The notes under the pieces were generated by a model that ran no database searches, was not told the origin of the DNA, and worked only from the letters and a program-made list of their open reading frames with translations. This document shows positions 1 to 64,000 of a stretch of DNA of 64,000 nucleotides, piece by piece (the stretch's first letter is position 1; each line of letters opens with the position of its first letter). The stretch spans positions 50,849-114,848 of the forward strand of contig CAZSQU010000002.1 of assembly GCA_964608985.1 (NCBI GenBank). The letters run 5' to 3'. This stretch comes from an uncultured Spirochaetales bacterium. GTDB lineage: Bacteria > Spirochaetota > GWE2-31-10 > CAYYKD01. The translations under genes were made by a program, and so were the position numbers.

Positions 1-776
1 AATCCGGCGTAAGATCATTGCAGAGGCAGATTGCTACAATTGCAAGAAAAATCGCAAAAAGCATTGTTGTGGATTTTAATGATTTAAAAGAGATTGAAAT
101 AAATCGTAAGAATCTTGTGAAATATCTCGGAAAAAAAAAGAATTACGAAAAGATGTCGGAACGGGAGCTTGTCCCCGGCATTGCTCACGGTCTCGCATGG
201 TCAGAATACGGCGGGTCATTATTACCTATTGAGTCAGTATTATACGCAGGGACCGGCAAAATCAATCTCACCGGTAAACTCGGTGATGTAATGAAGGAAT
301 CCGCACAAACTGCGATGTCTTATATAAGATCGAGAGCAGATATGTTTTCGATAAAATATGAGGATTTTCATAAAAATTACGATGTTCATATACACTTTCC
401 TGAAGGTGCTACCCCAAAGGATGGACCATCAGGCGGAATAGCGATTACTTGCAGCATTCTATCCGCTTTAACAAAGGTTGTTTTTGATGCTGATGTTGCG
501 ATGACGGGAGAGGTTACATTAACCGGTACTGTCTTACCGATAGGCGGTCTTAAAGAAAAGGTTTTAGCGGCTATAAGACACAAAAAGAAAACCGTTATTA
601 TTCCTAAAGACAATGAAAAAGACATGGTTGATTTATCGAAACAGATTAGAGAGAAAATAAATTTTGTATTTGTTTCGAGGGTTGAAGAGGTTTTTTCTAT
701 TGCTTTTGATAATTCAATATACAGAGACTTTGGTCAGAACGGTGTAATAAGTGTGATATCCGCAGTAAATCAATGA
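1..776 (+). CDS. lon: Lon protease, C-terminal proteolytic (S16) domain; 5'-truncated by window edge
   Basis: Reading frame is open back to position 1 (SGVRSLQRQI... resembles the Lon GVRxLER motif). PKDGPSGGI matches the catalytic-serine motif of the Lon peptidase domain. The listed TTG at 18 is an internal codon, not a start. Confidence 0.85.
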   Translation, partial: SGVRSLQRQIATIARKIAKSIVVDFNDLKEIEINRKNLVKYLGKKKNYEKMSERELVPGIAHGLAWSEYGGSLLPIESVLYAGTGKINLTGKLGDVMKESAQTAMSYIRSRADMFSIKYEDFHKNYDVHIHFPEGATPKDGPSGGIAITCSILSALTKVVFDADVAMTGEVTLTGTVLPIGGLKEKVLAAIRHKKKTVIIPKDNEKDMVDLSKQIREKINFVFVSRVEEVFSIAFDNSIYRDFGQNGVISVISAVNQ

Positions 777-1738
777 TTAATAAACCAAATCTGATAATAA
801 TTGACAAATTTGAAGCAGAAATACCTAAATCAATAACACAAAAAGTCAACATTTTTTATAATCAACAGATTGATCGTGATGAATTATCACTGATTATCGG
901 CAATTATGATTATGCAGTTATCTCAACAAGAATCAGATTTGATAAGATGCTTTTGTTGAAAGCAAAAAAGCTCAAATGGATTATAAGACTTGGCGCAGGT
1001 GTTGATCATATTGATTTGAAACTTTGCAAGGAATTAGGAATAAGGGTTTGCAATACACCTAATTCAAATATTTCTACTGTAAATGAATATCTTTTTGGTC
1101 AACTTTTAAGAGTTTATAAAGATTATGAGTTGCATAATAGGATGGTTGTAGAGGGGCGTTTCAGAAACGGTATTAATTATTATAGTGATTTGAAGGGGAA
1201 AACGATAGCTGTTATCGGAGTAGGTAGAATTGGCGGTAGAGTTGCAGAGACGGCAAAAGTTTTTGATATGAAGGTTATCGGTGTTGATCCGTATCTGACT
1301 TATGAACAAAGAATGGTACGAAAGGTTGATCTTTGGACCAATCTTGACGAAGCAATAAAAATTGCTGATATTATTACTCTTCATGTGCCGTTAACTGATG
1401 AGACCAGATATTTTTTGAATAAGAGCCACTATTCGTCTATGAAGGATGGGGTTGTTCTTGCAAATCTTGCAAGGGGTGAATTAATCTCATTACATGAGCT
1501 TATTGAGTCAGGTTTTATAAATAAATTCAAAAAGATTATCATCGATGTATATGAAAAAGAACCATTTGTTCCGAACATTAATAAAGATTTACTTGAATTG
1601 TTTTATTTCTCTCCGCACGCTGCAAGTTATTCGATAGATTCATATATTGCAAGGGCAAATGAAGCAATTGATGAAATAGGTGATATTTTAGCAGGAATTA
1701 TCCCTCATGGAGAGATCGATCCTATTAAAGGGTATTAA
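773..1738 (+). CDS. D-isomer-specific 2-hydroxyacid dehydrogenase family protein (NAD-dependent)
   Basis: GKTIAVIGVGRIGGRV Rossmann GxGxxG. Length and layout typical of the PGDH/GDH-like family. ATG overlaps the lon stop (ATGA), suggesting co-transcription. Confidence 0.7.
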   Translation: MINKPNLIIIDKFEAEIPKSITQKVNIFYNQQIDRDELSLIIGNYDYAVISTRIRFDKMLLLKAKKLKWIIRLGAGVDHIDLKLCKELGIRVCNTPNSNISTVNEYLFGQLLRVYKDYELHNRMVVEGRFRNGINYYSDLKGKTIAVIGVGRIGGRVAETAKVFDMKVIGVDPYLTYEQRMVRKVDLWTNLDEAIKIADIITLHVPLTDETRYFLNKSHYSSMKDGVVLANLARGELISLHELIESGFINKFKKIIIDVYEKEPFVPNINKDLLELFYFSPHAASYSIDSYIARANEAIDEIGDILAGIIPHGEIDPIKGY

Positions 1739-1938
1739 ATGGGTAGAGCAATAAAAATAGCTTTGTTTACTGTGTTTTTTTTGTTACTCTTTACTTTTAT
1801 TTCATTAAAATGCAACCATTACAATGCAGTTAATCAAGATAACACCGGTGATTATATTGGAGAATACAGATAAACCTTTTTTCGGGTAACAACTATTAGC
1901 CGGTTTTGTTAAATAGGTTTTGTGTTTGGAGGTCAATC

Positions 1939-3594
1939 TTGTTCAGGCAAAAAATTTTAGTTTTAATACTTATATTTAATTCATTTCTTGTATATTGTGA
2001 AGTCTTAGATTGGAGTATTAATAATAACTTCCGAAATGAAATATATTTATCGGAAGGGGTTGAACTCAAGAATTCGAATGGCAGGGCTGTGTATTATGAG
2101 CCGGTATTTAACAACACTAATCCTGATGAGAATACAGATCTTTATCTATCCTTTGATACCGATGTTATGACAGATGATACAGGTAAGTATACAATTAGAA
2201 AAAAGGATTACAGATACAGCAGAACAACATCAGTAAAACAAAGTGCCGCTTTCTTTGTCAGTGAAACAAACACCCTTGAACTTGTCGGCAGAAATAACTA
2301 TCTTTTTGAAGCCGGCAGAAATATTGAATCTTTTAATATAAGTTTTTGGATATATCCTGCTACAATGACCAATAATGAGGTGATTCTAAGGATTGGGAGT
2401 CAATTTTTTAATCAGCAGACAGATATGATTGAGGATCAGTCTATTGTTTGCTATATTTTTAACGGTAGAATTGTGTGGAAATTTAACGGATTGTTTATCG
2501 GCTCCGACGGTACGCAAAAAAGCGTAACTGTTGAGGGGTATTCAAGGATTAATCTTAAGGAATGGAATAGTGTTGTTATGTCTTACAATGAATTTACCGG
2601 TTTAACTAAGTTAGTTGTAAACGGGGTTGAGGATGGAGTTGCTCTTGTAACAAGTGATGGTACAACACGCGGAAATGTATTGCCTTTAAGATATAATATT
2701 AGAAATCAATGCCGTATTGTTATTGGAGAATCATATATCGGTGGCATTGATGAGTTTTATATTAATAGGGGATTGACCGGGGAAAGACAAAATAATGCTA
2801 ATTCTAATAACCGGATTGTTAGTAGGGTATTTCAGCCATCGAGATATGGCGGCCGGATATCAAACCCTCAATACAGATATCAAAATAGAAATAACTCAGA
2901 TGTTTTTTTCTATATAAGGTGTTCTGATCAGCCTTTTGCGCCTGATAGTTACGGAACAACAAGATTGCCTGAGAGAATTCCGCTAATGGATTTCTTAAGA
3001 ATAACAGGCAGACTCTCCTCTGCCGAGCGCGAATTTATAGAATTGATGTATTTACGGGAAGATTATGATTATGTTTTGAATAGAGCTGTTCAGGAGAGAG
3101 ATAAGAACAATATTTTAGCAATTCTAATGAAATATGGTTTTTTCTGGAAAAATATTAATAATATTGCAAATTCACAAATCTCCGGAAAGTATTTTCAATG
3201 GCAGGCAGTTTTTATGCCCGGATCATCAAGTACTGTTTCTTCAACCTTTATGGGATTGACTTTAAATTTTACCCCATATAATCCCCCTTCAAAACCTCAG
3301 AATCTTGAAGTAGCCTTTATCGATGGAAAAATCTATTTGAAGTGGACCTTGAATTCTGAACAAGATCTTAAAGGGTATATGATATATTATGGTAATGCAA
3401 GCGGAGAGTACTTCGGTTCAAACGCTTCTGAAGGTGGAAGCCCGATAAGAATCGGTAAAGTGAACAACTATATAATTACAGGCATTAATGACCGTAGAAT
3501 TTATTATTTTAGAATAACGGCTTATAATGATGATAATGCTGAGTCTGAGAGTGAATTTTCAGATGAGGTTTTTGTAAGACCATATAATAACTGA
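1939..3594 (+). CDS. secreted protein with ConA/LamG-like lectin region and C-terminal fibronectin type III-like domain
   Basis: TTG start at 1939 preferred over the listed 1906: GGAGG lies 6 nt upstream and the product then begins with a signal/TM segment (FRQKILVLILIFNSFLVYC). C-terminal ~90 aa has FN3 hallmarks (PxxPxNL...W...Y.I.Y...Y.F.V.A.N..G.S..S). Middle region has LamG-like features, called with low certainty. Confidence 0.45.
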   Translation: MFRQKILVLILIFNSFLVYCEVLDWSINNNFRNEIYLSEGVELKNSNGRAVYYEPVFNNTNPDENTDLYLSFDTDVMTDDTGKYTIRKKDYRYSRTTSVKQSAAFFVSETNTLELVGRNNYLFEAGRNIESFNISFWIYPATMTNNEVILRIGSQFFNQQTDMIEDQSIVCYIFNGRIVWKFNGLFIGSDGTQKSVTVEGYSRINLKEWNSVVMSYNEFTGLTKLVVNGVEDGVALVTSDGTTRGNVLPLRYNIRNQCRIVIGESYIGGIDEFYINRGLTGERQNNANSNNRIVSRVFQPSRYGGRISNPQYRYQNRNNSDVFFYIRCSDQPFAPDSYGTTRLPERIPLMDFLRITGRLSSAEREFIELMYLREDYDYVLNRAVQERDKNNILAILMKYGFFWKNINNIANSQISGKYFQWQAVFMPGSSSTVSSTFMGLTLNFTPYNPPSKPQNLEVAFIDGKIYLKWTLNSEQDLKGYMIYYGNASGEYFGSNASEGGSPIRIGKVNNYIITGINDRRIYYFRITAYNDDNAESESEFSDEVFVRPYNN

Positions 3595-3604
3595 TGGAGC
3601 TGTA

Positions 3605-6600
3605 ATGCAAGTTAAGAGCGATGAGTTGTTAAAAAGGGCTCAGTATTCTATCAGATTAAAGGATTATGATGCTGCAGTCAAATATCTTACAGCTACTATA
3701 AGAAGTGATCCTGAGTACAAAAAAAATGCCGACCTGTTTTTAATGCTCGGTGATATTTTTAAGGATCAAAAGAGATATAAAAAATCCCTTGAGTATTACT
3801 CATTTGTATTAAAAATCAACAAAAAAAGTGTAGATGCTTTTTTAAATATCGGTAAAATATATTTATTAACCGGTGAAAATAAGAAAGGAATTGAGTTTTT
3901 AGAAAGATCATTCGAGATTGACCCAAAAAGATCTGATATAGCTATAACTCTCGCAAAAGCATACAATGATAAGAATGATCTTCAAACTGCAAAAGAATAT
4001 CTATACAAAGCGATTAAAATAAATCCGAAAGATATTGAAGCGTATAATTTTCTCGGATCAATATATTTAGATGAGGGGCAGCTTGATCTTGCTGAAGATA
4101 TTTTTAAAAAAGGTTTAAAATTTGACTCCAACAATCCTGATATTCACTATTCACTTGGCGTCATTCAGGATAAAAAAAACGATTTGGCCGGAGCTTATGA
4201 GGAATATAAAAGGGCGACCCATTATAGACCAACCGATACAGAAGCATTAAATAATCTTGGAGTTATCTGTGAGAAACTTGGAGATTATCCCGGAGCAAGA
4301 ATTTCATATCTTAAGGCATTAAGCGTTAATCCTAACAACACAAAAGTTTTAAATAATTTGGGGCTTGTATATGAATATGAGGGACGGAAAGAAGACGCAT
4401 ATACAACATATTCAAAAACACTAAAGATTGATCAGGACAACGAGAATAGTCTGAGAAGAATAGCTGATATCAGTTATAATTCAGGTGATTATAAAGATGC
4501 AATTAAGCATTATGGTAAATTAATAAGTAATGGTATAAGGGACAAAGAAATACTGCTTAGTGCCGCCGGTTCTATATCGGAAATTGGTAATAACGAACAA
4601 TTAAAAACGGTTTTGGGGTATTTGACAGAGACACATGGGGACGATGCGGTGATTTTAAAAAGGGCATCCGAGTTGTACCTTAAAAACGGTTTGAATGCAG
4701 ACAGTGAATCTATTTATAATGTACTATCTGAAAGAATTGGCGAGTCCGCTGAATTATTGTTTTTGAAATCAAAGATATTGTATAGAGGGTTCAACTACAA
4801 CGGAGCTCTAAAGATAATCAGAAAAATAGATAGAGTTGAAAAATCAGATGATATGTTCATTCTTGAGACGGCAATACTATTGCGTTTAAATGAGTTTGCC
4901 GAGGCATTAAAAATTATTCAACATATTAAAATAAACAAACAAAATGAATATATTGTTAAAAGACTTTATGTAAGTATTTATAACGGCCTTAATATGGTAG
5001 AAGATGCCGGCAGAGTTCTGAAAGAGATAAAGGAAAGTGATCAGAAAAATAATGATTATGATATGCTCAATATGAATGATAATGAAGATGAATTTTATAA
5101 TCATGTTGAAAATCTTTATTTTAATCATTTAGAACAGAAAGAACAAATTGCACGGGCTGAAGAAAAAAGAAAGCAAGAACAAGACCTGAAAGATCAAATA
5201 GAGAAACGAAGGGCAAGAGTTAAGTTATATAGTGAGCCGCCCTTGGTGAATATCGGAGATACAAAATTTGAAAGGTTTGTTGAAGAAGATGATGAGGCAG
5301 TTGATCTTGATAAACTTGAAAAAGAGGTAATTCTTGCAAGGGAAAGAGAGCTGATGAAGGATGATATACCTGAATCAAGTCTTTTAAATCTTGTTGAAGA
5401 TGAGAAACAGGATAATCGCAATAATAATCAAGCTGTATCGGATCCTGTTAATGATTTTTTATCATCTTTAATGAATTCAGATAAACTCAAGGAAATGATC
5501 GATGAAGAAAAGAACAAGGGTAAACCGGCGGATAATTCCAATGATGATCAAAATGGAACTGCGGATAAATCTCAAGACTCTTTAGATAACAATAATCCTG
5601 ATAATATTAGTGTAACCGAAGGGGACGATGAAAGTAATGCTGATTCATCATCGACTAATGAAGAAAAACCTGAGGATGAATTAGAAAATGAAAATATTAA
5701 GGCATCTGATATTGAGGTAGAGGGCGGCATAGAGGGAGACATTGAAGGCGATATTGAGGGAAAATCTGAAGACGGATCAATTAAAATAACAGAAGAGGAT
5801 GAAGATGTTTCTTATGATGATGAGGATGAGATTATCGATAATATTAAAGATGATCTTGATAATATAGATGCAGGTATTAATACAGAGAAACTCGATGATT
5901 ATGACCCGGATATCAGTGATATGGATGATAATTTTGATCCGGATGGTTTTGATGTCGATAATGATTTTAGTGGAATTGATGAGGATGTATTGCGTGATCT
6001 TGGCGGCGAAGATTCTTTGGATGATTTTCTTGCAAATGATGATTATCTGAATGAAGAGGATGAAAATTTACTTGATAAAGTAATAGATGACCTAAATAGT
6101 ATTCAAGATGACTCAATTATGGATGGATCTCTATTTGAAACAGACAATATTGATATGCCGGGGATACCTGTTACAGATAACTATGATAATATGCTGGATA
6201 GCGGAATGCCATCGATAGATGACATGCCTTCACTGTGTTCGGATACAGATTTTAGTGATTATGAGCAGGATGGTGAACTCTCAGGAAATGATCTTGATAT
6301 TGATAAACCGGATAACTTCGATGAACCTATTGATGTTGAGCCGGAATCAAATAACAGTGATATTAAAATTGTTGAGGAAGAAGAAGACCTTGATTATGAT
6401 CCGTATGTTGATTATCCAGATAATCTATCAGAAAAAAACGATGTTAAAATAGATGAGGGAGCAGAAGGTGAGAAAATTGATTATCTTGAAAGTGTTGATA
6501 TAGAAAATAATGATGACTATTCTGAAATAGATTTTGTTTCGGTAGATGAGGAGCTTGAGGAGCTTTTTGAAAGCGGGTTTTCTCCGGATAGTATTCCTGT

Positions 6601-6949
6601 CAATAGTTTAGAAAGCGATTTTGATAATGATTATGATTACAATGCTGATATTGAAGATATTGATTTTGATGAATCGGCAGATATTGATATGATTGATCTC
6701 GAGGATTTTGAGCAAGATTTAGAATTTGATGAGGATAGTTTTAATATTGATATTGATAGAATACTTGAGAATGCGGATAGTATCGAAGAGGAACAAATCC
6801 TAAAGGATTTAGAAAAATTTTTAAGCGGCGGAATTAGTGAGGATGAAAATGATGATATTTATGAAATTAATAATAATCCGGATATAAATATCATTGAAGA
6901 TTTACAGAGCGAATCTGTCGGGGTATTATTTGATTTTCCTGAGATTTAA
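3605..6949 (+). CDS. TPR-repeat protein with central coiled coil and ~550-aa poly-acidic (Asp/Glu-rich) low-complexity C-terminal tail
   Basis: N-terminal ~480 aa shows repeated 34-aa TPR pattern (A..Y...G..Y...G....A...Y..AL..NP). Residues ~500-540 are a K/E/R-rich coiled coil. From ~nt 5230 onward the sequence is dominated by D/E/N/I, including an IEGDIEGDIEG codon repeat at ~5715-5765. TGGAG RBS precedes the ATG. Confidence 0.6.
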   Translation: MQVKSDELLKRAQYSIRLKDYDAAVKYLTATIRSDPEYKKNADLFLMLGDIFKDQKRYKKSLEYYSFVLKINKKSVDAFLNIGKIYLLTGENKKGIEFLERSFEIDPKRSDIAITLAKAYNDKNDLQTAKEYLYKAIKINPKDIEAYNFLGSIYLDEGQLDLAEDIFKKGLKFDSNNPDIHYSLGVIQDKKNDLAGAYEEYKRATHYRPTDTEALNNLGVICEKLGDYPGARISYLKALSVNPNNTKVLNNLGLVYEYEGRKEDAYTTYSKTLKIDQDNENSLRRIADISYNSGDYKDAIKHYGKLISNGIRDKEILLSAAGSISEIGNNEQLKTVLGYLTETHGDDAVILKRASELYLKNGLNADSESIYNVLSERIGESAELLFLKSKILYRGFNYNGALKIIRKIDRVEKSDDMFILETAILLRLNEFAEALKIIQHIKINKQNEYIVKRLYVSIYNGLNMVEDAGRVLKEIKESDQKNNDYDMLNMNDNEDEFYNHVENLYFNHLEQKEQIARAEEKRKQEQDLKDQIEKRRARVKLYSEPPLVNIGDTKFERFVEEDDEAVDLDKLEKEVILARERELMKDDIPESSLLNLVEDEKQDNRNNNQAVSDPVNDFLSSLMNSDKLKEMIDEEKNKGKPADNSNDDQNGTADKSQDSLDNNNPDNISVTEGDDESNADSSSTNEEKPEDELENENIKASDIEVEGGIEGDIEGDIEGKSEDGSIKITEEDEDVSYDDEDEIIDNIKDDLDNIDAGINTEKLDDYDPDISDMDDNFDPDGFDVDNDFSGIDEDVLRDLGGEDSLDDFLANDDYLNEEDENLLDKVIDDLNSIQDDSIMDGSLFETDNIDMPGIPVTDNYDNMLDSGMPSIDDMPSLCSDTDFSDYEQDGELSGNDLDIDKPDNFDEPIDVEPESNNSDIKIVEEEEDLDYDPYVDYPDNLSEKNDVKIDEGAEGEKIDYLESVDIENNDDYSEIDFVSVDEELEELFESGFSPDSIPVNSLESDFDNDYDYNADIEDIDFDESADIDMIDLEDFEQDLEFDEDSFNIDIDRILENADSIEEEQILKDLEKFLSGGISEDENDDIYEINNNPDINIIEDLQSESVGVLFDFPEI

Positions 6950-7086
6950 TATTATATATATGGATAAAAATTATTTTTTGTGTTATAATATTTTTTCGAT
7001 AAATTTTTCTGTATATATAATAGAAACTTAATAATCTTTAATTGGACGGTTTGTTGTGATACAGAGGTGTTTTAGGGTCTTTAAAT

Positions 7087-7416
7087 ATGATTACGCGTGG
7101 TAATAAAAAAAAGAAGGTTTTTGATTCATCAACAAGGGTAAAACTCATAAGAAAAGGGAATGAGTTATTTAGCGGGGGTGATATTGAAACGGCAGAAAAA
7201 ATATTTGCTGCAACAGATTATAAAGACGGTTTGGTAAGACTTGGGGATTATTATTTTGAGAAAGATATTTTTAAAAGTGCAGAAGCTTATTATATGTCGG
7301 AGAACAAAAAGAAGATAGATGAATTTTGTGAGTTATCTGCTTCGATTATAAGAAAATGGCTGTCAGAAGATAAGAAAGTTAACGAAGAAGAAGTTTTTGA
7401 TAAACTTTTAAAATAA
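7087..7416 (+). CDS. small TPR-like hypothetical protein
   Basis: 109-aa ORF with one or two TPR-like helices (A..Y...G..Y). Weak RBS. Confidence 0.35.
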   Translation: MITRGNKKKKVFDSSTRVKLIRKGNELFSGGDIETAEKIFAATDYKDGLVRLGDYYFEKDIFKSAEAYYMSENKKKIDEFCELSASIIRKWLSEDKKVNEEEVFDKLLK

Positions 7417-7457
7417 TATAAATATATTAGAACATAAATAAAATTAAGGATTAAAAA

Positions 7458-8549
7458 ATGTTAGAGAAGATGCACAATGAAGAAAATTCAGAAAAATTGA
7501 ATAAAATTTCACATGACGGATATGAATTTTTAAAACATAATGATATCAGCCGTGCAAAGGAAAAATTTGAAGAATTACTTGAGCAGGAGGCTGAAAACCA
7601 ATATGGGCTTGTAGGTATGGGTGATGTATATAGAAAAGAGGGTAATTTTCAGAAGGCGGTTGAATATTACAAAAAATGTCTTGATTTTCATCATGAAAAT
7701 AAATATGCCATAATAGGTTTAGCCGATACTTACAGGGACCTTAAGATGTTTAAGCAATCGATACAATTGTGGGAGCATTTCCTTGCATTATACGATTCGG
7801 ATGTAACAATCTTAACAAGACTTGCTGATGCGTACAGAAAACTTGGCGATTTTGATAATGCAAAGAAGTTTTTTTTGAAGGTATTCGATCTTGAACCGGA
7901 CAATACTTATGCTTTAACAGGGATAGGCTACCTCTATTTCGACTATAAAAAATTTGATACAGCTCTTCAGTATTGGGTTAAGATGCTTCATATCGAGCCG
8001 AATAATCTCAGGGTATTAACAGCTGTCGGTAATTGTTACAGAAAGAAGAAACATTATGCAGAAGGCATTGATTATTTCGAGCGAGCATTAAGTCTTGCGC
8101 CGGATAATTTTTATGCATATTATGGTTTGGCAGATTGTTATAGAGGGGTTCAAAGATACAAGGAGAGTTGTGATGTTTGGCGAAAACTATTGGTTCTTTC
8201 TCCGAATAATAAGGTAATTATGACAAGACTTGCCGATTCATTAAGAAATGTAGGTGATTTTGATGAGGCACAACATTACTACGAAGACGCTTTAGATCTT
8301 GATTTTGATTATTATGCAATACTTGGTTTAGGATTAATCCATAAAGAACGAAAAGAATATTCAGCCGCAATAGACAGATTGATGACCCTTTACAATATGG
8401 ATAAAGCAAATGCGAGAATAGCTGTAGAGATCGCAGAGTGTCTGGTGGAAAACGGTCAAAGATCAGATGCCCTTAAATTTCTAAGAGGGTGCGGGAAAGA
8501 ATTAAGCCGAAATAATATGATTAATGAGTACATAGATAAGATTAAATAG
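7458..8549 (+). CDS. tetratricopeptide repeat protein
   Basis: About 9 consecutive TPR units (W..L.......A...Y..LG....A...F..AL.L.P.N). AAGGA RBS. Translationally coupled to rlmN. Confidence 0.6.
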   Translation: MLEKMHNEENSEKLNKISHDGYEFLKHNDISRAKEKFEELLEQEAENQYGLVGMGDVYRKEGNFQKAVEYYKKCLDFHHENKYAIIGLADTYRDLKMFKQSIQLWEHFLALYDSDVTILTRLADAYRKLGDFDNAKKFFLKVFDLEPDNTYALTGIGYLYFDYKKFDTALQYWVKMLHIEPNNLRVLTAVGNCYRKKKHYAEGIDYFERALSLAPDNFYAYYGLADCYRGVQRYKESCDVWRKLLVLSPNNKVIMTRLADSLRNVGDFDEAQHYYEDALDLDFDYYAILGLGLIHKERKEYSAAIDRLMTLYNMDKANARIAVEIAECLVENGQRSDALKFLRGCGKELSRNNMINEYIDKIK

Positions 8550-8550
8550 T

Positions 8551-9600
8551 TTGAAAAAATATCTTTTTGATCTCGATTATAATTCTCTTTGTGAACTAAA
8601 ACATTTTGACAGTAAGTTTAGAATAAAACAGATAGTTGATTTTGTTTTTAAAAAACTTGAATTCGATATAAATAAAATGACTTCACTTCCGATTGATTTG
8701 AGAAAAAAAATTGATGATTTGTTTTTTATTAATAATCTCACCGTGGAAAAAAAATATATATCTGAAGATGGAACGATAAAATATCTGTTTAGACTTGAAG
8801 ACGGGAATTTTGTAGAATCTGTAAGTCTTAGTGATATTAATAATCGTAAGACTTTTTGTATATCAACACAAGTCGGATGTAGAATGGGATGTACATTTTG
8901 TAAAACCGGCAAAATAGGTTTTATAAGGGATATGACTCCGGACGAGATCGTATCGCAAGTTATTCTACTTCATAAGTATTCAATATCTGATCAAGATGAT
9001 AAAAGCAGATTTAATATTGTTTTAATGGGGATGGGTGAGCCGTTAGATAATATATCCAATCTTAAGAAGGGATTGTCGATTATTACCGGCAAAGAGTTTT
9101 TTGGCCTATCTCAGGACAGAATAACACTGTCAACCTGCGGGGTTGTAGATAGGATAGATGATTTTTTTGATGAGTTTCCGGGGGTCAATCTTGCAGTTTC
9201 ACTTAACTCAAATATAAATGATAAACGAAAACAAACAATGCCCATAACAAATAAACACAGCATTGAACAAATCGTTAAAGCTGTAAAAAATTATACTCAG
9301 AAATATAAGAAGCGGGTAACCCTCGAATATGTTTTAATAAAATCATTTAATAACGGTGAAGATGAATTGGCGGGCTTTGTTAAAAATTTCAAGGGATTAG
9401 ATGTGCTAATTAATCTTATCCCTTTAAATCATTCTGATGATAAATCAGCTCCGCCATCAAATAATGAGATAATGGAATTTAAAACTAAGCTTGAAAAGTC
9501 AGGATTTACGGTAACAAGAAGGTATAGAAGGGGCAGTGACATCAATGCTGATTGCGGGCAACTCTATGGAAGTTATAAATCCGGTCAGATCTGCCTATGA
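8551..9600 (+). CDS. rlmN: 23S rRNA (adenine2503-C2)-methyltransferase RlmN (radical SAM)
   Basis: CISTQVGCRMGCTFCKTG (CxxxCxxC radical-SAM cluster motif in RlmN context), MGMGEPLDN motif, ~350 aa. TTG start 2 nt after the upstream stop. Confidence 0.8.
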   Translation: MKKYLFDLDYNSLCELKHFDSKFRIKQIVDFVFKKLEFDINKMTSLPIDLRKKIDDLFFINNLTVEKKYISEDGTIKYLFRLEDGNFVESVSLSDINNRKTFCISTQVGCRMGCTFCKTGKIGFIRDMTPDEIVSQVILLHKYSISDQDDKSRFNIVLMGMGEPLDNISNLKKGLSIITGKEFFGLSQDRITLSTCGVVDRIDDFFDEFPGVNLAVSLNSNINDKRKQTMPITNKHSIEQIVKAVKNYTQKYKKRVTLEYVLIKSFNNGEDELAGFVKNFKGLDVLINLIPLNHSDDKSAPPSNNEIMEFKTKLEKSGFTVTRRYRRGSDINADCGQLYGSYKSGQICL

Positions 9601-10481
9601 ATCCACGCTTATATTTTTTTGCTTTGGCTTGTGTGTGTATAATATCAATAATATTGTCTTCCGCTTACTACATTGACTGCTATATTTTAGGGAAAAATTT
9701 TATACTTGATTATGATGAGATTGAAAATTTTGAAGATTTTCTTAATAAAACAGAAAATTTAAATTTTATCAGTGATAAACCTGAATATTTGATAAGGTCA
9801 GATTTATATAACTTTAGATATGATCATGCATTCTATTTATCATCAATTATCTTTTATAATCAAACATATTCCAAGTTGATAGATTATCAATTTGCTAATG
9901 AGTATGTCCGGCAAACTGCAGTAGATATTTTTAATAACAAAATATATTTAAATCGGTATTGTTCATATGTTGATGATGTAAGATTATTATCTTTTAAAAA
10001 GATAAGTGAGGAATATGACAAGCTTGCCGGTATTTTATATGATCAAAATACTACAGACACCCATTTTTTAAATGAGAGAAAAAGATTTGTAGAATTGAGT
10101 CTAATTAAATTAGAGAAAAACGATTATAATAATAATCTTGATTTATTTAATAATAAAGAATTATTGTTTGAAGACTTTGAGAATATTGCAAAAGAACATT
10201 CCATTGATCATCAAACTTCAAATAACGGAGGATTTATTGACAAAGGAATTGAGGAAGAAAAACTTGTACAATATTTTAATTTAGAGAGTAATTATAGATT
10301 CCATAAGGATAGAATCTATAAATTTGAGATAAATGAAAACATATATATATTGAAAATATCAAAAGTATTTAATCGTAATTTAACATATGGGGTAGATTAT
10401 TCATTATATTCCATATTTAATCAATATAAAGATGATATTCAATCTATTTATGAAGATTATACTATTATGATTATTGATTAG
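9597..10481 (+). CDS. hypothetical membrane-anchored protein
   Basis: N-terminal TM helix (LYFFALACVCIISIILSSAYY) followed by a hydrophilic N/Y/D-rich domain. No recognisable motif. Start overlaps rlmN stop. Confidence 0.4.
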   Translation: MNPRLYFFALACVCIISIILSSAYYIDCYILGKNFILDYDEIENFEDFLNKTENLNFISDKPEYLIRSDLYNFRYDHAFYLSSIIFYNQTYSKLIDYQFANEYVRQTAVDIFNNKIYLNRYCSYVDDVRLLSFKKISEEYDKLAGILYDQNTTDTHFLNERKRFVELSLIKLEKNDYNNNLDLFNNKELLFEDFENIAKEHSIDHQTSNNGGFIDKGIEEEKLVQYFNLESNYRFHKDRIYKFEINENIYILKISKVFNRNLTYGVDYSLYSIFNQYKDDIQSIYEDYTIMIID

Positions 10482-10689
10482 ATCCATACAAACATTCAAT
10501 GAAAAGCATTCAGGAATTAAATTCTATTATTCTTGAAAATAAAATCAGCCGGAATTCGCTATCACTGATTAAAATTCAGATTAATTAGTTCAATTTACAT
10601 AATTGATTCATGTCAAAAAAGAATTAATAATATAAAAGTAGCGTTTGAAAATCAATAAAACAGCTTATTAACAAAAAATAAAAAAAAGA

Positions 10690-10718
10690 TTGACACCCTA
10701 TATATAGTGTTATATATT
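10690..10718 (+). promoter_or_regulatory. sigma70-type promoter of nrdR (TTGACA - 17 nt - TATATT) with an NrdR-box-like palindrome ACACCCTATATATAGTGT occupying the spacer
   Basis: TTGACA at 10690-10695, TATATT at 10713-10718. The spacer contains ACAC...CTATATATAG...GTGT at 10693-10710, which matches the 16-bp NrdR-box consensus (as recalled, acaCwAtATaTwGtgt) at 15/16 positions. Confidence 0.5.
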
Positions 10719-10764
10719 GCTATTAAGCGTAATAATAGTTATAGGTAGTTGGGGTAAACATAAA

Positions 10765-11265
10765 TTGAAATGTCCTGTTTGTGCGAATTTTGAGGACAAG
10801 GTTCTTGAAACCAGACAGGTTGCAGATGGAACAAGTGTCAGAAGAAGAAGAAGATGTCTCTCTTGCGGTTACAGATTTACATCATACGAAGTTATCGAAG
10901 AGAAACAATTAATGATTGTAAAAAATGACGGAAGAAGAGAACCTTTCAGCATTGAAAAAATTTCATATGGTATAAAAAAAGCAACGGAAAAAAGAAAAAT
11001 ATCTTTGTCTGTTGTAGAGAATTTAATTTCAGATATCGAAGAAGAAGCAATATTTAAAAGCGGTGAAACTCATGAGCTCAGGTCAAAGGATCTTGGGGAG
11101 ATTGTTATGGAAAAACTTTCTGAGATTGATGAGGTTGCTTATATAAGGTTTGCATCTGTTTATAAGAAATTCAATGATCTGGATGAGTTTATTATTGAGA
11201 TCAAAAAGATAAAAAAAAGTTTGGGGAGGGGCAATGTCAAACAAAAGTCTGGCAAACTGGAATGA
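10765..11265 (+). CDS. nrdR: transcriptional repressor NrdR (zinc ribbon + ATP-cone)
   Basis: (M)KCPVCA...CLSCGYRFTSYE zinc ribbon followed by an ATP-cone (VIKRDG-like, KNDGRREPF). TTG at 10765 preferred over the listed 10717, which lies inside the promoter -10. GGGGT RBS 9 nt upstream. Confidence 0.85.
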   Translation: MKCPVCANFEDKVLETRQVADGTSVRRRRRCLSCGYRFTSYEVIEEKQLMIVKNDGRREPFSIEKISYGIKKATEKRKISLSVVENLISDIEEEAIFKSGETHELRSKDLGEIVMEKLSEIDEVAYIRFASVYKKFNDLDEFIIEIKKIKKSLGRGNVKQKSGKLE

Positions 11266-13330
11266 CTTTTTACGAGGTGAAAAAAGTGAAGAACGGTTTG
11301 TGGTAAATAAGGTTGTTAAAAGAGACGGTCAACTTGAGATATATAACAGAAATAAGATATACGATGCGATTAACGCATGTCTTTTGCACATCAATAAAGA
11401 TGACTCTATTCTTGCTGAGAGATTGACTGAAGCAACAGAAAAATCATTATCTAACTTTATGTCAAAAAGGCATCCGAATTCAGTTCCTGCGATAGAAGAG
11501 ATACAGGACATTGTTGAAAGGGTGTTAATGGAGCAAGGGGAGTTTGAGGCGGCAAAAGCTTATATTCTTTATAGATCTAAACATGATGCGGTAAGGGATT
11601 CCAAGAAACTGATGCTTGACATAGATAAAACTATGGACGGCTATTTGAATCAATCGGACTGGCGGGTAAATGAGAACGCAAATGTTAATTTTAGTCTTGG
11701 CGGTTTAATATTACATAATTCCGGTACTATAACAGCAAATTACTGGCTCAAAAATATTTATACACCTGAGATTGCTGAAGCTCATATAAATGCTGATTAT
11801 CATCTTCATGATCTTAGTATGTTCAGCGGATATTGTGCCGGCTGGTCATTAAGGCAGCTTATCAATGAAGGATTGGGCGGTGTAAAGGGTAAAATAAGTT
11901 CTAAGCCTTCGAAGCATTTATATACGCTTATTTTTCAGATAGTAAATTTCCTTGGGATTATGCAGAATGAATGGGCGGGTGCACAGGCATTTTCAAGTTT
12001 TGATACTTATTTAGCTCCGTTTGTAAGAGCAGATAATCTTTCTTATCATGAAACAAAACAGGCAATTCAAAGTTTTGTTTTTGGGGTAAATACACCTTCA
12101 AGGTGGGGCAGTCAAGCCCCGTTTACTAATATTACACTTGATTGGGTTGTGCCGGATGATATGAAGAACAAAAAAGCTGTTGTAGGCGGGGTAGAACTTG
12201 ATACAACCTATGGTGATTATCAGAAAGAAATGGATATGATAAATAAAGCATTTATTGAAATAATGATTACAGGAGATGCTAATGGAAGAGGTTTTCAGTA
12301 TCCGATTCCTACTTATAATATAACATCAGAATTTGATTGGGAATCCGATAATGCCAAACTGCTTTTTGAGATGACAGCAAAATATGGCACACCTTATTTC
12401 CAGAATTTTATTAATAGTGATCTTAATCCGTCAGATGTAAGGTCAATGTGTTGCCGATTACAGCTTGATAAGCGTGAATTACGAAAGAAAGGCGGCGGTT
12501 TATTCGGTGCTGATGAGTTGACAGGATCGATTGGGGTTGTTACGATAAATCTTCCAAGGATAGGATTTCTTGCGAAAAGTAAACAGGAGTTTTTTCAGCG
12601 ACTTGTTCATGTTATGGATTTGGCCGCAGAGTCACTTAAAATTAAAAGAAAGGTTATCACAAAGCTAATGGATGGTGGCTTATTTCCATATTCAAAAAGG
12701 TTTCTAGGGCATTTTAATAACCATTTTTCGACAATAGGTATAAATGGCATGAATGAATGTTTGATTAACTTTATGGGAAAGAGCATTGTTGATGTTGAAG
12801 GAAAGGAATTTGCTGTTGAGATACTTGATTTTATGAGAAAAAGGATTGCGGATTATCAGGAAGAATCTGGAGACCTATTTAATCTTGAGGCAACTCCTGC
12901 TGAAAGTACAAGCTATCGGCTTGCTAAGCATGACAAAGATAGATATAAGGATATTTATACATCAGGCGAGAATGATCCGTATTACACAAATTCTTCGCAG
13001 TTACCGGTTGATTATACTGCGGATATATTTGAGGCACTTGATCATCAATCAGACCTACAATCAAGATATACAGGCGGTACGGTTTTTCATGGTTTTATCG
13101 GTGAGGCGATTGAAGATTGGAGATCGTGTCGTAATCTGGTTAAGGCAATTGCTTATAATTATAGGATACCTTATTTTACAATATCACCGACATTCTCTGT
13201 CTGTCCGGTTCATGGTTATATTTCAGGTGAACATTTTAATTGCCCGAAGTGTGCCGATGAGGAGAGAAGGGAATTAATTGGTAGAATAAATGAGTTGGAG
13301 AATAAACGAAGAAGGCTTACGGCTGTTTAA
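11234..13330 (+). CDS. nrdD: anaerobic ribonucleoside-triphosphate reductase catalytic subunit NrdD (class III RNR); ORF ends after the zinc ribbon and lacks the glycyl-radical motif
   Basis: N-terminal ATP-cone (VVKRDGQLEIYNRNKI), large class III RNR barrel, C-terminal CPVHG...CPKC zinc ribbon. No RxCGY-type motif before the stop at 13328-13330. GGGGAGGGG RBS. Overlaps nrdR by 32 nt. Confidence 0.85.
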   Translation: MSNKSLANWNDFLRGEKSEERFVVNKVVKRDGQLEIYNRNKIYDAINACLLHINKDDSILAERLTEATEKSLSNFMSKRHPNSVPAIEEIQDIVERVLMEQGEFEAAKAYILYRSKHDAVRDSKKLMLDIDKTMDGYLNQSDWRVNENANVNFSLGGLILHNSGTITANYWLKNIYTPEIAEAHINADYHLHDLSMFSGYCAGWSLRQLINEGLGGVKGKISSKPSKHLYTLIFQIVNFLGIMQNEWAGAQAFSSFDTYLAPFVRADNLSYHETKQAIQSFVFGVNTPSRWGSQAPFTNITLDWVVPDDMKNKKAVVGGVELDTTYGDYQKEMDMINKAFIEIMITGDANGRGFQYPIPTYNITSEFDWESDNAKLLFEMTAKYGTPYFQNFINSDLNPSDVRSMCCRLQLDKRELRKKGGGLFGADELTGSIGVVTINLPRIGFLAKSKQEFFQRLVHVMDLAAESLKIKRKVITKLMDGGLFPYSKRFLGHFNNHFSTIGINGMNECLINFMGKSIVDVEGKEFAVEILDFMRKRIADYQEESGDLFNLEATPAESTSYRLAKHDKDRYKDIYTSGENDPYYTNSSQLPVDYTADIFEALDHQSDLQSRYTGGTVFHGFIGEAIEDWRSCRNLVKAIAYNYRIPYFTISPTFSVCPVHGYISGEHFNCPKCADEERRELIGRINELENKRRRLTAV

Positions 13331-13358
13331 ATTTTATTTATTTTTTAGGGGGGGGGAA

Positions 13359-13877
13359 ATGGAAAGAGTAATGGAGATTGATTCGCAATTGGAAGAACTG
13401 AGAACACAGCTCGCAAATGTAAAAGGGCGTGATACAGAGGTTTACACTAGGATTGTCGGTTACCACAGAGCTGTTGCAAATTGGAATAAAGGAAAAAGAG
13501 AGGAGTATTTTCATAGGAAAGTATTTAAGTATGATAATGTCGGTATTGATAATAAAATCAATTCGGCGACAATTTCAGTACAAAATGATAATAAAATCCC
13601 AGATGTTGAAAATTGTGATTTATCAATAACAAAAGAACAAGTTGCTTATTATAAGTTTTTTTATAGTAAGTATTGTCATAATTGTCAACCGGTTAAAAAT
13701 GCGATAAAGAATACTGCGATACCGGGTGAAGAGGTAGATGTAGGTATAGATTTTGGTTTTGATATGTCAAAGAAATATAATGTTATTAAGACGCCTACGG
13801 TTGTTTTATTAGATAAAAATGAGAATGTGCTTAATGTAATACACACTGTTGAAGAAATTCAAAAAATATTAGTGTGA
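13359..13877 (+). CDS. stand-alone glycyl-radical domain (NrdD C-terminal-like, TRIVGY...WNKGKREEYFHRKV) fused to an NrdH/thioredoxin-like CxxC redoxin domain
   Basis: ATG at 13359 follows a nine-G run (13348-13356) acting as a Shine-Dalgarno sequence. The listed start 13290 lies in an AT-rich, non-protein-like stretch overlapping the nrdD end. VYTRIVGYHRAVANWNKGKREEYFHRKV aligns, by recall, with the C-terminus of E. coli/T4 NrdD (RRTCGYLG...FNAGKQEEVKRRVKH). C-terminal YSKYCHNCQPVKNAIKN...KTPTVVLL has the thioredoxin-fold CxxC and cis-Pro loop and resembles NrdH (CVQC...LPVV). Confidence 0.6.
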   Translation: MERVMEIDSQLEELRTQLANVKGRDTEVYTRIVGYHRAVANWNKGKREEYFHRKVFKYDNVGIDNKINSATISVQNDNKIPDVENCDLSITKEQVAYYKFFYSKYCHNCQPVKNAIKNTAIPGEEVDVGIDFGFDMSKKYNVIKTPTVVLLDKNENVLNVIHTVEEIQKILV

Positions 13878-14560
13878 CAGACATATTTCTCGGCATACAT
13901 AAAACGACACTTATAGATTATCCAGCAGAGGTTGCAACTATTCTTTTTACAGGTGGTTGCAATTTTTTGTGTCCTTATTGTCATAATCCTGAGTTGGTAA
14001 ATATCGGAGATAACCCCAACTGGATCAATATGGATTATATATTTGAACATATAAAGAAAAGGAAAAATCTGTTGGGTGGTGTTGTTATATCCGGCGGTGA
14101 ACCATTAATTCATACAGGTATAATAGATATTATCTCAAGAATAAAGAGCATTGGGTTAAAAGTAAAGATCGATACAAACGGTTCTATGCCGGAAACATTA
14201 AAGATGCTCGATGTTGATTATATTGCTATGGATATAAAGACTGTTTTGTCCGGATACGGAAAATTTTGTACCGTTCTTAAGGATATTGAAACAAGAATAA
14301 ATGATTCGATCAAGTATATTATAAATTCCGGTATAGATCATGAATTCAGAACAACTGTTGTTCCCGGCATTATTGGTGAAAAAGAGATAACTAATATATC
14401 GGCAATGTTAAAAGGTGCTAAGAGAGTATATTTAAACAGATTTAAACCTTCTAAAACCCTTGATCCGGCATATATGGATGTTAAGCCGTATAGTGAAGAA
14501 GAGCTTGACCATTTTAGAAGAATTATATTTGATAACGGTATTCCATGCAAGGTCAGATAA
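13874..14560 (+). CDS. nrdG: anaerobic ribonucleotide reductase activating protein NrdG (radical SAM)
   Basis: GGCNFLCPYCHNPE (CxxxCxxC), ~230 aa, position immediately after nrdD. GTG start overlaps the upstream stop (GTGA). Confidence 0.8.
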   Translation: MTDIFLGIHKTTLIDYPAEVATILFTGGCNFLCPYCHNPELVNIGDNPNWINMDYIFEHIKKRKNLLGGVVISGGEPLIHTGIIDIISRIKSIGLKVKIDTNGSMPETLKMLDVDYIAMDIKTVLSGYGKFCTVLKDIETRINDSIKYIINSGIDHEFRTTVVPGIIGEKEITNISAMLKGAKRVYLNRFKPSKTLDPAYMDVKPYSEEELDHFRRIIFDNGIPCKVR

Positions 14561-14577
14561 CTTATTAAGGAAATTAA

Positions 14578-15879
14578 ATGTATAAATTCTATATAGAGAC
14601 ACTTGGATGTAATAAAAATCAAGTTGATTCAGAGAAAATGGCCGGTGTTTTAATTAATCACGGATTAAACATTACAGACGATTCTGCGGATGCTGATATT
14701 GTAATAATTAATACATGCGCCTTTATTAATGATGCAAAAGAGGAAGCTATTGAAACAATATTTCAGGCAGTTACTAATAAAACGGAGAATCAAAAGATTT
14801 TTGTAACCGGCTGTTTTGCTCAAAGATACCACGGTTCGATATTAGATGAGATACCGGAAGTTGACGGAGTTATGGGTGTTGGCGATATTTCATTAATAAT
14901 AGATTTGGTTGAGCAAAAATCTAATATATTACTTCCCGATTATTCAGAAGATAAAATATATGATCGCGTTATCTCAAATTATCCGGGGTGGGTATATATT
15001 AAAATAAGTGACGGATGTTCCAATAATTGTTCGTATTGCACAATTCCGTTGATTCGCGGACCTTTAAGGTCTAGATCTATTGAATCAATAATCGAAGAAG
15101 TGTTAAGACTAAAGACACTTCATATAAAAGAATATATTTTAATTTCTCAAGATACCGCAAACTACGGATTTGATGTTTTTGGCAGAATAAAACTTCCTGA
15201 GCTTATAAATAGAATTTCTGAGAATATTGACGAAGATGCTAAAATAAGGGTGCTGTACATGCATCCTGACCATATAGACAAAACTCTGCTTGATGAGTTA
15301 AAAAATAATAATAAATTTATACCATACTTTGATATTCCTTTTCAATCAGGTTCAGATAGGATTTTAAAAAAAATGGGAAGAAGAAACTCAAGTTCTGATA
15401 ATCTTGCACTGGTACGCCAAATCAGACAGAAATTTCCTGAGAATACAATTAGATCAACTTTTATTTGCGGGTTTCCAGGTGAGGATGAACAAGATCATCT
15501 TGCAACACTGAATTTTATTAAATCAGCAGATATTGATTGGTTAGGTGGTTTTAAGTACTCAAAAGAAGAAAATACCGTTGCTTATAACTATAAGCCCTTT
15601 GTTAGTGAAAGAATTAAACAAAGAAGGCTTGATCAAATAATTAAACTATCAGAAGAGATGACAACTGTTCGTCTTCAAAGGTTTCTTGGTACAATACAAA
15701 AAGTATTAATTGAGGAGCGGGTGGCAGAAGATAACCTATATATTGGAAGAATATGGACACAAGCACCGGAGGTTGACGGTTTAACTGTTGTGGAAGGAGA
15801 TAATCTGCCAATTGGCGGTATTATTACTGCTGAGATTAGAAATGTTAATGGTAATGATTATTTCGCGGTGGCTTTATGA
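14578..15879 (+). CDS. rimO: ribosomal protein S12 methylthiotransferase RimO (MiaB-family radical SAM MTTase with TRAM domain)
   Basis: N-terminal LGCNKNQVDSE and TCAF (MTTase N-domain cysteines), SDGCSNNCSYCTIP radical-SAM motif, ISQDTANYG, C-terminal TQAPEVDG TRAM region. ~433 aa fits RimO. Confidence 0.7.
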   Translation: MYKFYIETLGCNKNQVDSEKMAGVLINHGLNITDDSADADIVIINTCAFINDAKEEAIETIFQAVTNKTENQKIFVTGCFAQRYHGSILDEIPEVDGVMGVGDISLIIDLVEQKSNILLPDYSEDKIYDRVISNYPGWVYIKISDGCSNNCSYCTIPLIRGPLRSRSIESIIEEVLRLKTLHIKEYILISQDTANYGFDVFGRIKLPELINRISENIDEDAKIRVLYMHPDHIDKTLLDELKNNNKFIPYFDIPFQSGSDRILKKMGRRNSSSDNLALVRQIRQKFPENTIRSTFICGFPGEDEQDHLATLNFIKSADIDWLGGFKYSKEENTVAYNYKPFVSERIKQRRLDQIIKLSEEMTTVRLQRFLGTIQKVLIEERVAEDNLYIGRIWTQAPEVDGLTVVEGDNLPIGGIITAEIRNVNGNDYFAVAL

Positions 15880-17936
15880 GTTCATATCTGAATAATCTAA
15901 ACGACGCACAGAAAGAAGCAGTCCTCTCTGAATCAAGATATCAACTCATAATAGCAGGCGCAGGATCAGGCAAAACAACAGTTCTAACAACTAAGATTAT
16001 TCATATGATTAAAACAGGGCAGTATTCTCCCAATGAGATACTTGCTGTAACTTTTACAAATAAAGCTGCTATGGAGATGCGAGAGCGTATCGATAGTATC
16101 ATTGGCTCAGAATCTAATATAATGGTTAAAACCTTCCATTCATTCGGAACATATCTATTAAGAAAATATCCTGAAAATACCGGCAGAACAAGTTCATTTC
16201 AGATTTATGACGCAGATGATTCATATAAAGTTGTTGCAAAATCATTAGAGATACTTGAAAATAATAAGAATCTTGCAAAACAGTATTGTAATCTAATTCA
16301 ACAATTCAAAATGTCTTTGGATAATCCTGATTCAATAATGGCCGATGATGTTGATTTCTTTATTAAATTGAATAAGAGTTATAATGATCAACTTAGACGA
16401 TATAATGCATTTGATTTTGAGGACCTTATTGTAAAACCAATAAGTATTATGAAAAATAACCCTGATATAACCGATCAGATTAATCGAAGATTTAAGTTTA
16501 TCCTTGTTGATGAATATCAGGATTCAAATTACTCACAGTTTATGCTTATTAAAATACTTGCTTCCGGCGGTGCGTCTTTAACGGTTGTAGGTGATGAAGA
16601 TCAGTCAATATATAGTTTTAGAGGTGCTGAGGTTACAAATATTCTTAATTTCGAAAAACATTTTCCCGGGACACAAAGGATAACTCTAGAATTGAATTAT
16701 AGATCTACACCGGAGATAATCGATTTGGCCAATAGAGTAATTAATTGTAATAAAATGAGACTCGGTAAAACGCTTTATACTGTGAATAACTGCGGTGAGC
16801 TTCCGGTGTGTTTTGTTGCAGAAGATGAAGAAGATGAAGTAAAAAAGGTTATATCATATATAAATGAAAAATCACATGAATTAGGTGAAACAGCAGTTTT
16901 ATACAGAACTAACAATCAATCGCGTATTTTTGAGCAGGTTTTCAATAGATATAATATACCATATCAATTGATAGGATCAATTAGGTTTTTTGAACGGGAA
17001 GAGATTAAAGATGCACTTGCATTGCTAAGGTGGTTTGTTAATCCTTTTGATCTTATTTCTTTTGAAAGAATAATTTCAAAGCCTTCAAAAGGTATAGGCA
17101 CTAAAACACTTGATAAGATATATAAGATAGCAGATAAAGAAAATTTTAATATTTTATCTGCTCTTAAATTCTACAATAATAGTAAATATAATGATCAGTT
17201 AAACGATTTTATTATGGCTTATGAGATTCTTAATAATTATGAATTTAATTCTTTAGATCAGATACTTACTCATTTGGTAAAGAACACAGGGCTTCTAAAT
17301 TATTTTATAAACAAAGATAATAAAGATGGTACAGATAAAGCCGGAAATATCCTTGAACTTGTTTCATCAGCTAAAGATCGTGGTTGCGATCATGAGTCAA
17401 TAATTAACTATCTTGAAGAGGTTTCTTTGACAGGAAGCGGAGATGTTGAGACAGATACTTCAAGAATAAAGATATTAACTATTCACAACGCAAAAGGTCT
17501 TGAATTCGATACTGTGTTCGTTACAGGTATGGAGGATGGGGTTTTCCCTAATACTACATTAGTAGAAACAACTGAAGAAATTGAAGAAGAACGGCGTCTT
17601 TTTTATGTTAGTTTAACTAGAGCAAGGAAGAACTTATATATATCATATGCCAAAAGTAGAAATATCTATGGAAGAAAATCATTTCAAACTCCTTCTCAAT
17701 TATTGTATCCGATATTTGATTATGAAAAAATATTGCCAAATAATAGAATAAATGATAAAAGCGATTTTAATCTGGGAAATATAGTAATTCATAATGATTA
17801 TGGAAGAGGTAAAGTGATAGATCAATTTATTAATGGCGATAAGAGATTAATAAAAGTGGATTTTTATGATTACGGAGAATTTACCTTTATAGAAAAATAT
17901 TCCAAATTAAGAATTATAGGAGACAATAATGATTGA
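15876..17936 (+). CDS. pcrA: ATP-dependent DNA helicase, UvrD/PcrA/Rep family
   Basis: Walker A AGAGSGKTTVL, helicase motifs (TFTNKAA, VDEYQD, LELNYRST, GLEFD...VTGMEDG, LFYVSLTRAR). Start overlaps rimO stop. Confidence 0.8.
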   Translation: MSSYLNNLNDAQKEAVLSESRYQLIIAGAGSGKTTVLTTKIIHMIKTGQYSPNEILAVTFTNKAAMEMRERIDSIIGSESNIMVKTFHSFGTYLLRKYPENTGRTSSFQIYDADDSYKVVAKSLEILENNKNLAKQYCNLIQQFKMSLDNPDSIMADDVDFFIKLNKSYNDQLRRYNAFDFEDLIVKPISIMKNNPDITDQINRRFKFILVDEYQDSNYSQFMLIKILASGGASLTVVGDEDQSIYSFRGAEVTNILNFEKHFPGTQRITLELNYRSTPEIIDLANRVINCNKMRLGKTLYTVNNCGELPVCFVAEDEEDEVKKVISYINEKSHELGETAVLYRTNNQSRIFEQVFNRYNIPYQLIGSIRFFEREEIKDALALLRWFVNPFDLISFERIISKPSKGIGTKTLDKIYKIADKENFNILSALKFYNNSKYNDQLNDFIMAYEILNNYEFNSLDQILTHLVKNTGLLNYFINKDNKDGTDKAGNILELVSSAKDRGCDHESIINYLEEVSLTGSGDVETDTSRIKILTIHNAKGLEFDTVFVTGMEDGVFPNTTLVETTEEIEEERRLFYVSLTRARKNLYISYAKSRNIYGRKSFQTPSQLLYPIFDYEKILPNNRINDKSDFNLGNIVIHNDYGRGKVIDQFINGDKRLIKVDFYDYGEFTFIEKYSKLRIIGDNND

Positions 17937-18225
17937 TGAGGCAACAATCGATAAATTACTTGATATGTCAAGAATAGACATAAGACCTGACACAAGAAAT
18001 AAATTTATTAAACAAATAAAGGATATTGTTTTATTTGTAGATCAGATTGGAAAGGTTGATACATCTTTAATTGAGAATAGAGAGTCGGTGTTTGATACTG
18101 CAGATAGGTTTAGAGATGATAAGATCGTACATTTCTTTTCACAATCAGATCTAAGAAAATATACAAATAATCTTATCGATGGTTACTATGCTGTACCAAA
18201 GATTATTAATAAAGACGATCAATAA
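17929..18225 (+). CDS. gatC: Asp-tRNA(Asn)/Glu-tRNA(Gln) amidotransferase subunit C (GatC)-like
   Basis: 98 aa. VDTSLIE...RFRDD...IDGYYAVPKII resembles the GatC pattern (VDT..VEP...REDE...DGY..VP.I). Overlaps the helicase stop. Confidence 0.55.
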   Translation: MIDEATIDKLLDMSRIDIRPDTRNKFIKQIKDIVLFVDQIGKVDTSLIENRESVFDTADRFRDDKIVHFFSQSDLRKYTNNLIDGYYAVPKIINKDDQ

Positions 18226-18259
18226 CAAAAAAATATTTAGAAAAAAAATAATATAGATA

Positions 18260-18288
18260 TTGACAAATCAATAAAAAAAGATTATTTA
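18260..18288 (+). promoter_or_regulatory. putative sigma70 promoter for tRNA-Phe (TTGACA - 17 nt - TATTTA)
   Basis: Consensus -35, acceptable -10, ~24 nt upstream of the mature tRNA 5' end. Confidence 0.35.
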
Positions 18289-18311
18289 TTTATTGTAACT
18301 TTTAGTTATTT

Positions 18312-18384
18312 GCCCTTGTAGCTCAGTCGGTAGAGCAAAGGACTGAAAATCCTTGTGTCAGCGGTTCAATTCCGCTTGGGGGCA
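18312..18384 (+). tRNA. tRNA-Phe (anticodon GAA)
   Basis: Cloverleaf readable: D-arm GCTCAGTCGGTAGAGC, anticodon loop CTGAAAA in a GGACT/ATCCT stem, T-arm AGCGG-TTCAATT-CCGCT. Discriminator A, CCA not encoded. The acceptor stem has three G-U pairs as read. Confidence 0.85.
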
Positions 18385-18388
18385 AATA

Positions 18389-18416
18389 AAACCACCTTAT
18401 ATGGTGGTTTTTTTAT
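18389..18416 (+). terminator. rho-independent terminator after tRNA-Phe
   Basis: CCACC-ttatat-GGTGG hairpin followed by TTTTTTT. Confidence 0.6.
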
Positions 18417-18508
18417 TTCCGGTCAAGCAATCCAATTCGAAAAAAAATCGTTTTGTTCCGAAAAAAACAACTGAAATCAGTTTAATAAATTATGCTACAA
18501 TTACGATC

Positions 18509-19172
18509 AATTAGGGGGCGTTATTATGAAAAGATTTCTTATTACTATTTTTATGGCTGTTACGATTTTTAGTTATTCCAACACAACCTCAACTCCAAAC
18601 TATGAAGAAGCAAAGAACTTTGCATACGCGAGTTTAGGTTGTCACATCGGAGGGAGTGTATTGGAGAGTGTTGGAGCAGTGCCGATTTCAATTTTTACTC
18701 TCGGTGGTTTAGGAAATTGGATGTTTGCACCACCATTTATTATTTTTCCTGTATGTTTTTTTAGCGGTTTGATCTTAAACAAGATATTAGCAGGTGTATT
18801 TAGTATATATTCGAATTATCTGATATATGGAAACACCTTTCCTACAATCAATTCAGCAATTTTATATGGATTGAGCTGGATCCCGACATTACTTCTAACC
18901 ATACCGGGGTATTTTGGCGGCTTAATTAGCAGCATGCCTCATCTTGACATAGTCTTCGGAATACTGATTGGCTTGGGTACTCTTTTGTCAATCGCGGCAC
19001 AAGCGGGCAGTACTTCAATACCATTGTATGTTTTAAAGCTGTAACAGGGGCGTTATTATGAAAATATTTATTATTACTATTTTTATGGCTGTTACGATTT
19101 TTAGTTATTCCTACACAACCTCAACTCAAAACTACACAGAGGCAAAGAACTTTGCGTATGCCGGGCTTGGTT
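18509..19172 (+). repeat. tandem direct repeat: ~130-bp near-identical 5' gene segments (RBS plus first ~40 codons) at ~18509-18640 and ~19041-19172
   Basis: GGGGCGTTATTATGAAAA(G/T)ATTT...ATTACTATTTTTATGGCTGTTACGATTTTTAGTTATTCC...GCAAAGAACTTTGC is shared with only scattered substitutions. Confidence 0.6.
18526..19044 (+). CDS. hypothetical small multi-pass membrane protein (paralog A)
   Basis: 172 aa, signal/TM N-terminus MKRFLITIFMAVTIFSYS, several hydrophobic helices, GGGCG RBS. No known motif. Confidence 0.5.
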   Translation: MKRFLITIFMAVTIFSYSNTTSTPNYEEAKNFAYASLGCHIGGSVLESVGAVPISIFTLGGLGNWMFAPPFIIFPVCFFSGLILNKILAGVFSIYSNYLIYGNTFPTINSAILYGLSWIPTLLLTIPGYFGGLISSMPHLDIVFGILIGLGTLLSIAAQAGSTSIPLYVLKL

Positions 19173-19306
19173 GTATGATCACCGGAAGTGTGTTGTATGG
19201 ATTAATGGTTCCTATAGTATCTATAGGAACAATATGTGGTCTTAGTATTTATCAATTCAGTCCGGTATTTATATGGATACCAATTGTGATACAAATGGTT
19301 TTTTAA
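19058..19306 (+). CDS. hypothetical small membrane protein (paralog B, shorter copy of the upstream gene)
   Basis: 82 aa. First ~40 residues and the RBS are nearly identical to paralog A (MKIFIITIFMAVTIFSYSYTTSTQNYTEAKNFAYAGLGC). Confidence 0.45.
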   Translation: MKIFIITIFMAVTIFSYSYTTSTQNYTEAKNFAYAGLGCMITGSVLYGLMVPIVSIGTICGLSIYQFSPVFIWIPIVIQMVF

Positions 19307-19471
19307 ATCATTAATGAAATTTTCACATTGCCTCCGCTCGGTGTAAAATAAATATTCGGCTTCAGGAGTTTCAAAATCAATATCAGTTACGATAAACCGA
19401 ATATTTCCGTCGTGATGATTTCGCTCTATTTTTGCATACCGTCATAGTTGAGTATCCTTATAAATCCTCCG

Positions 19472-19651
19472 TTAACCCGCGTTATGCACGATAATCGTAT
19501 CGAAGCGAAGTAGATTGTTGATTAGCTTAGAGTTATGAAGATTTGAGACTCGCAGCATAGTAACACTATGTGAGAATCGAAAATCGAGTAACTCGTAGAT
19601 AATCAGCAAGATACAAGCTGCAGTAGAATTCTCGTGCATAATGCGGGTTAA
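19472..19651. repeat. 180-bp non-coding element bounded by 20-bp terminal inverted repeats (TTAACCCGCGTTATGCACGA / TCGTGCATAATGCGGGTTAA); MITE-like or structured-RNA candidate
   Basis: Arms at 19472-19491 and 19632-19651 are reverse complements with a single G/A difference, which is a G-U wobble if transcribed. The interior has further imperfect pairing (GTAGATTGTTGATTAGC vs GATAATCAGCAAGATAC) and small hairpins (CATAGT-aac-ACTATG, CGAG-taa-CTCG). No ORF. Confidence 0.6.
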
Positions 19652-19683
19652 TATATAAACGAAAATTTATTAAGTAGTGATTA

Positions 19684-19715
19684 CAAAAAAAGCTGCCTAT
19701 TAGGCAGCTTTTTTT
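19684..19715. terminator. bidirectional rho-independent terminator between convergent + strand genes and iadA
   Basis: AAAAAAA-AGCTGCCT-att-AGGCAGCT-TTTTTTT: perfect 8-bp stem flanked by A- and T-tracts. Confidence 0.7.
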
Positions 19716-19730
19716 AATTATAAATAAAAA

Positions 19731-20924
19731 TTAATCTTCAGGGCTTTTATTAAAATGTTCGTAGAGACCTTTTACAACAACTATGCCTTCTTTTACCATT
19801 ATTTCCCCTCCGGCAATAACAGTATCGATTTCCATATCTCTTTTAGTCATTATAACAAGATCGGCATCTTTACCAACTCTTACTCTTCCTTTATAGTGAA
19901 GTTTTAGTATGTCTGCAGGATTAGAAGTTATCACTCTTAATGCTTTCTCAAGTTCAAGTTTTTCCTGAAGAACAGCGTCTCTAAGTTCAATAAATATTGA
20001 TTTTGGCAAACCATAAGCCATTTTTATCAAATTTCCATGTTCGTCAAAATCCGGTAATGATCCGCAAGCATCCGAAGTCATCGTAATATTTTGAAGAGGA
20101 ACGCCTGATTTCAACAATTCTACGATAGCTTTAGCCGGTTTAATTTCATATTGAGGGAAATACGGATAAGAACTTGCAGTAATATCAATGAATCCTTTTT
20201 TTCCATATTCTTTTGCATCTTCAAATATATAATCATTTCTATTACAATGTGTAGGTAGGAATTGAGTAAGTTTAAGTTCGGTTGAGTTAGCAACTTCATA
20301 CAATATTTTAAAAGGGTTTCTTGCGTCTCCCATATGAAGATTAACAATGCCTGCTTTTCCGCCAAGCATTCCGCCTACTCTTGCGTGTTCACCAATTCTT
20401 GCAAGTTCTCTTACTGATGGGCAAGAAGATCTATGATCAGAAATCGCTACTTCGCCAACACCTATTATCTCATCAATCATAGCTATATCTTTTCCAACAT
20501 CACCAAGTATTGTTGGGGTTGGAACTTGATAAGATCCTGTATAGATCCAAGCAGACACACCAAGCTGTCTTAAACCTTTAGCTTTCATTAGAACACCTTC
20601 GATTGTTCTTGTAAAGCCATCAGTACCCAAGCAACCGATTACGGTTGTTATACCGCCTTCCAGCATCTGGCTAAGTTCCATGCCCGGTGTTCTCGATGAA
20701 GGACCACCTTCTCCACCCGCACCGGCAATATGAACATGTCCGTCTATAAAACCGGGTACTATAATTTTATCTTTTGCGTCTATCACCTGAATATCGACAA
20801 AATGTTCAGGGAGTTCAATTTTATCTGCAATCATAGCAATTCTATCGACTGCAAGCAGGATATCTTTTTTTCCGAGATAAGTTGGGGCATAAACTTCCCC
20901 GTTCTTAATTAGCTTCAAATACAT
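19731..20924 (-). CDS. iadA: isoaspartyl dipeptidase / beta-aspartyl peptidase (IadA, amidohydrolase superfamily)
   Basis: VPGFIDGHVHIAGAGGEGGPSSRTPG matches the IadA metal-binding region (GFID.HVH..GGGGE.GP..RTPE). ~397 aa. Confidence 0.8.
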   Translation of the reverse strand: MYLKLIKNGEVYAPTYLGKKDILLAVDRIAMIADKIELPEHFVDIQVIDAKDKIIVPGFIDGHVHIAGAGGEGGPSSRTPGMELSQMLEGGITTVIGCLGTDGFTRTIEGVLMKAKGLRQLGVSAWIYTGSYQVPTPTILGDVGKDIAMIDEIIGVGEVAISDHRSSCPSVRELARIGEHARVGGMLGGKAGIVNLHMGDARNPFKILYEVANSTELKLTQFLPTHCNRNDYIFEDAKEYGKKGFIDITASSYPYFPQYEIKPAKAIVELLKSGVPLQNITMTSDACGSLPDFDEHGNLIKMAYGLPKSIFIELRDAVLQEKLELEKALRVITSNPADILKLHYKGRVRVGKDADLVIMTKRDMEIDTVIAGGEIMVKEGIVVVKGLYEHFNKSPED

Positions 20925-21181
20925 CAGCCGCTCCTATTATTTAGTCTGTATATAAGACTATAAAATGTAGATATAGCAATCATACACAAAAAAAATAAAA
21001 TTGCAAAGAAAATTATATAAAAAATGTATGATAAGGGTGTGATTTTATTTTTTTGAGTAATTTTAACATTCTATTGTTTATATTTTTATTATCGTTTTTT
21101 TGAAGAAAATTGAATAGCTATTATTCAGGTTTACCCAAAATCTAAAATTGCACCCGTTAGTGATGGTTAATAGTTTTAGTC

Positions 21182-21210
21182 TTGACTTTTATAAAAAAAG
21201 AATTTATAAC
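21182..21210 (+). promoter_or_regulatory. putative sigma70 promoter of oraS/oraE (TTGACT - 17 nt - TATAAC)
   Basis: Located ~60 nt upstream of the GTG start at 21273, which has a GGAGG RBS. Confidence 0.4.
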
Positions 21211-21272
21211 TTTAAATTAATATCTGGAATAAACTGTTATACGGTTTAAACAATAATTTATGGAGGATTATA

Positions 21273-21635
21273 GTGAAAAGGGATGATGACTTCGAAAAAA
21301 GAAGAAAAGATTTAGCAAAACTCACAGAAGATCAATTGAAAGACAAATTCTGGGAACTTGCTGAAAAAATTGTCAATCCTATGATTGACCTGGCTAAGAC
21401 TCATACTACTCCTGCAGTAGAAAGATCGGTTCTTTTGAGAATGGGTTTCTCATCATTGGAGGCGAAAGATATTGTAAGCAATACAATGGATAGAGGCCTT
21501 ATGGGTAAGGGTGCAGGAAATGTTATTTATAGAGTTGCTAAGGAACTTGGTCGTGATTATCGTGAAGTTGGTAAAGAACTTGCGCAGGGGAAACACTGGG
21601 ATAAAGCAGTTCAAATTTTCAAGGGGGCTAAATAA
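21273..21635 (+). CDS. oraS: D-ornithine 4,5-aminomutase small subunit OraS
   Basis: 120 aa, the size expected for OraS (~121 aa). Immediately followed by, and overlapping, a ~730-aa B12/PLP mutase subunit gene. GGAGG RBS. Confidence 0.7.
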   Translation: MKRDDDFEKRRKDLAKLTEDQLKDKFWELAEKIVNPMIDLAKTHTTPAVERSVLLRMGFSSLEAKDIVSNTMDRGLMGKGAGNVIYRVAKELGRDYREVGKELAQGKHWDKAVQIFKGAK

Positions 21636-23827
21636 TGAAGTTAACACCTAACGAAAAAATTAATATTGATGAGATTTTAAAAGATTTAGATAAGTATAGA
21701 CCAAGAAGAAGAGGATGGACTTGGAGAAAGCCTGAAGAAAACCTAAAACAAGGTCCATTTGTTTTTAGAGAAATGTCAACACCTCTAAAAAATAGTTACG
21801 GTCTTCCATCCAGTAAGTATTTTGGGGATATTGATCCACAACCAAGAGCAAACATTACTACTGAGATTGCATCGGGAAGATTTGAAGATGATATCAGAAG
21901 AATGAGAATGGTTGCGTGGCATGGTGCTGATCATGTTATGGTAATAAGAACAGCCGGACAGTCACATTATGACGGACTTATTGAGGGAACTTCACAAGGT
22001 ATAGGTGGCATTCCTGTTACCAGAAAGCAAGTAAGAGCTCAAAGAAAAGCTATGGATCTTATTGAGGATGAAGTTGGCAGACCTATCAACTATCACTCAT
22101 ATGTGTCCGGTGCTGCCGGTCCGGATATCGCTGTAATGTTTGCAGAAGAAGGTGTAAACGGTTGCCATCAAGACCCTCAATACAATGTTCTTTATAGAAA
22201 TATTAATATGATTAGATCATTTGTTGATGCAGGTGAATCAAAAGCAATTATTGCATGGGCTGATATGGCTCAAATTGATGGTGCGCACAACGCTAATGCC
22301 ACTGCAAGACAAGCATGGAAAGTTATGCCTGAACTTATAGTTCAGCACGGCATTAATGCTATGTTCTCAAAAAAAGTTGGTATTAAACCTTCAAATATTT
22401 GTCTTTCTACTGTTCCTCCGACTGCTCCTCCGGCTCCTTCTATGAGACTTGATCTACCTTATGCTGTTGCACTTAGAGAATTGTTCCCTGAGTACAGAAT
22501 GAGAGCTCAACAGAATACAAAGTACATTGAAGCTGATATTCGTGAAGCAACAGTAACTCATACTTTGAATATGTTGATTTCAGAAATGACAAGAGCTGAT
22601 ATTCAATCAACTATTACTCCGGATGAAGGTAGAAATGTACCTTGGCATTATAATAATATTGCCGGTCTTCATACAGCTAAGCAAGCTTTTGCAGGTATGG
22701 ATGGACTTAAGGATATGCTTGAGATAAAGAGAGACGGTGAACTTGGAAAAAGAGTAAGAGAATTAAAAGAAAAAGCTGTACTTTATATGCAAGAAATACT
22801 TGATGAAGGCGGATATTTTGAGGCAGTTGAGAAAGGTTTCTTTGTAGATTCTGCTGAATACCCTGAGAGACATTCTGATGGTATTGCCAGAAAGAAAGAT
22901 GGTGGTATTGGCGCAGGGACAGTATATCCGAGAGATCCTGATTATTTTGCTCCAGTTACTGCCCACTTTGGTAATAATAAGCTGCCGGCAGGTGTTAAAA
23001 ATCCATCAGACGCTATTAGCGGATGTACATTTGAAAAACCGGAAAAGATTGTATTTATCGATGAGCTTGATCCAAATGATAATGTTAATGTCAGACTTTC
23101 TGAGAATAGAAAATATTTTTCAAAACAACATCTTAAACCGGAAGTTCAATGGGCCGGTGACGGTATAATACTTATTACTCTTATGCTTCCTTGTGATATC
23201 GATACAGCTGCAGTTGCTGCTATTGAAATTGGTAAAAAAATGGGACTTGAAGAAGTTGAAGTAATCAATAAGATGGTTATCCAAGAAGCTGAAGGCACAC
23301 TCATTGAAATGAAAGGTTCAGTTGCGTTCGAAATTGATGCGACAAAACTAAAGATTCCTCCAAGACCTGAGATTATGTCAGACGATGAGATAAGAGCAGA
23401 TATTGAGAAATCACCGATGACTATTGTTGCAGGAACTATTGGACAGGATGAGCATTCTGTAGGTTTGAGAGAGATAATAGATATTAAGCATGGTGGTATT
23501 GAGAAATATGGTATAATGCCAATATATTTAGGAACCTCGGTAGCTCCGGAAAAGATAGTAGATGCAGCTATTGAATCTAAAGCCGGTGCAATTCTATTAA
23601 GTACAATTATAAGCCATGATAATACACACTACAAGAATATGAAGAAAGTTCATGAACTTTGTGTGGAAAAAGGTATAAGAGACAAAATTATACTTATTGC
23701 CGGTGGAACACAGGTAATTGATGATATGGCAATAAAAGCAGGAGTTGATAAAGGTTTTGGTAGAGGAACTAAAGGTCAACATGTAGCTACATTTTTAGTT
23801 AAGAAAAGAAGACAGATGAAAAAATAA
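21635..23827 (+). CDS. oraE: D-ornithine 4,5-aminomutase large subunit OraE (PLP-binding TIM barrel + adenosylcobalamin-binding Rossmann domain)
   Basis: 730 aa. C-terminal B12-binding signature GQDEHSVG (DxHxxG) and GG.Q...D pattern (IAGGTQVIDDM). The 120-aa + 730-aa pair fits OraS/OraE rather than KamD/KamE (~520 + ~260 aa). Confidence 0.75.
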   Translation: MKLTPNEKINIDEILKDLDKYRPRRRGWTWRKPEENLKQGPFVFREMSTPLKNSYGLPSSKYFGDIDPQPRANITTEIASGRFEDDIRRMRMVAWHGADHVMVIRTAGQSHYDGLIEGTSQGIGGIPVTRKQVRAQRKAMDLIEDEVGRPINYHSYVSGAAGPDIAVMFAEEGVNGCHQDPQYNVLYRNINMIRSFVDAGESKAIIAWADMAQIDGAHNANATARQAWKVMPELIVQHGINAMFSKKVGIKPSNICLSTVPPTAPPAPSMRLDLPYAVALRELFPEYRMRAQQNTKYIEADIREATVTHTLNMLISEMTRADIQSTITPDEGRNVPWHYNNIAGLHTAKQAFAGMDGLKDMLEIKRDGELGKRVRELKEKAVLYMQEILDEGGYFEAVEKGFFVDSAEYPERHSDGIARKKDGGIGAGTVYPRDPDYFAPVTAHFGNNKLPAGVKNPSDAISGCTFEKPEKIVFIDELDPNDNVNVRLSENRKYFSKQHLKPEVQWAGDGIILITLMLPCDIDTAAVAAIEIGKKMGLEEVEVINKMVIQEAEGTLIEMKGSVAFEIDATKLKIPPRPEIMSDDEIRADIEKSPMTIVAGTIGQDEHSVGLREIIDIKHGGIEKYGIMPIYLGTSVAPEKIVDAAIESKAGAILLSTIISHDNTHYKNMKKVHELCVEKGIRDKIILIAGGTQVIDDMAIKAGVDKGFGRGTKGQHVATFLVKKRRQMKK

Positions 23828-23849
23828 TTGCTTATGTCTTAAGAATTCC

Positions 23850-23880
23850 AAAAACGGCGGTTAATCTGCCGTTTTTTTTT
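23850..23880 (+). terminator. rho-independent terminator after oraE
   Basis: AACGGCGG-ttaatct-GCCGTT hairpin followed by TTTTTTTTT. Confidence 0.6.
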
Positions 23881-23889
23881 AAATTTAAT

Positions 23890-23926
23890 AAAAAAAAGAT
23901 TCGGTTTTTATGCCGAATCTTTTTTA
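23890..23926 (-). terminator. rho-independent terminator after the giant surface-protein gene (A/T tracts on both sides; could act bidirectionally)
   Basis: AAGATTCGG-tttttatg-CCGAATCTT 9-bp stem flanked by A- and T-runs. Confidence 0.6.
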
Positions 23927-23941
23927 AATAATATGATTTTT

Positions 23942-26900
23942 TTAAAATAATGAGTTTCTTAATCCCAAGCCAAATTGCATTACAACTCCTGCATTTACCT
24001 CAGCCGGTACAAAGAATAATGCATGTTCAAAGTAAAGTGCAAATTTTCTTAGTATTCCGAATCGTTCAACTTTGAAGTAGTCAATCTGATACATAAAACC
24101 TGCAAGTAGTTTTCCATCAACGGCAGCATTATAATTAGCAATATCTGCAATTTCTCTTTGTGAAGCTCCAAATCCGCTGAACCACAGGAATGAAGCACCT
24201 ATAGAAACACTTATTGAGAAATTTTTTGCATCTTCACCGTAGAAGAATTCAAAAGGTATATCAAGAATTCTTGCATGAAGCTTTCCACCTACAACAAATC
24301 CCATAAATCTTGGATTATAACCTTCTTCAGGGTACGGGTAATAACCTGTATTTCTTATAGGGTCATCTTTAGCTATACCTGTACCCGGGTAAAGTGTTGG
24401 ATCTGTTACTGCACCAGGCATAAGGTCTTGCATATTATCCCTTGATGGTCTCCATCCAAACATCCCCTCCAAACGAACTATGTCATCAAAGAAACTCATA
24501 CCTAAACCACCTGATACGAGCATTCCACTTCCTCCAAGAAAGTCGAAATCATATTGACTCCATAGATATAATCCTTGAATAAATTGAGGTATCTTGCCAA
24601 GGTCTTTATCGAACTGTCTAAGAGCAATTTTAACCTCTTCTACTGAACCGTTATCATTTGATGACCCTCTTACCTCAACCGATCTGAAAACTCGTTCACT
24701 GTCAACAGGTGTATCAATAACTATTTCCGGCCGTTCTCTATCTATGTATATTTTAAAGAACTTAATTGTTTCAATGCCTGATGCTGTACGAGCTTTCATT
24801 TGAAGCATATGAACTCCATCTGAAAGATTTTGAGTTTGTACTCTAACTCTCCAAATATTATTAAATACGGTTGCAGTTTCAAATGTACTTCCGTTATCGA
24901 GACTTAAAAGGAGTTCTACCACCCTGTTATCATAGCGATAGCGATTTAATTCAACTATAAGTTCCCCTTTGCTTACTTCAATATCTTCAACAGCAGGTAT
25001 TAATTCAGGTGTTCTTCTGTATCTATTTTGAAACTCAATGTGTTTTCTTTCCTGAATAATTCTCTTTACAACAAATTCAATATCTTTCTCAAAAAACTCT
25101 GCAGTACCCTCCATCCAAGGTCTATGTTCCATTGCTCTCCCATTTAAGTGTGTAGTAACATTTACTATAGGACCGCATCTGTCATAAGAAAAAGTACGGA
25201 ACTCCTGTGCTGACAACTGTTCATTTCCTGCTATTGGATTTGTCAATGCCCTAACGGTTATTCTTTGGTCACCTATAGGTAGTTCAACAGCCGGAATACT
25301 AACAGACCAGTTAGTTGTTCCTATTGCCTTGTATTCTTTTCCTGCTATATTAACTATGACCGATTCTATACCTGCTGAATGGCGTGATGTACCAAAGAAT
25401 TCTATCATATCACCGGTTAGCCTTTGATTTGGCTGTGGTTGGTCAATTTCAAGAACCGGGAGATCTGCTCTCGGGTTAATTTTAAAGTTAATTGAGCTTT
25501 CTGAAACATTTCCCGCTAAATCTGTAACTCTTGCTACAAGATTATATCTTTTGTCGATATCTGCGTCATTCCATCGTGTAGTATCAATTTTGTATGACCA
25601 GGCTTCAAGTGAATCAATAGGCATTGAAACATATCCATTCGCATCTGCACCCGGAAGTGGAGCAATTACCCACACCTCAACATCTTGATTGTTTATTCTC
25701 TTTATCGTTGGGGTTACAAGAAGAATTTCAACAGATTTTAATCCGATATTGTCCCGGCTTCTACCAACGATGTTGATCTCTTTCCCAACTTCAGATCCAT
25801 CTCTCGGGTAAAGGACCTCTATCTCAGGTGCAGTGTTATCTATATTAAACAGTGAGAATGAAAAAGATTCTGAACCGGCGTTGTCTTTTGCTCTGATAAA
25901 TACCCTTAATTCACCATCAGGTAATGTTGCAGAATTAAAACGATAATTCCAGCTTTCTGAACCATTTGCGTCAAAATATGACCATCCGTTATTTATACTT
26001 ATTTGTACTTTTTGAATTTCATTGGGGTCTGACGAATTACCAATAATTACTGTCTCACCTTTAAGATATTGGTTAGTCTCAGGGCTTCTTACATGTATTG
26101 TCGGATTTTCAAGGTCAATATGGAAATCAGTTGATTTTATATCACTTGCTGTACCATATATATCAAAAGCTTGTACTTCAAGAATATATTTACCGGACAT
26201 TTCACCATTTGTCTGAATCCTTTCATTCCAGTTCATTCCTTGTGTAACTTCGATTCTTTTCCATTCGCCGTTTATACCATTAGATTTGTTTAATCTGTAT
26301 TGAACATAATTAATTCCGTCTGCATCCGTTGCAAGACCGCCAAGTTCAACTACATTAGTAAATCTTTGACCGGATAATGACGGGCTGTTAATATAAACCT
26401 GCGGTATATCTGACATCGGGTCTATTGTAATTGCTTTCTGTATTATAGTTTTATTACCGGCTGCATCTATTGCAAAAATCTCAATATTATGATTAATTAA
26501 TTCTGTGGATCTTAGATTAATCCCTTGAAGATCTCTTAAATTATATATAAAATTGTATGGTCGTTTTCCGTTAGCTACAACCTGCTGTCCATTAAACATA
26601 TATACTATTTCAGAAATACTGTTCGTGTCAACTGCACTTCCTTTTATATTAACACTGCCGGTAACCTTTTCTTCTTCTGTATTTTCATTGGAAGCTGTGT
26701 TAAATTGAAATACAGTTCTATCAGCTGTAATCTCAGGTACGGTTTTATCGATTATATAACTGTAAGGTATATATGAGATTTTACCAGAACTGTCTGTAGC
26801 TATTAAAACAATTCTTTTGAAACCGTCTTCAAGAGAAGCGACTGAAACTGGTATTTTAAATATTTTATCATTAGGATTAACTGTTATGCTGTTATCAGTT

Positions 26901-29900
26901 ATAAATTGACTTAACTGCTGATTTTGTGTTCTTTTCAGTGCATCTATCATAGGAACCTGATACCTTTGAATGGAGGTTGAAGGTTCTAGTGCTACCGGTG
27001 TTTTAGTAAGAATGCCCGCTTTAATAAGCAATGTCGAAGAATTAAACAATTGATCCGAGGTTAACTGTGCAAGATTAAGGTTGTTGTTTCTATCTTTTAT
27101 ATAGATTCTAAATAACTCATCTTTTTCCGCTTGGTTAAGATTTGGTGCATAATTCTGTTCAAAATCGCTCATAGTAATCGTTGCAGGTATATTCTTTAGA
27201 TCAACGAACTGAAGTTCAATTGTATCTGAGTCATCAAAAACAGACCCGTATATTGTGAAGTCATTATTTAAAGATATATTAGCAGGTGGCCATATAACCT
27301 TTGATACTGGAATCTGATAATCATTATTAACGGTAGCTGTAAGGATCGAAGTTGGTTGATTAAGCGTAATATCAATAATTGAAGAATTGAAACTTCCGCT
27401 GCCTATTGCGATTCTATTTTCTTGTGTAATATTAACAAAATAAATTCCATTGGAATTTTCTGTCTTAATAAAAGGTATTGTTTTATTGTTTATTTTAAAA
27501 CCGTATGTGCTGTTATAATTATCAGAAAGAAACAAGAAACATGCTTGACTATTCTGATCGATATTGAATGTTGAGCCGCTAAATAAGATCGGGTTAGGAC
27601 TATAAACTGTATTGTCATTCTTTACAACATTAAAAGTAAGGGTATATTCAGGTTCAGGACTATTAACAAAATTTACCCTGAATGTTGATCTGACCGGATT
27701 GCCAGCCATATCAATTGCATCTATTACTATGTTGTAATCAATATTTTTGTTATCGCTTGTTTTAGTCTTTAATGTGAAAACCGCTTCCATATCTTCAATA
27801 ACAGTATTAACAGTCTCAGCTTCTGCAGAATTTGGTGTTATAGTAAGTTTTATTTCTTTCATTAAGAGATTTTCTTCTATTGTAACTATTTCATTCTGTA
27901 TCATACCTGTTCTTGGTTGTATAACCGGAGCTGTTATTCTTGGCGGAGTTTTGTCGATAACAATCGGAACTGAAATTGATGAGGTTTTTCCTGCAGAATC
28001 TACTGCATTTAATTTTATAACTATAATACCGTCATTGACATTGATTCTTGATTGAACAAAATCAATTTTTATATTATCGCAAGTATATCTCAGACTGTCT
28101 GTTGTTCTGAATCGCAATTGGGTATCTCTGATTATTTCTGTACCACTAATATCTGAAATACTGTAGGATGCTGATCTTAACTCACCGGCTTTATTTATGT
28201 TAACAGGCAGATCTATTGATTTTCCAAATGATTTTCCTGCCCATACAGCGATAGTCTGCATATCAAATACCGGATATTGTGTGTCTATGTAGAAAATTGT
28301 TTTGACCGGATTTCCTTTAGTGTCATTAATATCAACCGGTACAAGTTCAGCTGTATATTTTCCATCAGGAAATATGGTTTTGTCTCTCAGATCTACCATA
28401 GCCGAAAAGTTATATTTCGAAGGAATTGTATATGTATAAACAGGTTGATTAGCAGCATTAAATATTGTAAGCAGTGTTTCTTTCGAACCATTATTATCAA
28501 CTATTGTCCCGAATACCGGAAGTACGCCGGAAACAATCTTATTATTTGAAAAGCTATTAAGAGTAAGTACCGGTTTATCAATATTTTGATCAATATTCAA
28601 TCTAATGGTTTTGGTTATGATATTTCCTGAAATATCAAATGCGCTTGCTTCCAGGTTATAACTTCCTGATCTGAGCCTTCTTGTGTCAATAGTAAAAGTC
28701 CAGAAAGGGAAACTTTCGGTTGATTCGATTGTAACAAGAGCAGGATCTATCCCTTTTATTTCAAATTTAACATCAGTAAGATCAACATTGTCCCGTGCCA
28801 TTACAAACGAACTGAAAATCCCGGATTCTGTCGCTCCATCCACCGGAAAAATAATTTCTAATTCGGGAGGTTGATGGTCTATAGTTACTGAAATTGGAAA
28901 ATACCCTTGTGATCCGGCAATATCAGTAGCTCTAACCCATATTGTCTGTTTGCCGTCAACCATAACATCAGAACTAAAAGAATATTTAAATGCAGTTTCT
29001 ACTTTTTCTCTATAAGTGAAGTTTTCGATTGTATTGAAAGTAAGACGGTTGTCTATTGAATATTCTATTAATCGTATTTTGTTACTATCACTTGCAGTTC
29101 CCTCAAGAAGAATATTTCCTGATATAATATCACCGGATTTTAATGAACTTACTGTTATTGATGGGGATCGTCTGTCAAGTATAAATGGTATCTCAGTATA
29201 ATCTTTAGTTAAACCATAAACATTTTTCCATTGGCTTCCTAATCCGTTATTATCATAAGCCCTGAGTTTTATCATGTGGTTTCCATCGTTCATATTTGTT
29301 GTAGTAAGATTATAACTCCAGAAATTTGTTCCGCTGCAGATAAATTTTTCTTCTTCTCCGGATTCATTAATAATTATAACTTCAACTCTGTCAATAGCAT
29401 CATTATCTAAAGCTGTTCCAACAATTTCAAGATTACCTGTTACCCTTGCATTAGGAAGCGGATTAATAACTGTTAGTGTCGGTATATCTGATTTCGGATC
29501 GATATTAATATTAACAGCTGTTTCAAAACTTGTATTTCTCATGTTATCAATTGCTGTTAATGCAATATGCCAAGGACCGGTTTTGCCTGCCAGATCAAAT
29601 TGATGATTCCAGTTAAGTGTGCCTTCTACGGTTATCCTGTCATCTTGAAGATTCTTCAGATCATTTTCTTTGGATTGCATTAAAATTCTTTTTTCAATTA
29701 TATTTTGTCTGATTTCAACCCTTCTTAATAGAAGCGCGGATCTTTCAGCTCTGACGGTTGCCATTTCTTCTTCAGGTAAGGGATTTCTTGGCCCTGCAAA
29801 AAGCAATCTGTCGGTTGTAACAGTTATCTCTTTTTCGGTGTTAGAAAGTTCTCTCTCAAATGCTCTTATCTGATTTGTGATGTCTCTTATCTCATTTCTG

Positions 29901-30067
29901 ATGACCTGTTCCGGCGTTAATTCTCTTTGTGTGAAAAGTTGTGCAGGTGTTGTTTCAGTAGTATCATCAGTTAGTTCTGTTACAGAACTGACATTTGAAT
30001 CCTGAGCGTAGAAAAGATTTGCTGAAATTAATAACATCAACAAAAACAAAGTAATTTTTTTAAACAT
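23942..30067 (-). CDS. giant (~2041 aa) secreted cell-surface protein: signal peptide, N-terminal coiled coil, more than 12 tandem Ig-like domains with recurring A.D.AGN motif, distinct ~300-aa C-terminal domain ending in Phe
   Basis: ATG at 30067 (MFKKITLFLLMLLISANLFYAQD) preferred over the listed 30100: GGAG RBS 5 nt upstream and a clean signal peptide. Repeating ~100-aa units contain VRATDIAGS / LEASAFDISGN / LNAVDSAGK / IDAIDMAGNP / IFAIDAAGNK / VQAFDIYGT / IRAKDNAGSES / VARVTDLAGNVS, typical of bacterial Ig-like domains. The C-terminal region is G/F/Y-rich and ends ...FGLGLRNSLF. Confidence 0.6.
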   Translation of the reverse strand: MFKKITLFLLMLLISANLFYAQDSNVSSVTELTDDTTETTPAQLFTQRELTPEQVIRNEIRDITNQIRAFERELSNTEKEITVTTDRLLFAGPRNPLPEEEMATVRAERSALLLRRVEIRQNIIEKRILMQSKENDLKNLQDDRITVEGTLNWNHQFDLAGKTGPWHIALTAIDNMRNTSFETAVNINIDPKSDIPTLTVINPLPNARVTGNLEIVGTALDNDAIDRVEVIIINESGEEEKFICSGTNFWSYNLTTTNMNDGNHMIKLRAYDNNGLGSQWKNVYGLTKDYTEIPFILDRRSPSITVSSLKSGDIISGNILLEGTASDSNKIRLIEYSIDNRLTFNTIENFTYREKVETAFKYSFSSDVMVDGKQTIWVRATDIAGSQGYFPISVTIDHQPPELEIIFPVDGATESGIFSSFVMARDNVDLTDVKFEIKGIDPALVTIESTESFPFWTFTIDTRRLRSGSYNLEASAFDISGNIITKTIRLNIDQNIDKPVLTLNSFSNNKIVSGVLPVFGTIVDNNGSKETLLTIFNAANQPVYTYTIPSKYNFSAMVDLRDKTIFPDGKYTAELVPVDINDTKGNPVKTIFYIDTQYPVFDMQTIAVWAGKSFGKSIDLPVNINKAGELRSASYSISDISGTEIIRDTQLRFRTTDSLRYTCDNIKIDFVQSRINVNDGIIVIKLNAVDSAGKTSSISVPIVIDKTPPRITAPVIQPRTGMIQNEIVTIEENLLMKEIKLTITPNSAEAETVNTVIEDMEAVFTLKTKTSDNKNIDYNIVIDAIDMAGNPVRSTFRVNFVNSPEPEYTLTFNVVKNDNTVYSPNPILFSGSTFNIDQNSQACFLFLSDNYNSTYGFKINNKTIPFIKTENSNGIYFVNITQENRIAIGSGSFNSSIIDITLNQPTSILTATVNNDYQIPVSKVIWPPANISLNNDFTIYGSVFDDSDTIELQFVDLKNIPATITMSDFEQNYAPNLNQAEKDELFRIYIKDRNNNLNLAQLTSDQLFNSSTLLIKAGILTKTPVALEPSTSIQRYQVPMIDALKRTQNQQLSQFITDNSITVNPNDKIFKIPVSVASLEDGFKRIVLIATDSSGKISYIPYSYIIDKTVPEITADRTVFQFNTASNENTEEEKVTGSVNIKGSAVDTNSISEIVYMFNGQQVVANGKRPYNFIYNLRDLQGINLRSTELINHNIEIFAIDAAGNKTIIQKAITIDPMSDIPQVYINSPSLSGQRFTNVVELGGLATDADGINYVQYRLNKSNGINGEWKRIEVTQGMNWNERIQTNGEMSGKYILEVQAFDIYGTASDIKSTDFHIDLENPTIHVRSPETNQYLKGETVIIGNSSDPNEIQKVQISINNGWSYFDANGSESWNYRFNSATLPDGELRVFIRAKDNAGSESFSFSLFNIDNTAPEIEVLYPRDGSEVGKEINIVGRSRDNIGLKSVEILLVTPTIKRINNQDVEVWVIAPLPGADANGYVSMPIDSLEAWSYKIDTTRWNDADIDKRYNLVARVTDLAGNVSESSINFKINPRADLPVLEIDQPQPNQRLTGDMIEFFGTSRHSAGIESVIVNIAGKEYKAIGTTNWSVSIPAVELPIGDQRITVRALTNPIAGNEQLSAQEFRTFSYDRCGPIVNVTTHLNGRAMEHRPWMEGTAEFFEKDIEFVVKRIIQERKHIEFQNRYRRTPELIPAVEDIEVSKGELIVELNRYRYDNRVVELLLSLDNGSTFETATVFNNIWRVRVQTQNLSDGVHMLQMKARTASGIETIKFFKIYIDRERPEIVIDTPVDSERVFRSVEVRGSSNDNGSVEEVKIALRQFDKDLGKIPQFIQGLYLWSQYDFDFLGGSGMLVSGGLGMSFFDDIVRLEGMFGWRPSRDNMQDLMPGAVTDPTLYPGTGIAKDDPIRNTGYYPYPEEGYNPRFMGFVVGGKLHARILDIPFEFFYGEDAKNFSISVSIGASFLWFSGFGASQREIADIANYNAAVDGKLLAGFMYQIDYFKVERFGILRKFALYFEHALFFVPAEVNAGVVMQFGLGLRNSLF

Positions 30068-30091
30068 AAAATCTCCTGAAAAAATCAAAAT

Positions 30092-30120
30092 ATTAAACAA
30101 TCATAAATTATTGTCGTCAA
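30092..30120 (-). promoter_or_regulatory. putative sigma70 promoter of the giant surface-protein gene (TTGACG - 17 nt - TTTAAT on the minus strand)
   Basis: Reverse complement of 30092-30120 gives TTGACGacaataatttatgattgTTTAAT, ~25 nt upstream of the ATG at 30067. Confidence 0.35.
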
Positions 30121-30151
30121 TACAAGTAAAAAAAACAATCAAAAAAATATT

Positions 30152-30180
30152 TAGTGTTATTTTTTATTAAAATAACACTA
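30152..30180 (-). terminator. rho-independent terminator after the SelB-wing gene (12-bp perfect hairpin)
   Basis: TAGTGTTATTTT-ttat-TAAAATAACACTA is a perfect inverted repeat. On the minus strand it is followed by a T-rich run. This separates the giant gene from the upstream transcript. Confidence 0.55.
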
Positions 30181-30187
30181 AGGCCGG

Positions 30188-30787
30188 TTATAGATTTACA
30201 ATATTTATAAATTCTCGCGTGCCGTTGGGATCAATTCTTCTTGTATATCCCATTCTATCAAAATACTCTACCAACAAAACTGTACTTTCATGTTTAAGTC
30301 CGGTTTTATTCTTGAGTGTGTTAATTGTAATTATATTATCATTTTTCAAAAAATTCAAATAATTTTCAAAAAGATATTTATTTATATAACAATCTTTTTT
30401 AATTTTTAGTATATATTTATCATATTGGAGTTTAACCAGCAGATTATTCAATCCGTATTCATCTAAGCTAATGATTGCCCTTTTAATGGGTACCAAATTT
30501 ATCTTTTTTAACAGGAGAAAATTTTTATTTAAAAATTTTATACATTTGTTTTCAAGCTTATTGTAAGTAGTTTTGTAGTTTTTGGGTAAATAAAATCCAC
30601 GGTAGAATTCAATATCACCGGAATCAACAAGGTTTTCAAGTTTTTTTATTGTGAATTTTATATCTTTTTTAAACTTGATGTGAATTTTTTTGTGGATATC
30701 TTCATCGATAAGTCCAAATGAGTGTAATCCATTAATCTTATTGATTGTATAAATAATACTTTCTTCTATACTGTTCAAAAAAACCAT
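30188..30787 (-). CDS. stand-alone protein made of SelB C-terminal-type winged-helix domains (no GTPase domain)
   Basis: C-terminal TGLKHESTVLLVEYFDRMGYTRRI resembles the SelB WH4 SECIS-binding helix pattern (..R..AI.LLEYLDR.G.TRR). An upstream segment IKRAIISLDEYGLNNLLVKL looks like a second WH unit. Only 199 aa. Confidence 0.4.
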   Translation of the reverse strand: MVFLNSIEESIIYTINKINGLHSFGLIDEDIHKKIHIKFKKDIKFTIKKLENLVDSGDIEFYRGFYLPKNYKTTYNKLENKCIKFLNKNFLLLKKINLVPIKRAIISLDEYGLNNLLVKLQYDKYILKIKKDCYINKYLFENYLNFLKNDNIITINTLKNKTGLKHESTVLLVEYFDRMGYTRRIDPNGTREFINIVNL

Positions 30788-30869
30788 CCGATAGTTTAGT
30801 ATATCTATATAGTATTAAATTTAATGATGTTTATCAATAGAATTAAAAACTTTTTTACGGAGTGAAGAA

Positions 30870-32558
30870 ATGGCATTAAATAAAGAATATTTTAATGAAG
30901 TAATAAATAAGCTTGAAAACTGTGATAGTTTTTTTAAAATAAGTTATATTAACGGTTTTGCATATCTTACTGTATATCCTTCCGTAGGTACCGGTAAAAA
31001 GATATTTGTAGATGATATAACAAAAAGGCTAAATCTTTTACGGGTTAAAAAGGTTAGCCCGCTATTAATTTCTGAAATAATTGAGAAATCTTCGGGTAAA
31101 CCGGTTAAAATTGTAGAATGGCCGGAAGGTAATATTTATCAGCATGAAATAAAAATTATTCTTTCCGATGATCTGATGAGCGGATCTTTATTAATTAAGA
31201 AATCAAAAGGTTGTGAATCACAATTAACCGAGGATGACATTTATGCAGCACTTGCCGATAAAAAAATTATATCAGGTGTAAATGATGAGATAATTAAAGA
31301 GATTATAAAAAACAATAAACTTGATGAAGAGATTGTTGTTGCAAAGGGGCTTTTTCCGGTTAATGGAAGACCTTTACAGATTAAACTATTTTTTAAAACA
31401 GAAAGAGGTAAACCGTTTTTAACTGATAATTTTGATAGAATTAATTTGAAAGAACTGGATTTTATTCAAAATGTGCAGAAAGGTCAGGTGATTGGCGAGA
31501 TTGTTGAAGGTGTCAAAGGGGCTGATGGTTATAATATTATTGGAACGGTATTAAAATCTCAAACAATAAAATCTCAAAATCTTTTATGCGGCAGTAATAC
31601 TATTATGGAAAATGGTAAAATATTATCTTTGATTAATGGGCATGCATCGGTCATTAGCGGAAAGATAACAGTAACTCCGTTGATTGAGCTTGACAATGTT
31701 GATTATTCTACCGGCAATATTTATTTTGATGGAGCTGTATTAATTAAAGGTACGATATTTGATGGATTTATTGTTCAGGCAACCGGTGATATCGAGGTTG
31801 GTAATTTTATCGGTAAGGTTGAGATTAGGTCAGGCGGGAATATTATTCTAAAATCCGGTATAAATGGAAATAATTGTTCGTTAATTGCAGCGGCTAATGA
31901 TATCTTTGCAAAATATATCGAAAATAGTTTAATTGAATCGGGCGGATCATTATACATTGAAGAATTATTTCTTCATTCAAGTGCGGCAGTAAAAGGCAAT
32001 GTGATAATGAAGGGTAAAAGAGCCGAAATAATAGGTGGTACGATTATTGCAGGCGGTTCACTTTGGTGCAAAAAGATCGGTTCGGTAAATGGGGTTAGAA
32101 CGATAGTAGTTGCAGGAATTGATCCGGATGATTACAAGGAACTGCAAAAAATGGAAAAAGAGTTGGGAGAACTTCAGTTGACTCAAAAAGATATTGTAAA
32201 TAAATTAAAATATCTTGAAACTCACAAGGATATTGAAGGATTTACGCCGGAAGAGATTGAAAAAGTTAAAATAAAGCTTTCAATAAATATTAAAAAGAAT
32301 AATTTAACTATTGGCGGTTTATCCGGGGATATTCAAACAGCAAGAAAGAACCTCTTCCCTGAGAACTCAATCGTTGTAATTGAATCTACAATTTATCCCG
32401 GTTCCGTTATTATGTTTGGAAATGAAGAGGTTAGAATTCAGAATGTACCGGTTAATAAAACTATATATAAATACCATTCTAAAACATTAAAAGAATATGG
32501 TTTTAATTATCGGGAATTGCCCGTTATACCGAAGTTAAGTTCGGAAACCACAGATTAG
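30870..32558 (+). CDS. DUF342 / FapA (flagellar assembly protein A)-like protein
   Basis: ~560 aa. Central beta-helix-like repeats (GNIYFDGAVLIKGTIFDGFIVQATGDIEVGNFIGKVEIRSGGNIILKSGINGN), C-terminal coiled coil (KELQKMEKELGELQLTQKDIVNKLKYLE) and a terminal beta segment, as in DUF342 proteins. Confidence 0.5.
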   Translation: MALNKEYFNEVINKLENCDSFFKISYINGFAYLTVYPSVGTGKKIFVDDITKRLNLLRVKKVSPLLISEIIEKSSGKPVKIVEWPEGNIYQHEIKIILSDDLMSGSLLIKKSKGCESQLTEDDIYAALADKKIISGVNDEIIKEIIKNNKLDEEIVVAKGLFPVNGRPLQIKLFFKTERGKPFLTDNFDRINLKELDFIQNVQKGQVIGEIVEGVKGADGYNIIGTVLKSQTIKSQNLLCGSNTIMENGKILSLINGHASVISGKITVTPLIELDNVDYSTGNIYFDGAVLIKGTIFDGFIVQATGDIEVGNFIGKVEIRSGGNIILKSGINGNNCSLIAAANDIFAKYIENSLIESGGSLYIEELFLHSSAAVKGNVIMKGKRAEIIGGTIIAGGSLWCKKIGSVNGVRTIVVAGIDPDDYKELQKMEKELGELQLTQKDIVNKLKYLETHKDIEGFTPEEIEKVKIKLSINIKKNNLTIGGLSGDIQTARKNLFPENSIVVIESTIYPGSVIMFGNEEVRIQNVPVNKTIYKYHSKTLKEYGFNYRELPVIPKLSSETTD

Positions 32559-33728
32559 ACTTTGATCAAATGAATCTTTTATATCTGCATCGCTTGAGGT
32601 TATTATTGAGCCGTATTTGAAACCGGTTTTTGATAATGCATCAAGCCATCCTTTTTTCGATAGCAGTGGTGAATGTTTAATCCTGATATCTGTATCTTCT
32701 GCAAGCCACCATCCGTCTAAAAGGCCGAATGTCAGGGTTGCAAAATCTTGAAGAGTTGTCAGTTCATTTAACAAAAGTATTCCGTTTGTATTAAGAAGTT
32801 TATATATGTTGTTTAATGAAGGAATGATTGATGATGTCGCGTGTATTACATTTGATGCAAGTATTATGTCAAAGTAGCCGGTTTCAAAGCCCTGTTTTTC
32901 AGGGGGATTAGATATATCAAGAACCTTGAATTTTACAAAGTCCCGACCGTTACCGTATTTTTTTTGTCCGTATCTGACAAACCCTTTTGATATATCGGTG
33001 TAGTAATATTCCGTAGATTTTTCGGACATGCTTATTTTGTCAAGAAGAATTTCACTTGTACCGCCGGTACCTGCTCCAATTTCCAGAATTTTTATTTGAT
33101 GATTCTGAGGTTCATCGGAGATAATTTTATTTATTGTGAAGAGTATTGCTTCGTTAAAATAATCTGCCATTTTATTATTTTTAAAGATAAATTCAACATT
33201 TTCCATAGAAAATGCAGGAAATATCACATCTACAGCTTTTATTTTACCTGAAAGTATCTCGATAAGCTTTGATGAGACAAGATTTATTAAGGCGATGTGT
33301 CTTGACATATCTTGATTCTTATTTGTTATCTGAGTTTTGATTAATTCTTTCTTATTTTTGAAATCTTCAGCTCTTTGAAAACTCTCTTGTTTTATAATAA
33401 TATCTTCACCTGATATCAGCAAGTATGATGATCTTTGAAGTATATCAAGAAAAGCATCAAATAATTTTTCATAGACCGGTATGATTGATAGTTCTGCTCT
33501 AAGTTTATCGATTGATAATCTCAATGTCTCTTTTTTAAAGATACCACCCTCAAATAAAGTAAGAAAAAGATTGTTTCTGCCGTATTCTTCGACAGACGCG
33601 AATTCGATCCCCCCTTGTTTAACGGTTTTTTCCTTATTTGAAAGATAATTTTTAATAAATATAATCAAAGACTCACAGTTGTTATCCATTTTTAATTTCC
33701 TTACTTTTATTTGTTTCTTCAATTTCAT
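32535..33728 (-). CDS. class I SAM-dependent methyltransferase (Methyltransf_12 / PKS C-MT-like, LLDGWW motif)
   Basis: ILEIGAGTGGTS motif I, DIILASNVIHAT, LNTNGILLL, FGLLDGWWL. N-terminal ~200-aa non-catalytic region. The first-Met start overlaps the upstream acyltransferase gene by 47 nt, and an alternative start at MDNNCE would reduce the overlap. Confidence 0.6.
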   Translation of the reverse strand: MKLKKQIKVRKLKMDNNCESLIIFIKNYLSNKEKTVKQGGIEFASVEEYGRNNLFLTLFEGGIFKKETLRLSIDKLRAELSIIPVYEKLFDAFLDILQRSSYLLISGEDIIIKQESFQRAEDFKNKKELIKTQITNKNQDMSRHIALINLVSSKLIEILSGKIKAVDVIFPAFSMENVEFIFKNNKMADYFNEAILFTINKIISDEPQNHQIKILEIGAGTGGTSEILLDKISMSEKSTEYYYTDISKGFVRYGQKKYGNGRDFVKFKVLDISNPPEKQGFETGYFDIILASNVIHATSSIIPSLNNIYKLLNTNGILLLNELTTLQDFATLTFGLLDGWWLAEDTDIRIKHSPLLSKKGWLDALSKTGFKYGSIITSSDADIKDSFDQSLICGFRT

Positions 33729-34437
33729 CGTAGAGTTTTTCTATCGATAACTTAAGATGTACCAATGCATCTTTTTCGTTTTCAAAGCTGCTCGGATTAA
33801 ACGGTGTGCCGAATTTAATATAAGCATTTTTATTTACAAGTTTTTTTTCGAACACAAAATGTCCGGTTATACCGTAAATTGCAACAGGGACAATATCTGC
33901 GCCTGATTGCTTAGCTACTTTTATAACCCCTTTTTTTAAAGGACCGACTTTGTATTCATAATAATGGCGGCCTTCAGGAAAGATTACCAGAGAATACTTG
34001 TAAACAGATATCTCCCTTATACATTTTTCAATGGAGTTTTTTTTAGAAATAAGCTGTGTAAAATCCCTGTCAATAGGTATAAGCCCCATTTTCCATGCTA
34101 TAAATCTGAAAAAAGGGTTGTTGTTTCTGTTTGCCATATCCATTAGGACAGTGAATGGCTTTCTCAAGAACAGACCTAATATAATGCTGTCGGCATAACA
34201 TTTATGGACGGGCGCGAATATCATTGGTTTTTCTATTTTAAATAGACTGTCATCGGAAAGATTAATAGCTTTTATCTTTGCCGCCCATAGATATCCTTTG
34301 TTAAAAATGGGGTAATACAGCCTGTATAGCCATCTTCTCGGCATAAAAAGTGTCGGCGTGTAAAAAACAAGCACAAAGATACCAAAAATAATATATCTAA
34401 ATATGAATTCTCTGTTAATCTTAGGTTTTGGGTCCAT
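33682..34437 (-). CDS. lysophospholipid (1-acyl-sn-glycerol-3-phosphate) acyltransferase family protein (PlsC-like)
   Basis: N-terminal TM helix. VHKCYADS (H..x4D acyltransferase motif I) and FPEGRHY (motif III, FPEGTR-like). Confidence 0.6.
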   Translation of the reverse strand: MDPKPKINREFIFRYIIFGIFVLVFYTPTLFMPRRWLYRLYYPIFNKGYLWAAKIKAINLSDDSLFKIEKPMIFAPVHKCYADSIILGLFLRKPFTVLMDMANRNNNPFFRFIAWKMGLIPIDRDFTQLISKKNSIEKCIREISVYKYSLVIFPEGRHYYEYKVGPLKKGVIKVAKQSGADIVPVAIYGITGHFVFEKKLVNKNAYIKFGTPFNPSSFENEKDALVHLKLSIEKLYDEIEETNKSKEIKNG

Positions 34438-34451
34438 AAAAGGCCGATCCG

Positions 34452-34742
34452 TTAAATAAATATTTTTTGTTTTGTTTCGTCAGGGTTTTTTCTGTACTGA
34501 ACAATAATATTCCCGATAATTGTCACTACAATAGAATTTGTTAATGATGCAATTCTATCAGCGATCTCACTTTTTGATTCTTTAAACTGAATCATTTTTA
34601 TTTTTATCAACTCATGTGCTTCAAGTTCATTATTAATACAGCTCACAAGTTCTTCGGTAAGTCCGTTTTTACCGAGATACACTGTTGCAGATATTGTCTG
34701 TGATAGTGATCTCAGTTTGGTTCGTTGTTGTTTAGTAATCAT
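34452..34742 (-). CDS. yhbY: ribosome assembly RNA-binding protein YhbY (CRM domain)
   Basis: ITKQQRTKLRSLSQTISATVYLGKNGLTEELVSCINNELEAHELIKIK matches the YhbY/CRS1 pattern (LT.KQ...LR..AH.L.P.V.IGK.GLTE.V...I..AL..HELIKVK). Confidence 0.75.
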   Translation of the reverse strand: MITKQQRTKLRSLSQTISATVYLGKNGLTEELVSCINNELEAHELIKIKMIQFKESKSEIADRIASLTNSIVVTIIGNIIVQYRKNPDETKQKIFI

Positions 34743-34755
34743 ATTCCGCCTATTT

Positions 34756-36582
34756 TTATTCCCAACCGAATGTCGCCGGTGGTTTATTGGTTATATCATA
34801 AAAAAGAGCGTCAACAAAATCGAGTTTGTAAACCTCTTCGATGATGTCCTGCAAAATTGCTTTGTCAAGTCTTGCAAAACTTGCTGTCATAACATCTTCA
34901 GATACGACCGGTCTTAATACAATTGAACATTTATCTGATGAAGATGCATACGGTAAAGAGATTGACAGGTGTTGAAAAATTTTATTATACCATCCGGTTT
35001 TCCTCAATATATTAATAACTATCGAATCCACTTCTCTTAACATATCAAGTCTCTCTTTGTTACAATAAGACTTAATAAGTTTAAGCGGTGATTTTACAAA
35101 AAGCTCAAGAACCGTTCGATTAACATCCTTTATATTATTTGTTAAATATGATGAAACAGAATTTAGTATTTCCCAGTCAGGTAAATTTTCTTTAATGTTA
35201 TCAACAGCAATTACTATCGGGAAAGAGTATGTTCTAAAATCACCCTGAACCCCTACGGATTTAACGGGAAGCGGATATGAAAGGATACTGGTCCCTTTAA
35301 AAAATTTCTGAGGCGCCAGCTCGTCAAGTCTTTCTCTGATTGAATGAATTTTCGCTTCTTCATTAAATTCACCATTAGAACAGAGAACATTAATTGACAG
35401 GCCAGGTCCCGGAAACGGATGACGGTAAACCAGTTCATCTGCCAATCCAAGCTGTTTGCCGATAACGCGGACTTCGTCTTTGTATAGATCTTTAAGCGGT
35501 TCAATTACTAAACCGCGGTCAATCAATCGTTGGATTTCATCAACACGATTGTGATGTGTTTTTATTACATGTGAATTTTTTGTGCCGCCGGATTCTATAA
35601 TATCCGGATAAAGTGTTCCTTGAGCAAGCAGCCATTGATCGGGGGCAAGGTTAAGTTTAGTTAAAACCCGCTCTCTTACCCTTAAGAAAGCATCACCAAC
35701 CGCTTTTCTTTTTTCTTGGGGATCAATTAATCCTTTTAAAGCTTCTAAAAAGAAATCGGAAGCATCTTCAATAATAAAATTATCATATTCAGCATCTTTA
35801 TATCTTTTTTCTATACGGTCTGTTTCATTTTTTCGCATAAATCCGTTATTTATATATAAGCCGAGAACTTTTTCCTTGCCGAGGGCTTCATTCAAAAGAG
35901 CAAATGCAACCGATGAATCAACTCCCCCCGATAAAAAAAGAAGAACATTTTTATTGCCGGCTTCTTTGATAATGTTGTTTTTTAACATATCAAGAACCAT
36001 ATCATTTTTCCAGTTTTTTGGCATATTACAATATCTTGCAAAATTATCAAAAATCTTATCCCCGATAGGGGTGTCTTTGACTTCTGCATGAAATTGGAAA
36101 CCGAATCTCATAAGGTCATTTGATTGGTAAGATGCAATCTTGCAGTCTTTTGTTGTACCGGTTATAGAATAATCCTCCGGCAGTGAAACAACCTCATCGG
36201 AATGGCTCATCCATACCTGTGTAGGAAATTTAATATTTTGTGTTAATTCCGAGTCAGGCAGTGCATTATATTCAGCAAATCCGAATTCTCCTATTTTTGC
36301 TTTCTCGACCTTTCCTCCGTTGATATAAGCTAAAAGCTGGTGGCCGTAGCATAGTCCCAATATCGGTATGTTTAATGAAACAATATCTTCATTAAAATCC
36401 GGCTTTTCTTTACCATAAACCGAAGCTGGTCCTCCTGAGAATATAATACCTTTTGCGTCTTCAAAAGAATTTGTTTTAGCGGTAGGAAGTTCTATCTCAG
36501 AATAATACCCGAGTGCTCTGAATCTTTTTGCGATAAGGTGTGCATATTGTCCGCCAAAATCTAAAACGACCAGTCTATCCAT
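34756..36582 (-). CDS. guaA: GMP synthase [glutamine-hydrolyzing] (long form)
   Basis: Class I glutamine amidotransferase (GLCYGHQLL), PP-loop SGGVDSSV, C-terminal KPPATFGWE. Start moved to MDRLVVLDFGGQY at 36582, which abuts the mazG stop. The listed 36714 start would overlap mazG by 130 nt. Confidence 0.85.
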   Translation of the reverse strand: MDRLVVLDFGGQYAHLIAKRFRALGYYSEIELPTAKTNSFEDAKGIIFSGGPASVYGKEKPDFNEDIVSLNIPILGLCYGHQLLAYINGGKVEKAKIGEFGFAEYNALPDSELTQNIKFPTQVWMSHSDEVVSLPEDYSITGTTKDCKIASYQSNDLMRFGFQFHAEVKDTPIGDKIFDNFARYCNMPKNWKNDMVLDMLKNNIIKEAGNKNVLLFLSGGVDSSVAFALLNEALGKEKVLGLYINNGFMRKNETDRIEKRYKDAEYDNFIIEDASDFFLEALKGLIDPQEKRKAVGDAFLRVRERVLTKLNLAPDQWLLAQGTLYPDIIESGGTKNSHVIKTHHNRVDEIQRLIDRGLVIEPLKDLYKDEVRVIGKQLGLADELVYRHPFPGPGLSINVLCSNGEFNEEAKIHSIRERLDELAPQKFFKGTSILSYPLPVKSVGVQGDFRTYSFPIVIAVDNIKENLPDWEILNSVSSYLTNNIKDVNRTVLELFVKSPLKLIKSYCNKERLDMLREVDSIVINILRKTGWYNKIFQHLSISLPYASSSDKCSIVLRPVVSEDVMTASFARLDKAILQDIIEEVYKLDFVDALFYDITNKPPATFGWE

Positions 36583-36583
36583 T

Positions 36584-37372
36584 TTATTCCATCCTGTCAC
36601 TTTCGGTTGTCTTTGATTTTTCCCATATTTCGTCAAGTTCGTCAAGTGATAAATCTTCGAAATTAAGCCCGTTTTTTTCAAGTTGATCTTCAATAAATCT
36701 GAATCTTCGCTCAAATTTTGTATTGGTTCTAGTCAGTGCTGCGTCTGATCTGATATCAAAAAATCTTGCAAGATTCACACAAGAAAAGATCAGATCACCG
36801 ACTTCAGATTCTATTAATTCATTATTTCCGCTCTGAATTGCTTTTTTAAGTTCATCTGTTTCTTCTTCAATTTTATCGAGCGGGCCTTTATAATCCTTCC
36901 ATTCAAACCCTGCTTTAGATGCTGCCTTCTGCAATTTATATGCACGAAGCAGCGGAGGAAAATTTATCGGAACCTTATCCAAGTGCGATTTATGAAGCTT
37001 ATAGTTTTTTTCTTTAGACTTTACTTCATTCCACAATGTAACAACCTCGTTAGGTGTATCTGCCGTGGAGTCACTAAAAACATGGGGGTGTCGTGAGATC
37101 ATTTTTTTATTGATATCTTTAACTACATCTTCTATCGTAAAAAGGCCGGATTCGGATGCAATTTGTGAATGTAATACAATCTGTAATAAAAGGTCGCCAA
37201 GTTCTTCTTTAAGGTCTTTTGAGTCCTCACGAATGATAGAATCTGCAACTTCAAAAACCTCTTCAAGAAGGTATGGAAGCAATGACTGTGTAGTTTGCTC
37301 TCTATCCCAAGGGCAACCTTCAGGTGAGCGTAGTTTTGCTATGGTATCAACAAAATCAGAAAAATTCTTCAT
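36584..37372 (-). CDS. mazG: nucleoside triphosphate pyrophosphohydrolase MazG
   Basis: RSPEGCPWDREQT...EE.FE..D.I tandem MazG EExxE motifs. ~260 aa. Confidence 0.8.
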   Translation of the reverse strand: MKNFSDFVDTIAKLRSPEGCPWDREQTTQSLLPYLLEEVFEVADSIIREDSKDLKEELGDLLLQIVLHSQIASESGLFTIEDVVKDINKKMISRHPHVFSDSTADTPNEVVTLWNEVKSKEKNYKLHKSHLDKVPINFPPLLRAYKLQKAASKAGFEWKDYKGPLDKIEEETDELKKAIQSGNNELIESEVGDLIFSCVNLARFFDIRSDAALTRTNTKFERRFRFIEDQLEKNGLNFEDLSLDELDEIWEKSKTTESDRME

Positions 37373-37391
37373 ATTATTTCCATAAGGATAT

Positions 37392-37422
37392 TAAAAAAGC
37401 GATCTGCAAAGATCGCTTTTTT
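37392..37422 (-). terminator. rho-independent terminator immediately 3' of tRNA-Val
   Basis: AAGCGATCT-gca-AGATCGCTT 9-bp stem with flanking A/T runs. Lies only 20 nt from the mazG start codon. Confidence 0.6.
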
Positions 37423-37495
37423 TGGAAAGTACAGGGATCGAACCTGTGACATTCTGCTTGTAAGGCAGACGCTCTCCCAGCTGAGCTAACTCTCC
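37423..37495 (-). tRNA. tRNA-Val (anticodon UAC)
   Basis: Minus-strand reading GGAGAGTTAGCTCAGCTGGGAGAGCGTCTGCCTTACAAGCAGAATGTCACAGGTTCGATCCCTGTACTTTCCA. Anticodon loop CTTACAA, T-loop GGTTCGATCC, discriminator A, CCA not encoded. Confidence 0.85.
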
Positions 37496-37507
37496 GAAGT
37501 TGTTCAA

Positions 37508-37536
37508 GTTATATCATGTTTATTCCGATAAGTCAA
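37508..37536 (-). promoter_or_regulatory. sigma70 promoter of tRNA-Val (minus strand TTGACT - 17 nt - TATAAC)
   Basis: Reverse complement gives TTGACTtatcggaataaacatgaTATAAC ending 12 nt before the tRNA 5' end. Confidence 0.5.
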
Positions 37537-37642
37537 TATATTTTTTTTTATCTTTTTGTAATAGTTATTTTGTTAAAAAGAGTATATAATGGTTTAAGCA
37601 TCAGTTGTTTTTGATTACGAGATCTAATAAGGGAGATTTACT

Positions 37643-38797
37643 ATGAAAAGAATATCGGCAATATTTTTTATGAGTTTTGCAGTGTTTTTATATAGTGCCA
37701 ATGTCAATGTAGATGAGTTAAGTATTATTGCTGACGGGGCATACAGTAACTCAAGCGGTTTGTTTGAAATGAATACTTTTATGAAATTTACAACCTCATT
37801 TGACGGAGGTTTTAAATTCGCCGCAAATGCCGCTTTCGAAGCAAATATCAGAGAAGTTGAAAGAAACTACCTTATTAATGATAATATCTATGACAAAGTT
37901 TTTTTAATATTTAAACACGCTGAAGTGACCGCAAATAATCTTGCTGAGGAACATCTTAATCTTTCTTTCTGGACCGGTGTACACGGATATCTAGGTGCAG
38001 GTAATATTTACCGCGGTTATTTATATTATCCGGAAAATCAAAGTGATGATTTCGCGGGTTTTTACAGACTTAGAGGTACCGGTATAAGTGCTGAAATGAA
38101 ATTTTGGCGCGATCAATTCAGATCGAAATTTCATTTTTATCAAAATACAAATTTCATCTCAGCAAATAACCAACTTGCTTTTCATTACTTTTCATTTGAT
38201 AATGAAACCGGTTTATACATGAATTTCAGTGATCAGTTTTCTGAAAACATATTAATTAATCTTGTGTTTTTTGGCGGTATAACTTTTCCTGTGGACAGCA
38301 GTGTTAGAGGAAAAGTCGGTATGTCATTTAAGGTAGGTAATGAACACCTTGATTTTTTTGTGTCAGTCGGAATGCCTAAATTGGACATAAATATAGCATC
38401 AACTACTTTTGACAGTCTATATTTGGTTGCAGAATTAAATTTTAGGATAGGTTATACTCAGAATACTCTTACATTCTTAACAAGGCCAACATATTTTAAT
38501 GAGGCTGAAACAGGTGCGGTTAATGATTTTGATATAAATTATAAGTTTCGTGTAGTAGTACCGGATTTCTGGTTAAGGGGTGGCTTTAATCTGAACTTTA
38601 AATTTTCTCAGACTGACCCCCAAGATTTTTGGAGACTCTATTTGACACCTTATATTGATATGGAGTTTTCAGGTGTTGTTTATACTGTCAGTATGCATTA
38701 TGATTTTTCTCGGATATATGCTGCTAATCTTACAGGTAATCCGATGCTTAGTTTAGAAGGTCTTGGTGTCGTTATCGGTGTATCATCTAAATTTTAA
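37643..38797 (+). CDS. hypothetical outer-membrane beta-barrel protein
   Basis: Signal peptide MKRISAIFFMSFAVFLYSANV. Alternating amphipathic beta-strand pattern. C-terminal ...VIGVSSKF has the alternating-hydrophobic plus terminal-Phe OMP beta-signal. Confidence 0.5.
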   Translation: MKRISAIFFMSFAVFLYSANVNVDELSIIADGAYSNSSGLFEMNTFMKFTTSFDGGFKFAANAAFEANIREVERNYLINDNIYDKVFLIFKHAEVTANNLAEEHLNLSFWTGVHGYLGAGNIYRGYLYYPENQSDDFAGFYRLRGTGISAEMKFWRDQFRSKFHFYQNTNFISANNQLAFHYFSFDNETGLYMNFSDQFSENILINLVFFGGITFPVDSSVRGKVGMSFKVGNEHLDFFVSVGMPKLDINIASTTFDSLYLVAELNFRIGYTQNTLTFLTRPTYFNEAETGAVNDFDINYKFRVVVPDFWLRGGFNLNFKFSQTDPQDFWRLYLTPYIDMEFSGVVYTVSMHYDFSRIYAANLTGNPMLSLEGLGVVIGVSSKF

Positions 38798-38837
38798 TAT
38801 TAAGTTAGTATTTTAACATAATAAAGGGATATTTTTA

Positions 38838-38866
38838 TTGACTTTTTTTCTTTAATAATATATAAT
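38838..38866 (+). promoter_or_regulatory. sigma70 promoter of rpmB (TTGACT - 17 nt - TATAAT)
   Basis: Near-consensus hexamers with 17-nt spacing ~35 nt upstream of the rpmB ATG. GGAGG RBS. Confidence 0.5.
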
Positions 38867-38903
38867 CTCTTAAATTGTTTTATAGTATCATTCGGAGGAC
38901 ACA

Positions 38904-39131
38904 ATGGGCAGGAACTGTGATTTATGTGATAGAGGCACACAGGTTGGTAATAATGTACCGAGAAAAGGTCTTTATAAAAGAAAAGGCGGTACCGGATCTA
39001 AAATAGGTGTTAAAACAAAAAGAACATTTAAGGTTAATATACATACAAAAAGGATTAAGATCGGATCCGGATATAGAAGACTTAATGTTTGTACAAGATG
39101 TTTAAAAACGCTGGATAAAGTTGTCGCATAA
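38904..39131 (+). CDS. rpmB: 50S ribosomal protein L28
   Basis: MGRNCDLCDRGTQVGNNVPRKG matches the L28 N-terminal pattern (M..C..CGK....GNNVSH). 75 aa, basic. Confidence 0.8.
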   Translation: MGRNCDLCDRGTQVGNNVPRKGLYKRKGGTGSKIGVKTKRTFKVNIHTKRIKIGSGYRRLNVCTRCLKTLDKVVA

Positions 39132-39136
39132 ACTAT

Positions 39137-39165
39137 AAACTCCCTTTTAGGGAGTATTTTTTTTA
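39137..39165 (+). terminator. rho-independent terminator after rpmB
   Basis: AAACTCCC-tttta-GGGAGT hairpin followed by ATTTTTTTT. Confidence 0.65.
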
Positions 39166-39203
39166 GTATATATGACCTTAAATAATTTAAACAGGGAATT
39201 ATT

Positions 39204-39755
39204 TTGGAAGATTTAATAAAAGAACTGCTTATAAAACTTGGTGAGAATCCTGAAAGGGAAGGGTTAGTAAAAACTCCTAATCGAGTAAGTGAGGCTTATA
39301 AATTCTTAACAGGCGGTTACTTGGGTGACCTTAAACAGATAGTTAATGATGCTGTTTATGAAAGTGAAAATAATGAGATGATTATTGTGAAGGATATAGA
39401 ATTTTATTCTTTATGCGAACATCATCTATTGCCTTTTTACGGCAAATGTCAGATTGCATATATTCCGAGTAATAAAATTATAGGATTAAGTAAACTTGCA
39501 AGAATAACTGATCATTTTTCCCGCCGTCTTCAGATTCAGGAACGACTTACAACTCAGATATGTGAAGCTATTGAAGAACTTCTTTCTCCGGTTGGGGTTG
39601 GGGTTGTAATGCAGGCAAAACACTTGTGTATGATGATGAGGGGTGTCCAAAAACAAAACAGCTATGCTGTAACAAGTGCTTTGAGGGGGATTTTTAAATC
39701 CGACAGCAAAACAAGAAATGAATTTTTAAATCTTGTGGAAACAAACCCATTTTAG
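39204..39755 (+). CDS. folE: GTP cyclohydrolase I
   Basis: [20 protein letters not shown] and [11 protein letters not shown] motifs characteristic of FolE. TTG start with AGGGA RBS. Confidence 0.85.
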
Positions 39756-39803
39756 GGGACCTCGAAATATCAGTTGAAATTTAATATCAATTTTTGGTGT
39801 ATT

Positions 39804-40172
39804 TTATAGTGATTTAATAAGATTATTTTGATTGTTATTTATATGTGTTTGAGAGTTACTGTTGTGTTCCATCTGAAAAAGTAACCTTAGAGATAATAAA
39901 GCGTGTCTGTTATTTGCATCTGTTTTTATTGCTTCAATCCAAAAATTTTTGGCATCGTTAGTGTTGCCGAGTTTCCATAGGACTGAACCTGTCATGTCAA
40001 ATATTGTAGATAAAAGATTTCCAGATGATATTTTTATCTCATTTAGTGAACTGTCAAGGTAGAATACGGCGGCACTAAAATTTTTCTTTTTATAAAGCTT
40101 TTCAACATTTTCAATCAGATCCATGGTATTCAAGAAGTCCTGATCGATAACTGCAAAACCTTTTACATCCAT
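39804..40172 (-). CDS. small hypothetical protein with a TPR-like helical hairpin
   Basis: 122 aa. ...LWKLGNTNDAKNFWIEAIKTDANNRHALLSL resembles one TPR unit. No other motif. Confidence 0.3.
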   Translation of the reverse strand: MDVKGFAVIDQDFLNTMDLIENVEKLYKKKNFSAAVFYLDSSLNEIKISSGNLLSTIFDMTGSVLWKLGNTNDAKNFWIEAIKTDANNRHALLSLRLLFQMEHNSNSQTHINNNQNNLIKSL

Positions 40173-40353
40173 TTTAATTTACCACCTATTTTCAAAACTC
40201 AAAATAATTATATCTCATAATAATTTTTTTTTCAACATTACTTTAAATTAAATAAAATATTATATATAAGTCAAGTAGAATTCTTCTGTATTTCTGTTTA
40301 AAAATAACATTTTGATGATTTTTGTAATAATTTTAAAATTAAAAAGTTTTGGC

Positions 40354-40382
40354 TTGCAAATAGAGAGTCACTATCGTATAAT
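40354..40382 (+). promoter_or_regulatory. putative sigma70 promoter of glgB (TTGCAA - 17 nt - TATAAT)
   Basis: Hexamers at 40354-40359 and 40377-40382, ~65 nt upstream of the glgB ATG. Confidence 0.45.
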
Positions 40383-40445
40383 CTAAATCGGGTTAAATTT
40401 CTATAATTTTCAAAAAAATAAGTTAAGTAATAATCGGAGTACATT

Positions 40446-42644
40446 ATGAAGCACAAACTTTCACAAGAAGATATCAACCGTATAGTATATTCATATCATT
40501 GGGACCCATTCAGTGTTCTTGGTATCCATTATTTTGATGAAAGCGGCAAGAAATGCTCAGTTATCAGGACATTTCACCCTGATGCAAATAAAGCATTTGT
40601 TTTAAGCGGCTCTAATGAACTTAAAATGAATAAAATACATGATTCAGGGCTTTTTGAAGTAGAAATAAATGACAAAGTTGATAATAATTATAAAATAAAA
40701 TATTTTAATTTTAATGATGATAGTTGGGTAATAGATGATCCTTACAAATATCCGCCTGTAATAACTGACTTCGATATGCATCTTTTTAATGAGGGAAATA
40801 ACTACAGAATTTATGAAAAACTTGGTGCCCACTTGATGGAGATTGATGGTGTTAGAGGTGTTTTATTCGCTGTATGGGCACCTAACGCTGTGAGGGTGTC
40901 TGTTGTCGGAGATTTTAACAGCTGGGATGGAAGACGGTGTCAGATGCGTGTAAGGGGTTCAAGCGGTATTTGGGAGATATTTATTCCCGGACTTGAGGAG
41001 TATAACTGTTATAAATATGAGATAAAATCAAAAGATGACAGAATTATTGTTAAGGCGGATCCTTACGGCTTCTTGTCGGAGTTGAGGCCAAAAACAGCAA
41101 GTGTGGTTTACGATATAGATAAATATAAATGGAGAGACAGTGTTTATATGTCTGCAAGAGATGCAGGAAAACACCGAGGAGAGCCTGTTTCAATCTATGA
41201 GGTTCATCTTGCCAGTTGGAAAAGAAAGAACGGATGGGAGTACCTTACATACAGAGAGCTTGCAGATGATTTGGTTGAGTATGTAAAAGAGATGGGATTT
41301 ACTCATATTGAGCTGTTACCCGTTTCAGAATATCCTTTTGACGGTAGTTGGGGATATCAGGTAAGCGGATATTATGCGGTAACATCAAGGTTTGGCACGC
41401 CTGAGGATTTTGCATACTTTGTTGATTGTTGCCATCTAAACAATATAGGTGTAATAATTGATTGGGTTCCGGCTCATTTTCCAAAGGATGATTTTGCTTT
41501 AAGAGAATTTGACGGTACCGCACTTTATGAACATTCTGATCCGAGACTCGGCGAGCATAAGGATTGGGGAACACTGATTTTTAATTACGGTAGAAATGAG
41601 GTTCGGAATTTCTTGATATCAAATGCGCTATTTTGGTTTAATAAATATCATATTGACGGTTTGAGGGTAGATGCGGTTGCTTCAATGTTGTATCTTGACT
41701 ATTCCAGAAAAGACGGGGAGTGGCTGCCCAATGTTTACGGCGGTAATGAAAATCTTGACGCAATCTATTTCATAAGAAGATTAAATGAAGAGGTATATAA
41801 AAATTTCCCGGGGGTTATGATGATTGCCGAAGAATCAACAGCATTCGGAGGAGTCTCTCATCCGACCTATTTGGGAGGGCTTGGATTTGAATATAAGTGG
41901 AATATGGGGTGGATGAATGATTTCTTAAGATATGTATCAAAAGATCCTATACATAAGAAATATCACCATAATGAGCTTACATTTTCAATGATATATGCTT
42001 TTACAGAGAATTTTATATTGGTTTTATCACATGATGAGGTTGTTCATGGCAAAGGATCGTTGATTAATAAGATGCCCGGTGATGATTGGCAGAAATTTGC
42101 GAATCTCAGGGCATCATTAGGTTTTATGTTTGGTCATCCCGGAAAAAAACTTCTTTTTATGGGATCTGAGATTGGGCAGTGGTCTGAATGGGATTTTCAA
42201 AAGAGTTTGGATTGGCACCTTCTTGAATTTGATTTACATACAAAACTCCGTGATTTTGTTAAGGAATTGAATAATGTTTACAAATCATACCCGGCTTTGC
42301 ATAGAGTTGATTTTAATTCTGCCGGCTTTGAATGGGTGAATTGCAACGATTGGGAACAGTCTGTTTTGAGTTTTATCAGAAAGACGGAGACTAATTCGGG
42401 AACAGTTCTTGTTGTGTTAAATTTTACACCTGTAGTTAGAAATGATTATAGAGTAGGTGTGCCTGAAGCCGGGTTTTACCGGGAAATTATGAACTCAGAT
42501 GCAGTGTGTTTTGGCGGCTCGGGTCAGGGTAATCTCGGAGGAGTAAACTCTGATCAGATATGGTGGGACGGAAGGGAGAATTCAATCAGAGTAGTTATTC
42601 CTCCACTATCTTGCTTAATGTTTGTATTAGAAAGGGATAAATAA
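40446..42644 (+). CDS. glgB: 1,4-alpha-glucan branching enzyme GlgB
   Basis: CBM48 N-domain (WAPNAVRVSVVGDFNSWDG) and GH13 catalytic motifs (GLRVDAVASM, EESTAF, HDEVVHGK). ~730 aa. Confidence 0.9.
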   Translation: MKHKLSQEDINRIVYSYHWDPFSVLGIHYFDESGKKCSVIRTFHPDANKAFVLSGSNELKMNKIHDSGLFEVEINDKVDNNYKIKYFNFNDDSWVIDDPYKYPPVITDFDMHLFNEGNNYRIYEKLGAHLMEIDGVRGVLFAVWAPNAVRVSVVGDFNSWDGRRCQMRVRGSSGIWEIFIPGLEEYNCYKYEIKSKDDRIIVKADPYGFLSELRPKTASVVYDIDKYKWRDSVYMSARDAGKHRGEPVSIYEVHLASWKRKNGWEYLTYRELADDLVEYVKEMGFTHIELLPVSEYPFDGSWGYQVSGYYAVTSRFGTPEDFAYFVDCCHLNNIGVIIDWVPAHFPKDDFALREFDGTALYEHSDPRLGEHKDWGTLIFNYGRNEVRNFLISNALFWFNKYHIDGLRVDAVASMLYLDYSRKDGEWLPNVYGGNENLDAIYFIRRLNEEVYKNFPGVMMIAEESTAFGGVSHPTYLGGLGFEYKWNMGWMNDFLRYVSKDPIHKKYHHNELTFSMIYAFTENFILVLSHDEVVHGKGSLINKMPGDDWQKFANLRASLGFMFGHPGKKLLFMGSEIGQWSEWDFQKSLDWHLLEFDLHTKLRDFVKELNNVYKSYPALHRVDFNSAGFEWVNCNDWEQSVLSFIRKTETNSGTVLVVLNFTPVVRNDYRVGVPEAGFYREIMNSDAVCFGGSGQGNLGGVNSDQIWWDGRENSIRVVIPPLSCLMFVLERDK

Positions 42645-42760
42645 TAATAGCATTTTTATGGTTGCCATTTTTTATTAAATAAGTTAAATTACTGGGGCTT
42701 TTGCAGAAATTAAGATTTTGCAAAAATTTCTATAATAATTTGTAATACAGGTGAGGTGTC

Positions 42761-44605
42761 ATGAGACTATTAAAAATATTACCGTTGATGTTGATGTTGA
42801 TGAGTGTTTCAGTTTTTTATGCTCAGGATAATACGGTTGATCTGCAGAGTACAATTCAAATAGCACAGCTTAGGGAAGAGATAAGCACTATCAGAAGTGA
42901 AGTTGAGCAGTTAAAAGCAAAAAGCACTCTTTTTGATTTTACGATAGGCGGGAGTGCTAAGGTTATCTGGGGATTGAACCTTTGGGCAAGAGGTGGTGAT
43001 TTAGATACCGTTCCTGCGATCAATACTCTGACTCCTGTCACACATGGTTTTGATTTTGTTAATACTCTATTGTTTAATATGACACTTGGTAAGGACATTA
43101 TTGCAAGAAGCGGTGAAAAGAGCTATAACGGTACACAGATAGATATTGAGCTCAAAATTAATTCGATGGGTATCTCAGATATGAGACCGGACGGCAGCTG
43201 GTATGTTGTTGACGGATTTGATGACCAAGGAAATCCTGTTAAGATATATCTTCCAAAGTTTGAATCAGGGGCTTCTAATGTTTATTTTGGAAATTTTCAA
43301 TTAGTTCTTGATAAGGCAAGGGTTAGTAATATTTTTGATATGGGCATTTTTATTAATTACAGTGATGTTATGGAAGTACACAAATACTATGGTGTTAACA
43401 GTATGGTAGAGGTGTTAAAGCTAAATCATGATTATTTTAATCACGGTTTTGCCAATGGCGGTTCTTTATATTATGCTTTTGATGATTATGATTATGATCC
43501 GATTGCCGAAGAATCCGAGGCAGTTGATATATGGTCAAAAAGTGTATTGTATTTGGATCCGGCTGATCCTATCAGAAGCAGAGCTAATCAAAGACCGCAC
43601 GGTGTATCATTCGGATACGATAGTGCTAATATGTTAAGTAATTATTTCAGGTTCTATATTGAGGGCGGAATAAGTTCAAAAGATGCTTTTGATCCGAAGT
43701 TCTTTTCAGATCTTTATTTAGATTATGGATTTTTTGTAAGAACTGATCTTTTGATTAAAGACAATAAAGCGTTTACATTTCATCCTAAAATCGCTCTTGC
43801 ATTTGCATTTCAGTCAGATTCGGTTGAGGATCTCGATATAAATGCCGGCAAGGTTTTTTCATCATCAATATCAATCCCTTTAACATATCAATTTAATCAA
43901 AAAGATCACATAAATGTAGAATTTGACTGGAGTATAAATTATCACATAGACAGATCGGCTGTTACCACTATGATTGCTTTTTATCCGGAATTAACTCTGT
44001 TCAATCAGTCATTTTTTGTAAAGATTCCTTTTATGTACTCATTTAAGAATGGTACTGACGGAATAATCAGGGTTGGACATGAGGATGTAAAATGGATAGA
44101 TCAAACATACGATAACCATTATTTTAATCTTGAATTCATTATTGGATTTGATTCTCAAAAATTGTTCGGAGATATGTTCAGGTACAAATTTACAAACAAG
44201 ATGTTTTATACACATCTAAAATCTGATACAAGAAACATTAATTTTGCCAATCAGGTGCCTCCGGGTGAGCATTATTTTTATGAAATAATTGAGAACATGT
44301 TTTCATTTTATGAACTTGGCGATTCAACTTGGTCTATTAAAGAATTGAGTTTGTATTTGAACTTTGGTCTTGGATATACAAATAATGCAAGGATTATAAG
44401 GGATGGTTTCAGCATAGATCAGTATTTGAGATGGGGTGAGAATCTTGCATTATGTGTAGAAACAGGTTTATCGATTGTATTGATGGATAATCTTTCGTTT
44501 GGTTTTTCTGCCGAGTCACCCAAAATACTTGTAACTGCGATAAATCCGATTGGGGAACAAGCTTCGTTTGGTTTATTTAAGATATGGAGTGAGATTAAGT
44601 TTTAG
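42761..44605 (+). CDS. hypothetical outer-membrane beta-barrel protein
   Basis: Signal peptide MRLLKILPLMLMLMSVSVFYAQD (same FYAQD cleavage context as the giant surface protein). N-terminal coiled-coil segment. C-terminal ...FGLFKIWSEIKF beta-signal ending in Phe. Confidence 0.5.
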   Translation: MRLLKILPLMLMLMSVSVFYAQDNTVDLQSTIQIAQLREEISTIRSEVEQLKAKSTLFDFTIGGSAKVIWGLNLWARGGDLDTVPAINTLTPVTHGFDFVNTLLFNMTLGKDIIARSGEKSYNGTQIDIELKINSMGISDMRPDGSWYVVDGFDDQGNPVKIYLPKFESGASNVYFGNFQLVLDKARVSNIFDMGIFINYSDVMEVHKYYGVNSMVEVLKLNHDYFNHGFANGGSLYYAFDDYDYDPIAEESEAVDIWSKSVLYLDPADPIRSRANQRPHGVSFGYDSANMLSNYFRFYIEGGISSKDAFDPKFFSDLYLDYGFFVRTDLLIKDNKAFTFHPKIALAFAFQSDSVEDLDINAGKVFSSSISIPLTYQFNQKDHINVEFDWSINYHIDRSAVTTMIAFYPELTLFNQSFFVKIPFMYSFKNGTDGIIRVGHEDVKWIDQTYDNHYFNLEFIIGFDSQKLFGDMFRYKFTNKMFYTHLKSDTRNINFANQVPPGEHYFYEIIENMFSFYELGDSTWSIKELSLYLNFGLGYTNNARIIRDGFSIDQYLRWGENLALCVETGLSIVLMDNLSFGFSAESPKILVTAINPIGEQASFGLFKIWSEIKF

Positions 44606-44624
44606 CAATAATTACGGGGTGTCT

Positions 44625-45314
44625 ATGGATGCGGATAATTTTTCGATAAAGTATATTTTTGAATTTGATTCTAATGATAGTCTTGAGTTTGCTGTAAACA
44701 TTAATAGAAAAACTCTGATCTCTGTGGCTCCAACTGAGAGTAAGGAGTCCAAATGGACATTACTCGATTTTAATAAATGTGAACATTGCCCATTTACTCA
44801 GGATAAGGTTAAGAATTGTCCGATAGCTTTTAATATCTCAGGGGTTGCTGAGAATTTTGCAAAAAGACTTTCAACCGAAGAGATTAATGTAAGGGTTATA
44901 ACTGAAGAAAGGGAGTATTATAAAAGAGAAACTGTTCAACACGGATTAAGGTCAATACTTGGTATCTATACAGCAACAAGCGGTTGCCCGCACATGGATA
45001 TTTTAAAACCGATGGCAAGATTTCATCTGCCTTTTGCTACAGTAGAAGAAACGATGTACAGATATGTTACAAGTTATCTTCTGAGTCAGTATTTTGAGTA
45101 CAATAAAGGGAATAAGCCTGATTTTGATCTTGACGGACTTTTAGAAAAAAGTGATAATGTTGATAAGGTAAGTTACGGAATATCTACCCGTATTGAAGAG
45201 ATTACAGTCGGTGATGCGAACAATAATGCCATAGTGATCTTAAATGCTATCGGGCTTATGTTAAAGATAGAGATTGATAATAAATTAGATTCGCTTAGAT
45301 ATCTATTTAAATAG
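44625..45314 (+). CDS. hypothetical cytoplasmic protein with CxxC-containing motifs (CEHCP...NCP, SGCPHMD)
   Basis: ATG at 44625 with ACGGGG RBS preferred over the listed 44550, which overlaps the upstream OMP gene. No recognisable family. Confidence 0.4.
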   Translation: MDADNFSIKYIFEFDSNDSLEFAVNINRKTLISVAPTESKESKWTLLDFNKCEHCPFTQDKVKNCPIAFNISGVAENFAKRLSTEEINVRVITEEREYYKRETVQHGLRSILGIYTATSGCPHMDILKPMARFHLPFATVEETMYRYVTSYLLSQYFEYNKGNKPDFDLDGLLEKSDNVDKVSYGISTRIEEITVGDANNNAIVILNAIGLMLKIEIDNKLDSLRYLFK

Positions 45315-45331
45315 AGAATAAGAGGTTTATA

Positions 45332-46774
45332 ATGTTTATTGATGTTATTGTAGCTGAGGTTGGCAGTACTACGACAGTTGTTAACGGATTTAATGGGATA
45401 GATACTGATAATCCGCAATTTATCGGACAGGGGCAGGCCCCTACAAGTGTAGGAATAGGTGATGTAACAATTGGTTTAAGTGCGGCAATAGAGGATTTAC
45501 AAAAAAATTTAAATATCAGTGAACTTAAATATGGTAAAATGCTCGGTGCATCAAGTGCTGCCGGCGGATTAAAGATGACTGTCCATGGACTTGTTTATGA
45601 TATGACAGCTAAAGCCGCAAAAGAAGCTGCGCTTGGAGCAGGAGCAATAGTTCACAATGTAACGGCGGGGCGACTCAGACGAACCGATCTTGAAAAAATT
45701 AAAAACATAAAACCAAATATAATATTGATAGCCGGTGGGCTTGATTATGGTGAGAGGGAGACTGCTTTAGATAATGCAGAAATGATTCTTTCTCTAAATC
45801 TTGATATTCCTGTTATTTATGCCGGTAATTGTGAAAATAAAGAGGAAATTAAGCTCATATTTGAGAATTACAAAGGTAAATTGTATATTGCAGATAATGT
45901 TTATCCAAAGATAGATATATTAAATGTTGAGCCGACAAGAAAGATTATTCAAGATGTTTTTGAAGAGCATATTGTACATGCTCCGGGTATGTCAAAAGTT
46001 AAAGAGATGATTAACGGAACAATAATACCTGTTCCGGGTGCAGTTATGGAAGCCGCAAAAATACTTCGTGAAGAGATAGGCGATTTGATTGTGCTTGATG
46101 TCGGTGGAGCAACCACAGATCTTCATTCTGTAACTGAGGATTCCGAAGAGATTGCAAGGATATTGATAAATCCTGAACCTATTGCAAAGAGAACCGTTGA
46201 AGGTGATCTCGGCATGTTTGTAAATATGAGGAATGTTCTTGAAAGGATTGGTAAGGAAAAGATTGAGCAGGAATTGGGGTTTAGCATAGATACGATTCTT
46301 GAGAATTTTAAACCTATCCCGCAGAGTGAAAACGAGATAAAATTTGTTGAAAAATTGTGTCTTGAGGCAGTTCTGACAGCCGTTGAAAGACATGCAGGTG
46401 CAAGACGGTTTATGTATGGAACATCAGGAAGAAAAACTTATGCAGAAGGTAAGGATTTGACTCAGGTTGAATACATAATTGGGACAGGCGGGGCATTAAC
46501 TCGATTACCGGGTGGAAGAGATATAATGTCTAAAATTGCAAAGAATTCAAAAGAGATTGGGCTCTATCCGAGTGAACAAGCAAAAATATTGATAGATAAA
46601 TGGTATATAATGTCATCACTCGGTGTACTTGCAAAGGAACATCCCGAATCAGCTTTGATACTACTAAAAAGAAGTTTGGATGTAGAAGGAATAAAAAAAA
46701 TAAAGAAAAAGATAATTAAAGCTGATAGTAAGGAAGAAGCAGAGATTGTTGAGTCATGTACGCTAAAAGGTTAA
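45332..46774 (+). CDS. GlmL(MutL)/EutA-like duplicated ASKHA-fold ATPase; putative B12-enzyme reactivase/chaperone
   Basis: Two actin-like phosphate motifs (VIVAEVGSTTT near the N-terminus and VLDVGGATTDL in the second half). ~480 aa, as in glutamate-mutase GlmL/MutL and EutA proteins. Confidence 0.5.
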   Translation: MFIDVIVAEVGSTTTVVNGFNGIDTDNPQFIGQGQAPTSVGIGDVTIGLSAAIEDLQKNLNISELKYGKMLGASSAAGGLKMTVHGLVYDMTAKAAKEAALGAGAIVHNVTAGRLRRTDLEKIKNIKPNIILIAGGLDYGERETALDNAEMILSLNLDIPVIYAGNCENKEEIKLIFENYKGKLYIADNVYPKIDILNVEPTRKIIQDVFEEHIVHAPGMSKVKEMINGTIIPVPGAVMEAAKILREEIGDLIVLDVGGATTDLHSVTEDSEEIARILINPEPIAKRTVEGDLGMFVNMRNVLERIGKEKIEQELGFSIDTILENFKPIPQSENEIKFVEKLCLEAVLTAVERHAGARRFMYGTSGRKTYAEGKDLTQVEYIIGTGGALTRLPGGRDIMSKIAKNSKEIGLYPSEQAKILIDKWYIMSSLGVLAKEHPESALILLKRSLDVEGIKKIKKKIIKADSKEEAEIVESCTLKG

Positions 46775-46783
46775 TTTATTTAA

Positions 46784-47479
46784 CTATTGGGTCAGTTCGC
46801 AGAACACACATTTAACTTCATTGTTATTAAGAAGGATTCTTCCTGTTTTCTCGCTAGATATTGTTATATCAATCTCGTTCAAATCTTCAATTATAAACTG
46901 TGTTCCCGGGATTATTCCGTCAGAGATAAGTTTGTTTCTCAAGTTTTTTTCACCGGTAATAATCGATATGCTTATTTTTTCGGATTTTTTAAAGTTAATT
47001 ATGTTATCAATATAGCGATTTGATCGGATGTTTGTTTTATCATTGCTTTTAAGATATATGTCGAGTTGGGTGATAAAATCATCTTCCGGTTTAAACCTTT
47101 GGCCTAAGAATTCAAGAAATTTAAGTAATCTTTCTGATGAAAGATTACTTATGTAGTGTTCTATGTTACAAGCATCTGTTTTTGCAATATCTTCAGGTAC
47201 CTGAAGAATTTTTGTAAAAAAATCAAGTATAGTAATGTGTTTGTAATATACCTCACGGGCCTTGTTTATTCCTTTATCGGTAATAAAAACCGCTTTGTAT
47301 CTTTCATGAATCAGATAACCTTTTTCGGCAAGCTTTTCTACCATCGAAAAGACAGTTGATTTTTTTATGTTAAGATTGGCGGCAATATCTGTTATTCTTA
47401 CACCGTTTTCGCTGTTTTTGGAGAGAAGAAATATCTCTTCGAGATAGTCCTCTTCTCTTTTACCTTTATGGACATCCAT
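46784..47479 (-). CDS. DtxR/MntR-family metal-dependent transcriptional regulator with C-terminal FeoA-like (SH3) domain
   Basis: REEDYLEEIFLL...VRITDIAANLNIKKSTVFSMVEKLAEKGYL wHTH, a metal-binding/dimerisation helix region, and a C-terminal FeoA-like segment (ITGEKNLRNKLISDGIIPGTQFII). Confidence 0.75.
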   Translation of the reverse strand: MDVHKGKREEDYLEEIFLLSKNSENGVRITDIAANLNIKKSTVFSMVEKLAEKGYLIHERYKAVFITDKGINKAREVYYKHITILDFFTKILQVPEDIAKTDACNIEHYISNLSSERLLKFLEFLGQRFKPEDDFITQLDIYLKSNDKTNIRSNRYIDNIINFKKSEKISISIITGEKNLRNKLISDGIIPGTQFIIEDLNEIDITISSEKTGRILLNNNEVKCVFCELTQ

Positions 47480-47494
47480 TATAACTCCGTTTGA

Positions 47495-48463
47495 TTACCT
47501 TGGAACCATATTCATTGATTCGTAGTTATAAATCAGCCATCTTTCACCTTTTTTATGAAGAAAATATGTATAAAAAACCTGTTGTGTAAAATCAAGATGC
47601 TTAAAATAAACGATAACATCTACTTGCCCGCGACCTTCAAGCGGAGAGTACTCTGCTCTTGCTATCTTGTAATGGTGCGGTAAAAAGCTAATGTCATCAA
47701 CGGTACTTTGCTGAAGATAATTCTTATATTCTCTAATTAATTCCTGTTTTACCTCGGAATCACTTCTTATATATCTGTCTCTGAATATATAATTGGATTT
47801 AATTAATTCTTCAATATCAAGGTATAAAAAGAACTTATTCCATTCATTATTAATTCTTGCATCAAGTGTAAACTGCACAACATCCGGAGGCGATCTTCTT
47901 TCTGCAAGAAGATCGGTAGTTTCTTGTGTTACAGTAGTATTTGTAACAACAAAATCTTCTTGAAAACCTCTTGGGCGTATATTTAAAGGTATCTCAGTTG
48001 AACGGATCCCTTCTGTCGGTGTTCCTTGAACATCCCTTTTTAAAAAAGGATAATAAATTGCACTAAGATAAAACTGTCCGGTAGTATTAAGATCGTAGAA
48101 ATCGTTTAGTTTAACTGTTACAGTATAGCCTTCGTTGGGACCAAGCCTTAGTTCTGTATTAAATATCGGTTGCACTCTATGAAAAGAAATGATATATTCC
48201 GGCCTGTATCCGATACGCTGGTTGTTTAATGTGATCAGGTTAAGATCAAAGCTGTACTTACGGTCCTGAGAGATAAGAGTAATAATCTGATTTGTTGTAA
48301 TATTTTTGATGTTGATATCAACAAATATATCATCATTCTTGTAGTAGATTCTCGGATTAGTATGTGAGATTGTTACAGATAAACCGTTAACCTGCTGTTG
48401 GGTAGCATTAATTCCGATTAAAGACGAAATTGTTAAAATAAATAGTAATATTATCTTTTTCAT
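47495..48463 (-). CDS. hypothetical secreted protein
   Basis: Signal peptide MKKIILLFILTISSLIGINA. No known motif. Precedes the DtxR-family gene in the same orientation with a 15-nt gap. Confidence 0.4.
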   Translation of the reverse strand: MKKIILLFILTISSLIGINATQQQVNGLSVTISHTNPRIYYKNDDIFVDINIKNITTNQIITLISQDRKYSFDLNLITLNNQRIGYRPEYIISFHRVQPIFNTELRLGPNEGYTVTVKLNDFYDLNTTGQFYLSAIYYPFLKRDVQGTPTEGIRSTEIPLNIRPRGFQEDFVVTNTTVTQETTDLLAERRSPPDVVQFTLDARINNEWNKFFLYLDIEELIKSNYIFRDRYIRSDSEVKQELIREYKNYLQQSTVDDISFLPHHYKIARAEYSPLEGRGQVDVIVYFKHLDFTQQVFYTYFLHKKGERWLIYNYESMNMVPR

Positions 48464-48506
48464 AGGTCAATTATCGGATTAAATTTTTGTAAGGTTAAGA
48501 GTAAAA

Positions 48507-51500
48507 ATGAGTTTTAGGAATACAATTTTAAAAATAATTTCAGAGAAACCTGGTTTTAGAGCAGTTATTGATAGTTTTTCTAACAGTAATTCAATCAATA
48601 TCAGAGGATTGAACGGTAGTGCTGTTTCTGTTTTTACTGATGTATTAAGCGCGGAATCTGATAAGTCAATACTATTAATAACGGCAAGCGACAATGATGC
48701 AAAAGGATTTCATTCTGATCTCGTAAGTCTCGGAGTAGAATATGCTTTCTATTATCCTTCAATTAATATTATGCCATATAACCGATCTGTTGTAAATGAA
48801 GAGGTAGAATCTTCAAGAATTGATGTAATTAAAAGATTAGTCAACGGTGAAAAGATAATTGTTTGTACTTCATTACAGGCAAGTGTCGGGCAGATAACTC
48901 CAATTCATGCAATTGCACCATTTTATCTCGATATATCTGAAGGGATTAAAATTGATGTAGAAAAATTAAAGGGTGATCTTAACAGGGCAGGTTATAGAAG
49001 AACACAATCTGTTAATGACCCCGGTGAATTTTCTATGAGGGGCGGAATAATCGACATTTATTATTCTCCCCATAAAAGACCGGTTAGGATAGATTTATTT
49101 GATGATATAGTGGAAACAATTAAACATTTTGATCCCGATACACAAAAAAGCAGTGAATCAATAAAATCAATATTTATTCCGCCATACAAAGAAATTCTAT
49201 ATGGCGAAACTGAGATTAAACGGGCTTCGGTTTTGATAGATAAGATCGGCGGGAGTGTTGAAAACAGAACTGCGATTCTTGAAAAGATAAAAAATTTCAG
49301 CAGATTTGACGGAGAGTACTTCTTAATATCATTATTCTATGAAAAATATTCAATAACAGACTATTTCCTCGATCAAATAATTATTATTAATGATTCTGTT
49401 ATGTGCGGCAAGAGATACAAAACGATAATCAGCGAATATGAAGAAAACTATCATCTCCCTTTTAATCGTGATATTCCACGGTTTACAAAAGAAGATATAC
49501 TTTTTGACTATGATTTATTAAACGATAATGCAGCTTCTTTAATTAATGTAGAAAGCTTTAATTCAAGTGATGAAATTGTAATAGATTTCGGATTTAAAGG
49601 GATACCGGTTTATCTAGGCAATCTTGAGCTTTTCAGAAAGGATTTGGAAAAATATCTTGATGACGGATATAAAATAGTATTGTTCGGCGGGAATAAAGTA
49701 CAGCAAGAGAGACTTATATCACTTTTTTCGGGGTTTAATCCGATCGATGACCGCTTTGAATTTGTTAAGAATGGTTTTAGTGTTTATTCTACACCATTGT
49801 CTTACGGTTTTATCTCAGATGAAGACAAACTGTTTTTTCTAAATGATTATGAGCTTTTCGGTAAAAGAAAGATTAGTCAACATTATTACTCAAGAAGAAC
49901 CGAGCAGATCGATAGTTTTATTGATATTAATCCGGGCGATTATGTTGTACATATACATCATGGAATAGGGCTTTATCAAGGCATCGAAAGAATGAAGAGT
50001 CTCGGTGTCGAAAAAGATTATATCAGGGTTTTGTATGCTGATAACGAGAAACTTTTTATACCTGTTGAGCAGCTGAATTTTATTCAGAAATACATATCGA
50101 GCGGCATATCTGAACCGAAACTTGACAAACTCGGCGGTAAAGGATGGAACAGTACCAGAGTTAAGGTACAGAAATCTATTGAGGAACTTGCCCGCGAGTT
50201 AGTTAAGATATATGCTTATCGACTTAATCAAAAAGGCTTTGCTTTTGCACCGGACACACCTTGGCAGAGAGAGTTTGAGGCGGCTTTTCCTTATGACGAA
50301 ACAGAAGATCAGCTTTTATCCATTGAAGAGGTAAAAAGGGATATGGAGAGTGATCGCCCGATGGACCGGCTTATTTGCGGTGATGTAGGTTTTGGTAAGA
50401 CGGAGGTTGCCATTCGGGCGGCATTTAAGGCGGTGATGTCAGGTAAACAAGTCGCAATTCTTGTGCCGACTACTATCCTTGCCGAGCAGCATTATGAAAA
50501 TATGGAAGAACGGATGAAGAATTATCCGGTAAAAATTGAGATGCTTTCGAGGTTTAGAAGTGAACAGGAACAGACCCAAATTATTGGGAAGCTTGCACTG
50601 GGTGAGGTCGATATAATTGTTGGAACTCACAGACTTCTATCTAATGATATTAAGTATAAGAACCTTGGATTGTTGATTATTGATGAAGAGCATAAATTCG
50701 GTGTAAAACATAAAGAAAAAATAAAGAAATTCAGAATATCTGTTGATTCTTTATCTATGACGGCAACCCCCATTCCAAGAACCCTGCATATGTCACTTGC
50801 AAAGATTAGGGACATGTCTGTGATAAATACTCCTCCAAAAGATAGGCAACCTGTTGAGACCTTTGTCAGTGAATACAATGAAGAGATCATAATTGATGCT
50901 GTTGAACGAGAATTAAAAAGGGATGGGCAGGTTTTTTTCTTGTATAACAGGGTACAAACGATCTATACAATGAGGAATCATCTCCAGAAAATTCTACCAA
51001 AGGCAAGGATAGAGGTGGCTCATGGACAGATGGAGGAGAATGAGCTTGAGGATGTTATTCATAACTTTATTAATCATAAGTTTGATATACTTCTTACAAC
51101 AACTATTATTGAATCGGGGATAGATATCCCCAGGGCAAATACGATTATTATTGATAGGGCTGATAAGTTCGGATTAGCTTCTCTCTACCAGTTACGGGGG
51201 CGTGTTGGAAGATCAGATAAACAAGGTTATGCTTATCTGTTTTATAGTGAGGATATAGCATTAACTGAGGTTGCTATGAAAAGATTACGGGTAATCTCGG
51301 AGTACACCGATCTCGGCAGCGGGTTTAAGGTTGCTATGAAGGACCTTGAGATTCGAGGTGCCGGTAATCTTTTCGGACCGGAACAGAGCGGAAATATACT
51401 TGCTGTCGGTTTTCATTTATACTGTAAACTATTACAGCAGGCAGTAAATGAGATAGCTAAAGCTGAAGGGGAATCCGATATTATAGAGAGTAATGAGGTT

Positions 51501-51953
51501 TATATTGACATGAAATATAACGGTTTTATTCCCGATGATTATATTCCCGATCAGAAGACAAAAATAGAGTTCTATAAAAAGATCGCCGGAGTTATTCACA
51601 ATGATGAAATAGGTGAGATTAAAAGACTATTGGAAGATAGATACGGCAAAATACCGTCAGAGGTGTTGACTCTATTTTATCTTTCGGAGATTCGTGTTAT
51701 TTGTAAAAAGCTAAAAGTAACGGATGTTATTGAGAGGAATGGAGTTGTAGAGGTTAAATTTGGCGAAATAAAGCAGTTTGATGTTATAAAATTTATGAAT
51801 TTTATTAATAAACGGGCTAAATATGTCAGTATTAAACCGGACAAACCCGAATCTTTGTTCGTTAAAACCGGTGAAGGCGAAAATCTAAAAGATAAAGGTG
51901 AATTATTAACCGGTATGCTTCTTGAGTTTGACAAATCTATTTGTGAAAAATAA
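48507..51953 (+). CDS. mfd: transcription-repair coupling factor Mfd
   Basis: UvrB-homology N-region, RNAP-interacting domain, superfamily-2 translocase motifs (GDVGFGKTEVA, DEEH, LSMTATPIPRT, QLRGRVGRS), TRCF C-terminal domain. 1148 aa. Confidence 0.9.
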   Translation: MSFRNTILKIISEKPGFRAVIDSFSNSNSINIRGLNGSAVSVFTDVLSAESDKSILLITASDNDAKGFHSDLVSLGVEYAFYYPSINIMPYNRSVVNEEVESSRIDVIKRLVNGEKIIVCTSLQASVGQITPIHAIAPFYLDISEGIKIDVEKLKGDLNRAGYRRTQSVNDPGEFSMRGGIIDIYYSPHKRPVRIDLFDDIVETIKHFDPDTQKSSESIKSIFIPPYKEILYGETEIKRASVLIDKIGGSVENRTAILEKIKNFSRFDGEYFLISLFYEKYSITDYFLDQIIIINDSVMCGKRYKTIISEYEENYHLPFNRDIPRFTKEDILFDYDLLNDNAASLINVESFNSSDEIVIDFGFKGIPVYLGNLELFRKDLEKYLDDGYKIVLFGGNKVQQERLISLFSGFNPIDDRFEFVKNGFSVYSTPLSYGFISDEDKLFFLNDYELFGKRKISQHYYSRRTEQIDSFIDINPGDYVVHIHHGIGLYQGIERMKSLGVEKDYIRVLYADNEKLFIPVEQLNFIQKYISSGISEPKLDKLGGKGWNSTRVKVQKSIEELARELVKIYAYRLNQKGFAFAPDTPWQREFEAAFPYDETEDQLLSIEEVKRDMESDRPMDRLICGDVGFGKTEVAIRAAFKAVMSGKQVAILVPTTILAEQHYENMEERMKNYPVKIEMLSRFRSEQEQTQIIGKLALGEVDIIVGTHRLLSNDIKYKNLGLLIIDEEHKFGVKHKEKIKKFRISVDSLSMTATPIPRTLHMSLAKIRDMSVINTPPKDRQPVETFVSEYNEEIIIDAVERELKRDGQVFFLYNRVQTIYTMRNHLQKILPKARIEVAHGQMEENELEDVIHNFINHKFDILLTTTIIESGIDIPRANTIIIDRADKFGLASLYQLRGRVGRSDKQGYAYLFYSEDIALTEVAMKRLRVISEYTDLGSGFKVAMKDLEIRGAGNLFGPEQSGNILAVGFHLYCKLLQQAVNEIAKAEGESDIIESNEVYIDMKYNGFIPDDYIPDQKTKIEFYKKIAGVIHNDEIGEIKRLLEDRYGKIPSEVLTLFYLSEIRVICKKLKVTDVIERNGVVEVKFGEIKQFDVIKFMNFINKRAKYVSIKPDKPESLFVKTGEGENLKDKGELLTGMLLEFDKSICEK

Positions 51954-51997
51954 GTCTTCTTTAAAAATTTCTAATAATCAGTTTTTTAGAATTCATC

Positions 51998-52045
51998 TTG
52001 ACAATTGAGCATTTGTTCATTATAATGTATTGAGCATATGTTCAA
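51998..52045 (+). promoter_or_regulatory. sigma70 promoter (TTGACA - 17 nt - TATAAT) carrying two copies of a 16-bp near-palindromic operator TTGAGCAT(T/A)TGTTCA(A)
   Basis: Consensus -35 at 51998-52003 and -10 at 52021-52026. Operator copy 1 (52005-52019) fills the spacer. Copy 2 (52030-52045) sits at the predicted transcription start. The 16-mer TTGAGCATATGTTCAA is 14/16 self-complementary. Confidence 0.55.
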
Positions 52046-52070
52046 AATTGTATTTATTTAGGATTGAATT

Positions 52071-52523
52071 TTGTCTCGTAATAAAAAATGCAGAAGATTA
52101 TCTGAGATACCTATTGCAAAAGGGTATAGACCTTTTGGTGTGTCAATGTTTACGCTAGAGCCTGTAATTATTGTTCTTGAGGAATACGAGGCATTTAAAC
52201 TTGCAGATTATATCGGATTATCACACGAAGAGGCAGCAGTAAGAATGGATGTTTCAAGACCTACATTTACCCGAATCTATGAGAGTGTAAGAAAAAAACT
52301 TGCTATTGCCCTTGCTGAAGGAAAAAGTTTTATAATTGAGGGCGGAAATGTTGAGTTGGATTTTGACAGGTATAAGTGTAATGAGTGTGACAATATTTTT
52401 ATTATCGATAAGAACAGCAGTTCGAAAGAAGTTGTATGTTTAAAATGCGGTTCAGTAAATGTTATCAGTTTAAATGAATGTTTTACTGTAGGTTGTGCCG
52501 CTTGCTGCAGGTGTAAGGATTAA
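52071..52523 (+). CDS. DUF134/UPF0251-family predicted DNA-binding protein with C-terminal Cys-rich zinc-ribbon extension
   Basis: N-terminus MSRNKKCRRLS...G.RPFG...LEEYEAFKLADYIGLSHEEAAVRMDVSRPTFTRIYESVRKKLAIALAEGKSFIIEGG follows the DUF134 pattern (sigma-70 region-4-like HTH). C-terminal CNECD...CLKCGS...CFTVGCAACCRC cysteine cluster. TTG start. Confidence 0.6.
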   Translation: MSRNKKCRRLSEIPIAKGYRPFGVSMFTLEPVIIVLEEYEAFKLADYIGLSHEEAAVRMDVSRPTFTRIYESVRKKLAIALAEGKSFIIEGGNVELDFDRYKCNECDNIFIIDKNSSSKEVVCLKCGSVNVISLNECFTVGCAACCRCKD

Positions 52524-52555
52524 TTTAAAAAAAGATATTTAATGGAAAAACACAA

Positions 52556-53473
52556 ATGAAAACATATATTGATTGTATTCCTTGTTTCTATAGACAGATA
52601 ATTGATACAGCAAGGATCGCCGGTGCAGACGACAAATTAATTAAAAAAATAATTGATAAATCCGGAGTTTTTATCAAGCAAAATGGTTTGAACTTCTCAC
52701 CTCCTGAAATAATAGGTGAAATATATCAGATAATAAAAAATAAAACCGGTGATAATGATCCATATAATATTATTAAAGATCAGAGTAATAAATCCGCAAT
52801 GGCAGTATATGACTTTTGCAAGTCTAAGATTGAACTATCAAGTGATAGGTTATTATCAGCTGTTGAGATGGCTATTGCGGGGAATATTATTGACTTTGGT
52901 ATAAAAGGATCAATTGATATAGAAAAAGAGATTTTAAATATATTAAAAGAAGAAAGCAAGCTTATAAAGAATCATCGAACAGATTATTTTGCGTATGAAG
53001 AATTTAATAATAAAGTAACCGGTTCTAGTAGAATTATATACCTGGGGGATAATGCCGGCGAAATTGTTTTTGATAAGATGCTTATTGAAGAGATATTAAG
53101 GGTAAATCCGGCAGTAAATATCGTCTATATGGTAAGAGAAATTCCGATTATAAACGATGTTCTTATGAGTGATGCAAAATTCTGCGGGTTAGATACTTTA
53201 ACCGATATCGTATCATCCGGATCAAGAGTACCGGGAACAGTCTATAAAAAGTGCCCAAAATCAGTAAAAAAGTTATTTAAAAAATCTGATTTTATAATAA
53301 GCAAAGGTCAGGGGAATTTTGAATCATTTGTTTATGAACAAAAAGATGTTTTTTATCTTTTTATGGCAAAATGTTCAATAGTAGCAAAAGAAGTTGGATG
53401 CAATGTCGGTAATATAAATTTGTATTATAAAAAAAAAGGGGTGAAAAATGAAGATAGCAATACCTACAAGTGA
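52556..53473 (+). CDS. DUF89-family protein (damage-control phosphatase, ARMT1-like)
   Basis: Hallmark N-terminus MKTYIDCIPCFYRQ (MK...C.PC..RQ) and GDNAGEIVFD metal-binding segment typical of DUF89. Confidence 0.65.
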   Translation: MKTYIDCIPCFYRQIIDTARIAGADDKLIKKIIDKSGVFIKQNGLNFSPPEIIGEIYQIIKNKTGDNDPYNIIKDQSNKSAMAVYDFCKSKIELSSDRLLSAVEMAIAGNIIDFGIKGSIDIEKEILNILKEESKLIKNHRTDYFAYEEFNNKVTGSSRIIYLGDNAGEIVFDKMLIEEILRVNPAVNIVYMVREIPIINDVLMSDAKFCGLDTLTDIVSSGSRVPGTVYKKCPKSVKKLFKKSDFIISKGQGNFESFVYEQKDVFYLFMAKCSIVAKEVGCNVGNINLYYKKKGVKNEDSNTYK

Positions 53474-53783
53474 TAAGGTTAATATCAATGACCATTTTGG
53501 CCGTGCAGATTATTTTGCAATCTATGATGACAGCGGTGTTGAACCGGTTTATTACTATGATAATAGAGAAAATGCTAATTCTGCTCAAGGAGCAGGAATA
53601 CAAGCGGCGACCGGTGTAGTCAATGAGAAGGTAGAGGTTGTATTATCCCCCAGCTTGGGGCCAAAAGCAACAGATGTTTTAAAATCTGCCGGAGTTAAGT
53701 CTTATCTCATTGTTGAAAAAGGTATACCTTTAATAGAAGTACTCAAAAGTTACAAAGATGGCAAACTAAAATCGATCTATTGA
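53448..53783 (+). CDS. NifX/NifB/NafY-like dinitrogenase FeMo-cofactor-binding-domain protein (Nitro_FeMo-Co family)
   Basis: MKIAIPTSDKVNINDHFGRADYFAIYD is the canonical start of this ~110-aa domain family. GGGGTG RBS. Overlaps the DUF89 gene end by 26 nt. Confidence 0.65.
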   Translation: MKIAIPTSDKVNINDHFGRADYFAIYDDSGVEPVYYYDNRENANSAQGAGIQAATGVVNEKVEVVLSPSLGPKATDVLKSAGVKSYLIVEKGIPLIEVLKSYKDGKLKSIY

Positions 53784-53808
53784 TTGTCTTAGAATAAATG
53801 GAGTTAAT

Positions 53809-54612
53809 ATGCAAATTGTTACTCTCATAGAAAATATGGTTTATGATCAAGGGCTGACTGCCGAACACGGTTTGTCGCTATATTTAGAATCCGGCAATAA
53901 AAAAATTGTTTTTGATACCGGTCAGACCGGTAATTTTGTTAATAATGCAGTCAGACTCGGTGTAGATATAAGCACTGTTACTGACCTTGTAATTAGTCAT
54001 GGTCATTATGATCATACCGGCGGGATATTAAACTTTATTAAGAATAATAATCATGCAAAGATACATATTAAAAGACAGGCTTTCATAAAAAAGTATCGTA
54101 CTAATAAAACCGATTCAATCGGAATCCCGTTTGATCCGGATTTTATCAGTGAAAGAATTAATTTTATTGATAAAAAAACTGAGATATCGTCAGGCGTTTT
54201 TATAATGCCCGAAATTATTATATATGAACCGGAAGATCTGCATTATGACGGTATGTTTATTAAAAATGCTGATCAATTCATACCGGATAAGTTTGATGAT
54301 GAATTGTTTCTTGCAGTGGTTAATGAAGAAAAGTTAACAATTGTATCCGGTTGCTCACATAACGGAATAATTAATATCTGCGAAACTGCGGCAAATCAAT
54401 TAAATCTAAAGTTTAATACAATATTAGGCGGATTTCATCTAATGAATAGTAATGAAGCCCATATTCGTTTACTTTCAGAGTATTTCAAAAAAATCAATCC
54501 GGAGAAGATCGGGGTCTGCCATTGCACCGGAATAGATAAGTTTGCTATATTAAAGAATATTTTAGGTAAAAAGGTTTTTTATAACTATACAGGAAAAAAA
54601 ATAATAATTTAA
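53809..54612 (+). CDS. MBL-fold metallo-hydrolase
   Basis: VISHGHYDHTGG (HxHxDH zinc motif) and downstream His/Asp ligands (GCSHNG, FHLMN). Confidence 0.7.
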   Translation: MQIVTLIENMVYDQGLTAEHGLSLYLESGNKKIVFDTGQTGNFVNNAVRLGVDISTVTDLVISHGHYDHTGGILNFIKNNNHAKIHIKRQAFIKKYRTNKTDSIGIPFDPDFISERINFIDKKTEISSGVFIMPEIIIYEPEDLHYDGMFIKNADQFIPDKFDDELFLAVVNEEKLTIVSGCSHNGIINICETAANQLNLKFNTILGGFHLMNSNEAHIRLLSEYFKKINPEKIGVCHCTGIDKFAILKNILGKKVFYNYTGKKIII

Positions 54613-54625
54613 TAAAGGGGTATTT

Positions 54626-55846
54626 ATGCACAATCAAAATCAAGATGAAGAATTACAGAACATGATGAGGGAGCAAAATCTTAACCGGATAAAGAACAAG
54701 ATAGTTGTTATAAGCGGTAAGGGTGGGGTCGGTAAGAGTACTGTTAGTGTTAACCTTGCTTACGCATTGGCTCTTGAAGGAAATAGTGTCGGACTTATGG
54801 ATGTTGATATTCACGGCCCGTCTGTTGCCAAGATGACAGGTATTGAGGGCAAAAGGCTTGTTGCCGGTAATAATGGAAGAGCAATACCGATTGAGGCGGT
54901 TAATAACCTTCATGTTATATCAATTGCTTCTATGTTAGAACACCCCGATGACCCTGTAGTTTGGCGTGGACCGGCTAAGATGGGGGTCATCAAACAATTT
55001 CTTGAGGAGATTGAATGGCCGGAGTTAGACTACCTTATTGTTGATTGTCCTCCGGGTACAGGCGATGAGCCATTGAGCGTAATTCAGCTTATAGGGAATG
55101 TTACCGGAGCGGTTATTGTTTCAACTCCACAGGATGTTGCATTTCTTGATGCAAGAAAGTCGATTTCGTTTGCTAATATGCTTAAAGTTCCTGTTTTAGG
55201 TATAATTGAGAATATGGCCGGATTTACTTGTCCCCATTGTAAAGGAAAGGTAGATATTTTTAAATCAGGTGGGGCTGTTAAAGCGGCAAAGGACTTTAAT
55301 GTTGAGGTTCTTGGGGCTATACCGATTGAGACAGCTATCGTTGAGTCAGGCGATTCGGGTAAGCCATTTGTTTATTTCTTCAGTAAAACAGAAGCCGGTA
55401 AGGAATTCTTGTCAATAGTAGATAAAATTACAGAAAAAATTCAAACTCAAAATAAGGCGTCTTCTGAATCTAAAAAAAATAAAACCGAAAAAATAGCTAT
55501 TCCTGTTGATGGAGATATCTTGGCAGAACATTTCGGGCATGCGCCAAAGTTTGTAATATATGATATTGACGGTAAAAAAATATTATCAAGTAGTGAACAT
55601 ACACCTCCGCCCCATGAGCCGGGTGTGATACCAAAGTGGCTTGATAGTTTAAATGTAACAAAGATTATCACCGGCGGTATAGGTCAGGGAGCTGTAAACT
55701 TCTTTAATCAGTTCAAAATTGAGGTTTTTTCCGGAGCGCCTGTAATACAGCACAACGAATTGATTTTAAAATACCTGAATAATGAACTGTCAACCGGCGG
55801 GGCTAAGTGTGATCACTCGGGAGAACACAGCTGCGGAGGTCATTAA
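54626..55846 (+). CDS. Mrp/NBP35/ApbC-family Fe-S cluster carrier ATPase fused to a C-terminal NifX-like (Nitro_FeMo-Co) domain
   Basis: Deviant Walker A ISGKGGVGKST, CPHC cluster-binding motif (GFTCPHCKG), then KIAIPVDGDILAEHFGHAPKFVIYD repeating the NifX-like signature. Confidence 0.75.
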   Translation: MHNQNQDEELQNMMREQNLNRIKNKIVVISGKGGVGKSTVSVNLAYALALEGNSVGLMDVDIHGPSVAKMTGIEGKRLVAGNNGRAIPIEAVNNLHVISIASMLEHPDDPVVWRGPAKMGVIKQFLEEIEWPELDYLIVDCPPGTGDEPLSVIQLIGNVTGAVIVSTPQDVAFLDARKSISFANMLKVPVLGIIENMAGFTCPHCKGKVDIFKSGGAVKAAKDFNVEVLGAIPIETAIVESGDSGKPFVYFFSKTEAGKEFLSIVDKITEKIQTQNKASSESKKNKTEKIAIPVDGDILAEHFGHAPKFVIYDIDGKKILSSSEHTPPPHEPGVIPKWLDSLNVTKIITGGIGQGAVNFFNQFKIEVFSGAPVIQHNELILKYLNNELSTGGAKCDHSGEHSCGGH

Positions 55847-55870
55847 TAGTCCGGTATTCAAGTTTCAATC

Positions 55871-55907
55871 AAGCCGCAATAGTAAATTCTAATGCGGCTT
55901 TTTTTAT
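55871..55907 (+). terminator. rho-independent terminator after the Mrp/NBP35 gene
   Basis: AAGCCGCA-(13-nt loop)-TGCGGCTT followed by TTTTTTT. Confidence 0.6.
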
Positions 55908-56024
55908 TTTTTTTCTCTTATTTATCTTGATTATTATTTATAAATTATTATATTTGATTAGTAAAATATTATATAGTAGTCAATATTTTGTTATTAGATT
56001 GAAATAATTGAATCGGGGGTTATT

Positions 56025-58490
56025 ATGGGCAAATACCTAATTGTGGGTGGAGTAGCAGGTGGGGCAACAACAGCGGCTCGTCTTAGAAGGATTGATGAAA
56101 AATCGGAAATAATAATGTTTGAGCGCGGAGATTATATATCTTATGCGAATTGCGGGCTTCCATATTATGTTGGGGGGACAATAAAAGAAAGAGATTCTTT
56201 ATTTGTTATGACACCGGAGAAATTTTATGCCCGTCTTGCGGTTGATGTAAGGATTAAAAGTGAGGTAACGGCAATTGACAGAAAGAATAAAGAGGTTACA
56301 GTAAAAGATCTAAAAACCGGAAAAGAATACAAGGAGAGATATGACAAGCTTGTTTTATCCCCCGGTGCAGAACCCGTAAGACCCCCGATACCGGGTATAG
56401 AGAGTAATTTAATATTTACCATGAGAAGTGTGCCGGATACAGATGCGATTAAGAACTTTGTTGACACTAATAAACCCCAAAGAGCAGTTATAATTGGAGC
56501 TGGTTTCATTGGAATCGAAATGGCAGAGAACCTTCATCATAGAGGAATCAAGGTTACAATTATTGAAGCACTTGATCAGATGATGGGGGTTCTTGATTAT
56601 GAGATGGCTTCCGAGATACATCAACATCTAAAGATAAAAGGGGTTGAATTTTATCTCGGAGACGGCGTGAAGAATTTCAATCAACTGCCTAAAGGTCTTA
56701 CTGTTGTACTTAACAGCGGTAAAACAATTTCAAGCGATATGGTAATACTTTCAATTGGCGTTAGACCGGAAACTAAACTTGCAAAAGAAGCGGGTATAGA
56801 TTGTAACGAAAGGGGTTTTATCCATGTAGATAAGTATATGCAGACTAATGATCCGGATATTTATGCATTAGGTGATGCTGTCTGTTTCACAAGTCCGATT
56901 ACCGGTAAGATTGTTAACACTTTACTTGCGGGACCGGCAAATAAACAGGGGCGTATTCTTGCTGATAATATTGTTTTCGGCAATAAGAGGGAGTATAAAG
57001 GGGCAATAGCTACGGCTGTTGCGAAGGTATTTGATCTTACTGTTGCTTCAACCGGCATGCCCGAGAAAATTATTCAAAAAGAAAACATCCCGTATTTAAC
57101 AAATATAATACACGCCGGAAGTCATGCCGGTTACTATCCCGGTGCACTGCCAATGAGTTTAAAGCTTGTTTTCTCGCCGGTTGACGGAAGAATTTACGGT
57201 GCTCAAGCAGTTGGTTATGAAGGTGTAGATAAGCGGATTGATGTTATAGCCGCTATAATCGGAAAAAACGGAACTATTTATGATCTACAGGAGGTTGAAC
57301 ACTGTTATGCGCCGCCATTCTCCAGTGCAAAAGATCCGGTCAATCAGGCAGGGTTTGCCGCTGAGAATATTCTAAGGGGGCTTGTTAAGGTAATTACCTG
57401 GAAAGAGTTATTTGAGTCGGATAGGTCTAAACTGCTGTTGCTTGATGTAAGAACACCAGATGAAGTGGAGATAAACAGGGTAAATGGTGCTTTAACTATT
57501 CCGGTTGATGATATCCGTGCAAGGTTAAAAGAGATTCCAAAAGATAAAAAAATTGTTGTTTTTTGTGCAGTGGGGTTAAGAGGGTACTTTGCGTGTAGAA
57601 TTCTTATGCAGTCAGGTTATACTGATGTTTATAATCTTTCGGGTGGTTATAAGATATACGAGCTTGCAACAGGAAAACAGTCAAATGAGGATGTGTTTAC
57701 CCACGATGAATATGATATTGAAGGTGTTGTTTATGAAAACAGGGAGAAAATTGATATGAGTAAAACAGTTGAAGTAGATGCTTGCGGACTTCAATGTCCC
57801 GGTCCAATATTAAGATTGAAACAAGAAGTTGATAAGTTAAGGGTAGGCGAGATTCTTGAAATAAAAGCAAGTGATCCCGGGTTTATGAAAGATAGTCAAT
57901 CGTGGTGTAATGTGACAGGAAATAAACTCATTTCTATCAATAGTGATAAAGGTGTTATTACTGCTGTTATTCAAAAAGGTGAGTCTTTACCGTCTTGTAA
58001 GGTGTCAGATAACGGCGGCAGTGAAAACAAAACAATAATTGTTTTTAGTAATGATTTTGATAAAGTGCTTGCGGCTTTTGTAATAGCTAACGGTGCGGCG
58101 AGTATGGGTAAGAAAGTTACGATGTTTTTTACATTCTGGGGGCTTGTAGTTCTGAAGAAAAAAAAGAGCGGACGGGTAAAAAAAGATTTTATGGGCAAGA
58201 TGTTCGGTATGATGCTGCCGAAATATTCAAAGAAATTAACATTGTCAAAGATGAATATGGGCGGTATGGGGACAGTGATGATGAGGGGTAGAATGAAGGC
58301 AAAGCAGGTCGATTCACTTGAGACTATGATTAATCAAGCTTTGGAAAATGGTGTTAAATTTATAGCTTGCCAGATGTCTATGGATGTTATGGGGGTTAAA
58401 AAAGAGGAGTTGATGGATCAAGTTGAGATAGGCGGTGTGGCATCTTATCTTGAAGAAGCGGATAAGTCGAGTCATAATTTGTTTATATAG
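56025..58490 (+). CDS. multidomain CoA-disulfide reductase / persulfide reductase-like flavoprotein fused to rhodanese, TusA-like and DsrE/DsrF-like domains
   Basis: FAD/NAD(P) pyridine-nucleotide disulfide oxidoreductase with single active Cys (YANCGLPYY) and NAD site VIIGAGFIGIE. Rhodanese Cys loop FCAVGLRG. TusA CGLQCPGP. DsrE-like KTIIVFSNDFDKVLAAFVIANGAASMGKKVTMFFTFWGL. Confidence 0.75.
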   Translation: MGKYLIVGGVAGGATTAARLRRIDEKSEIIMFERGDYISYANCGLPYYVGGTIKERDSLFVMTPEKFYARLAVDVRIKSEVTAIDRKNKEVTVKDLKTGKEYKERYDKLVLSPGAEPVRPPIPGIESNLIFTMRSVPDTDAIKNFVDTNKPQRAVIIGAGFIGIEMAENLHHRGIKVTIIEALDQMMGVLDYEMASEIHQHLKIKGVEFYLGDGVKNFNQLPKGLTVVLNSGKTISSDMVILSIGVRPETKLAKEAGIDCNERGFIHVDKYMQTNDPDIYALGDAVCFTSPITGKIVNTLLAGPANKQGRILADNIVFGNKREYKGAIATAVAKVFDLTVASTGMPEKIIQKENIPYLTNIIHAGSHAGYYPGALPMSLKLVFSPVDGRIYGAQAVGYEGVDKRIDVIAAIIGKNGTIYDLQEVEHCYAPPFSSAKDPVNQAGFAAENILRGLVKVITWKELFESDRSKLLLLDVRTPDEVEINRVNGALTIPVDDIRARLKEIPKDKKIVVFCAVGLRGYFACRILMQSGYTDVYNLSGGYKIYELATGKQSNEDVFTHDEYDIEGVVYENREKIDMSKTVEVDACGLQCPGPILRLKQEVDKLRVGEILEIKASDPGFMKDSQSWCNVTGNKLISINSDKGVITAVIQKGESLPSCKVSDNGGSENKTIIVFSNDFDKVLAAFVIANGAASMGKKVTMFFTFWGLVVLKKKKSGRVKKDFMGKMFGMMLPKYSKKLTLSKMNMGGMGTVMMRGRMKAKQVDSLETMINQALENGVKFIACQMSMDVMGVKKEELMDQVEIGGVASYLEEADKSSHNLFI

Positions 58491-58494
58491 TTAA

Positions 58495-58523
58495 AATGCT
58501 GTCTTACAATGACAGCTTTTTTT
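58495..58523 (+). terminator. rho-independent terminator after the CoADR-fusion gene
   Basis: GCTGTC-ttacaat-GACAGC followed by TTTTTTT. Confidence 0.65.
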
Positions 58524-58639
58524 AGTTATTATTTATATTAATATTTTGATGAAAACATGCAATAAAATATTGACAAATTTTTATAATTTGTTAGGTTAAG
58601 TATTTGTGGATTTAAAATAAAAAAAATGGATTACTAAAT

Positions 58640-59602
58640 ATGAAAAAAACTATTGTTGTCATTTTGTGTTTTCTTCTTACCGGATGTTTAAGTCTTCAAT
58701 ATACAAGACATGTGTTTAATCATAAAACAATAATTCATATTGAACCATTCTCAGAGCTTTATATTCATACAGAAGATGAGACAGAGAAATTGTTTTCAAC
58801 ATACATTAATAATCGGATTAAGGAGCAATTACCTGCCTTCTTTCCTGATCGATTGATAAAACTGTCAGATTCTCCTGAAAATTGCACACAAAAGATTTTT
58901 ATTACATTAAATAGCTTTAACTGGTATGAGGAGACTGAACAATCAGAAACTAATATAACAAGTAAAGATAAAAATAATAATGATGTTATACAAACAATTA
59001 CAACAGAAAGAGATGTTTTATATATGTTTTATACTTATAAAATTGACTTTTCAGATGAAAATAATAATCAATTATCATTAGTTAATTCCGGATCCGTAAA
59101 TGTTGATCTTAGAAGAAGGCAGTGGGTTAAGTATGATAAATATGCTGATTTTGGAGATTTTGTATCAAATCTCTTAAGCAATGCTATAAATAATGTTGTA
59201 TATGCGGCTTTTGGTACATATAATGTAAATTTAAGTGATCAGCGGGATATTACAGGAGTTAAAGTACCATTATACAATGATATATTTAAAAATGTTTTAG
59301 GTAGTATTGCGGCGGTGTTGCCGGAGTATAAAGGGATTTTTTTGAACTTGTTTACCATAGATTATACAATCGATAATTATATAAGACAGAATATAAATGC
59401 TTCAAACAGAACAGATATTATCGATCATCTTCTGGATTTAGTTGAAATGAGGCCTGTTGATCAAAAGATAAAAATTTATTTTAATATCTCAAAACTTTAT
59501 AAAATAGATGGCAACGACGAGATGTCGGACAAATATTACAATATTGCAATGTCTTTTAATCCGGATAGAGCCATATTGAACGAGATAATATTCATTTTTT
59601 AA
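58640..59602 (+). CDS. hypothetical lipoprotein
   Basis: Signal peptide with lipobox LLTGC (MKKTIVVILCFLLTGCLS). N/D/Y-rich mature protein without known motifs. Confidence 0.45.
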   Translation: MKKTIVVILCFLLTGCLSLQYTRHVFNHKTIIHIEPFSELYIHTEDETEKLFSTYINNRIKEQLPAFFPDRLIKLSDSPENCTQKIFITLNSFNWYEETEQSETNITSKDKNNNDVIQTITTERDVLYMFYTYKIDFSDENNNQLSLVNSGSVNVDLRRRQWVKYDKYADFGDFVSNLLSNAINNVVYAAFGTYNVNLSDQRDITGVKVPLYNDIFKNVLGSIAAVLPEYKGIFLNLFTIDYTIDNYIRQNINASNRTDIIDHLLDLVEMRPVDQKIKIYFNISKLYKIDGNDEMSDKYYNIAMSFNPDRAILNEIIFIF

Positions 59603-59817
59603 AAAAGTAATTATAGTTATAAGAAGAAACAATATTTCTAAAAAAATGTGGTTTTTTTAAATTATATTAATATTTTAATTTTTCAGTAAACAGCAAAGTT
59701 AATATTCATATTCTTTTATTAAGAAATATTATTAATAAATAAATGAAATAACTTTGACTTTATTTTATTTTTTTGATAAAAATATAAATGTTTTAAAATT
59801 AAATTAAGGATTTTTAT

Positions 59818-60726
59818 ATGGCATATTTATTTGATCCTAACTTTGAACCTGGTTCTAAAGTTAAAGTAATAGCGGAGATCGGGTGCAATCATAAAGGCGA
59901 CATGTCAATAGCAAAAGAGATGATTAAAATAGCCAAGATATTTTGTGGTGCCAATTATGTCAAGTTTCAAAAAAGAACCAATAAAGAACTTATGACACCT
60001 GAAGAATATAATGCTCCGCATCCTAACCCTATTAATTCGTACGGTGATACTTACGGGGCTCACAGAGAATATTTGGAATTTACTCACGATCAACACAAAG
60101 AATTAATGGATTACTGCAAAGAAACAGGAATTGGTTACTCCACTTCAGTATGGGATTTGACTTCTGCAAAAGAAATAGTAAAACTAAACCCTGATTTTAT
60201 AAAAGTCCCGTCGGCATGCAATCTTCATAAACCGATGCTGACCGAATTACTTGAAAATTTCGGCGGGGATGTTCATATATCATTCGGCATGACAACACAT
60301 AAAGAAGAAGAAGAGATTGTTTCATTTTATACAAAAAAAAATGCAGGTAAAAGGCTTGTAATATACTCTTGTACATCCGGTTATCCTGTTCCTTTTGAGG
60401 ATATTTCTTTGCGAGAAATCGAAAGATTGGTAAAAAAATTTGGTAAAGATGTTAAGGAAATTGGTTTTTCTGGTCATCATAACGGAATAGCGGCTGATAT
60501 TGCTGCCTTAGCGCTAGGTGCGACTTGGTTTGAAAGACATTATACTTTAAACAGAACTTGGAAAGGAACAGACCATGCAGCATCTCTTGAACCGGACGGT
60601 CTTAGAAAGCTAGTTAGAGACCTACATAATGTAGAAAAAGCTCTTACCTATAAGTCTGAAGAGATTCTTGATATTGAAAAAGTACAAAGAAACAAACTAA
60701 AAAGAATGCCCGGAAAACATTTTTAA
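59818..60726 (+). CDS. NeuB-family nonulosonic acid (Neu5Ac/KDN-type) synthase, short form lacking the C-terminal SAF/antifreeze-like domain
   Basis: VIAEIGCNHKGDM...A...I..A....A..VKFQ (NeuB TIM-barrel signature), ~300 aa. Start codon of the next gene overlaps its stop. Confidence 0.65.
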   Translation: MAYLFDPNFEPGSKVKVIAEIGCNHKGDMSIAKEMIKIAKIFCGANYVKFQKRTNKELMTPEEYNAPHPNPINSYGDTYGAHREYLEFTHDQHKELMDYCKETGIGYSTSVWDLTSAKEIVKLNPDFIKVPSACNLHKPMLTELLENFGGDVHISFGMTTHKEEEEIVSFYTKKNAGKRLVIYSCTSGYPVPFEDISLREIERLVKKFGKDVKEIGFSGHHNGIAADIAALALGATWFERHYTLNRTWKGTDHAASLEPDGLRKLVRDLHNVEKALTYKSEEILDIEKVQRNKLKRMPGKHF

Positions 60727-61886
60727 TGACTTTAAAAAAAGTAATATTTTCAGCATTAATACCGATAAGATCCGGTTCAAAATCTATATCTGATAAGAAT
60801 ATTAAACTTTTTTGCGGTAAGCCTTTGTTTTATTGGTCGGCAAAAGCGGCTGTGGATAGCGGTATTTTTAATGGTGGTGTGTATGTAGCTGTTGATTGCC
60901 AAAGATACTATGATATAGTCAAAGATTCACTTTGTGATGTTACCCCAATTATGCGTCCTGATTATACTGCCACAGATACTGCAAGTTCAGAATCGGTTAT
61001 GGAATGGTTTGTTGATAATTACAAATGTGATGTTGTTTCTCTTATCCAAGCCACAACACCGACTGTTACCAAAGATGATTTTATAAATGCATACGCTCTC
61101 TTTAATGAAAAAAATGCGGATTCATTATTAACTGCTGTTAAGTTTATGAGATTTTTTTGGAGAGATAACTGTACTCCGTTTAACTACGATCCACAAAAAA
61201 GACCGCGTAGACAAGAAATGAAAGATCAATTTCTTGAAAACGGCAGTTTTTATTTTACCAAAAAAAACCTATTGAAACAAACAAGCTCAAGACTTGGTGG
61301 TAAAATAGTTATATATACTATGAATGAAAACACTATGATAGAGATTGATGAACCGTCTGATTGGGAAAAAGCTGAGAAAGAGTTTTTGAAACTAACAAAA
61401 AATAAAACAGACTTTAAAAACATTAGAGTTATTATAATTGATGTTGACGGAACATTAACCGATGGCGGAATGTATTATGGCTCAAACGGTGAATCCTTAA
61501 AAAAATTCAACACCAGAGACGGAGCAGCAATATCAGAGTTAATCAAAGCCGGATACAGAGTTTGCGTATGTACTGGTGAAAATTCCGATGCAGTAACATC
61601 GAGAATGATGAAATTGGGTATTACAGATTATCTGTTTGGCGTAAATAATAAAGTTAAAGAACTGAGTCAATGGTTGAAAAATAATTGTTTTGATTGGAGC
61701 CAAGTTTTATATGTAGGCGATGAATTGAATGATAAAGAGGCTATGTTAATATCAGCTTATTCTGTATGTCCGGCTGATGCACACCCGTCTATTTTAGATA
61801 TTGCAAGTTACATAACAAAATCAAAAGGCGGAGAGGGAGTTATAAGAGATTTGGTTCTATTGATGGAGGTTAATCAACAAATATGA
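60726..61886 (+). CDS. bifunctional CMP-nonulosonic acid synthetase (NeuA/KdsB-like cytidylyltransferase) fused to HAD-IIIA (KdsC/YrbI-type) sugar-9-phosphate phosphatase
   Basis: N-terminal ALIPIRSGSKSISDKN...AVDCQ cytidylyltransferase motifs. C-terminal IIDVDGTLTDGG (HAD motif I DxDGT), TGENSD, GDELNDKE (motif IV). Confidence 0.7.
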   Translation: MTLKKVIFSALIPIRSGSKSISDKNIKLFCGKPLFYWSAKAAVDSGIFNGGVYVAVDCQRYYDIVKDSLCDVTPIMRPDYTATDTASSESVMEWFVDNYKCDVVSLIQATTPTVTKDDFINAYALFNEKNADSLLTAVKFMRFFWRDNCTPFNYDPQKRPRRQEMKDQFLENGSFYFTKKNLLKQTSSRLGGKIVIYTMNENTMIEIDEPSDWEKAEKEFLKLTKNKTDFKNIRVIIIDVDGTLTDGGMYYGSNGESLKKFNTRDGAAISELIKAGYRVCVCTGENSDAVTSRMMKLGITDYLFGVNNKVKELSQWLKNNCFDWSQVLYVGDELNDKEAMLISAYSVCPADAHPSILDIASYITKSKGGEGVIRDLVLLMEVNQQI

Positions 61887-63040
61887 AAATCCTTCATGTT
61901 GCAAGTTTTAGCGGAAATGTCGGCGATAACTTAAATCACAACGGTTTAAGATACAAACTGTCATCAATATTACCGGAAAATACAACCTATGACGAACTTG
62001 AAATGCGTAGATTTTACTTAAAATACGATGGCAGTGATAAACTAAAATTTGATCATAATTTTGCAAAACTTGCCAATAAATACGATCTGGTTATTATCGG
62101 TGGCGGTAATTTTTTTGAAATATGGCTTGAAAATTCGTCAACCGGATGCACTATAGATATGCCTGAGTCAACTATTGATGCTATAAAAACAAAAGTGTTA
62201 TTCTTTGGTTTAGGATTTGACAGGTATAAAGGGTACAGTAATTCTACTGAGAGCAAATTTTTATCTTTTATTAAAAACTTAAACAAAAGACCGAATTTTT
62301 ATGTAACAGTCAGGAATGACGGGTCTATGGATCAGTTTGTCGATACATATGGACCAGATCATTCTCATTTAATTAAGAAAGTGCCTGATGGCGGTTTTTT
62401 CGCACAGATTGATGATGACAATAATTATTTGCATAGTGACAAAATAAATGTAATTTTATCATTAGCAATGGATATGGCTGATGTAAGATTCGGTAAAAAC
62501 AATTCAGACTTTTTATTAAATACTTTTGTTAAAAATATTGCTGACTATATAAAAAAGATGATTAAATTTAATAATAGTATTTGCATCGCATTAATACCGC
62601 ATATTTATAGCGATCTCAAAATTATTAATAGTGTGATCGATCTTATTCCCGACTTTATCAGACGAAATAATATCTTTGTTGGACCCTATGTAACCGGAAA
62701 AAAAGGTGAACAAAAAATATTTAGCTTATACAAGAAAGCTTGTCTTATTGCAGGGATGAGGTTTCATGCTAATGTCTGTGGAATAGGAATGAATATACCT
62801 ACAATTGGTATAAATTCTTATAAAAAAATCTTTGATTTATACAGAGAACTTGGCGTAAATGATCGTATCGTAGAAAGTACTGATTTAGATTTATCAGATA
62901 TCTTATTTAAAAAGTCTTGTGATTTAATTATTAATCCTGATAATGCAAAATATGAGAATCTGAGTATATTGAAAGATCTAAATAGTAATTTTGATAATTT
63001 TTTATCAGTTTTTAAGATTTTTCTTTGTAATGGGAAGTAA
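61883..63040 (+). CDS. putative polysaccharide pyruvyl transferase-family protein
   Basis: N-terminal ...FSGNVGDNLNHNGL resembles the NxGD..i motif of pyruvyl transferases (CsaB/WcaK-like). Otherwise unremarkable. Overlaps the upstream gene. Confidence 0.4.
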   Translation: MKILHVASFSGNVGDNLNHNGLRYKLSSILPENTTYDELEMRRFYLKYDGSDKLKFDHNFAKLANKYDLVIIGGGNFFEIWLENSSTGCTIDMPESTIDAIKTKVLFFGLGFDRYKGYSNSTESKFLSFIKNLNKRPNFYVTVRNDGSMDQFVDTYGPDHSHLIKKVPDGGFFAQIDDDNNYLHSDKINVILSLAMDMADVRFGKNNSDFLLNTFVKNIADYIKKMIKFNNSICIALIPHIYSDLKIINSVIDLIPDFIRRNNIFVGPYVTGKKGEQKIFSLYKKACLIAGMRFHANVCGIGMNIPTIGINSYKKIFDLYRELGVNDRIVESTDLDLSDILFKKSCDLIINPDNAKYENLSILKDLNSNFDNFLSVFKIFLCNGK

Positions 63041-63042
63041 TT

Positions 63043-63948
63043 ATGTTAAACAATTCATTCAAATGTAAACTATGTTATAGCAGTTTAGGTACCCTGATAT
63101 ATGACAAAGTTCGAGAAAGTGAAGATTATAAAATATATTGCTGTAATAAATGTAATCATTTACAAATATTCCCCCTCCCAGAAGAGAAGGATAATAAAGA
63201 ATTCTATAATACAAATTCTCAAGCCGCATGGGTAAGACCTGAGATTGATATTAATAAAATGAGACAAACTCTCAATACTGATACAAACAGACGGACAGAT
63301 TTTATAAAAAAAATTATTGATCCTTCTGATTCGATTGTTGAAATAGGAACCGGTTATGGTTTCTTTTTAGAATCAATGAAAAAAGAAGGTTACAAGATAG
63401 AAGGGATTGAGATTAGCAGAGATAGAAGAAAAATAGCTGAAGAATTAAATAAAATCAATATATTTGATATAGATCTTTGCAATATTAATACTATTCCAAA
63501 TATAATAAAAAACAGATTTAACTTAGCTGTTGCATTTCAGGTATTTGAACACATATTAGAACCGCTAAAATTTCTAAAAGGCATTTCATCTCTTTTAAAA
63601 CCTAAAGGTAAAATAATTATTGAAGTCCCAAATAGAAATGATCATATGATTGAAACATCCGATGAATATAAATCATTTTATTATCAGAAAGCTCATGTGT
63701 CATATTATAATTTTAATGACACTTATATTTTGTTGAAAGAAGCAGGGTTTAAGAATATAAACTCACATTTTATACAAAGATATAGTGTAGAAAATTGTAT
63801 GAATTGGGTTACAAACGGGAAACCACAAATAAATTCGCCTTCATTTTATTGTAATAACAAAAAAATTAAATGGTTAGATGATATATATAGAAGTGAGCTG
63901 ATTAAAAGAGGGACTACTGATACCTTAATTGTAGAGGGACAGATTTGA
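63043..63948 (+). CDS. class I SAM-dependent methyltransferase with N-terminal Cys4 zinc-ribbon
   Basis: CKLCYSS...CCNKCNH zinc ribbon, then VEIGTGYGFF (motif I), LAVAFQVFEHI, LKPKGKIIIEVP. Confidence 0.6.
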   Translation: MLNNSFKCKLCYSSLGTLIYDKVRESEDYKIYCCNKCNHLQIFPLPEEKDNKEFYNTNSQAAWVRPEIDINKMRQTLNTDTNRRTDFIKKIIDPSDSIVEIGTGYGFFLESMKKEGYKIEGIEISRDRRKIAEELNKINIFDIDLCNINTIPNIIKNRFNLAVAFQVFEHILEPLKFLKGISSLLKPKGKIIIEVPNRNDHMIETSDEYKSFYYQKAHVSYYNFNDTYILLKEAGFKNINSHFIQRYSVENCMNWVTNGKPQINSPSFYCNNKKIKWLDDIYRSELIKRGTTDTLIVEGQI

Positions 63949-64000
63949 AAATTATAAAGATGATACTCAAAATGCTAATAGTTATGATAAACAATTTTTT

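What the first reader, a model, noticed from the sequence alone, without database searches (positions are those of the whole stretch)
52071..58490. Candidate sulfur/Fe-S cofactor trafficking module: DUF134-Zn-ribbon, DUF89, NifX-like, MBL hydrolase, Mrp/NBP35-NifX fusion, then CoADR-rhodanese-TusA-DsrE fusion
The six genes are co-directional. The first five have overlaps or 13-32-nt gaps. Two carry the Nitro_FeMo-Co (NifX/NafY-like) cofactor-carrier domain, once free and once fused to an Mrp/NBP35 Fe-S carrier ATPase with a CPHC motif. After a terminator and a 178-nt gap comes a four-domain persulfide/CoA-disulfide reductase with rhodanese, TusA and DsrE sulfur-relay domains. DUF134 and DUF89 are widespread but functionally unresolved. 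DUF89 enzymes are metal-dependent phosphatases, and DUF134 is a putative regulator, here with an added Cys-rich C-terminus. The combination suggests a regulated system that mobilises persulfide sulfur and hands Fe-S or other metal clusters to client enzymes in an anaerobe that has no nitrogenase in sight.
Basis: partly seen in the sequence, partly recalled or inferred. Interest (0 to 1): 0.55.

Follow-up and report, generated by a model that had tools for sequence, protein, structure and literature searches.

The report
Orange-protein gene cluster with own repressor
Five of the six genes form a variant of the "orange protein" operon that anaerobes use to handle iron-sulfur or metal-sulfide clusters. 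The operon appears to be switched by its own first gene, an uncharacterised DNA-binding protein whose conserved binding site we found, and the sixth gene is a separately transcribed sulfur-handling enzyme.

Summary
All six ORFs, their spacing, every domain call and the terminator are real.

**Genes 1-5 (52071-55846).** These are a variant of a known system, the anaerobe-specific ORange Protein (ORP) cluster.
- Gene 5 passes NCBIfam's equivalog model for MrpORP (Orp9).
- Gene 3 is an ORP/MTH1175-type NifX-like carrier.
- DUF134, the MBL hydrolase and DUF89 recur in ORP-type clusters in many phyla.
- Unlike Desulfovibrio, the window has no Orp3/Orp4 ferredoxin-ATPases and no sigma-54 promoter.

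**Candidate operator.** A perfect sigma-70 promoter carries two copies of a 14-bp palindrome, TGAnCAnnTGnTCA. The same palindrome lies upstream of DUF134 genes in 24 of 44 unrelated loci, at about 185 times the background density, usually as a pair 26 bp apart. DUF134 models as a sigma-region-4 helix-turn-helix plus a zinc ribbon, so it is the likely autorepressor. This was not found in the literature searched.

**Gene 6.** This is a common, usually solitary CoA-persulfide-reductase-type fusion. It has its own promoter-like sequence and no palindrome, and a terminator precedes it. A functional link is possible, because distantly related CoADR-rhodanese genes sit inside ORP operons elsewhere. 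It is not shown here.

Verdict: new variant of a known kind, of moderate interest.

The parts
51998..52026 (+). Sigma-70 promoter: -35 TTGACA (51998-52003), 17-nt spacer, -10 TATAAT (52021-52026)
   Evidence: 12 of 12 consensus matches, the only perfect site in 51500-59900. Sequence read. The same promoter layout is present in the orthologous locus L001.
52006..52019 (.). Operator site 1, TGAGCATTTGTTCA, a 14-bp imperfect palindrome lying in the promoter spacer
   Evidence: Exact copy is conserved in L001 at the same place. It fits the family motif TGAnCAnnTGnTCA, which is about 185-fold enriched upstream of DUF134 genes.
52031..52044 (.). Operator site 2, TGAGCATATGTTCA, just downstream of the -10 hexamer and 25 bp from site 1
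   Evidence: Searches show two copies with start-to-start spacing of 25 bp. In L001 the second copy is inverted but both half-sites are kept. Paired sites 26 bp apart occur in 14 of 19 loci that have pairs. The only other site in the 64-kb window within one mismatch of the 10 specified positions, at 16931, matches no more than chance.
52071..52523 (+). Gene 1: DUF134/UPF0251 protein (150 aa, TTG start). It has an HTH, a Cys4 zinc ribbon (C103, C106, C123, C126) and a C-terminal tail CX4CX2CCXC. It is the candidate autorepressor.
   Evidence: Pfam PF02001, 72 bits. The four ribbon Cys are invariant in 26 homologues. AlphaFold model has pLDDT 82. Helices 36-83 superpose on ECF sigma region 4 at rmsd 0.6-0.9 A over 46-48 residues, prob 1.0.
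52556..53473 (+). Gene 2: DUF89/ARMT1-like metal-dependent phosphatase, subfamily I (305 aa)
   Evidence: Pfam PF01937, 228 bits. Best PDB matches are AF1104 (2FFJ) and PH1575 (2G8L), E about 1e-34. Motifs DNAGE (165) and KGQGN (250) are present. DUF89 occurs in 11 of 53 ORP-type loci against 0 of 63 other loci.
53448..53783 (+). Gene 3: single-domain NifX-like (Di-Nase, IPR003731) carrier of ORP/MTH1175 type (111 aa, no Cys). It overlaps gene 2 by 26 nt.
   Evidence: Pfam PF02579, 58 bits. PDB hits are MTH1175 1EO1 (2e-9), TM1290 1RDU and D. gigas orange protein 2WFB (2e-7). It is 81% identical to the L001 orthologue.
53809..54612 (+). Gene 4: MBL-fold metallo-hydrolase (267 aa), HGHYDH at residues 64-69, substrate unknown
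   Evidence: Pfam PF00753. Best PDB matches are the uncharacterised 2P4Z (3e-56) and TM1679 3H3E. The motif is shown. This MBL type occurs in 19 of 53 ORP-type loci against 2 of 63 others.
54626..55846 (+). Gene 5: MrpORP (Orp9-type) Fe-S carrier ATPase (406 aa). It combines an Mrp/NBP35 P-loop domain (GKGGVGKS at 31, CPHC at 202-205) with a C-terminal Di-Nase domain (HFGH, TPPPHEPG, CDH).
   Evidence: NCBIfam NF041136 MrpORP equivalog, 484 bits against a cut-off of 450. Alignment with 23 homologues. Motifs. Biochemistry of the family is in PMC6345978.
55871..55915 (+). Intrinsic terminator ending the five-gene operon: stem AAGCCGCA/UGCGGCUU followed by a U-run
   Evidence: -15.4 kcal/mol, z = -5.4.
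56025..58490 (+). Gene 6: separately transcribed CoADR-rhodanese-TusA-DsrE2 fusion (821 aa). It is a CoA-persulfide/polysulfide-reductase-type flavoenzyme with a three-step persulfide relay (C43, C514, C591, C782).
   Evidence: Pfam and NCBIfam. PDB matches are BaCoADR-RHD 3ICR (1.6e-178), Npsr 3NTA, EfCoAPR 8A56 and DsrE 3PNX. All 119 other full-length homologues listed are 61-65% identical; where a source names them it is mostly 'CoA-disulfide reductase'. A promoter-like site lies at 55999-56026.
58498..58516 (+). Terminator-like hairpin after gene 6
   Evidence: GCTGTC...GACAGC followed by a T-run.

Best explanation
**The operon.** Genes 1-5 (52071-55846) form one sigma-70-driven operon of the orange-protein (ORP) type.
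- MrpORP is an ATP-dependent dimeric carrier. It holds a bridging [4Fe-4S] cluster on its CPHC motif and delivers it to client proteins. Its fused Di-Nase domain holds a further Fe-S or metal-sulfide species.
- The free, Cys-less NifX-like protein carries a non-covalently bound anionic metal-sulfide cluster, as the orange protein, IssA and NifX do.
- The MBL hydrolase and the DUF89 phosphatase are recurrent accessory enzymes of this system. Their substrates are unknown.

**Regulation.** The first gene product, DUF134, has a sigma-region-4-type HTH, a Cys4 zinc ribbon and a further Cys-rich tail. It binds as a repressor to two 14-bp palindromes (TGAnCAnnTGnTCA) that overlap the -35/-10 spacer and the transcription start, so the operon is autoregulated. 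The Cys-rich C-terminus is the likely sensor of Fe-S, metal or sulfide status.

**Gene 6.** This is an independent transcription unit for a CoA-persulfide/polysulfide reductase fused to a rhodanese-TusA-DsrE2 persulfide relay. It may feed or buffer the sulfur used by the operon, but that coupling is only suggested.

**Shown:** gene structure, family memberships, operon signals, conservation of the cluster and conservation of the palindrome pair.
**Inferred:** DUF134 is the protein that binds the palindromes, its action is repression, the identity of the signal, the cargo of the carriers, and any link to gene 6.
For: **Family assignments**
- MrpORP equivalog passed: 484 against 450 bits.
- Walker A, CPHC, HFGH, TPPPHEPG and CDH are conserved in an alignment of 24 sequences.
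- Published biochemistry for the family is in PMC6345978. P0017, 57% identical to the window protein, comes from Spirochaetes bacterium GWF1_31_7, and the paper's list of P-loop+Di-Nase proteins includes an entry from that organism.
- The NifX-like protein matches the orange protein 2WFB and MTH1175.

**One operon**
- Gaps are at most 32 nt or overlaps.
- A single perfect promoter lies upstream and a strong terminator downstream.

**Cluster conservation**
- DUF134-X-NifX-(DUF1847)-MBL-MrpORP in L001/L002.
- DUF134-MBL-MrpORP..NifX.
- DUF134-MBL-DUF5320-Orp3-Orp4-NifX-MrpORP.
- Cloacimonas and Bacteroidales versions.
- Among 52 ORP-type loci of at least 6 kb: DUF134 in 29, Orp3/4 in 41, MBL in 18, DUF89 in 10.

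**Operator**
- Two exact copies lie in the window promoter. The only other window site within one mismatch of the 10 specified positions matches no more than chance.
- Position and half-sites are conserved in L001 even though one copy is flipped.
- 39 sites fall in 5.1 kb upstream of DUF134 genes against 82 in 1.99 Mb elsewhere, about 185-fold.
- Spacing is 26 bp in 14 of 19 pairs.
- Where DUF134 is not the first gene, the site lies at the operon head: L058 before DUF89 and L095 before NifX.

**DUF134 as a DNA binder**
- AlphaFold model with pLDDT 82.
- HTH superposes on sigma region 4, including the DNA-bound SigE r4 structure 2H27.
- Pfam gives weak Sigma70_r4_2 and HTH hits.

**Gene 6 is separate**
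- Terminator, own promoter-like site and no palindrome.
- Orthologues are solitary or paired with MarR.
Against: - No experiment shows that DUF134 binds these palindromes. Another regulator could do so.
- 20 of 44 DUF134 upstream regions lack a site within one mismatch of the 10 specified positions.
- At least one operon with a perfect site has no DUF134 gene on the contig (L095).
- The window lacks Orp3/Orp4, the only demonstrated physiological clients of MrpORP, so the clients here are unknown.
- The spirochaete clade lacks both Cys of the CxHFGHC motif proposed to ligate the Di-Nase cluster.
- The published proposal for the D. vulgaris ORP complex is a role in cell division, not cluster trafficking.
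- The roles of MBL and DUF89 are unexplained.
- The neighbourhood statistics use loci that are not taxon-matched, and the family labels come from HMMs I built myself.
Confidence: 0.68

Rival explanations
1. One reading: all six genes are one functional system. The CoADR-rhodanese-TusA-DsrE enzyme mobilises persulfide sulfur, which the Mrp/NifX proteins then assemble into Fe-S or metal-sulfide clusters and deliver.
For: - CoADR-family genes occur in 8 of 53 ORP-type loci against 1 of 63 other loci (Fisher p = 0.011).
- A 565-aa CoADR-rhodanese is the last gene of a NifX-DiNase-Orp3-Orp4 operon that carries the same palindrome (L095).
- The same 565-aa type is embedded between ORP genes in L006 and L091.
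- L091 also carries FeoAB, ZIP, a class-V aminotransferase-like gene and a CGGC-domain gene.
- All four relay cysteines of the fusion are intact.
Against: - In the window, gene 6 follows a -15.4 kcal/mol terminator and a 178-nt gap, and it lacks the palindrome.
- None of the four close relatives of the window's ORP genes has it nearby.
- Its own 63-65% identical orthologues are solitary or paired with MarR.
- The ORP-embedded CoADR-rhodanese proteins are a different subfamily, only 35-39% identical and without TusA or DsrE.
- The enrichment test is not taxon-matched.
Confidence: 0.3
2. The palindrome pair is the operator of some other regulator, for example a global Fe, S or redox regulator. 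DUF134 would then have a different role, such as an accessory DNA-binding or zinc-binding protein of the ORP machinery.
For: - L095 has a perfect site but no DUF134 gene on a 15.7-kb contig.
- Only 24 of 44 DUF134 upstream regions have a site within one mismatch of the 10 specified positions.
- The window encodes a DtxR-type repressor 4.6 kb upstream.
Against: - The sites sit directly upstream of the DUF134 gene itself in most cases, with fixed geometry, across several phyla. That is the usual signature of autoregulation.
- DUF134 has a bona fide HTH fold.
- DtxR and Fur boxes have different consensus sequences (own knowledge, not tested here).
Confidence: 0.2
3. The operon serves cell division or positioning, as was proposed for the D. 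vulgaris ORP complex with its MinD/ParA-like ATPases, rather than cofactor trafficking.
For: - The ORP complex was described as putatively involved in cell division, and MrpORP localises to a cell pole.
- The sigma-54 regulome table lists the function of the DVU2106 regulon as 'cell division'.
Against: - The window lacks the MinD-like Orp3/Orp4 proteins.
- The gene neighbours in relatives are for metal and sulfur handling (Feo, ZIP, ferritin, FUR, CGGC, radical SAM), not division genes.
Confidence: 0.08
4. The genes are unrelated neighbours that merely happen to be co-directional.
For: DUF89 and MBL are generic hydrolase families. The flanking genes (mfd, a lipoprotein, neuB) are unrelated.
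Against: - Tight or overlapping spacing, a single promoter and a single terminator.
- The same families recur together in dozens of loci from different phyla.
Confidence: 0.03

Closest known systems
ORange Protein (ORP) gene cluster of Desulfovibrio vulgaris Hildenborough (DVU2103-2105, DVU2107-2109; Fievet 2011; Pardoux 2019, PMC6345978)
   Same: - It has an MrpORP/Orp9 orthologue-type protein that passes the NCBIfam equivalog.
- It has a single-domain Di-Nase (Orp5/Orp8-like) protein.
- It is restricted to anaerobes.
- The genes are clustered in one locus.
   Different: - No Orp3/Orp4 ferredoxin-type MinD-like ATPases in the 64-kb window.
- One Di-Nase gene instead of two.
- A sigma-70 promoter with a palindrome pair replaces the sigma-54 promoter and the DVU2106 enhancer-binding protein.
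- MBL and DUF89 genes are added.
- I recall that DVU2107 is itself a DUF134/COG1342 protein, but I could not verify this because the paper is not held.
MrpORP (Orp9, DVU2109 / Dde_3202), NCBIfam NF041136
   Same: - Two-domain architecture.
- Deviant Walker A.
- CXXC motif.
- TPPPHxPG and CDH motifs.
- Score above the curated cut-off.
   Different: - No N-terminal Cys cluster.
- Both Cys of the CxHFGHC motif are replaced (LAEHFGHAP).
- An extra C-terminal tail, CDHSGEHSCGGH, is shared by the closest Spirochaetota-like relatives.
IssA / NifX / NafY / MTH1175 family of IPR003731 carriers (Vaccaro 2017, PMC5524996)
   Same: A small alpha/beta Di-Nase domain that binds anionic Fe-S or metal-sulfide species without Cys ligands.
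   Different: The window protein has no cationic Gly-rich C-terminal tail of the IssA type. There is no nitrogenase context. Its cargo is unknown.
CoA persulfide reductase / CoADR-RHD / Npsr (E. faecalis CoAPR 8A56, B. anthracis 3ICR, Shewanella loihica 3NTA; PMC9405070), compared from memory with S. aureus CstA (unchecked recollection: a multidomain sulfurtransferase with rhodanese, TusA-like and DsrE/TusD-like domains)
   Same: - The CoADR domain has the redox Cys (C43).
- The rhodanese domain has the catalytic Cys (C514).
- E = 1e-152 to 1e-178 to the solved enzymes.
   Different: - TusA (CPGP) and DsrE2-type domains are fused in one 821-aa chain.
- No CstR-type regulator is adjacent.
- The fusion itself is common: all 119 other full-length homologues listed are 61-65% identical.
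DUF89 subfamily I damage-control phosphatases (PH1575 2G8L, AF1104 2FFJ; Huang 2016 as summarised in PMC9062747)
   Same: Full-length homology and conserved DNxGE and KGxxN motifs.
   Different: The score is far below NCBIfam's equivalog cut-offs: 159 against 440. Here and in at least 11 other loci it is embedded in ORP-type clusters. None of the papers read here mentions that context.

Membership tests
MrpORP (NCBIfam NF041136; Pardoux 2019) | Whole-protein score above the curated equivalog cut-off | tested here: met
   484 bits against a cut-off of 450, covering profile positions 1-365 of 365.
MrpORP (NCBIfam NF041136; Pardoux 2019) | Mrp/NBP35 P-loop domain with deviant Walker A GKGGhGK[ST] and a CXXC motif | tested here: met
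   GKGGVGKS at residue 31 and CPHC at 202-205. Both Cys are invariant in 24 sequences.
MrpORP (NCBIfam NF041136; Pardoux 2019) | C-terminal Di-Nase (PF02579/IPR003731) domain with TPPPHxPGxxP and CDH motifs | tested here: met
   PF02579, 57 bits, residues 296-372. TPPPHEPGVIP and C395-D-H are present.
MrpORP (NCBIfam NF041136; Pardoux 2019) | Cysteines of the CxHFGHCE motif, proposed as ligands of the Di-Nase [3Fe-4S] cluster | tested here: not met
   The sequence is LAEHFGHAPK. HFGH is kept but both Cys are absent, as in the nearest relatives; a C-terminal His/Cys tail is present instead.
MrpORP (NCBIfam NF041136; Pardoux 2019) | Binding of Fe-S clusters and transfer to apo-proteins | not testable with these tools
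   This needs anaerobic purification, UV-vis/EPR and transfer assays.
ORP gene cluster (D. vulgaris type) | Orp3/Orp4: MinD-like ATPases with an inserted 2x[4Fe-4S] ferredoxin domain | tested here: not met
   tblastn with the L001 homologue found only a weak P-loop match inside the Mrp gene, and nothing else in the 64 kb. These proteins are present in 41 of 52 ORP-type loci elsewhere. A copy elsewhere in the genome cannot be excluded.
ORP gene cluster (D. vulgaris type) | Single-domain Di-Nase proteins (Orp5/Orp8) encoded next to MrpORP | tested here: met
   Gene 3 (111 aa) matches D. gigas ORP 2WFB at E = 2e-7 and MTH1175 at E = 2e-9.
ORP gene cluster (D. vulgaris type) | Sigma-54 promoter and a cognate enhancer-binding protein (DVU2106) | tested here: not met
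   No TGGCAC-N5-TTGC-like site lies near 51900-52070. No sigma-54 activator is adjacent. A perfect sigma-70 promoter is present instead.
ORP gene cluster (D. vulgaris type) | Physical complex of the Orp proteins, and a Mo-Cu-S cluster on the orange protein | not testable with these tools
   This needs co-purification and metal analysis.
DUF134 / UPF0251 (PF02001) | Pfam domain above the gathering threshold, with a DNA-binding HTH core | tested here: met
   72 bits against 27. The modelled helices 36-83 match sigma region 4 (rmsd 0.6-0.9 A, prob 1.0). The NCBIfam equivalog PRK04217 is not reached: 67 against 115.
DUF89 subfamily I metal-dependent phosphatase | ARMT1-like domain with metal-binding DNxGE and KGxxN motifs, and closest structures PH1575/AF1104 | tested here: met
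   228 bits. DNAGE at 165 and KGQGN at 250. 2FFJ and 2G8L match at E about 1e-34.
DUF89 subfamily I metal-dependent phosphatase | NCBIfam 'damage-control phosphatase' equivalog cut-off | tested here: not met
   159 against 440 bits, and 144 against 500 bits. It is a family member but not the named equivalog.
CoADR-RHD / CoAPR / Npsr | CoADR-type flavoprotein with a single redox Cys near FAD, plus a C-terminal rhodanese with a catalytic Cys | tested here: met
   SYANC (C43) and CAVGLR (C514). 3ICR matches at E = 1.6e-178 over residues 3-546, and 8A56 at E = 9e-152. The stand-alone CoADR equivalog cut-offs are narrowly missed: TIGR03385 498 against 579, and PRK13512 389 against 394.
CoADR-RHD / CoAPR / Npsr | NAD(P)H-dependent reduction of CoA persulfide or polysulfide | not testable with these tools
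   An enzyme assay is required.
TusA / DsrE2 sulfur relay | TusA CPxP cysteine and the conserved DsrE2-type Cys | tested here: met
   CPGP at 591 and ACQ at 781 (C782). PF01206 scores 69 bits and PF13686 scores 204 bits. 3PNX matches at E = 4e-32.

The most novel reading that the evidence does not exclude
DUF134/UPF0251, a widespread protein family with no described function in the literature searched, is the dedicated metal-, sulfide- or Fe-S-sensing autorepressor of ORP-type operons across bacterial phyla. It acts through a conserved pair of 14-bp palindromes (TGAnCAnnTGnTCA, 26 bp apart). The ORP system, with its recurrent DUF89 phosphatase, MBL hydrolase and (in some lineages) CoADR-rhodanese partners, is a self-contained pathway in anaerobes that turns sulfane sulfur or sulfide plus metal into stored or delivered metal-sulfide clusters.
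Probability: 0.35. Interest if true: 0.7.

Novelty: new variant of a known kind. Interest (0 to 1): 0.5.

Why it matters
Fe-S and metal-sulfide cofactor handling in strict anaerobes is poorly understood. The ORP complex has been known since 2011 without a settled function.

This locus shows three things:
- A minimal form of the system exists without the Orp3/Orp4 clients.
- DUF89 and an MBL hydrolase are recurrent members of the system.
- The clusters share a conserved operator in front of the DUF134 gene.

That gives two uncharacterised but widespread families (DUF134 and prokaryotic DUF89) a concrete, testable context: a defined DNA site for gel-shift or footprinting assays, and a defined set of partner proteins. 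It also sharpens the question of whether persulfide reductases supply sulfur to these systems.

Tried and rejected
The organism is therefore only inferred to be an uncultured Spirochaetota-like anaerobe, from the named nearest homologues.
- **Fievet 2011 (PMC3133258) is not held**. My recollection that DVU2107 is a DUF134 protein remains unverified. The supplements of Pardoux 2019 hold only the figure legend.
- **The genome-contig scan used general Mrp patterns**, so most of its 80 loci were ordinary ApbC/Mrp genes. I used them as an imperfect control. My automatic 'MrpORP' label also caught generic Mrp proteins with N-terminal extensions and was not used for counting.
- **No solved structure matches DUF134 by sequence**. 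The whole-chain fold matches (MCM N-terminal domain, HypA) have E > 0.01 and I set them aside. Only the local HTH and ribbon matches are used.
- **No Rfam family** reaches significance in 51800-59800, so a riboswitch explanation for the 178-nt gap was dropped. The inverted repeats in that gap are AT-rich and low in complexity.
- **No sigma-54 promoter** was found.
- **No paper in the library contains the palindrome sequences, and none of those listed or read mentions UPF0251 or COG1342**.
- **I tried to test whether the palindrome is tied to the presence of DUF134 rather than to ORP operons in general.** The result was inconclusive because many contigs are truncated.

Full report
**1. Observation**

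The six ORFs are at the stated coordinates and all lie on the + strand:

| Gene | Coordinates | Length |
|---|---|---|
| 1 | 52071-52523 | 150 aa, TTG start with AGGA 8 nt upstream |
| 2 | 52556-53473 | 305 aa |
| 3 | 53448-53783 | 111 aa |
| 4 | 53809-54612 | 267 aa |
| 5 | 54626-55846 | 406 aa |
| 6 | 56025-58490 | 821 aa |

- The spacings are +32, -26, +25, +13 and +178 nt.
- A 12-of-12 sigma-70 promoter lies at 51998-52026.
- A hairpin at 55871-55900 followed by a U-run folds at -15.4 kcal/mol (z = -5.4; 0 of 200 shuffles fold as well) between genes 5 and 6.
- A second terminator-like hairpin follows gene 6 at 58498-58516.
- The window has about 33% G+C. It encodes anaerobic ribonucleotide reductase, several radical-SAM enzymes and a B12-dependent aminomutase, and no nitrogenase was found among the ORFs scanned.
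- The nearest named homologues come from Spirochaetota metagenome-assembled genomes.

**2. What genes 1-5 are**

- **Gene 5.** It scores 484 bits against NCBIfam NF041136, 'iron-sulfur cluster carrier protein MrpORP' (cut-off 450).
  - MrpORP (Orp9, DVU2109) is the two-domain Mrp/NBP35-plus-Di-Nase protein of the ORange Protein complex of Desulfovibrio.
  - Its CXXC motif binds a bridging [4Fe-4S] cluster that is transferred to aconitase and to Orp3/Orp4. Its Di-Nase domain holds a [3Fe-4S] cluster (PMC6345978).
  - The window protein has GKGGVGKS, CPHC (202-205), HFGH, TPPPHEPG and CDH.
  - P0017, a homologue 57% identical to the window protein, comes from Spirochaetes bacterium GWF1_31_7, an organism represented in the paper's list of this architecture.
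- **Gene 3.** It matches MTH1175, TM1290 and the D. gigas orange protein 2WFB. It has no cysteine. That fits the family's habit of holding anionic metal-sulfide species non-covalently (PMC5524996).
- **Gene 2.** It is a subfamily-I DUF89 phosphatase. AF1104 and PH1575 match at E about 1e-34, and the DNAGE and KGQGN motifs are present.
- **Gene 4.** It is an MBL hydrolase with HGHYDH, closest to the uncharacterised 2P4Z and TM1679.
- **Gene 1.** It is DUF134 with a Cys4 ribbon (C103, C106, C123, C126, invariant in 26 homologues) and a further CX4CX2CCXC tail. This architecture is common in the family and not special to this locus.

**3. Conservation of the cluster**

Context in the closest relatives of the window's MrpORP, and around DUF134 homologues from other phyla:

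| Relative | Gene order |
|---|---|
| MrpORP 88% identical (L001/L002) | DUF134 - Orp3/4-like - NifX - DUF1847 - MBL - MrpORP |
| MrpORP 73% identical | FUR .. DUF134 - MBL - MrpORP .. NifX |
| MrpORP 57% identical (Spirochaetes GWF1_31_7) | DUF134 - MBL - DUF5320 - Orp3 - Orp4 - NifX - MrpORP |
| Cloacimonas (via DUF134) | DUF134 - NifX - Orp3 - Orp4 - NifX - DUF5320 - Mrp |
| Bacteroidales (via DUF134) | DUF134 - DUF5320 - Mrp |

I built HMMs from these genes and mapped them onto 80 genome loci and 80 metagenome loci. The metagenome loci were fetched with the Di-Nase motifs. Results among loci of at least 6 kb:

- Among 52 ORP-type loci: Orp3/4 in 41, DUF134 in 29, MBL in 18, DUF5320 in 18, DUF89 in 10 and a CoADR-family gene in 7.
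- After moving L091 to the ORP group, against 63 other loci (mostly ordinary Mrp): DUF89 11/53 against 0/63 (p = 1e-4), MBL 19/53 against 2/63 (p = 4e-6), CoADR family 8/53 against 1/63 (p = 0.011).
- The control loci are not taxon-matched, so these p-values are indicative only.

The window has no Orp3/4 or DUF1847 homologue. DUF89 occupies the position that Orp3/4-like holds in the 88% relative.

**4. A conserved operator**

- The window promoter contains TGAGCATTTGTTCA (52006-52019, in the spacer) and TGAGCATATGTTCA (52031-52044, over the expected start).
- In L001 both copies are present at the same positions. The second is inverted but keeps both half-sites, while the flanking bases differ.
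- I scanned the upstream regions of all DUF134 genes in the fetched loci for TGAnCAnnTGnTCA, allowing one mismatch in the 10 specified positions.
  - 39 sites fall in 5.1 kb, and 24 of 44 loci have at least one.
  - Elsewhere there are 82 sites in 1.99 Mb, so the density ratio is about 185.
- The sites come in pairs 26 bp apart in 14 of 19 cases (25 bp in the window).
- Perfect sites also sit at operon heads when DUF134 is not the first gene: L058 before DUF89, L095 before NifX, and L111 and L143 before DUF5320.
- Within the 64-kb window, the only other site within one mismatch of the 10 specified positions (16931) matches no more than chance.
- The AlphaFold model of DUF134 (pLDDT 82) has a three-helix core that superposes on ECF sigma region 4, including the DNA-bound SigE r4, at 0.6-0.9 A over 46-48 residues. 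The ribbon resembles S27e.
- Sites overlapping both the spacer and the start point indicate repression. The identity of the binding protein and the signal are inferred, not shown.
- No paper in the searchable library contains these sequences, and none of those listed or read mentions UPF0251 or COG1342.

**5. Gene 6**

- Residues 1-549 match BaCoADR-RHD (1.6e-178), Npsr and E. faecalis CoA persulfide reductase. The C-terminus matches DsrE 3PNX.
- The redox Cys (C43), rhodanese Cys (C514), TusA Cys (C591) and DsrE2 Cys (C782) are all present.
- In CoAPR, the equivalents of C43 and C514 (C42 and C508) are both needed to reduce CoASSH to CoA and H2S (PMC9405070).
- The four-domain fusion is common. 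All 119 other full-length homologues listed are 61-65% identical, and where a source names them it is mostly 'CoA-disulfide reductase'.
- In two Spirochaetota genomes the orthologue is solitary or follows a MarR gene.
- In the window it is set apart by the terminator, and it has a promoter-like site (55999-56026) and no palindrome.
- I therefore treat it as a separate unit.

There is still a recurrent, looser association between ORP clusters and CoADR-family genes:
- A 565-aa CoADR-rhodanese, 35-39% identical to gene 6, closes the NifX-DiNase-Orp3-Orp4 operon of L095.
- The same type lies between Orp4 and MBL in L006.
- In L091, the contig of the 63%-identical MrpORP, it lies between FeoB and ZIP. 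That locus reads DUF89 - permease halves - FeoA - FeoB - CoADR-Rhd - ZIP - class-V aminotransferase-like - CGGC - MBL - MrpORP.

These contexts argue that ORP systems deal with metal and sulfur supply.

**6. Comparison, novelty and score**

- The locus works like, and by its key protein belongs to, the ORP/MrpORP system.
- It fails two features of the Desulfovibrio cluster: Orp3/4 and sigma-54 control.
- It fails one proposed ligand motif of MrpORP: the cysteines of CxHFGHC.
- It adds DUF89 and MBL.
- I rate it a new variant of a known kind.
- What is new, within the literature available to me, is the conserved palindrome pair that points to DUF134 as the cluster's autoregulator, and the statistical tie of prokaryotic DUF89 and an MBL type to ORP clusters.
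- Interest is 0.5. The cluster itself is ordinary for a specialist in anaerobe Fe-S biology, but the operator makes the function of a long-uncharacterised family directly testable.

Noticed in passing
window 46784-47479 (-) and 47495-48463 (-): A DtxR/MntR-type iron-dependent repressor (Fe_dep_repress plus Fe_dep_repr_C) lies 4.6 kb upstream of the operon, next to a 322-aa ORF with no Pfam family. mfd separates them from the operon.
   Followed up: no
window 55807-55846 (C-terminus of gene 5); alignment A1: The closest Spirochaetota-like MrpORP proteins lack both Cys of CxHFGHC and the N-terminal Cys cluster. They share a His/Cys-rich tail (CDHSGEHSCGGH) that the other clades aligned mostly lack; one Gastranaerophilales sequence (P0093) carries a similar tail. 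This may be an alternative ligand set for the Di-Nase cluster.
   Followed up: partly
L001/L002 7286-8197 and 8581-9171, compared with window 52556-53473: In the 88%-identical relative, the slot after DUF134 holds an Orp3/4-like Fer4-ATPase, and a DUF1847 gene sits between NifX and MBL. The window has DUF89 in that slot and no DUF1847. This looks like a recent swap of accessory genes inside an otherwise conserved operon.
   Followed up: partly
L091 1-10351: A long co-directional cluster: DUF89, two ArsP-like permease halves, FeoA, FeoB, CoADR-rhodanese, ZIP, a class-V aminotransferase-like gene, a CGGC-domain gene, MBL and MrpORP. It appears to combine metal uptake, sulfur mobilisation and an Fe-S carrier.
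   Followed up: partly
L095 5256-9484: A perfect palindrome, TGAACAAATGTTCA, lies 43 nt before a NifX-DiNase-Orp3-Orp4-CoADR-rhodanese operon. No DUF134 gene is present on the 15.7-kb contig.
   Followed up: partly
L084 5607-5867, L086 9884-10165, L087 7617-7868 and many metagenome loci: DUF5320 is a frequent small member of ORP-type clusters (18 of 52 loci). In L006 it is fused to a 2x[4Fe-4S] ferredoxin domain. It is absent from the window.
   Followed up: no
window 52574-52585 (DUF89 residues 7-10): The DUF89 protein starts with a CIPC motif that aligns with CPSC of AF1104 (2FFJ). This may be a conserved CxxC of subfamily I, of unknown role.
   Followed up: no
window 58640-59602 (+): A 320-aa ORF with a lipoprotein-like N-terminus (…LLTGC) lies directly after gene 6. 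It matches no Pfam or NCBIfam family.
   Followed up: no
window 23942-30100 (-): A very large ORF of 2052 aa was not analysed. Also not identified are ORFs without Pfam hits at 1906-3594, 37643-38797 and 42761-44605.
   Followed up: no
window 59818-63040 (+): A NeuB-family sialic or legionaminic acid synthase gene (59818-60726) is followed by two further co-directional ORFs (60726-63040) that were not annotated; possibly a surface-sugar cluster. It is unrelated to the finding.
   Followed up: no
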